A DNA stretch of 24,000 nucleotides from assembly GCA_049514555.1 (NCBI GenBank), contig JBEKUY010000001.1, positions 58,923 to 82,922 on the forward strand, given 5' to 3'. The number at the start of each line of letters is the position of its first letter. Position 1 is the stretch's first letter. Origin of the DNA: Candidatus Acidiferrales bacterium. Lineage in GTDB: Bacteria; Acidobacteriota; Terriglobia; Acidiferrales; UBA7541. Below the pieces are notes generated by a model. That model saw nothing but the letters and a program-made list of their open reading frames with translations, searched no databases and was not told the origin of the DNA. The position numbers and the translations under genes were made by a program. This document shows, one piece after another, positions 1 through 24,000 of this stretch.

Positions 1-865
1 GCTCATGCGATTGCGCCAGTGCCTCAAGGACTGGATTGTAGGATATGTGGTCGTAGGGGTTGAAACTATAGCCAAGGGCGATGAGCCTCCCGGCTCGACG
101 AACCAACGAAAGGGCCTTCGCGTAGCTTTGACGGATGAAGGCCTCTTTGAGACCTTCGGTCTTATCAGGAACCGGAGCGATCACTCGTTCTTCGATACGC
201 ATGTGTCCCGTGGGAGACACCACTCGACCATATCGTGGAAAGCAATGGGAAATAGAATTGGGGTCGAAAGCATAAAGCGGTTCTGCACAATGGACGAGTC
301 GAGCTATTCCACCGACAGGATTGCCTACAATCTCGGATTCGATTGTGTAGACACATGCACTCCCATGGAGGTGAATCACAAAGGAAGCAGACTTCGCGTT
401 TGGGGGCAGCTTCACTCCGAAGGCGAGTTCTGTCTTAACAAGTACACCGTAGCCATCTTCTGGATACCACCGACCATTCTGTGCGAGGAAAATTTCCGGC
501 AGGGAGTCATAGTTGATCGTGAGAAATTGTGCATCGCCGAACTTCTCAAAAAATCTTTGATATGAGTTCGACGATTCGGGCAAGGCCAGTTTTTGCGCTA
601 TCCGGTAGTCCGCCTCCATCAATCGGTCAACAAGCTTTTCCATCGGCTCGTAATTGCCAGCTTGCGAAGCTTCTGAGAACAGGTCTTCAATGGACTTGCC
701 CGTTGGCGGTTGGTCGAGCCGGAAGCAGAGTTTCAGGACATCTGCAACCAGCGGGTAGCCACAATCAATCCGATAGAGCCCGACATTGATTGAATTGCCG
801 TATACCGGACCCGCTTCGCGTGTCGCGTCGATGTTGAATCCCGCTCCAAGTAGAAACAGCCTCAA
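1..865 (-). CDS. SIR2-like (SIR2_2-type) NAD-binding/NADase-family protein, partial (C-terminus runs off the left edge)
   Basis: Not in the supplied ORF track. My own minus-strand translation from TTG 865 gives MRLFLLGAGFNIDATREAGPVYGNS...FGDAQFLTINYDSLPEIF...SASFVIHLHGSACVY...RAGRLIALGYSFNPYDH... and stays open through base 1 (288 codons). The order GAG loop, TxNYD, HLHG, IxxGYSxxD is the hallmark of the SIR2_2 family. The TTG lies 3 nt after the TGA of the upstream gene, in the same frame. The listed + ORF 5..565 is its antisense shadow. Confidence 0.75.
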   Translation of the reverse strand, partial: MRLFLLGAGFNIDATREAGPVYGNSINVGLYRIDCGYPLVADVLKLCFRLDQPPTGKSIEDLFSEASQAGNYEPMEKLVDRLMEADYRIAQKLALPESSNSYQRFFEKFGDAQFLTINYDSLPEIFLAQNGRWYPEDGYGVLVKTELAFGVKLPPNAKSASFVIHLHGSACVYTIESEIVGNPVGGIARLVHCAEPLYAFDPNSISHCFPRYGRVVSPTGHMRIEERVIAPVPDKTEGLKEAFIRQSYAKALSLVRRAGRLIALGYSFNPYDHISYNPVLEALAQSHE

Positions 866-868
866 CGG

Positions 869-1159
869 TCAATTTACCTTTCGTGATCCTAGCGGCGGTA
901 TTGCCGAAGCCAAGTTCTTGAGGATTAGTGGTGCGGAGACACCGATGTTCAGCGCGAGTATCGGACTGAGGATGGTTCCGCTGGCTTGATAGGTATATGC
1001 CAATCCGCCCCCAAGGAAGGGGAGTGCGAGAAATTGAAGAACGTAAAAGGGGTCCGAGAATGTCCGAGGCCGTTCCGATTGGGGAGTCTGCGCCAACTCC
1101 GCTAACCGAAGTAAGTTGATTGCAAATCCCCCAAAAACAGCAAACCAGAAAGGTGCCAT
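869..1159 (-). CDS. small integral membrane protein, about 3 predicted TM helices (96 aa)
   Basis: The ORF-track protein MAPFWFAVFGGFAINLLRLAEL...FYVLQFLALPFLGGGLAYTY...ILSPILALNIGVSAPLILKNL has three hydrophobic stretches of about 20 aa. ATG at 1159 is preceded by a purine-rich GAGAGAGA. It sits 17 nt after the upstream gene and 3 nt before the SIR2 start. Confidence 0.6.
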   Translation of the reverse strand: MAPFWFAVFGGFAINLLRLAELAQTPQSERPRTFSDPFYVLQFLALPFLGGGLAYTYQASGTILSPILALNIGVSAPLILKNLASAIPPLGSRKVN

Positions 1160-1176
1160 GGTTCTCTCTCTGAGTG

Positions 1177-1455
1177 CTACCTGATGCGGTCCGAAAATGC
1201 AGATAAGATGCGATTCGCTATGTTCTGCCTCTGGTTGTAGTGATTTCGCGTTGTGAAAAGGGGGCGACCGCGCTTATCGGGAACCGATGATTGCACTATA
1301 TCTACGACGTTTGGAAGGAAAGTAAGAATCAGAGCAACTTGATGCGGGTCTATTCCAGTTTCCTCCGAGATGCCGCCGATGGTGCGCCAATCCCACTTGG
1401 GGTTCTCCAAGGCTCGAACCACACTCTGCCCTTTTTCGTCGAGAACGTAAGCCAC
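1177..1455 (-). CDS. small winged-helix-like protein (92 aa), possible regulator/sensor of the operon
   Basis: GTG start at 1455 (cac on the + strand). The segment WRTIGGISEETGIDPHQVALILTFLPNVVDIV looks like an HTH/wHTH recognition unit. It is the first gene of a tightly packed minus-strand triad. The family is not recognised. Confidence 0.5.
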   Translation of the reverse strand: MAYVLDEKGQSVVRALENPKWDWRTIGGISEETGIDPHQVALILTFLPNVVDIVQSSVPDKRGRPLFTTRNHYNQRQNIANRILSAFSDRIR

Positions 1456-1500
1456 GAATTTAGCCTCTGTTGCTGGTCAGACTAGCACGCGAGATTCCGG

Positions 1501-1540
1501 TGGGCAAGAGTCCGTCTCATTGAGATTCAAGGCTTGCCCA
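1501..1540. promoter_or_regulatory. 40-bp imperfect palindrome, candidate operator in the divergent intergenic region
   Basis: TGGGCAAG (1501-1508) is the exact reverse complement of CTTGCCCA (1533-1540). An inner GTCTCA-T-TGAGAT sub-palindrome is also present. It lies 46-85 nt upstream of the GTG 1455 start of the wHTH gene. Confidence 0.35.
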
Positions 1541-1699
1541 AAGGCGATTGCAGGCAGGGACTACCTCAGTGGCATGGTTCCGGTGAGGCGGGCTGGTGCG
1601 AGGGTCAAGAAGGCTTTTTGGGCCATGCTGGCAGGGCAGCGTGGGCTTGTACCGGACTGTCAGTGCTTGGGGCGCTCTGCTGCCCTATGTACCCGGCAT

Positions 1700-1731
1700 C
1701 TGCTGGCCAAAATGCGATAATCTACCAGCAG
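1700..1731. promoter_or_regulatory. 7-bp inverted repeat flanking a GATAAT box, abutting the ATG of the 491-aa gene
   Basis: CTGCTGG (1700-1706) and CCAGCAG (1725-1731) are reverse complements. GATAAT sits at 1716-1721 and the ATG at 1733. It could be an operator over a -10 element or a 5' hairpin. No convincing SD is present. Confidence 0.25.
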
Positions 1732-1732
1732 G

Positions 1733-3208
1733 ATGAGCAACGTCGCGCACACGGTAGACGAATTGATTGGCGCGCTGGGAGCCACATACCGGACAATCGA
1801 CATCCGCTCCGTCGCCGTTCGCAAGGAAAACTCGTGGGCAAATGTTATGGCCGCGGTTCGCCTTACCTACGAGGACGTGGAGACGGCCAAAGCCCGATTG
1901 GCCAAACTCGCGGGACGTTTTCCGCCTGTTCATACAGAATTGCTAAGAATCGATTCCTTCGTGCGCCCTTTCACGGACTGGCCTGAATTTTGTTTGGAAA
2001 TGAAGCACAAAGGTGTGCTCCAAATGGGCGACGCTCAGTTCCAGCTACGTCAGCCAGTCGATTTGTCACAAGGCAGCGGTTACGTTCAGTGGGGATACTC
2101 CCGTTTGCGTTCGGTCGACGGCCGGGCATGGCCCGCGCTAATTCGGGATTTCGATGCGGGCGGCGTCAATCCATTGTTCGAAGGGCGATTTAGTCGGGAA
2201 GCGCATCTACTCGGTTACGGCGATGCGCTGGATGCGGCCAATGCGCTGTGCGAACTCAACGTATCGCAGCAGCATGACCATGGCTGCGATCTTTCCATTT
2301 CTTTTCCCGTGTTTGCGAACATCTTACAGATTCGCGTAAACACCGCCGAAAAACGGATCGACGTTGAGGTTCAGCGACACCGGAGTTTCTCAGACCTAAG
2401 AGCCGTGGCTTGCGTGCGTAAGCAGAGTGCTCTCGCGGACGCTCCATTTCGAGAACAGATTTCTCTTTCGATCAGTCACGCCGATGATGCATGCGCTGAG
2501 GTTGTCTCGGCACGAAGTTCCGTGCAAATCCAAGACTTAGACCCTGATAACGATTGGTTCGAAATCCGTCTCGTCCATCCACAGCTTGGAGAGGTCAGGA
2601 AGGACGCGAACTATGTTCGGATGTTCATTCCGCCAAGCGAGCGCAACATTCTGCTGGGGGCTATCCAGCAATTTTGCAGAGGCACAACGCTCGATGACTT
2701 GCTAGTTCGTGCTTATAACGTGCAGACGGCAAAACTGAAACCAAGCGCAGCGTTTGAGCTTCACGTATCTTGGCTTCTTGGCATGTTTGGTCTTTCGACT
2801 GTGATTCTGGGCAATTATGAGCATATCCTTGCGCCGGATACGCCAGTACAGAGGGCTTCTGTCGATATTCTCGCAGCCAGTCAGCGAAGCAAACTGCTGC
2901 TCCTTGTCTCCTGTACGATCAATCCACCAAAGCCCGAAGATGCCAGCAATCTGCGGTATGCCTGCGCAATCTTCGCCCGCGAGGTGTTTGCGGAAACCGG
3001 GGTTCGTATCATCCCTGTACTGTTTACATCGTCCATGGGCGGTCCCTCCTACTACCAATCCGAGGATCATTTTGACGCGGTCCCTGTTGTGGACGCGGAT
3101 GGCATGGGAATCTTGCTTGGACTCCTTCGGTCGGGCCAAGAACGCCGCTTCTTCGAATTCTTGGCGAACCCCACGCTTGGACTGACGACTTCCTCTCAAC
3201 CACGTTAG
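1733..3208 (+). CDS. hypothetical 491-aa protein; C-terminal third resembles a restriction-endonuclease-like (Mrr_cat-type) fold with a degenerate active site
   Basis: Long ORF with protein-like composition. The C-terminal order AAFELHVSWLLGMFGL / ASVDILAAS / LLLLVSCT / IIPVLFTSS / VPVVDADGMGILLGLL mimics the Mrr_cat pattern FE..ll...G, DI.a, v.cK, followed by the l.d..l..ll segment. The usual Lys is Thr (VSCT). The N-terminal 300 aa are unrecognised. Confidence 0.7.
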   Translation: MSNVAHTVDELIGALGATYRTIDIRSVAVRKENSWANVMAAVRLTYEDVETAKARLAKLAGRFPPVHTELLRIDSFVRPFTDWPEFCLEMKHKGVLQMGDAQFQLRQPVDLSQGSGYVQWGYSRLRSVDGRAWPALIRDFDAGGVNPLFEGRFSREAHLLGYGDALDAANALCELNVSQQHDHGCDLSISFPVFANILQIRVNTAEKRIDVEVQRHRSFSDLRAVACVRKQSALADAPFREQISLSISHADDACAEVVSARSSVQIQDLDPDNDWFEIRLVHPQLGEVRKDANYVRMFIPPSERNILLGAIQQFCRGTTLDDLLVRAYNVQTAKLKPSAAFELHVSWLLGMFGLSTVILGNYEHILAPDTPVQRASVDILAASQRSKLLLLVSCTINPPKPEDASNLRYACAIFAREVFAETGVRIIPVLFTSSMGGPSYYQSEDHFDAVPVVDADGMGILLGLLRSGQERRFFEFLANPTLGLTTSSQPR

Positions 3209-3296
3209 TCCGGGGACTTGTCCCGTTCTCGGCAGCCGCAACAGCTACGCCTGTGCAAATAGGGCACGACTCTTTTCGTTCGCAATGGCTTGTTCG

Positions 3297-3677
3297 TTAT
3301 TTGCAGGCTTCGTGGACTAAGTTGGCAAAGAATTCCACCACGTCAACGAAATTGTAGGTAAACGCGTGCATTATTCCTGTTGCGTATTGAATTTGGTCAT
3401 AAAAGTACTCAGCCTTAAATCCAAACGGAACGACGGTGGTCCGCGTGATGCCAAACCTTCCAATCAGCTTGCCGGGGTCTGCCAGTGCCATGATTCCGAT
3501 CTCGCAAACGGCCCATCGTCCATAAACGTCATCTGCGCCATGCTTGAGGAGAACTAGGTTGGCGCTTCGGCCCTGCGTCAAACCGATCCACCCTCCAAGC
3601 TTCCCGCATTTATTCGCCCGGCCATTCTTCGGGGAGTCCGAGAATTGTTGATAGTGACTCGCCATCATGAAACTCAA
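3297..3677 (-). CDS. hypothetical protein (126 aa from TTG 3677; ATG-ATG at 3668/3665), possibly the downstream part of a frameshifted gene
   Basis: ORF-track protein ...MMASHYQQFSDSPKNGRANKCGKLGGWIGLTQGRSANLVLLKHGADDVYGRW... It has a vague SUKH/SMI1-KNR4-like feel, which is a low-confidence memory match. It overlaps the 3' end of ORF 3610..3783 in another frame. Confidence 0.45.
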   Translation of the reverse strand: MSFMMASHYQQFSDSPKNGRANKCGKLGGWIGLTQGRSANLVLLKHGADDVYGRWAVCEIGIMALADPGKLIGRFGITRTTVVPFGFKAEYFYDQIQYATGIMHAFTYNFVDVVEFFANLVHEACK

Positions 3678-3783
3678 GCTTGTTCTCGTTGACTACGGCG
3701 TGACAGAAACGGTCAAGTTCACCTTGGTAGGGTCTCGCCGCCCAAGGATTGTCGTATAGGCACGCTGTAACCCTTGGCGTCAT
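3610..3783 (-). CDS. short ORF (57 aa from ATG 3783), possibly the upstream part of a frameshifted gene
   Basis: MTPRVTACLYDNPWAARPYQGELDRFCHAVVNENKLEFHDGESLSTILGLPEEWPGE. The longer track version (to 3957) has a junk-like N-terminus. It ends inside the next ORF with a 68-nt overlap. Confidence 0.3.
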   Translation of the reverse strand: MTPRVTACLYDNPWAARPYQGELDRFCHAVVNENKLEFHDGESLSTILGLPEEWPGE

Positions 3784-3962
3784 TTCAAGAGAGGTTGGTT
3801 CAATGGTACGACCCGAATTGACGCTTATCTCGCCCACCAGAGGAGAAGCATTCCGTTGCTGGAGTGTCTGGCCATCCACCGCTTTCGCCCGACAAAGAAC
3901 AAGGTGAAAGCAGCGACCGAAAACTGGACGCCCAAGTGTCCGTTGTGTGCCCTCCACAAGAC

Positions 3963-3995
3963 AATCCGGACCGAATTGCGCAAAATTTACGGATT
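3963..3995. promoter_or_regulatory. nested inverted repeat in a divergent intergenic region
   Basis: AATCCG (3963-3968) and CGGATT (3990-3995) are reverse complements flanking the perfect 8-bp palindrome TTGCGCAA (3976-3983). Related AATCC/GGATT words recur at about 4010, 4020 and 4213. Confidence 0.2.
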
Positions 3996-4222
3996 CCGTT
4001 GACGTTCAATAATCCTGTTGGATTTCCGCACCAAGGCCGGGCGCTATATGCTTGATTGGGGCGATCTTGCGGGCAGGCGATTCTGGCAATTCGTCGTTTG
4101 GGATACATCTGTATCTTCGCGGCCCGCTGCGGCATGTGTTTCAACAGCTTTGAGCCGGGACGAGCGCCCGCGTCGCAGCCAAGCTATCCTGCGTCGGTCG
4201 CACCGAATGATAGAATCCGACC

Positions 4223-4471
4223 ATGAGATACCTCGTCGTGTGGTTTATTAAGGACTACGTGCCAAGGGGAATGGTCATCAAAACCCACGCTCTGTATGGG
4301 AGCATCTACGCGCAATTCCCGAAGGAATGCGAGAAGCTCGGACTTACAAACAGCGGTCCGATAGAACCGAAGTGGAAGAACCAAATCCGATGGGGCTTGC
4401 GAGATGCGAAAGACCAGAAGCTCATAAAGCATGTTGGTTTGCCGAAGTCGGGAGAGTGGCAACGGATTTAG
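4223..4471 (+). CDS. standalone winged-helix protein resembling the Mrr N-terminal DNA-binding domain (82 aa)
   Basis: The C-terminal half EPKWKNQIRWGLRDAKDQKLIKHVGLPKSGEWQRI matches the Mrr_N-type pattern (w.n.irwa...L...gli......G.w.it). ATG at 4223. The stop is 15 nt before the next gene. Confidence 0.6.
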   Translation: MRYLVVWFIKDYVPRGMVIKTHALYGSIYAQFPKECEKLGLTNSGPIEPKWKNQIRWGLRDAKDQKLIKHVGLPKSGEWQRI

Positions 4472-4486
4472 CCACGGGCGCGCCGG

Positions 4487-5350
4487 ATGGGAACGACAAG
4501 GGTTCAAATCCAAGGCAATGCAGGAGTGCCGATCCGCTCCTTTGACGACTGGGAGAGCCACGCGCTGCCTCCCGCTCGTAAGGAACTACACTGGGAGACA
4601 GACCGAAGCGCGTGCGAACTGGGGCGAATCTGGACGGCCGGCGGCGAACCTGCCGTGCCACGTCAACTGGCTCAACTGCTTGAATCGCACGAAGGTACGA
4701 GACGCATGGTAATCCTCAGCGGAATCACGGAACGGGAAACGCCGTTGCCCTTCGGCAACCGGGGGCCACGCTGCCACGACTTGGCTTTGCAGGCTGAGCA
4801 GGATGGTCGTGTCGTGACCATCTGCATCGAAGCGAAAGCCGACGAGTCATTCGGCGGAACAATCACCGAAGAACTCAGCGCCGCGAGAAAAAGGGCGGCG
4901 AAGCGGGAAGGCGGCCACACGAGATTCCCAGAGCGCCTCGATTGGCTCACCCACTCATTGTTGGGACTCCGTGCCTTCGAGGATGCCCAGCACCAAGTGC
5001 TCGACGGGGTTGTCGCCGATCTGCCGTACCAACTGTTGCCTGCAATCGCTGGAACGCTGCTTGAGGCTGAGCACTTGAACGCTTCCAAGGCTGTCTTTGT
5101 CGTCCACGAGTTTCGGACGGCGAAGACGGCTGATGCCAACTTGGACGCCAACGCAGACGCGCTCAACCGCTTCCTCCGTGTCTTCCTGTCGGCAAACGGG
5201 GCAGGCGCAGGCGAGGACTTTGCGTTGGAAAACGGTCACATCGTTGGGCCAATCCTAGTCGCGAAGCGTCGTGTTACAGGCGCAGACAGAATCCCCTCCG
5301 AGATTCCGCTCTTCATCGGGAAAATCAGGACCGACCTCCTTGCGGCCTAG
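4487..5350 (+). CDS. PD-(D/E)xK nuclease-superfamily protein (DUF6946-like by memory), 287 aa
   Basis: The order HW.TDRSACELGRIW ... ERETPLPFGNRGPRCHDLAL ... VVTICIEAKADESFG gives a D ... E-x-K core (HDL / IEAK). The N-terminal HW..RSA.EL block is one I associate with that DUF. Confidence 0.65.
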   Translation: MGTTRVQIQGNAGVPIRSFDDWESHALPPARKELHWETDRSACELGRIWTAGGEPAVPRQLAQLLESHEGTRRMVILSGITERETPLPFGNRGPRCHDLALQAEQDGRVVTICIEAKADESFGGTITEELSAARKRAAKREGGHTRFPERLDWLTHSLLGLRAFEDAQHQVLDGVVADLPYQLLPAIAGTLLEAEHLNASKAVFVVHEFRTAKTADANLDANADALNRFLRVFLSANGAGAGEDFALENGHIVGPILVAKRRVTGADRIPSEIPLFIGKIRTDLLAA

Positions 5351-5465
5351 CTCGCGCAGCGCCACCTCCGTCCCGAGATCAGCAACAAGGCCATCAGCTA
5401 CTTGCAGCAGGTTGGCCGGGCAACCATGCAACTTGAGAGTAGGAAGCACATAGGGCTCTTCTTGC

Positions 5466-6278
5466 TCACGTTATCAAGCTTGTGAACGATCTCCCGTCCC
5501 GAATCAACTCCTCGACATCGTGGCGACTCACCGCTTCCTTCGGATGGGCACAGTTGTTCCCTATCTTGTAAAGCACATCCAGTCTTGCCCGCTGCACTTC
5601 CGTGATGACGCCCGTGTTCCTCAGCGAGAGCGTGATGTCGGTGAAGTCGGGATGCGCCTTGCTCGGCGGATTCGTGGCGATGGTCACGCCGCGTTCCTGA
5701 GCCACCGTTCGGAAGTGCCGTTCGAGCGCGACTCTGGCAACCACGCCGCTGGCGCGGGTGATCGTTTCCTCGTGCGAAGACTGGAGGAGATTCGAGGCAG
5801 TCTCGAACTCGTCGGCCGCCACGACGAAGCTCAAATCGCCCAAGATCGAAAGTTCCCTAGACTTGACCTCGGATACGCACGCGTTCAGCAGCGCCATAGC
5901 TTTTCCCATTTTCTGATTAAAGTACGGTAGGTTGGTCTTCACGCTCATTTGGTTGTAGAAGGGCATGTAGATGAAGTAGGAAATGCAGGAGAAATCCTTG
6001 CTCATCTTTGTCTTGTCTTGGATGTCCGGATAATAGGCCTCGTAGCACCAGTCGAACGCTTGCAGTCCGGAGAAGTTCTCCCGCTCCAACAGGCCGCGAG
6101 CGCCCCTGTACCATTCCTCGGCCTTGCGCTTGAGATCGGCGCTGCCCACGAGGTCTCCGTCCGCGAGAGCTTGGGCACACAGCAAGACCTCGGAGAAGAG
6201 CCTGTTCAGTTCCTTGATTCTCGCCTCAAGCTGCCTTAAGTGAGAAGACACCGAATCCGCTCCGCGTACCACCCTCAA
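5466..6278 (-). CDS. DUF4145-domain (HEPN-like) protein with an unrecognised N-terminal domain (270 aa)
   Basis: The C-terminus ASGVVARVALERHFRTVAQERGV...LSLRNTGVITEVQRARLDVLYKIGNNCAHP fits the DUF4145 pattern (..aLE..lr......L...g.I......l...r..GN.aaH). The start is uncertain: TTG 6278, GTG 6272 or GTG 6251, with no early ATG. Confidence 0.7.
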   Translation of the reverse strand: MRVVRGADSVSSHLRQLEARIKELNRLFSEVLLCAQALADGDLVGSADLKRKAEEWYRGARGLLERENFSGLQAFDWCYEAYYPDIQDKTKMSKDFSCISYFIYMPFYNQMSVKTNLPYFNQKMGKAMALLNACVSEVKSRELSILGDLSFVVAADEFETASNLLQSSHEETITRASGVVARVALERHFRTVAQERGVTIATNPPSKAHPDFTDITLSLRNTGVITEVQRARLDVLYKIGNNCAHPKEAVSRHDVEELIRDGRSFTSLIT

Positions 6279-6419
6279 TTGCTCTTAACGCTTCGGACTG
6301 CGGTAATGCAACAACAAAAGTCCTACGACCAGCAGTCATACGCGAGGGATTGCCCTTCGCCTTTCCATGCACGATCCTCCCGTTCCTTCTACAGTACAAG
6401 CCAGAGATTCAGCCTCGCA

Positions 6420-7325
6420 TTAAAGGCCGTAGTGCTGCTTCAGCCACGCTGTGAGAAGCTCCGAACCGATTTTGACTCCAACCTTCACGCCCCCGGCCAT
6501 AACCTTCGAGGCCTTGTCCTTTACCCATTCCCCAACCTTGCCGCCGGGTTTGTTGCCGTCCGCCTCCATCGCTTGGGTGAGGCTGTCCAAGTCCGGCTTG
6601 TCCAATCCCGCATTGCTCAGAATACGGTCAAGCGCCTGCCTGTCGCCCACGTTGATAACAGTCTCGCTCTGCGTCGATGAAATGCTCGCTTGCCCGAAAG
6701 CAAGGTACGTGTTCCCACCAGTATTCTGGATGATGATGTTCTGGATTTTCTCTGCATCGGAAGGTTCTATCTTGCGAAGGTCACTATAAGATGTGCCCAG
6801 TTCGTCCCTAATCTCCAGAGCCATTTTTAGCGTGCGATTTCGGACGGCGTCCAGCACTTCCACAAGGACATTCACGGGTATCTCCTGCCACGCCGAATGG
6901 CAGATGAAGCCTCCCTGCATGAGGCGCTGTTGGTAGTACACGACCATGTCGCCGGGCCAAGGAAACACAAACGAGCCTGTGGTGGCGTTTTTGATTAGGT
7001 CGGAGTAGGCGCTCACCGATTGAGCTAGAGGAAGCATCGTGGCCCAATGCCGGTGCCTCTCCTCTAAGGCAACAGGAGGGATGATGTGGTTGTTGCGCTG
7101 TATGTATCCCGGCCCGACGAAATTGCCCTTTGCCCTTCCATGCACAGTCCTGTAATCAGGAAGGTCTTGCCCGTCTTGGTAGCCGTTGAGTTCTTGGGTC
7201 GCCCATGCCTTGAGCCGCTCGTTCTTTAGCTCATGGCCGAGCCGCAGGCATTTTCTAAGAATGTCTGGCAACGGATACTTGCCATCAGTAGCAGCCTCGA
7301 TAATCTCATCGAGTAGGGACGACAT
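6420..7325 (-). CDS. AbiTii-domain abortive-infection protein (301 aa)
   Basis: The N-terminus MSSLLDEIIEAATDGKYPLPDILRKCLRLGHELKNERLKAWATQELNGYQDGQDLPDYRTV matches the AbiTii signature (LL.eii..a.d....l...LRk...La..l.n..l..W...ELnGY....lP.YR). ATG 7325 is 3 nt after the stop of the upstream gene. Confidence 0.75.
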   Translation of the reverse strand: MSSLLDEIIEAATDGKYPLPDILRKCLRLGHELKNERLKAWATQELNGYQDGQDLPDYRTVHGRAKGNFVGPGYIQRNNHIIPPVALEERHRHWATMLPLAQSVSAYSDLIKNATTGSFVFPWPGDMVVYYQQRLMQGGFICHSAWQEIPVNVLVEVLDAVRNRTLKMALEIRDELGTSYSDLRKIEPSDAEKIQNIIIQNTGGNTYLAFGQASISSTQSETVINVGDRQALDRILSNAGLDKPDLDSLTQAMEADGNKPGGKVGEWVKDKASKVMAGGVKVGVKIGSELLTAWLKQHYGL

Positions 7326-7328
7326 TGG

Positions 7329-7715
7329 TCACTTCATGGGTATCTCACGCAGCTTGCCATCCGGCAAGATTTCATACCGCTTGTGCCATGGAGCTTCATA
7401 GAAATTCCGAACGAAGAGATACTTGAACCCGCTCTTAGCTCGGGATAGAACCTGAGCGTCGGCCTGCTTCTCTGCTTCGTCTGCCGTGAGATAGTGCCGA
7501 GGGTCAGTGGGACTCAGCGTGGTAACGTCGATTTTGAATTTCTTCTTTGGATCAGGTTCCCCCCCATCCCAAGCCCCGTAGCGTTCCTTCACAATCCAGC
7601 ACTTTCCCCGCGTCGTAGCGTCCGGCATCTGTTGGCAATAGATTGTGTAGAGTTCCGAGACGTTCTCTTCCGGCTCGGGGGTTTTGTAGACAGTTTGCGG
7701 TACGGAAACGTTCAT
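7329..7715 (-). CDS. hypothetical 128-aa protein, translationally coupled upstream partner of the AbiTii gene
   Basis: ATG 7715. The TGA at 7329-7331 is followed by CCA and then the AbiTii ATG. Charged, soluble-looking sequence. No family recognised. Confidence 0.6.
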   Translation of the reverse strand: MNVSVPQTVYKTPEPEENVSELYTIYCQQMPDATTRGKCWIVKERYGAWDGGEPDPKKKFKIDVTTLSPTDPRHYLTADEAEKQADAQVLSRAKSGFKYLFVRNFYEAPWHKRYEILPDGKLREIPMK

Positions 7716-7810
7716 GGCGAGGATTGTATCTCAACCCGATAGATCGTCATCCCCATTATTCGCCAATACAAAGGCGGCGTGCGGCCGGGCAAAATTCCAG
7801 ACCAAGTCGA

Positions 7811-7990
7811 GTCATCGAGATTTGTCGGTCGGCGAACATCATTACCAAGGAGCAGTTCAGTGCCCTAGACCGCCAGATCGGTAGGCGCAACTCCGCCCTA
7901 CACCTGTCCGCGACCACCATAACCGTGTCGCAGGCGGGAGAGTTCATCCACGATCTTGTCACGACCGTCGTGTTGACGATTCGGCTGTAG
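7811..7990 (+). pseudogene. HEPN-like C-terminal fragment carrying an Rx4H motif, no usable start codon
   Basis: The frame reads VIEICRSANIITKEQFSALDRQIGRRNSALHLSATTITVSQAGEFIHDLVTTV. RNSALH is an Rx4H motif in a typical HEPN helix context. There is no ATG/GTG/TTG in frame after the divergent gene start at 7715. The track ORF (7643..7990) has an Arg-rich, junk-like N-terminus overlapping that gene. Confidence 0.25.
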
Positions 7991-8057
7991 AGCCCTCGTT
8001 TAGCCCTTATATTGTCCCAAGCTTTACAGCTTGGCCTCCGCCAGCAAAAGCGTGTTA

Positions 8058-8483
8058 TCAGTCGGCGGAGGTACTCTCGGATAGGAATCTGAGAATATGC
8101 TGCTCGGTTTTCTCTTCCTTCTTAATGGCACACTCCCAGACGATCAACACCTTCCAGCCTGCCGCACGAAGTCTACGGTTGTTCGCCCGGTCGCGGCGGA
8201 CGTTACGCATCCTCTTTTCCGACCAGAAAGCAGAGTTGGTGGTTGGCTTCAACTGGCCCCGAGGGCATGAGTGCATGTGCCAGAAGCAGCCGTGAACAAA
8301 GATGACCTTCTTTCGTGCCCGGAAGACGAGATCGGGCGTTCCCGGCAGCCCACGGACGTGTAAGCGGTATCGGAACCCCATGCTGTGCACCATTCTCCTG
8401 ACCACCATCTCAGGGCGGGTGTCAGTGCTGCGTATCGCGGCCATGTTGCGGCTACGCTGCTCGGGAGTCAACTTATCGGGCAT
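8058..8483 (-). CDS. vsr: very-short-patch repair endonuclease Vsr
   Basis: LTPEQRSRNMAAIRSTDTRPEMVVRRMVHSMGFRYRLH...PGTPDLVF...KVIFVHGCFWHMHSCPRG...NSAFWSEKRMRNVRRD...GWKVLIVWEC is a textbook Vsr sequence. Confidence 0.95.
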   Translation of the reverse strand: MPDKLTPEQRSRNMAAIRSTDTRPEMVVRRMVHSMGFRYRLHVRGLPGTPDLVFRARKKVIFVHGCFWHMHSCPRGQLKPTTNSAFWSEKRMRNVRRDRANNRRLRAAGWKVLIVWECAIKKEEKTEQHILRFLSESTSAD

Positions 8484-8653
8484 GGGTGACGGCCTTCATT
8501 ATAGTTTTGATCCATGCTAACCTGAACGTCGACGTGCGAACCTCTTCGCCCAAACAGAAAGAAAACAAGCTCGGGCATTACGGACTCGGCACCGACGCGC
8601 CGTGGTACCAACCGCAAACGCTTTCTAAAGCCGAGCGCAACGCCTTCAGCGAG

Positions 8654-9763
8654 ATGGCAAGACGCTCCGCCGAGGCGAAGCGTCGCTCGCTGGAGGGCAA
8701 CTCCGTTCCCAAGCATGAGATAAATACTCCGAAGCTCGATCCGGAAACGCTCATGCCGCAGCTTCAGCGAAACGGGCTGCGGGCTCTCTCGTTGTTCAGC
8801 GGCGGGGGCGGCTTAGACTTGGGATTCGACAGGGCGGGCTTCGAGCACGTCGCATCATACGAAGTTGTGACGGATGCCGCCGCCACCTTGTCGGCGAATC
8901 GCCCGGAATGGGACGTGAGGTCTGGGGATGAAGGGGACGTGACGCGGGTGGATTGGAGGAAGATCAAGGCTGATGTAATCCACGCGGGGCCTCCTTGCCA
9001 GCCGTTCAGTTCGGCTGGGCGGCAACTCGGGCACAAGGACGAGCGCAACCTGTTCCCCGAGTTCATCCGCGCCGTACGGGGAATCAAGCCGCTAGCGTTC
9101 GCCGCCGAGAATGTCCGTGCTCTCATGAACGGTAAGTTCAGCCAATTCGTGCAGGAGCAGATCGTGCAGCCACTCTCCCGTGACTATGCGGTGTACGTCT
9201 TCGACCTGACCGCTGCCTCGTTCGGCGTCCCGCAGGTGCGGACTAGGGTATTCTTCGTGGGGTTCCGCCTCGGACTGAAGGTCGAGTATCACCAGCCGTC
9301 GCCCACCCACTACTTCGAACACCTCAAGGGTGACGAGATTCCCCCGATGGCGCAAATGATGAGGGGGGTTGAGTTCCTGCGATGCATGGGCGCACGTGAG
9401 GCGCTCGGCCTGCCGGACATCGGCTTCGACGCGCTCGCGCCCACGCTGCGCAGCGGCCTCACTGGGCCTCGCCACACCACGTCCATCCTTAGCAGCGTGT
9501 CTGCCCTGAAGCTCTGGAACAAGCTGCAAATCTGGCCTAACGGGGTGGCTGCCTCACGCGAGGCGGCGCAGCGGTTCGTGCCCGACAACGGCCATTTCCG
9601 CCTAAGCGTGCCGGACTGTGCGTTGCTTCAGGGCTTCCCTGATTCTTGGAAATTCAGCGGCGCTGTGTACAAGTCAATCGGGCAGATCGGAAATTCCGTC
9701 GCGCCGCCGATGGCGTATCAGGTCGGCTTGTCTATCTTGCGTGCGCTTTCCGCCGCGGTGTGA
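8654..9763 (+). CDS. DNA (cytosine-5)-methyltransferase
   Basis: Motif I LSLFSGGGGLDLGF, motif IV GPPCQPFSSAGR, motif VI AAENVRALM, motif VIII QVRTRVFFVGF, motif X GNSVAPPMA. The track start GTG 8486 is only 2 nt from the divergent vsr ATG and is almost certainly over-extended. ATG 8654 (used here) and ATG 8753 are the plausible starts. Confidence 0.93.
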   Translation: MARRSAEAKRRSLEGNSVPKHEINTPKLDPETLMPQLQRNGLRALSLFSGGGGLDLGFDRAGFEHVASYEVVTDAAATLSANRPEWDVRSGDEGDVTRVDWRKIKADVIHAGPPCQPFSSAGRQLGHKDERNLFPEFIRAVRGIKPLAFAAENVRALMNGKFSQFVQEQIVQPLSRDYAVYVFDLTAASFGVPQVRTRVFFVGFRLGLKVEYHQPSPTHYFEHLKGDEIPPMAQMMRGVEFLRCMGAREALGLPDIGFDALAPTLRSGLTGPRHTTSILSSVSALKLWNKLQIWPNGVAASREAAQRFVPDNGHFRLSVPDCALLQGFPDSWKFSGAVYKSIGQIGNSVAPPMAYQVGLSILRALSAAV

Positions 9764-10449
9764 GCGGCTTTCTCCAAGTCCTTTGCCTCTTCTTCCAAGG
9801 CCTTCGCCACAAGCTCCCGCAGGCGCTCCGCATGACGCTTCGTGATACGCTCCCAGCCATTGAAATAGGTTCCGGGGATGTGCGGGTTGTTCAGGGTAGA
9901 GCCGCGGGAGATAACGTAGCCGCAACGCTCCCTCAATATGTCCAGCATGCGCTCCGGAGAGTAGCCGTCCTTAAGGTCACGCCGCTCAAGGTACTGCGCG
10001 GCGCTGTATTGCCGCTTGTGGAGCAGTCTAGCGTCTTCGACACTGTACTTTTCCCTCTTCCCCAGCAAGTGATACAGCAGGTCGAGGGGGATCAGGGAAG
10101 GCACAGTTTTCGCAAGCTCGAAGTCCACCCGGATGTATTCTTCCTTTTCCCTGACCCACGGGGCCATCATTTTCGGTGATCCGTAAACGCAGTACCTCAA
10201 CGTGGTGCCATCCTTCTCGTAAAACCCAATAAGCCAATGCTTGTGTTTCCATTTAGCGACATGGTCAGGTCCGAAATCCCTGACCGTCGTGACGGAGTCG
10301 TCGGTTGAGGACTTAAGCTCAAAAGGGATTTCCACGCCCTTCCCGACCACCAGTTTCGCATCCGTGTCGGCACGCCCCGCGCCTTCGATCCGTTCCAGCT
10401 TGAACAATTTGATCAGTTGGCGTTCGCGTGCATCGTCTTGAACTACCAT
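9718..10449 (-). CDS. candidate type II restriction endonuclease (PD-(D/E)xK), cognate to the adjacent C5-MTase
   Basis: RADTDAKLVVGKGVEIPFELKSSTDD gives D-x(n)-E-x-K with the ELK(S/T)(S/T) flavour seen in MutH/Sau3AI/MvaI-BcnI-type enzymes. It converges on the MTase gene with a 46-nt 3' overlap (9718-9763). Start taken at ATG 10449 (MVVQDD...); the track ORF extends to 10485. Confidence 0.5.
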   Translation of the reverse strand: MVVQDDARERQLIKLFKLERIEGAGRADTDAKLVVGKGVEIPFELKSSTDDSVTTVRDFGPDHVAKWKHKHWLIGFYEKDGTTLRYCVYGSPKMMAPWVREKEEYIRVDFELAKTVPSLIPLDLLYHLLGKREKYSVEDARLLHKRQYSAAQYLERRDLKDGYSPERMLDILRERCGYVISRGSTLNNPHIPGTYFNGWERITKRHAERLRELVAKALEEEAKDLEKAAHTAAESARKIDKPT

Positions 10450-10684
10450 GGCAGCAGAGTCCCCGTCCGCGCCACAGACACACACAGCAACTTTGCAGGC
10501 ATGGTCGGTATGATATTTTCAGAGGCCTGAAAAGGCCAGAGGAAATCATGACGAGACGGGTACCAAGAAGCGGGGTCAGGTTTGATTGCTCACTGTACGG
10601 AAAACTGTGGAAGGGCGATCCAGAGCACGCCCGGCTCGTGGATATCCTTGAGGGCGTAACGAAGTCGTCCGCAAGGACTTTCGT

Positions 10685-11203
10685 TTATGGAAATCTGAGA
10701 GACCCGACAAGTAGTCCCTGTTTCCTAAGGCGTTGCACCACGCCTTCACGGTGGTCCTCTCCAACGACCACGAGCACACTTTCGGCGTCTCCAAGAATCT
10801 CCATGATCTTTGCCGCCATAGCCTCGTCCCTTTGCTCGACAAGGGGCATTTCATCAGCGTTTACACGAATGTCAGCATGTCTCAGTTGATCTGAATGTCC
10901 GTTCGCGATGTTCTTTGCGATTGTTGAGACGGGAGCATCAACAGTCCTGCCGCCCCCGAAGGCTTCGACATACTCACCGAGAGAGTCTTCTTCCCGTTTC
11001 AGCAATTCCCAAACCGCACGGTCGTCACCCGCTTCCTCGGCGACGAGGGTTATACTCCGCTCCCCGATGAGTCGTCGTAGGAGCCCCTCAAATTCGACAC
11101 GGACCTTTTTCCGGTCTTCCGCCGTATCTTGATGCCGTTGAAGTTCGTGTTGGGTGCCGATTACCAGCACCCGAGCCTGTTTGCTTGTTACGTTCTCTGC
11201 CAT
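10685..11203 (-). CDS. TraB/PrgY/GumN (Tiki-superfamily)-like protein, short form (172 aa)
   Basis: VLVIGTQHEL (GT.H), ITLVAEE, EQRDEAMAAKIMEIL (ERD..Ma) and VLVVVGEDHREGVVQRLRKQG (vvG..H..gv..L) occur in the order typical of TraB-family proteins. ATG 11203 is preferred over TTG 11206. Confidence 0.45.
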   Translation of the reverse strand: MAENVTSKQARVLVIGTQHELQRHQDTAEDRKKVRVEFEGLLRRLIGERSITLVAEEAGDDRAVWELLKREEDSLGEYVEAFGGGRTVDAPVSTIAKNIANGHSDQLRHADIRVNADEMPLVEQRDEAMAAKIMEILGDAESVLVVVGEDHREGVVQRLRKQGLLVGSLRFP

Positions 11204-11355
11204 CAACTTTATCTGGAAATCGATAGATTGTAGTTCAGAACTGCTTGCGACATCTCAGGTCAAGTTGAATACCGACGAGTATTTCTCGTAAAGCTTGGTC
11301 ATCGCTGTGCAATGAGGGTTCAAATGGCCAGCGTTGCGCCCTCCCATGACCACGA

Positions 11356-11372
11356 TAATCGAGCAGCGCCTT
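11356..11372. repeat. left copy of an exact 17-bp direct repeat TAATCGAGCAGCGCCTT
   Basis: Read directly from the sequence. It is identical to 13565-13581. It lies 67 nt beyond the AIPR stop codon and directly beside a nested inverted repeat (TGGTCAT 11296-11302 / ATGACCA 11346-11352, with GAGGG 11314-11318 / CCCTC 11339-11343 inside). Confidence 0.85.
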
Positions 11373-11439
11373 TCACTGTGACTTCATATGGCCTAGTCAA
11401 GGTTTAGCGTCAGAATTGGGCTCCATTGGTGTCCGGTCC

Positions 11440-13197
11440 TTAGACGCGTTCCTCTAGCTTATCTTCGAACCGCTGAATTCTTTTCTTGAAGGTTCTATTG
11501 AATTCTCGTCCACTCGCACGAAGATATGCTTCGAAGTCTGGTCCTAACCCTTTGCGCTTGAAAAATGTGGATACGTCAATTGCCTTCTCGCCCTTTCCCT
11601 TCTTGTGCCTGTAAAACGATAAAGCGGCACGGAATATCGTGTCGATGGCATCGCTCAGGTAGCCGACAGGGGAACTATGCCTTTCAGAAGCCTCACGAAA
11701 AGCATCCGCAAGTGCCCTCGACCTTATGAGCGGTGCAACACGTGACCACATAAACTGGAGCACCAGCCATGTTGCATAGGCTCGCTCCGGGTATCCCTTG
11801 GAGCGGTGACGAACTTCGTATTTGAGCCTGAAGCGATTGAGATAAAAATACGGGTCGCTTGTCGGGAATACTTTTGGATACAGGTGTTCTTCGAACAGGC
11901 CCTCTTTCCCCTCACGCACTATGGCGGGGTCGAGTTCGCAACCCGCTATGGCTTGAGCTATCTCCTCCTTGGTGACGACCCGCTGGTGCGCCCCAACAAA
12001 ACGTCGTGCCTCGCTCTTGGACTGGCGCTTGCGGAGGTAGTAGTAGTTGAACTTTCGAAGCTCTCGCTCAATTTCAATCTGGCGGCGGTCATTCGCCATC
12101 AGGTCTGAGGGACGAATGGCGTTCTGGAGGTTTGTGGCTGCGACGATACGCGAAACGAGCATGTCGAATTTTTCTGATCCTGACTTCAGGTCTCGCGGCA
12201 CCATAATAGCCTTTACCAGTACGGAAGCTGCTGAGCCGTGGGAATCGGCATCGTGTAAGGTTCGAGTGGTTTGTTGACCGTTGATGATCTGTGGATTCGA
12301 CACACGCATCACATCCCGGCCGCCGATACTTATACGCTCGGCGTGATCGCATATCATTGTTATGCCATTGTTGTAATACCAGAAATTCCAAGGTTCCGTT
12401 CTCAAGGTGTCCTGCATCCCTCGATTGACTTGCGTGGATTTTCCAAGAAAACCACGGACGTTCCTCGCAAATAGCCTAATACCTGCTGTTTCGTACATTT
12501 CAGCAACAGCGAAAGTGTTCATGGAAAAAATCCAAGCAGTGATGTTCTCGCGGGCGTCATGTCTTCGATGGCACTCGCTGGTTACGCCCTTTCCTATTTC
12601 TAAAGGGAGATCAAGGGAAGGAACGGGAGGTGCAACACCGTCCAGGAAATCACTGAGTCTGAGGAGGACCGACTTCCCGTCAAATATCTCTATATCCGCA
12701 GGACCATCGGCTCGACGGCACCTCTGCTCAGCCTCTTGGACGAGAGACCCACTGCATTTAGCGGTCGTTACAAAATACAACTTGAGTCTATAACTTCGCT
12801 TTCGCAGGCACTCTCTTGCGTAACGGAATTTCTCGTGTACTCGCGGGTCTATTTCCTTTAGAAACGCTTTGAAGTCCTGATCGCTACCGTGGAGATCGCA
12901 CGCCAACTGGGCAAACGAGATTACATCCGGTCTGGATTCGTTCCCGTTGTTGATCTTTTTGTGGTACTTCCCTTGTACCACGCATACAACTTTAGAGTGA
13001 TCGTCGGTGAGAACAGCGTCTGTTCCCTTATCACGTGAGTGGCCCGTGAGTGCGGCGGCAGCATCCTTCTCATCACCCGTGACTGTCGCATTCAGGAACC
13101 ACAGAAGAAACAGTTCATCGTCTTTCAGACGAGGGAAGCGATTGCGAACGTCTTCAAGTTGATTGTGTAAGTCCTTTTCAGTAAGAAGAACTCGCAT
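11440..13197 (-). CDS. AIPR-family abortive infection protein
   Basis: LFARNVRGFLGKSTQVNRGMQDTLRTEPWNFWYYNNGITMICD...VSNPQIINGQQTTRTL is the AIPR core. Start taken at ATG 13197 (MRVLLTEKD), which has GGAGG at 13202-13206. The track ORF runs to 13284. Confidence 0.9.
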   Translation of the reverse strand: MRVLLTEKDLHNQLEDVRNRFPRLKDDELFLLWFLNATVTGDEKDAAAALTGHSRDKGTDAVLTDDHSKVVCVVQGKYHKKINNGNESRPDVISFAQLACDLHGSDQDFKAFLKEIDPRVHEKFRYARECLRKRSYRLKLYFVTTAKCSGSLVQEAEQRCRRADGPADIEIFDGKSVLLRLSDFLDGVAPPVPSLDLPLEIGKGVTSECHRRHDARENITAWIFSMNTFAVAEMYETAGIRLFARNVRGFLGKSTQVNRGMQDTLRTEPWNFWYYNNGITMICDHAERISIGGRDVMRVSNPQIINGQQTTRTLHDADSHGSAASVLVKAIMVPRDLKSGSEKFDMLVSRIVAATNLQNAIRPSDLMANDRRQIEIERELRKFNYYYLRKRQSKSEARRFVGAHQRVVTKEEIAQAIAGCELDPAIVREGKEGLFEEHLYPKVFPTSDPYFYLNRFRLKYEVRHRSKGYPERAYATWLVLQFMWSRVAPLIRSRALADAFREASERHSSPVGYLSDAIDTIFRAALSFYRHKKGKGEKAIDVSTFFKRKGLGPDFEAYLRASGREFNRTFKKRIQRFEDKLEERV

Positions 13198-13471
13198 CGA
13201 GCCTCCAGTGAGATTGGGGCGAGATTTTGGTTTTGCACTCAGCAATCCTCGGAGCTTCAGGCAATCCCGGCAACGGGGCATCACTACCTTTACGGCAATA
13301 TACTCCCTATGTGTGTCAAATGTTGCCCACGCAGACGCTTTGATTCTGTCCTTCGTTCTTTTTCTTTGTTGTGACGCCCGTCACCCTAGGGGGCAAACCC
13401 CAGCAAACGAGATTGCCATAGATGGGTACGCGTGGAAGGAGACCTCTCGTAAGAGCATTGTTGTGTTTCGA

Positions 13472-13495
13472 AGAAAATAAAAGCATTGCGAATGC
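13472..13495 (-). terminator. weak intrinsic-terminator-like hairpin after the DUF2779 gene
   Basis: On the minus strand, GCATT-cgc-AATGC (13483-13495) is followed by TTTTATTTT (13482-13474) just downstream of the TGA at 13501-13503. The stem is only 5 bp with 2 GC pairs. Confidence 0.3.
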
Positions 13496-13500
13496 GAAAA

Positions 13501-14970
13501 TCATTCTGAGACATGCTGAAGCATTTCTACGAGCCCTACCATTGCCAGTGTGTCCTGCCCGCAGTAATCGAGCAGCGCCTTCCTTTTCCTCTGGCGCTCG
13601 GCCTCGCCGCCATTACCGTCGATAAGCGACTCCCAAGCAAGTCCGGCAGCCTGCCCGTCCGACACTTCCAATCCATCGTACGACATCTCTGGCACTAGTG
13701 CCGGGAGCACCGATTTCAGCGAATAGGAGCCACCAAACGCCGGATGGTAGACATGATTGCGGATAACTGGCAGCAAATCACAGAGCCGCTGCTGAATCTT
13801 CTTTATCCGCGGCGAGAACCTCGGCAGCCACGACGCAAGTTCGTCGAGCCGCTGCGACTCAAACTGCTGGTAGTACACAACGATGCTGCCGCGATCCCCA
13901 AGGGCATCGCACAGGGCCGACATGAACGCAGGGCGAGGGTCACTCTTGTCGCTTGCCAAGAATTCGAGATGCTCGGCCGCTGCGCCCGGTTGTCGCTGCA
14001 AGTGCACACTCCACTGAAAAGGTAGGTGGTCGTACGGTCGCATGCCAGCGAACCGTGGAATCGCGGGGTTCACTGTCTCGAAGTCCATGAAGCACAGCGG
14101 GTATTCAAGGCGTTCGAACTCCTGCTTAACCTTGGGATCGAACCACGGCCTCCCCATCTGCACGGCGGAACACGCACGACGGAGCCGGCAGGAGAGCGGG
14201 TAGTTTTCCGGAATGTCGTGGATGGATTCGATGCCGAGTTCGGTCAGCTTTGCGACCGTCTTAGCGTGAATCCTGGGGAGCCGCAAGATGTGATCTTCAG
14301 GAAGCGCAGGATTGCAGTGATCGAAGAACTCACAAGTAACAGGTTCGCTGCACTGGGGTCCGGCGGGGATTCGTGGAGCCTCGGGCATGGTAAGGACACG
14401 AAATTCAGAGCGGAGTTGCAAAGTTACGTCGGGCTGTAACTCCTCCACCTGCTTGGTCAGGTTCTTGATTTTGAAGAAACGCCACACATCGATTGGGCCA
14501 CCCTCGTAGACATACGCTCTATTCACATGGGCGAGACATGACGCCGCCAGATCGACTCCGGAGCGAGTCAGCACCCGGTGCTGGACCGCAATGTCGTCAA
14601 GATGGTGGTCTTTGACATCCGTTGTCGATTTGACCTCGATCAGCCGCCAGCGTTGGTCCGAGCGGCGGCGGAGAATATCAACCCTCACAAAAACGTCCCC
14701 GTGCTCGAATGCGCCCTCGAAGATCGCCGTGCGTTCCGAATTTTGCATAAGCTCACGAGTGGCTCGGATCGCCTGTTCTCGGTCTTTGGGCTCGACGGTT
14801 ACGCCTCCCGGAAACATCTCCCGCGCCAGACGACCGACCTCTTGCCCCTGATCGATGATCGCTTGCCCCGACTCGCTCGGCTGCGCCGCGAGTTCAGGCT
14901 CGTGGACAAGGAGATACAAACGCTTTAGGCATTGTGTCCCCGCGACGAACTTGGACTTCGTAATGAGCAT
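13501..14970 (-). CDS. DUF2779-family protein: N-terminal Cas4-like PD-(D/E)xK domain plus C-terminal RNase-H-like (DEDD-type) domain
   Basis: MLITKSKFVAGTQCLKRLYL..., FVRVDILRR...WRLIEVKSTT (D...EVK), LCFMDFETVNPAIPRF...PFQWSVH..., GSYSLKSVLPALVP and LLDYCGQDTLAMV follow the DUF2779 order. The family N-terminus favours ATG 14970. ATG 15027 and the track start 15117 are alternatives; 15117 would overlap the upstream gene. Confidence 0.9.
   Translation of the reverse strand: MLITKSKFVAGTQCLKRLYLLVHEPELAAQPSESGQAIIDQGQEVGRLAREMFPGGVTVEPKDREQAIRATRELMQNSERTAIFEGAFEHGDVFVRVDILRRRSDQRWRLIEVKSTTDVKDHHLDDIAVQHRVLTRSGVDLAASCLAHVNRAYVYEGGPIDVWRFFKIKNLTKQVEELQPDVTLQLRSEFRVLTMPEAPRIPAGPQCSEPVTCEFFDHCNPALPEDHILRLPRIHAKTVAKLTELGIESIHDIPENYPLSCRLRRACSAVQMGRPWFDPKVKQEFERLEYPLCFMDFETVNPAIPRFAGMRPYDHLPFQWSVHLQRQPGAAAEHLEFLASDKSDPRPAFMSALCDALGDRGSIVVYYQQFESQRLDELASWLPRFSPRIKKIQQRLCDLLPVIRNHVYHPAFGGSYSLKSVLPALVPEMSYDGLEVSDGQAAGLAWESLIDGNGGEAERQRKRKALLDYCGQDTLAMVGLVEMLQHVSE
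13565..13581. repeat. right copy of the exact 17-bp direct repeat TAATCGAGCAGCGCCTT (inside the DUF2779 3' coding end)
   Basis: Read directly from the sequence. On the minus strand it encodes KALLDY of the conserved LLDYCGQDT block. Confidence 0.85.
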
Positions 14971-15073
14971 CGGCGATCTGCTCTCGAAATCTTCGCCCTG
15001 CTCCAGGTTGGTCAGCGTCGATTCCATGGCGTTTGGAGCCCAAATAGGTACTACACGAGAGCCGGGTCGAACG

Positions 15074-15358
15074 TCAGCGGATGCCCCCGGTGCTCCAGAG
15101 GATTCCGATAAGCTCACGCGGAGTCGTCCGGTTCCAGCCCTTGTCCGTGGAGGCTCGTTTCATCTCCGTGGGCAGCAGTGCCCAGGCGGTCTCGTCCCGG
15201 TACTCCAAAATCCAGTCTTGTCTGTCGTCGATCACGAACCAGCCGAGGTCTTCGTCCCGGACGGCGATCTCCAGGCCGCCGTCCGGCGCTCTTTGGACAC
15301 GGATGTTCGGCACGTAGACGCCGTTGAGCCGAATGCGAAACTCGGGTCTCGACAACAT
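15074..15358 (-). CDS. hypothetical protein (94 aa)
   Basis: ATG 15358 (MLSRPEFRIRLNG...) is preferred over the track's GTG 15382. It is co-directional and closely spaced between the small repeat protein and the DUF2779 gene. No family recognised. Confidence 0.5.
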   Translation of the reverse strand: MLSRPEFRIRLNGVYVPNIRVQRAPDGGLEIAVRDEDLGWFVIDDRQDWILEYRDETAWALLPTEMKRASTDKGWNRTTPRELIGILWSTGGIR

Positions 15359-15378
15359 TGAAGTTCGGGCGTCCGCAC

Positions 15379-15594
15379 TCACTTCTTGCGGTTGAACAAT
15401 AGGCCGGGGTCGGCGGTATTCAGTGAGACCAGCTTGCCCCGCCCATCGCGAGTCGTGCCGAACTGTTGACTCGTCCTGCCGATCACGTTGTCGTGTTCGT
15501 CCCTGACCAGCGTTTCGAACGACCCCTCGAAGCCAGTGGTGAGCGATCCGATGACCCTGTTCTTGCCGTCTCGCACGTAGGTTTTCTTGAGCAT
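15379..15594 (-). CDS. small protein (71 aa) with three internal beta-hairpin-like repeats
   Basis: From ATG 15594: MLKKTYVRDGKNRVIGSL...LVRDEHDNVIGRT...TTRDGRGKLVSLN. This is three copies of RD-x3-4-[VL][IV][GS] spaced about 20 aa apart. The track start 15651 adds a poor N-terminus. Confidence 0.5.
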   Translation of the reverse strand: MLKKTYVRDGKNRVIGSLTTGFEGSFETLVRDEHDNVIGRTSQQFGTTRDGRGKLVSLNTADPGLLFNRKK

Positions 15595-15674
15595 TCGTTG
15601 TCCTCCGCCTGAATTATACGTACTGTGCGCTGGAATCGTCTGTTTCCGCATAAGTAGTTCAATCTGAACGGCTT

Positions 15675-16256
15675 ATGTCCAGACATTTCCGGAGGTTGCT
15701 CTGTATAATTCACCAGGAGAACAGAGTGGAGCAGTTGCCAACAGAAGAGCTTTCCGCGAGGGAACTGTTTGAGTACCAGCGCAGACTGGCTGGGTCGCCT
15801 TATCTGATTGACCGACTCGGAACGCTCTGGGTCGGGGCGCAACTGGCGGAGCGTTTGGATTTGTGCCCCGATCACGAAATCGGCGACCTGCTGTCCTTGG
15901 TGCAGGACGGGCTGTGGCTTTTCAGCCCCGACTATGCCGTGTGCGAGCACGCTCGCCGCAGGTTTCTCAGGTCTAGGGCAGGTATTCCCAAGGGGAACTG
16001 GCGGTTGATACGGGATGCAGGAATCGAACTGCTGAATGCCGAATCTGCCCTGTTCTGGTCGAGCATTCCGCACATGCTGCTGCCCTTTCAGAGGGACAGA
16101 TTCTCCAGCAACGTGTTCTTGGTGCCGCAAGTGATCGAAGCAAGGGCATGCCTGCTGCGTTCCGGATTTCGGAGTTCTCCGAGCGCTGGGACGGTCTTAG
16201 TGGACGGTCGAACGGATCGGCCAATCCGCCTCATTGAGGCAAGAGAGGAGAAATGA
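15675..16256 (+). CDS. hypothetical protein (193 aa, or 176 aa from GTG 15726), translationally coupled to the serine recombinase
   Basis: Its TGA (16254-16256) overlaps the recombinase ATG (16253) in an ATGA arrangement. The alternative start GTG 15726 has AGGAGA at 15715-15720, and TATAAT sits at 15704-15709. No family recognised. Confidence 0.55.
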   Translation: MSRHFRRLLCIIHQENRVEQLPTEELSARELFEYQRRLAGSPYLIDRLGTLWVGAQLAERLDLCPDHEIGDLLSLVQDGLWLFSPDYAVCEHARRRFLRSRAGIPKGNWRLIRDAGIELLNAESALFWSSIPHMLLPFQRDRFSSNVFLVPQVIEARACLLRSGFRSSPSAGTVLVDGRTDRPIRLIEAREEK

Positions 16257-16858
16257 TGAAGAAGGTTGCGATCTACGCCAGGGTCTCGACGCCCGACCAG
16301 CATCTTGAAAATCAGATTCTCGACCTCAGGAAGCTCGCGGAGCAGAAGGGCATGGAGGTCGTCCGCGAATTCTGCGACAGGGGAATCTCCGGCAGCAAGG
16401 CGAAGCGCCCCGGTCTCGACGCCATGATGGCTGACGCCCGCCGTGGCGAGTTCTCAGTCGTGCTGGTCGCAGCGTTCGACCGGATTGCCCGCTCGACGAA
16501 GGATTTCTTGGGAATTGTCGATGAACTCCACGAACTCGATATTGAATTCATTAGTGCGAGGGAGGCCATCGACACCAGCGGTCCGATGGGGCGCATGTTC
16601 ATCACGATGGTCGGCTCGATTGCGGAGCTAGAGCGGGCATTGATCGTCGAGAGAATTCGGGCAGGGATGCGCCGCGCTAAGCTTGAAGGCCAACGACTTG
16701 GGCGTGCGCCGCTCGATGTTGATCGGGAGGCGATTGTCCGAGACCGCCTGTCGGGCATGAGCCTGACCCAAACAGCAAAGCGCCACCGGGTTTCCCGCGC
16801 TACCGTGGTACGGCTGGTAAAAGCGGCAAGCCGGCGTGAGATGACCATCGCCGCGTAG
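16253..16858 (+). CDS. serine recombinase, resolvase/invertase family, with C-terminal HTH
   Basis: KVAIYARVSTPDQHLENQ (catalytic Ser context), GISGSKAKRPGL, VLVAAFDRIARS, FITMVGSIAELERALIVERIRAGM and the C-terminal SLTQTAKRHRVSRATVVRL HTH. GAGGAG SD lies upstream of ATG 16253. Confidence 0.95.
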   Translation: MMKKVAIYARVSTPDQHLENQILDLRKLAEQKGMEVVREFCDRGISGSKAKRPGLDAMMADARRGEFSVVLVAAFDRIARSTKDFLGIVDELHELDIEFISAREAIDTSGPMGRMFITMVGSIAELERALIVERIRAGMRRAKLEGQRLGRAPLDVDREAIVRDRLSGMSLTQTAKRHRVSRATVVRLVKAASRREMTIAA

Positions 16859-16922
16859 GCGAACAGGGACTCGAAGAACGACTACGCAATTCTTCTGAAA
16901 GGCATGGTTGCTAGGAGAAAAG

Positions 16923-17336
16923 ATGCATCGTCACTACTGTCCCGTTGAGGGCCACGATTGGCAATGCGGAGGCCAAGAGTGCGAATGTGTTTGCGGCTTC
17001 CTAATGGAAGGGCATGACCACACCGAATGCCCCGTCGAGCTTAGGGCTTGCCCAGACCATGCAGTCGAGGAGCAGAAAGCTATTGATGAAGCGATGTCAC
17101 ATGAGCCCGACCCTGAATCGATCCAGAAATGGCATGAGCGGCTGTCTGCACGCCCTCATTGCGAATGCGGGTGCGCCGAGACCCAAACCATGAAGATCAC
17201 GGGATTCTGCCTGTGGTGCGATCACACCTATGCGGAGTTCACTCCAAAAATCCAAGACCTGCACCTCGCAAAGCAATGCCCCGGCGCTTCCGAGCAACTG
17301 AGGCAGTCTGCGCGGGCGAGGTTCGTGAAGCACTAA
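16923..17336 (+). CDS. Cys/His-rich small protein (137 aa), probable metal-binding
   Basis: ATG 16923 with AGGAG at 16913-16917. MHRHYCPVEGHDWQCGGQECECVCGFLMEGHDHTECP...HCECGCAE...FCLWCDH carries many Cys/His clusters. No family recognised. Confidence 0.55.
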   Translation: MHRHYCPVEGHDWQCGGQECECVCGFLMEGHDHTECPVELRACPDHAVEEQKAIDEAMSHEPDPESIQKWHERLSARPHCECGCAETQTMKITGFCLWCDHTYAEFTPKIQDLHLAKQCPGASEQLRQSARARFVKH

Positions 17337-17348
17337 GCGAGCAAGCAA

Positions 17349-17786
17349 GTGACCAGCATGCAGAGCGGAGGCAAAACTCAAGACATGGACGTGGCAACAG
17401 AACGAAAGCAGTGGGACATCTGCGGTCGTTGCGGAAAGCAGTGCGTGCTGGACTCTGTCGCCATCGCCAAGTACGGCCTAGGGCACGTCGAGAAGCGCCT
17501 CCGATTCAAACGTTGCCCCGACGACATTGCCGGGAATCATCCCGAGATGCCCGTTCTGAGGATGCCATTTGTCGATGGCGCGTACTACCGTGGGGTCTGC
17601 CGGAATGCGCGGATCGCCCGCTACGTGGCTGCGGCGAACCGATTCGTCTACATGCGGGAAAAGCTTGGCACCGTCTATCCAGAGTCTATCGGGCACGCAG
17701 AGAACGACGACGGCTTTGACTTGTTCCGACCCTACGGGATTATCGAGAATCCCCCATTCGAGATTCCCCGGCGGACGGACAGATGA
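17349..17786 (+). CDS. hypothetical protein (145 aa; start uncertain: GTG 17349, ATG 17358 or ATG 17385)
   Basis: Co-directional with the recombinase block. It contains CGRCGKQC. No family recognised. Confidence 0.5.
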   Translation: MTSMQSGGKTQDMDVATERKQWDICGRCGKQCVLDSVAIAKYGLGHVEKRLRFKRCPDDIAGNHPEMPVLRMPFVDGAYYRGVCRNARIARYVAAANRFVYMREKLGTVYPESIGHAENDDGFDLFRPYGIIENPPFEIPRRTDR

Positions 17787-17796
17787 GGGTATCCCA

Positions 17797-17994
17797 TTGC
17801 CGTCCGGGTATGCCCCGCGCGGGCATTTTCTGCTTGCCGACGGTTGCATACTGCGGCGGAAGACCGCCGTCCGGGCGATCCTGCGGCAGATGCACCTTCG
17901 CCCGAAGAGCGCCGAAATCGGAACGGATTCCCATTACCGCTGCTTCGAGTGCTTTGCGCGGGAAGCTGAAAGCGCCGGAGTCCAAAAGTCGTAG
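17797..17994 (+). CDS. possible small ORF (65 aa) with a CxxC motif
   Basis: TTG 17797 is preceded by GAGGG at 17784-17788 (8-nt spacing). Third-codon positions are G/C-rich. The protein ends ...SHYRCFECFAREAESAGVQKS. It is only a sub-part of track ORF 17569..17994. Confidence 0.3.
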   Translation: MPSGYAPRGHFLLADGCILRRKTAVRAILRQMHLRPKSAEIGTDSHYRCFECFAREAESAGVQKS

Positions 17995-18012
17995 CCAACG
18001 AAAGGAGGGCAT

Positions 18013-18246
18013 TTGAGGAAGATCGTGCACGGAAAGCAGTACCCCGGTCTTCGCGGCAAGGTCGTGGACTGGGTTTGGCACAGATTTGACGAGGGCAGTC
18101 TCTACATCCACATCCGGTTTCAGGACCAGACCGAACTGACGTACACCTTTGGTTCCCGACTCGTCATGGAGGAAGCTGTCCTCGGCGACATCTCGACAGG
18201 GAACTACAAGACCTTGAGAAAGTTCGCCTCGGACAGGCAAAGGTGA
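18013..18246 (+). CDS. hypothetical small protein (77 aa)
   Basis: TTG 18013 is preceded by AAAGGAGGG (18001-18009). Third-codon positions show strong G/C bias in this frame, which favours it over the antisense 166-aa ORF 17740..18240. Confidence 0.5.
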   Translation: MRKIVHGKQYPGLRGKVVDWVWHRFDEGSLYIHIRFQDQTELTYTFGSRLVMEEAVLGDISTGNYKTLRKFASDRQR

Positions 18247-18293
18247 CCGAGCAGCTTGCTTCGAGAATCGGCGGGCAAGAAGGGGGATGCGAC

Positions 18294-18530
18294 TTACTTC
18301 CCGTAGATTCCCTTGTCCAGCCCTTGAATGAGCCGGTCGGCGCGCACCTTGAACACGCCGCAGATTCTGAGCAGCGTGGTCATGGTGATCGGGCGACCAG
18401 CCTCGATCTGCTGCCAGTGCCGAGCCGAAAAGCCGAGGGAAATCATATCTTCCTGCGTATAGCCACTATCTTCCCTAAGCTTCTTCACTCGCTGGCCGAG
18501 GGCGCGAAAGAACTTGGCGTGGTTGACCAC
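18294..18530 (-). CDS. XRE-family (Cro/CI-type) HTH transcriptional regulator
   Basis: FFRALGQRVKKLREDSGYTQEDMISLGFSARHWQQIEAGRPITMTTLLRICGVF is a canonical HTH_3/XRE domain. GTG start at 18530. Confidence 0.85.
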   Translation of the reverse strand: MVNHAKFFRALGQRVKKLREDSGYTQEDMISLGFSARHWQQIEAGRPITMTTLLRICGVFKVRADRLIQGLDKGIYGK

Positions 18531-18549
18531 GCCCCCTTATCTACCGGCA

Positions 18550-18574
18550 CACGAGCAGAAAGACCACGAGCAGA
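18550..18574. promoter_or_regulatory. tandem 10-bp direct repeat just upstream of the XRE gene, candidate operator
   Basis: CACGAGCAGA occurs at 18550-18559 and again at 18565-18574 (15-bp register), 20-45 nt upstream of the XRE start on the minus strand. The site is in the region divergent with the lipoprotein gene. Confidence 0.3.
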
Positions 18575-18704
18575 TTAGCTGTACGATTCGACACATCCAA
18601 ACCGTTGGGCTGTTGTGGACTATCTGGACGGGCACCACACTGTCTGAGTAGAACGTCGGCCCTCCACGGTGCTTTCGATAACCCCGCAGGTGACGGAGAT
18701 AATC

Positions 18705-19631
18705 ATGAACCTGAGAGCGATTCGTGTGGTGCCCATCGCAGCGCTGCTTGCGCTCGCGGGATGCAAGAACCAAAACAGCGGGCGGCCACAACCCAGCCAA
18801 ACCGCCAAATCCGAGCCACAAACGCTGTCTCTCCAACAAGACGACGACCCAATTCTTCACGGTCTGAGGCTAGGTGTTGCGCTTGATTCTCAGTTGCCAA
18901 CGTGCACGACCCAAATGGAAGGCGGCGATGAGGTGGTTGTGGGGCCCGGACTCTGCTATGTGGAAGACACATTTGTAGAGGGGGATGACAAAGGCACTTG
19001 GGCAAGGATGCCAATCATGCGTGTTGGCCAAAGCGTTGCGGCACAGAAGGACTTGCCTGACCTTAGCGTTACCTTGGTGCCCGCCAAGATGAAGGAGCGC
19101 GGCACCGTCGAACAGGTATTCTCCGCCTACGGCCCCGAACGCCTCGGCGAAATCCGCAGCAAGCTGACCGCGCAGTACGGTTCCCCTATCGACCCCAAGG
19201 GGTGGCCACATTGGACGACGCCGTGGGGGCGCATAGATTTGGAAGACTGGTCTAAAGACCCCGTACATCCCTCTGTGCAGTTTACGGCAGAAACGTCTCA
19301 CTTCCGTGCCATGGAGAAGAATGAAGATAAACAAACAACTCCAGACTGGGTTGGAATGGAACCAAAGATAGTCATCAAGCGCTGCGGTGTCCCCCTTGAT
19401 GACCATAGACGGGAATTTCAAGACCAAGGCCAGACCTACTACATCCGCGTGATGGTGTACGAGGGCCCACTTGGTCTGGTTGGTGTCAACTTCTCTTCTC
19501 CGGTTGCACCGGGCCGAGTGACATTGGCGGGAGTGAAGGAAGCGAACGGTCCACTGCAATCTGTCTACAAGCAGGAGGGCCGCGACAACATAAAGACGAT
19601 TCTTCCGTGCTTGAGCAATGGAACATGGTGA
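18705..19631 (+). CDS. lipoprotein (308 aa from ATG 18705)
   Basis: MNLRAIRVVPIAALLALAGC is a signal peptide with lipobox LAGC. GGAG lies upstream of ATG 18705. The track start 18669 is over-extended. Confidence 0.8.
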   Translation: MNLRAIRVVPIAALLALAGCKNQNSGRPQPSQTAKSEPQTLSLQQDDDPILHGLRLGVALDSQLPTCTTQMEGGDEVVVGPGLCYVEDTFVEGDDKGTWARMPIMRVGQSVAAQKDLPDLSVTLVPAKMKERGTVEQVFSAYGPERLGEIRSKLTAQYGSPIDPKGWPHWTTPWGRIDLEDWSKDPVHPSVQFTAETSHFRAMEKNEDKQTTPDWVGMEPKIVIKRCGVPLDDHRREFQDQGQTYYIRVMVYEGPLGLVGVNFSSPVAPGRVTLAGVKEANGPLQSVYKQEGRDNIKTILPCLSNGTW

Positions 19632-20154
19632 CCCCAAAGCTCTAGCTGGGATGCAACCGAAGTGGAGGTATGGATCGCCGCAAGAGGGCTCGGCCCTTCC
19701 AACTTCGGCCAACGCTCCTGCAAGCCTGACGGTGGCCACGCTCGCAAACATGACGTATCGATTTGGCGAAGGAAAGTCAGCGACCACTGTTAAGCTCGTA
19801 GACTCGAAGGGACGGGATGAAGGAGAACAGTTTTTGTTAGACAGGGACCATGTCGCTTTTGGGGATTTGGACGGGGATGGCGTCGATGATGCCGTGGTTG
19901 TCCTTGTGTCTTCGGGCGGCGGAAGCGGCGTCTTCTACAGTCTGGTCGCGGTCATGCAGCGCAACGGCAGATTGGAGACCCCGGCTGTCAGGAGCTTGGG
20001 GGACAGAATCAAGATCAACGAAATAAACATTAGGAATGATATCGTCACGGTGGACATGATCACGCAGGGACCAAATGACCCGCTGTGCTGCCCGACGGAG
20101 CGGCAGGTGCTCAAGTTGGCAGTGCGAGGGAACAAATTTGTGCCCGTGGAGTGA
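19618..20154 (+). CDS. hypothetical protein with an FG-GAP/VCBS-like GDLDGDGVDD motif (178 aa), no signal peptide
   Basis: AFGDLDGDGVDDAVVVLVSSGGGSGVFYSLVAV...DPLCCPTE. It overlaps the lipoprotein stop by 14 nt in another frame. Confidence 0.6.
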   Translation: MEHGDPKALAGMQPKWRYGSPQEGSALPTSANAPASLTVATLANMTYRFGEGKSATTVKLVDSKGRDEGEQFLLDRDHVAFGDLDGDGVDDAVVVLVSSGGGSGVFYSLVAVMQRNGRLETPAVRSLGDRIKINEINIRNDIVTVDMITQGPNDPLCCPTERQVLKLAVRGNKFVPVE

Positions 20155-20402
20155 GACGCCCTACGGAATGCCGCTCTTCACGCTCACCCGGGCTCCTGTA
20201 AGAATGAAAACACGATCATCCGGCGCAATGGCGAGCGTCATGAGAATTCTACGCTGAGAATCAATGCGGCCGGTCCTGTCGCGGGCTGCTTGACTGGCGC
20301 ACCTTTTGGGCGTTGAAAGCCACCCTGCTCGCTAGCAAGGGCAATTCGACTACGTGCACCTGATGACCTTCGAAGCATATGGGCGGGCTAGGGGAAGGAC
20401 GA

Positions 20403-20420
20403 AGCCCTGTTGCAAGGGCT
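20403..20420. terminator. GC-rich hairpin between convergent genes
   Basis: AGCCCT (20403-20408), a 6-nt loop, then AGGGCT (20415-20420). It lies 16 nt beyond the methyltransferase stop on the minus strand. There is no clear U-tract on either strand. Confidence 0.25.
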
Positions 20421-20435
20421 GTGTTCGAGCTTGTT

Positions 20436-21014
20436 CTAGGTAGGTTTGCGCCACACGGCCTCATATTTGTTGAATGAGCGTGCGAGGTACACAGTGGCCA
20501 AATGACTCTCCTGCGCGAATCGGTCTAGGTCTTCAGCGGTGAGATAGCCCAGGCTCCTGGAAATCTTCTTGCCGAGGAACGCCACCCATTTGGGAAGAGC
20601 GAAATCCTTATAGATAAGACAGCCGTTCGGCTTCAAAACCCTCAGCATTTGGCGGAGCGCATCCTGCCAATCGGGGATGTGGTGCGTCACCATATGGGTG
20701 GCGACGAAATCGAATTCGTTGTCGTCAAACGGCAACTTGGTTCCGTTGGCAGTGAGAAATCGGACGTGTGTCGTCTGATCGCTCTTCGCCCGTGCCGCCT
20801 CAATTTGCCCAGGATCGACATCTATTCCCGTCACCTGGAGACCCAGCTTTGACGCCAGAAAGTTTGCCGCTGCTCCGTTCCCGCACCCAAAATCCAAATA
20901 GCTCTGTCCGGGTGCAAACCCTGCCAGTCTCAGCATCTTTTCGGCGTACTCGGCAACTCGCCGACTACGCCTCGGGCTGTTGACGAAGAACTTCTCGAAC
21001 TTGGTCATCTTCAT
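20436..21014 (-). CDS. class I SAM-dependent methyltransferase (192 aa)
   Basis: Motif I YLDFGCGNGAAANFLA, then VTGIDVDPGQIE, FDFVATHMVTHHI and LKPNGCLIY. ATG 21014 has AGGAGGAGG 8 nt upstream. The track start TTG 21047 is over-extended. Confidence 0.85.
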   Translation of the reverse strand: MKMTKFEKFFVNSPRRSRRVAEYAEKMLRLAGFAPGQSYLDFGCGNGAAANFLASKLGLQVTGIDVDPGQIEAARAKSDQTTHVRFLTANGTKLPFDDNEFDFVATHMVTHHIPDWQDALRQMLRVLKPNGCLIYKDFALPKWVAFLGKKISRSLGYLTAEDLDRFAQESHLATVYLARSFNKYEAVWRKPT

Positions 21015-21124
21015 GCGCTTGGCCTCCTCCTGAGAACGCCCGCCCAAAGACCATTGCTAACGATACCCACGGAATCACCCTAGCACATGTGGTAGCGACG
21101 ACTGGCGAGTCCGGGCCGCAAGCT

Positions 21125-21298
21125 CTATGGTTTGTACTCCGTCCGCAATTCCAGCAGGATGGGCCTGAGCATGACGTAGTGCAGACTGTCCGCCATCATG
21201 GCAGCCTCGACAATCAGCTTGACAAAGCGGCTGCCGTTGGCCTCGGCCCACCGCAGCCAATCCTTCAGTTCCTCGTCAGCGTGGGGACTACCAATCAT
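21125..21298 (-). CDS. small hypothetical protein (57 aa)
   Basis: ATG 21298 is preceded by GGAGG at 6-nt spacing. MIGSPHADEELKDWLRWAEANGSRFVKLIVEAAMMADSLHYVMLRPILLELRTEYKP. The upstream part of track ORF 21125..21490 looks non-coding. Confidence 0.45.
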   Translation of the reverse strand: MIGSPHADEELKDWLRWAEANGSRFVKLIVEAAMMADSLHYVMLRPILLELRTEYKP

Positions 21299-21594
21299 TC
21301 CTGACCTCCGTTCTCCACCTCGTTGCCTGAATAGTCTAAGCGGGCAGGCGGCGAGGCGGCAACCGCGAGGTGTGCCCCAATATGGCTGGGAGGACGCGAA
21401 CGCTAAGTCGCTGAAAACTCGTGCCGGTCCACAAGGGTTGTTGCGGCCGTGGTCGTATGTTCTTGAGTTTGCTGGTTCGATTTTCGGCACCAGGGACGGT
21501 CACGAGACTAAAGATTATGGACCATCGTGGGTTAGCTAGAGCGCCCGAGTGGACCTCTCTTGCGGCACGACAGACGAAGCGGGAGGCCAAGCCC

Positions 21595-21978
21595 CTATCT
21601 GTGTCGCCAGTAAAACGTGCCCCAAAACTGCCGTGGGCATGCATCCGTCCCAGCTTCCGGATTCTTAGACATGTACCAACGCTCGCCGCGTTCACGGACA
21701 CGGTTGACGATTACCCGTCGCACCAAGGAGCCCAGCGTCTTCCCGGCCTGCTCAGCATCTCCTATGGTTTCGTAAAGCGGTTGGAACGGTGTTCCCTGCC
21801 AGTTGCTACCCGGCATCCAACTTGAGGCGAAAAAGTCGCTTGGGTCTTCGGTGATCGCATCAGCCCACGCGTTGATGGCATCTACCATCTGGCTAACATG
21901 TTGATGGGGGATTCTTGCAAGGACTGCATTCAGGTCCTGCTCGAATGGAATGCTGGAGTTTGCCTTGATTTCCTGCAT
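21595..21978 (-). CDS. hypothetical protein (127 aa)
   Basis: ATG 21978 with AAGGAA upstream. Soluble, Trp-rich sequence. Co-directional with the MBL/TM cluster. No family recognised. Confidence 0.55.
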   Translation of the reverse strand: MQEIKANSSIPFEQDLNAVLARIPHQHVSQMVDAINAWADAITEDPSDFFASSWMPGSNWQGTPFQPLYETIGDAEQAGKTLGSLVRRVIVNRVRERGERWYMSKNPEAGTDACPRQFWGTFYWRHR

Positions 21979-22031
21979 CGATGAGTTTCCTTCCCAGAGC
22001 GACTGGTCATGAACGGATTCGCCTCCGGAGT

Positions 22032-22280
22032 CTAGCGGGACTGTTCAGGCGACCTGATGTCACCTGCCAGTTTGACGCGCGACATGCCCACGCTAACGTT
22101 CGATCCCGACGCCACCGCAGTGCTGATGACAGAAATCGTGCCGCCAGTTGGAATCTCGTAATGGATGTGCCACGGTTCCGCAAGCGCCTCGCATGCGCCA
22201 TCGTGCGCGGAACAAGTGGGAGCGAAGCTTTGAGCCAGGAGCGTTCCGCTGATGATCACAACACCGGCTTTTACGACCAT
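22032..22280 (-). CDS. small predicted secreted protein (82 aa)
   Basis: ATG 22280 is preceded by GGAGG (22285-22289). The N-terminus MVVKAGVVIISGTLLAQSFAPTCSA looks like a signal peptide. Confidence 0.55.
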   Translation of the reverse strand: MVVKAGVVIISGTLLAQSFAPTCSAHDGACEALAEPWHIHYEIPTGGTISVISTAVASGSNVSVGMSRVKLAGDIRSPEQSR

Positions 22281-22304
22281 GACACCTCCTCAATCGAGAG
22301 AGGT

Positions 22305-23045
22305 TCAGCTTGACACCGGGATGTGGCTCCGGTCTTTGCTGAGTTGCAGGAACGTTGTCCAAGCAAGTTCAGCGTATCTCTCCGCGATGCGTTTAGTCGC
22401 CTTGGGAAGCACACGCCAGCCAACGTAACCAGCGCAAGCGAGCGAAAGACAACTGACCATGACGGCAGGGTTGAAGAACCCGGAGTGGGTCGTTGCACTG
22501 CGCCAAACAGCAACCACTATTGAGCCAACCGCTACGAAGGCCCACAGCATTCTTCCACCCAAAAGATTTCGGCAGAACCCGTATTCGATGTTGTTCTTTT
22601 GCCAAACCCCAGTGGGGTCAAAGCTGCGCAAGAAGCCGCGAACGCGCTCGAAGGCATCGGCGATGGCCTTGTCGGCACGGGCCGTGTCCTTCTTTTCCTC
22701 AGCGGGGGTAGGCAGCGATACAGCAAACTCCTGTCTCACCGCAGAGCGGATCGAATTCTTCAAATCCGCCCCGAAAAACGTGTCGCTGGAACGCATCAGT
22801 CTGGTCGACGGCGGTCCACCCCACTGTCTCCACAAAGCAGGTTCAACCTGCTGCCCTTCCGCTCGAATGACGTAACCCAGTCCATAGATCAGCGCAAGCG
22901 TGATGATCCCGCTGGCCGCGAATATCGGTAAACTGCTCAACGCCGGCATCACGTAAATCACATCGACCAAGGCTGGCAACGCGACAATCAGTCCCGGCGC
23001 AATCCGTGCCTTCAATTCGTACTCATCCAGAAATTTGTCCATCAT
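22305..23045 (-). CDS. integral membrane protein, 2+2 TM helices around a ~95-aa soluble loop (246 aa)
   Basis: MMDKFLDEYELKARIAPGLIVALPALVDVIYVMPALSSLPIFAASGIITLALIYGLGYVI ... MLWAFVAVGSIVVAVW...FFNPAVMVSCLSLACAGYVGW. ATG 23045 overlaps the upstream TGA (23042-23044) as ATGA. Confidence 0.75.
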   Translation of the reverse strand: MMDKFLDEYELKARIAPGLIVALPALVDVIYVMPALSSLPIFAASGIITLALIYGLGYVIRAEGQQVEPALWRQWGGPPSTRLMRSSDTFFGADLKNSIRSAVRQEFAVSLPTPAEEKKDTARADKAIADAFERVRGFLRSFDPTGVWQKNNIEYGFCRNLLGGRMLWAFVAVGSIVVAVWRSATTHSGFFNPAVMVSCLSLACAGYVGWRVLPKATKRIAERYAELAWTTFLQLSKDRSHIPVSS

Positions 23046-24000
23046 AGTCTTCCGGGTACCCCTCCAAACCATTCCGCGAACGGAGGTGGATCAGCGTTGC
23101 CTTTGAGCGGAATTGCTTCTCCGTAGTTAGAGCGGTACGGAACACCTCCGATCCAATACCACAAGTGACCTTGCGTGTGCGTGCTGAAGACCTTTGTCCC
23201 AACCTTTATCAAGCCATTCACGATTGCGCGATCTGGGTGGCTCGAATCTCCAACAGCAGACACGAAAGCAACTCTCGGGCAGAAACGTTCAATGTTCGCT
23301 TGTGAGAGATTTCCATCGCTGCCATGGTGTGGAACTTGCATCCACAACAGGTTCTTCCACAAGGAAGGCACCGCGTCCAGCGCCTCGGAACCTGCGTCCG
23401 CAGTGAATAAGAATTTGTTGCCGTTAAATTCCATGCCCAGAATGGCGCTCGTGTTGTTGAACGGTTGGGTTTTCGGATTTTCGTCCACGCTAGATTTGCT
23501 GAGTACACCCAAAAGCGTCGCCGATAGATCGAAGGCTGACGGGGTCTTCGGAGGTGGCGTTAACGGGCCAGCGAGGAACGAAAGAGGCAATGCTGGAGGA
23601 AAACTCGGTGGTGGAGACAGCATGCTCCTCAAGTAGCTCGTTGGCAGATGCGGCATCACTGGTGGGTACGACGGGGCCGGTCTTTGGGCAGCAGCAAGAG
23701 CCGACAGAAACGATCCATATGCAGGAACTGGCTCACCGATAGATTCCTCCAGCGCCTGTTTGTAAAAGTGTTGCGTCGGGCCCAGAACGGACAAACCGGG
23801 TAGGTGAGAAATAGTCTGCCCCGCGAATGGTTCCGGAGGCGTGATGTCGCGGCTGGCGAATGCGCTTGCCAACTCTCTCGTCGTTTCGAGCGCCTCTTTG
23901 ACGCCTTCGGCTTGTGATGAGTTCCCGGACGATGCACGGCGCAATGTATCTGCGCTCGCGTGCCTCTGCATATCGTGCATCCAGCCAAAGGTAATGGAGA
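23042..24000 (-). CDS. MBL-fold hydrolase of the ComEC/Rec2-related type with a proline-rich insertion, partial (N-terminus probably beyond the right edge)
   Basis: LSVLGPTQ ... NNTSAILGMEFNGNKFLFTADAGSEALD ... LWMQVPHHGSDGNLS ... RVAFVSAVGDSSHPD ... GTKVFSTHTQGHLWY follows the C-terminal half of ComEC-type MBL domains. No HxHxDH motif is present, and the frame stays open from 23980 to base 24000. An insertion of about 100 aa (AQRPAPSYPPVMPHLPTS...PPPSFPPALPLSFLAGPLTPPPKTPS) is Pro-rich. Confidence 0.75.
   Translation of the reverse strand, partial: SITFGWMHDMQRHASADTLRRASSGNSSQAEGVKEALETTRELASAFASRDITPPEPFAGQTISHLPGLSVLGPTQHFYKQALEESIGEPVPAYGSFLSALAAAQRPAPSYPPVMPHLPTSYLRSMLSPPPSFPPALPLSFLAGPLTPPPKTPSAFDLSATLLGVLSKSSVDENPKTQPFNNTSAILGMEFNGNKFLFTADAGSEALDAVPSLWKNLLWMQVPHHGSDGNLSQANIERFCPRVAFVSAVGDSSHPDRAIVNGLIKVGTKVFSTHTQGHLWYWIGGVPYRSNYGEAIPLKGNADPPPFAEWFGGVPGRL

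What the first reader, a model, noticed from the sequence alone, without database searches (positions are those of the whole stretch)
21595..24000. ComEC-type MBL hydrolase ATGA-coupled to a 4-TM protein, followed by a secreted mini-protein and a 127-aa protein
Four co-directional minus-strand genes form the cluster.

The MBL-fold gene stop (TGA 23042-23044) overlaps the start of the membrane-protein gene (ATG 23045-23043). This is the classic ATGA overlap and implies stoichiometric co-expression. An 82-aa signal-peptide protein with a strong GGAGG follows after 24 nt, and a 127-aa protein follows after 53 nt.

The MBL domain has the ComEC-like HHGS and NxxS...FTADAG blocks, but it is interrupted by a proline-rich insertion of about 100 aa. 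That insertion is unusual for this fold.

A metal-dependent nuclease/phosphodiesterase fold tied to a multi-pass membrane protein in a defence island fits an effector pair (nucleic-acid or nucleotide hydrolase plus membrane disruptor/anchor). It does not match any named system I know.
Basis: partly seen in the sequence, partly recalled or inferred. Interest (0 to 1): 0.65.

Follow-up and report, generated by a model that had tools for sequence, protein, structure and literature searches.

The report
Membrane-partnered nuclease anti-phage gene pair
Two tightly coupled genes, a ComEC-like metal-dependent nuclease and a previously unclassified four-helix membrane protein, form a mobile cassette found across many bacterial phyla, plasmids and phages; it looks like a stripped-down relative of the ubiquitin-like "6A-MBL" anti-phage system, and the two small genes downstream are not part of it.

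Summary
An MBL gene is cut by the window end (full length 405 aa, with an HLHNDH motif). Its stop overlaps, as ATGA, the start of a 246-aa four-TM protein, and 82-aa and 127-aa ORFs follow.

The real unit is the MBL+TM pair, not four genes.
- The TM protein belongs to a large family (2,855 clusters at 50% identity) with no Pfam, NCBIfam or PADLOC model and no match in the PDB.
- In 81 loci from many phyla, 69 have an MBL homologue within 5 kb. In 46 it directly abuts the TM gene, in either order, nearly always within 12 nt.
- In 26 loci the TM gene sits in the 6a/"6A-MBL" operon of Iyer et al. 2006: MBL, an E2-E1-JAB fusion, then TM. There the MBL ends in a conjugatable C-terminal Gly.
- The window version has no E2-E1-JAB, and its MBL ends in ...GRL.
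- The pair also occupies a cargo slot in a P2-like Ralstonia phage, sits between hsdM and hsdS, and lies on plasmids.

The MBL is closest to the ComEC nuclease domain and to defence MBLs shown to be latent dsDNA nucleases.

My best reading is a latent nuclease effector controlled by a membrane partner. I rate it a new variant of a known kind, interest about 0.6.

The parts
23042..24000 (-). 3' 318 codons of the MBL-fold hydrolase gene. The full gene is 405 aa; the first 87 codons, including HLHNDH, lie beyond the window end (L001:8787-10004).
   Evidence: Pfam Lactamase_B E 3e-7. PADLOC PDC-M48B 2.8e-23, LmuA 3e-16, DRT RTasMBL 1.6e-11, Avs1a 6e-7. Foldseek: ComEC MBL domain 9ic4, E 4e-14. Profile against PDB: ComEC 1e-13 and 1.6e-10.
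23540..23713 (-). Disordered, proline-rich, hypervariable insertion inside the MBL fold (residues 183-240).
   Evidence: pLDDT below 50 over residues 183-240. Length varies among homologues, and the segment is absent or short in MBLs of other phyla.
23318..23458 (-). Conserved ComEC-type C-terminal catalytic blocks: N268-x-T-S, T286-A-D288-A-G, P310-H-H-G-S314.
   Evidence: Invariant columns in the 37-sequence alignment. Region matched by TIGR00361 ComEC_Rec2.
23042..23045 (-). ATGA stop/start overlap between the MBL and TM genes (translational coupling).
   Evidence: Sequence. The same 4-nt overlap occurs in 12 other loci, and the distance is -11 to +12 nt in 41 of 45 pairs.
22305..23045 (-). 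246-aa four-TM inner-membrane protein. TM helices at about 15-33, 39-60, 166-186 and 197-218. A cytoplasmic helical domain of about 105 aa lies between TM2 and TM3, followed after TM4 by a C-terminal cytoplasmic helix. Family signature: Y9, A13, R14, P17, P79, T81, E117, E154-Y-G-F-x-R-N-L-x-G163, Y224.
   Evidence: AF2 pLDDT 89.5. Topology. Signature over 78 members. 121 close homologues and 2,855 representative clusters. No Pfam, NCBIfam or PADLOC family. No PDB or BFVD fold match.
22032..22280 (-). 82-aa small protein with a hydrophobic N-terminus. Possible lineage-restricted accessory gene, not part of the conserved core.
   Evidence: GAGGAGG 24 nt after the TM stop. A 59%-identical homologue directly follows the TM gene in L089/L090 only. 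Absent from all other loci.
21595..21978 (-). 127-aa ORF, adjacent but judged NOT to belong to the system.
   Evidence: Only 11 homologues, found next to unrelated genes: a beta-oxidation operon and a Prim-Pol element.

Best explanation
The unit is a two-gene, horizontally mobile anti-phage cassette.

- Gene 1 encodes a cytoplasmic ComEC-like metallo-beta-lactamase-fold enzyme. All metal ligands are intact. It is most likely a Zn/Mn-dependent DNA nuclease kept latent.
- Gene 2 is translationally coupled to it and encodes a four-TM inner-membrane protein. Its conserved cytoplasmic face (the N-terminal helix, the domain of about 105 aa, and the EYGFxRNLxG block before TM3) docks and controls the nuclease.
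- On an infection cue sensed at or through the membrane, or by the cytoplasmic domain, the nuclease is licensed and degrades DNA.

The cassette is the minimal relative, lacking E2-E1-JAB, of the 6a/6A-MBL ubiquitin-like defence operon. In that operon the same TM family is the third gene, and a paralogous MBL ending in Gly is the conjugation substrate.

Shown: the homology, the conserved coupling, the mobile and defence context, and the absence of E2-E1-JAB.

Inferred: physical complex formation, the assignment of the nuclease as effector and the TM protein as sensor, regulator or anchor, and the nature of the trigger.

The confidence of 0.5 is for the whole statement. I put about 0.85 on 'conserved two-gene defence-type cassette related to 6A-MBL' and about 0.45 on the specific role assignment.
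For: Pair conservation:
- 69 of 81 TM loci have an MBL within 5 kb. In 46 the MBL is directly adjacent, in either order.
- The intergenic distance is -11 to +12 nt in 41 of 45 pairs.
- TM and MBL distances co-vary (Mantel r = 0.70; 0 of 2,000 permutations reach it).
- The pair is also kept in close relatives whose downstream genes differ.

Mobility and defence context:
- The window island carries AbiTii, a C5 methylase and AIPR/AbiU.
- The pair fills a variable slot between gpV and gpS in the P2-like Ralstonia phage YO009_3. Phage RSA1 has a PIN protein in that slot.
- In all five IMG/VR viral contigs that encode a TM homologue, it lies next to an MBL (3) or an E2-E1-JAB gene (2).
- The pair lies between hsdM and hsdS in L072 and L076.
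- It is on a Rhodococcus plasmid next to a DUF262 gene.
- CapP (Peptidase_M78) or WYL regulators lie upstream.

Link to 6A-MBL:
- 26 loci have the order MBL, E2-E1-JAB (Prok-E2_A + ThiF + Prok-JAB), TM.
- The same order is found when sampling through E2-E1-JAB instead of TM.
- Iyer et al. 2006 defined type 6a (PMC1779556).
- 6A-MBL is reported as an anti-phage system (PMC13276650) and is listed among jumbo-phage defences (10.1101/2025.09.30.679545).

MBL as nuclease effector:
- Its closest solved relatives are ComEC nuclease domains.
- Related defence MBLs are Zn-dependent dsDNA nuclease zymogens whose linkers occlude the active site (PMC12642450).
- The catalytic H/D residues are invariant.

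TM as hub rather than effector:
- Its partners are swapped among effector-type hydrolases. These are MBL, REase-ARP, patatin and a Lipase_3 fused to the TM domain in P0278.
Against: - No experiment or complex model supports a physical MBL-TM interaction here.
- By position, the TM gene occupies the slot that effectors occupy in type II CBASS or Pycsar operons. The Corbett lab refers to the conjugated MBL as a 'signaling enzyme' (PMC11601596). Both points favour the opposite role assignment.
- The characterised defence MBLs are activated by a linked protease, and this operon has none.
- 12 of 81 TM loci have no MBL at all.
- The outer loops of the TM protein are only 5-10 residues long, so what it could sense is unclear.
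- I could not read van den Berg et al. 2024. Whether the TM gene is already part of the published 6A-MBL definition is therefore unknown.
Confidence: 0.5

Rival explanations
1. CBASS/Pycsar-like logic. The MBL is the sensor or signal-making or signal-processing enzyme. The four-TM protein is the effector: it binds the product through its cytoplasmic domain and depolarises or permeabilises the membrane (abortive infection).
For: - In 6A-type operons the MBL occupies the CD-NTase position. It lies upstream of E2-E1-JAB and ends in Gly after a disordered tail in 20 of 25 cases.
- In the same operons the TM gene sits in the effector position.
- PMC11601596 calls the conjugated proteins 'signaling enzymes'.
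- MBL-fold enzymes include cyclic-nucleotide phosphodiesterases such as Apyc1, which is among the Foldseek hits (E 1.4e-3).
- The TM protein has a highly conserved cytoplasmic pocket-like motif.
Against: - The window-type MBL is nearest to ComEC nuclease domains and to MBLs shown to be dsDNA nucleases.
- TM partners include several classic effector hydrolases: REase, patatin and a fused lipase. That is odd if the TM protein itself is the killer.
- The TM helices and the cytoplasmic face are unusually conserved for a generic membrane disruptor.
Confidence: 0.2
2. Entry-site interception. The pair acts like a split ComEC: the TM protein tethers the nuclease under the inner membrane, where it degrades phage DNA as it is injected. 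This would be direct immunity rather than abortive infection.
For: - ComEC is itself a membrane channel fused to this type of MBL nuclease.
- The TM protein is N-in/C-in with a large cytoplasmic platform.
- Tight translational coupling suggests a roughly stoichiometric complex.
Against: - The TM protein has no similarity to the ComEC Competence domain or to any solved fold.
- Nothing shows localisation to injection sites.
- Self DNA would need protection.
Confidence: 0.15
3. Four-gene system as proposed by the first reader: MBL, TM, the secreted 82-aa protein and the 127-aa protein work together.
For: - The four genes are co-directional with short spacers and a strong Shine-Dalgarno sequence before the 82-aa gene.
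- The 82-aa protein recurs directly after the TM gene in L089/L090.
Against: - Homologues of the 127-aa protein lie in unrelated neighbourhoods.
- Both small genes are absent from the other loci scanned and from close relatives L087, L088 and L091.
Confidence: 0.05
4. A non-defence role: a competence-related ComEC fragment, or a Pce-like phosphodiesterase that remodels envelope or lipid head groups together with a membrane partner.
For: - Second-best structural matches are the pneumococcal phosphorylcholine esterase Pce (E 9e-9 to 3e-8).
- Lipase and patatin are alternative TM partners.
Against: - The score is far below the ComEC cutoff, and there are no Competence or DUF4131 domains.
- The MBL has no signal peptide.
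- The context is consistently defence or mobile DNA, including a phage cargo slot and an E2-E1-JAB association.
Confidence: 0.05

Closest known systems
6a / 6A-MBL ubiquitin-like defence operon (Iyer, Burroughs & Aravind 2006, type 6a; cited as validated by van den Berg et al. 2024)
   Same: - It has a homologous ComEC-like 'specialised' MBL.
- The same four-TM family is its third gene in 26 of the loci examined and in the Hymenobacter plasmid operon sampled via E2-E1-JAB (E 5.8e-11); the third gene of the Paenibacillus operon is only borderline (E 0.007-0.29).
- It sits in defence or mobile contexts with CapP or WYL regulators.
   Different: - The window locus has no E2-E1-JAB protein within the 24-kb window or within 10 kb beyond the MBL gene.
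- Its MBL belongs to the TM-adjacent subclass. A profile built from it does not detect the MBLs that lie upstream of E2-E1-JAB.
- Its MBL ends in ...GVPGRL rather than a conjugatable Gly.
- The 2006 description lists two genes and no membrane protein.
Protease-linked MBL zymogen effectors (Avs1/2/4-associated MBL, HamM of HamMAB, DRT-associated MBL; Evans et al. 2025, PMC12642450)
   Same: - It is a defence-associated, ComEC-related MBL of about 340-400 aa with a long middle segment.
- It gives PADLOC and NCBIfam hits to Avs1a, LmuA and RTasMBL.
- The likely activity is the same: a latent Zn-dependent dsDNA nuclease.
   Different: - No protease is encoded in the operon. The partner is a membrane protein.
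- Hits to Avs1a are weak (E 6e-7 and 3e-3, far below the curated cutoff).
ComEC/Rec2 competence channel
   Same: - Its MBL nuclease domain is the closest solved structure and sequence relative.
- It shares the HxHxDH, NxxS, (T/G)GD and HHGS motifs.
- It also combines a membrane component with an MBL.
   Different: - The window MBL is a separate soluble protein of 405 aa.
- It scores 37 bits against the 190-bit TIGR00361 cutoff and has no Competence or DUF4131 domains.
- The TM partner is unrelated to the ComEC channel.
PADLOC candidate system PDC-M48
   Same: The MBL matches PDC-M48B models (E 2.8e-23). The Flavobacteriaceae TM-adjacent MBL in L047 matches full length (E 6e-103).
   Different: No neighbour matches PDC-M48A. 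Eight TM proteins from different phyla give no PADLOC hit at all.
Membrane-sensor plus soluble-effector defences such as Kiwa (KwaA/KwaB) or Zorya (from my own knowledge, analogy only)
   Same: A multi-pass membrane protein is tightly coupled to a DNA-targeting partner. The TM2-large cytoplasmic loop-TM3 topology resembles MotA/PomA.
   Different: No detectable homology. The Foldseek hits to MotA, PomA and ExbB are not significant (E at least 0.25, TM-score about 0.27).

Membership tests
ComEC/Rec2 competence protein | Whole-protein score at or above the TIGR00361 cutoff (190 bits) | tested here: not met
   37.1 bits, and only the C-terminal 105 residues align.
ComEC/Rec2 competence protein | Polytopic Competence channel domain and N-terminal DUF4131/OB domain in the same protein | tested here: not met
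   Pfam finds only Lactamase_B and Lactamase_B_2 in the 405-aa protein. The TM partner has no Pfam hit.
ComEC/Rec2 competence protein | ComEC-type MBL catalytic motifs (HxHxDH, NxxS, xGD, HHGS) | tested here: met
   H69-L-H-N-D-H74, N268, D288 and H311-H312 are invariant. Best fold match is 9ic4.
6a / 6A-MBL ubiquitin-like defence operon | Triple-module E2-E1-JAB protein encoded in the operon | tested here: not met
   A profile built from 19 E2-E1-JAB proteins finds nothing in the window or in L001-L010.
6a / 6A-MBL ubiquitin-like defence operon | Adjacent specialised MBL protein | tested here: met
   A homologous MBL is present, but it belongs to the TM-adjacent subclass.
6a / 6A-MBL ubiquitin-like defence operon | MBL with a disordered tail ending in Gly (conjugation substrate). 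I inferred this feature here; 20 of 25 MBLs upstream of E2-E1-JAB show it. | tested here: not met
   The window MBL ends in ...FGGVPGRL. None of the 38 TM-adjacent MBLs ends in ...xG in the 6A manner, apart from chance.
6a / 6A-MBL ubiquitin-like defence operon | Four-TM protein of this family as third gene (an association found here, not part of the 2006 definition) | tested here: met
PADLOC PDC-M48 candidate system | PDC-M48B (MBL) match | tested here: met
   E 2.8e-23 and 1.7e-21.
PADLOC PDC-M48 candidate system | PDC-M48A partner gene nearby | tested here: not met
   No PDC-M48A hit among 13 neighbouring proteins or in related loci.
Protease-activated MBL zymogen modules (Avs/HamMAB type) | Linked trypsin-, caspase- or subtilisin-like protease | tested here: not met
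   No protease in the operon. An aspartyl-protease-like ORF 3 kb upstream (L001:5230-5817) is separated from it by opposite-strand genes.
Protease-activated MBL zymogen modules (Avs/HamMAB type) | Zn-dependent dsDNA nuclease activity unmasked by removal of linkers | not testable with these tools
   Needs biochemistry. There is only the analogy of a disordered internal segment.
MotA/ExbB/TolQ-type membrane stators (considered for the TM protein) | Significant fold or sequence similarity | tested here: not met
   Foldseek best E 0.25-0.3 with TM-score about 0.27. The profile search against PDB finds none.

The most novel reading that the evidence does not exclude
The four-TM protein defines a new, very widespread family of membrane immune hubs. 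The family has thousands of clusters across Acidobacteriota, Bacteroidota, Patescibacteria, Actinomycetota, Pseudomonadota and even a Methanosaeta MAG, and also occurs on plasmids and phages. It is both the unrecognised third component of the 6A-MBL ubiquitin-like system and the core of a stand-alone two-gene system. It couples a membrane-level infection signal, such as DNA injection or envelope stress, to licensing of a ComEC-like nuclease or of swapped lipase or REase partners, without any protease or conjugation step.
Probability: 0.25. Interest if true: 0.8.

Novelty: new variant of a known kind. Interest (0 to 1): 0.6.

Why it matters
Defence-associated ComEC-like MBL nucleases are emerging as common latent effectors. 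So far they are known to be switched on by a linked protease, or to be handled by an E2-E1-JAB conjugation enzyme.

This locus shows a third, very common wiring: the same kind of nuclease translationally coupled to an uncharacterised four-TM protein and nothing else. Three things follow.

- It supplies a compact two-gene system in which to ask how such nucleases are licensed without proteolysis.
- It points to a missing membrane component of the 6A-MBL ubiquitin-like pathway, which could be the conjugation target, the anchor or the effector.
- It adds a family of several thousand sequence clusters that current annotation resources (Pfam, NCBIfam, PADLOC) do not cover.

It also corrects the unit of study from four genes to two.

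Tried and rejected
- Family scans of the TM, 82-aa and 127-aa proteins against Pfam, NCBIfam and PADLOC found nothing. There were only sub-threshold hits driven by TM composition (DUF6232, DUF2207_C).
- Foldseek of the TM model against PDB and BFVD, and a profile search against PDB sequences, gave no significant match. The MotA/PomA/ExbB resemblance was rejected as insignificant.
- PDC-M48A as the identity of the TM protein was rejected: eight TM proteins gave no PADLOC hit.
- A megablast of the Citrobacter 6A operon against complete E. coli genomes found no match.
- Promoter and terminator scans around the operon were uninformative. There are no tRNA or Rfam features. GC content is flat.
- The literature search was limited. 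van den Berg 2024, Ledvina 2023 and the later Aravind-lab papers are not held. Searches for 'PDC-M48' and for an MBL+TM system found nothing. One search was wasted on clinical beta-lactamase papers.
- True ComEC was considered and rejected on the score cutoff, the missing domains and the context.
- An intramembrane protease role for the TM protein was considered and rejected. It has no conserved His, Ser or Asp catalytic constellation among its invariant residues.


Full report
**What is in the sequence**

The MBL frame ends ...GGA AGA CTA TGA, with its stop at 23044-23042. The next gene starts ATG ATG GAC at 23045, which is a genuine ATGA overlap. The TM gene ends at 22305. A 24-nt spacer with GAGGAGG precedes an 82-aa ORF (22280-22032), and 53 nt further on a 127-aa ORF begins (21978-21595).

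The MBL gene runs off the window. Looking up the exact TM protein recovered the same contig in several public peat or soil metagenome assemblies (L001-L003). That gave the full 405-aa MBL. Its missing N-terminus holds GDADS, DGG and H69-L-H-N-D-H74.

**The MBL protein**

- Pfam sees only the N-terminal Lactamase_B signature.
- NCBIfam aligns the C-terminal blocks (FNNTS...FTADAG...PHHGS) to the end of ComEC_Rec2. The score is 37 bits against a cutoff of 190.
- PADLOC gives PDC-M48B (E 2.8e-23), LmuA (3e-16), the DRT-associated MBL (1.6e-11) and Avs1a (6e-7).
- An AF2 model (pLDDT 80.6) is best matched by the ComEC MBL domain 9ic4 (E 4e-14, TM-score 0.74 on the target). The pneumococcal phosphorylcholine esterase Pce comes next. 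A sequence profile also finds ComEC chains first.
- All canonical metal ligands are invariant in 37 homologues.
- Residues 183-240 are disordered, proline-rich and hypervariable in length. They are missing or short in homologues from other phyla.

A long middle segment is nevertheless typical of defence-type MBLs: the Avs1a model spans a comparable gap.

The protein is not a ComEC. It is soluble, lacks the Competence and DUF4131 domains, and sits in a defence island.

**The membrane protein**

- AF2 gives a confident all-helical model (pLDDT 89.5).
- It has four hydrophobic helices (about 15-33, 39-60, 166-186 and 197-218), a domain of about 105 residues between TM2 and TM3, and a long C-terminal helix.
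- Lys+Arg counts are 17.9 in the large domain and 0.1-0.2 in the two short loops. This places both termini and the large domain in the cytoplasm.
- Nothing in Pfam, NCBIfam or PADLOC covers it.
- Nothing in the PDB or BFVD resembles it significantly.
- The family is nevertheless large: 121 close homologues and 2,855 representative clusters at E up to 1e-3 in the 1.84-billion-protein library.
- Over 78 diverse members the invariant positions are Y9, A13, R14, P17, P79, T81, E117, the block E154-Y-G-F-x-R-N-L-x-G163 just before TM3, and Y224. All of these lie on the cytoplasmic face.

**Conservation of the pair**

A scan of GTDB species genomes returned 163 loci, of which I examined the best 80. 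I called ORFs and searched them with profiles of the TM protein, the MBL and the large upstream protein.

Of 81 non-redundant loci, including the window's own:

| Loci | Arrangement |
|---|---|
| 38 | MBL directly adjacent to TM, no E2-E1-JAB within 5 kb (the window type) |
| 26 | MBL and an E2-E1-JAB gene both present |
| 4 | MBL within 5 kb but not adjacent to TM |
| 1 | E2-E1-JAB only |
| 12 | neither |

- Both gene orders occur.
- The distance between the two genes is -11 to +12 nt in 41 of 45 measured pairs. Twelve of those have the same 4-nt overlap.
- TM and MBL pairwise distances co-vary (Mantel r = 0.70; 0 of 2,000 permutations reach it).
- Close relatives of the window genes (58-85% identity) keep MBL-ATGA-TM while the genes downstream change.

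**The link to a known system**

In 19 loci the protein immediately upstream of TM is 725-790 aa long. It combines Prok-E2_A, ThiF (E1) and Prok-JAB domains. With a more divergent MBL in front, the order is MBL, E2-E1-JAB, TM.

This is operon type 6a of Iyer, Burroughs and Aravind. [quoted passage not shown] Later work names it 6A-MBL, reports it as an anti-phage system in Pseudomonas aeruginosa, and lists it among jumbo-phage defences. It is also grouped with type II CBASS and Pycsar as a pathway in which a fused E2-E1 conjugates the pathway's own enzyme (PMC11601596).

My data add three points.

1. The four-TM family is a regular third gene of these operons. This also holds when the operons are found through E2-E1-JAB rather than through TM: Hymenobacter and Paenibacillus plasmids, and an Acinetobacter plasmid where TM follows a WYL regulator.
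2. The MBLs upstream of E2-E1-JAB end, after a low-complexity tail, in Gly in 20 of 25 cases (...KPMG...RAG...TYG). That is what a conjugation substrate needs. TM-adjacent MBLs, including the window's (...GVPGRL), do not.
3. A profile of the window-type MBL does not detect the 6A-type MBLs. The two are distinct subclasses, and five loci carry both.

The window and 10 kb beyond it contain no E2-E1-JAB. The window cassette therefore fails the defining test for 6A-MBL membership. It is best described as a minimal, conjugation-free relative.

**Defence and mobility context**

- The window carries AbiTii (6423-7325), a C5 DNA methylase (8486-9760), an AIPR/AbiU protein (11443-13284), DUF2779 and a resolvase.
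- The pair fills a variable slot between the baseplate spike gene gpV and a virion morphogenesis gene in the P2-like Ralstonia phage YO009_3. It is opposite in orientation to the structural genes and has the same 4-nt overlap. Phage RSA1 has a PIN-domain gene in that slot.
- All five IMG/VR contigs with a TM homologue have an MBL or an E2-E1-JAB gene beside it.
- The pair is inserted between hsdM and hsdS in L072 and L076.
- It lies next to a DUF262 gene on a Rhodococcus plasmid.
- It is preceded by CapP-type (Peptidase_M78) regulators in many 6A loci.

**The two small genes**

The 127-aa protein has 11 homologues. Those I located lie in a beta-oxidation operon, in a Prim-Pol element and at a contig end, never beside an MBL or TM gene.

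The 82-aa protein has a 59%-identical homologue directly after the TM gene in one related lineage, L089/L090. In that lineage the MBL is truncated to 123 aa. It has no homologue anywhere else. It may be a lineage-specific add-on, but it is not core.

**How it probably works**

Shown: the MBL is a ComEC-type enzyme with intact catalytic residues. The pair is co-inherited and translationally coupled. It travels with defence genes and on mobile elements.

From the literature: the ComEC MBL domain is a nuclease. The protease-linked defence MBLs are latent Zn-dependent dsDNA nucleases whose active site is occluded by linkers until they are cleaved (PMC12642450).

Inferred: the window MBL is the effector nuclease, and the TM protein is the membrane-embedded partner that holds and licenses it. 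I favour this assignment for two reasons.
- In every characterised context this MBL clade is the effector.
- The partners found beside or fused to the TM family are interchangeable effector-type hydrolases: MBL, REase-ARP, patatin and a Lipase_3 fused N-terminally to the TM domain in P0278. A conserved hub with swapped enzymes is the usual signature of a sensor, regulator or anchor.

The main rival reverses the roles, with TM as a CBASS-like membrane effector and the MBL as the upstream enzyme. It draws on gene position in 6A operons and cannot be excluded. A split-ComEC-like model, in which DNA is intercepted at the entry site, is a variant worth testing. What the TM protein senses is unknown, and its outer loops are only 5-10 residues long.

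**Limits**

- No multimer model could be run.
- The key 2024 paper on 6A-MBL is not in the held library, so I cannot say whether its authors already included the membrane gene.
- The locus sample was drawn through the TM protein. The fraction of MBLs or 6A operons that have a TM partner is known only from a few independent probes.

**Verdict**

The finding is a real and widespread two-gene defence-type cassette, and a new variant of a known kind. It contains an uncharacterised membrane protein family that also belongs to the 6A-MBL ubiquitin-like system.

Noticed in passing
L011-L083 (for example L083:4534-5625, L044, L047:4648-5784); L103:2420-3493; L104:2464-3495: MBL proteins encoded immediately upstream of E2-E1-JAB end in a low-complexity tail followed by Gly in 20 of 25 cases (...IDNKPMG, ...SRAGRAG, ...PQTYG). 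A few carry 1-2 extra residues (TYGF, RAGC, PMGGQ) that a JAB peptidase could trim. This is the hallmark of a ubiquitin-like conjugation substrate.
   Followed up: partly
P0278 (549 aa); P0383 (511 aa): Natural fusions of the TM family. P0278 has a class-3 lipase domain (Pfam Lipase_3, E 3e-26) fused N-terminally to the four-TM module. P0383 has a JAB domain running straight into the TM module. The second could be a real fusion or a frameshift at the usual 4-nt overlap.
   Followed up: partly
L093:2742-4636 (Ralstonia phage YO009_3) versus L094:2561-3502 (phage RSA1): The MBL+TM pair occupies a variable, opposite-strand cargo slot between gpV and a gpS-like tail gene of P2-like Ralstonia phages. 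RSA1 carries a PIN-domain gene there and RSY1 a transposase. The slot looks like a defence hotspot inside the tail module.
   Followed up: partly
L092 (Runella slithyformis plasmid pRUNSL03) 4251-12678: Three MBL genes lie in a row with different partners: MBL + SEC-C-domain protein + TM + MBL, then MBL + a serine protease of more than 1,000 aa. This is a compact showcase of MBL partner swapping.
   Followed up: no
L017-L029 (Acidobacteriota MAGs), for example L018:8836-9669, L017:8916-9944: Twelve TM-family loci have no MBL. The TM gene is followed instead by a REase-ARP nuclease (Pfam E 3e-39), or by a beta-propeller protein plus an FAD/NAD oxidoreductase.
   Followed up: partly
window 20436-21047 (-): A class-I SAM methyltransferase (Methyltransf_11, E 2e-27) lies co-directional with and about 550 nt downstream of the 127-aa ORF. 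It also hits the PADLOC MADS component mad2 (E 4e-19). Its relation to the cassette is unknown, and it is not conserved next to the pair elsewhere.
   Followed up: no
window 4487-15117: Other contents of the defence island: DUF6946 (4487-5347), DUF4145 (5469-6278), AbiTii (6423-7325), a C5 DNA methylase (8486-9760) overlapping an unannotated 255-aa minus-strand ORF (9721-10485) that could be its restriction partner, AIPR/AbiU (11443-13284) and DUF2779 (13504-15117).
   Followed up: partly
L089:4633-6004 and L090: In a lineage with a TM protein 74% identical to the window's, the MBL gene is reduced to 123 aa. The TM gene and the 82-aa homologue remain intact and overlap by 4 nt. This is either a decaying copy or a TM+small-protein unit that can persist without the nuclease.
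   Followed up: no
L085 (Acinetobacter baumannii plasmid pOXA58_005078) 530-5762: On clinical Acinetobacter plasmids a WYL-domain regulator and a TM-family gene are transcribed divergently from an MBL-like gene, an E2-E1-JAB gene and a further hypothetical gene. The same arrangement seems to recur on at least 11-15 Acinetobacter plasmids.
   Followed up: partly
L001:5230-5817 (outside the window, about 3 kb beyond the MBL start): A retropepsin-like aspartyl protease ORF (Asp_protease_2, E 5e-7) lies on the same strand as the cassette, separated from it by five small opposite-strand genes. It is probably unrelated, but worth noting because related MBLs are protease-activated.
   Followed up: no
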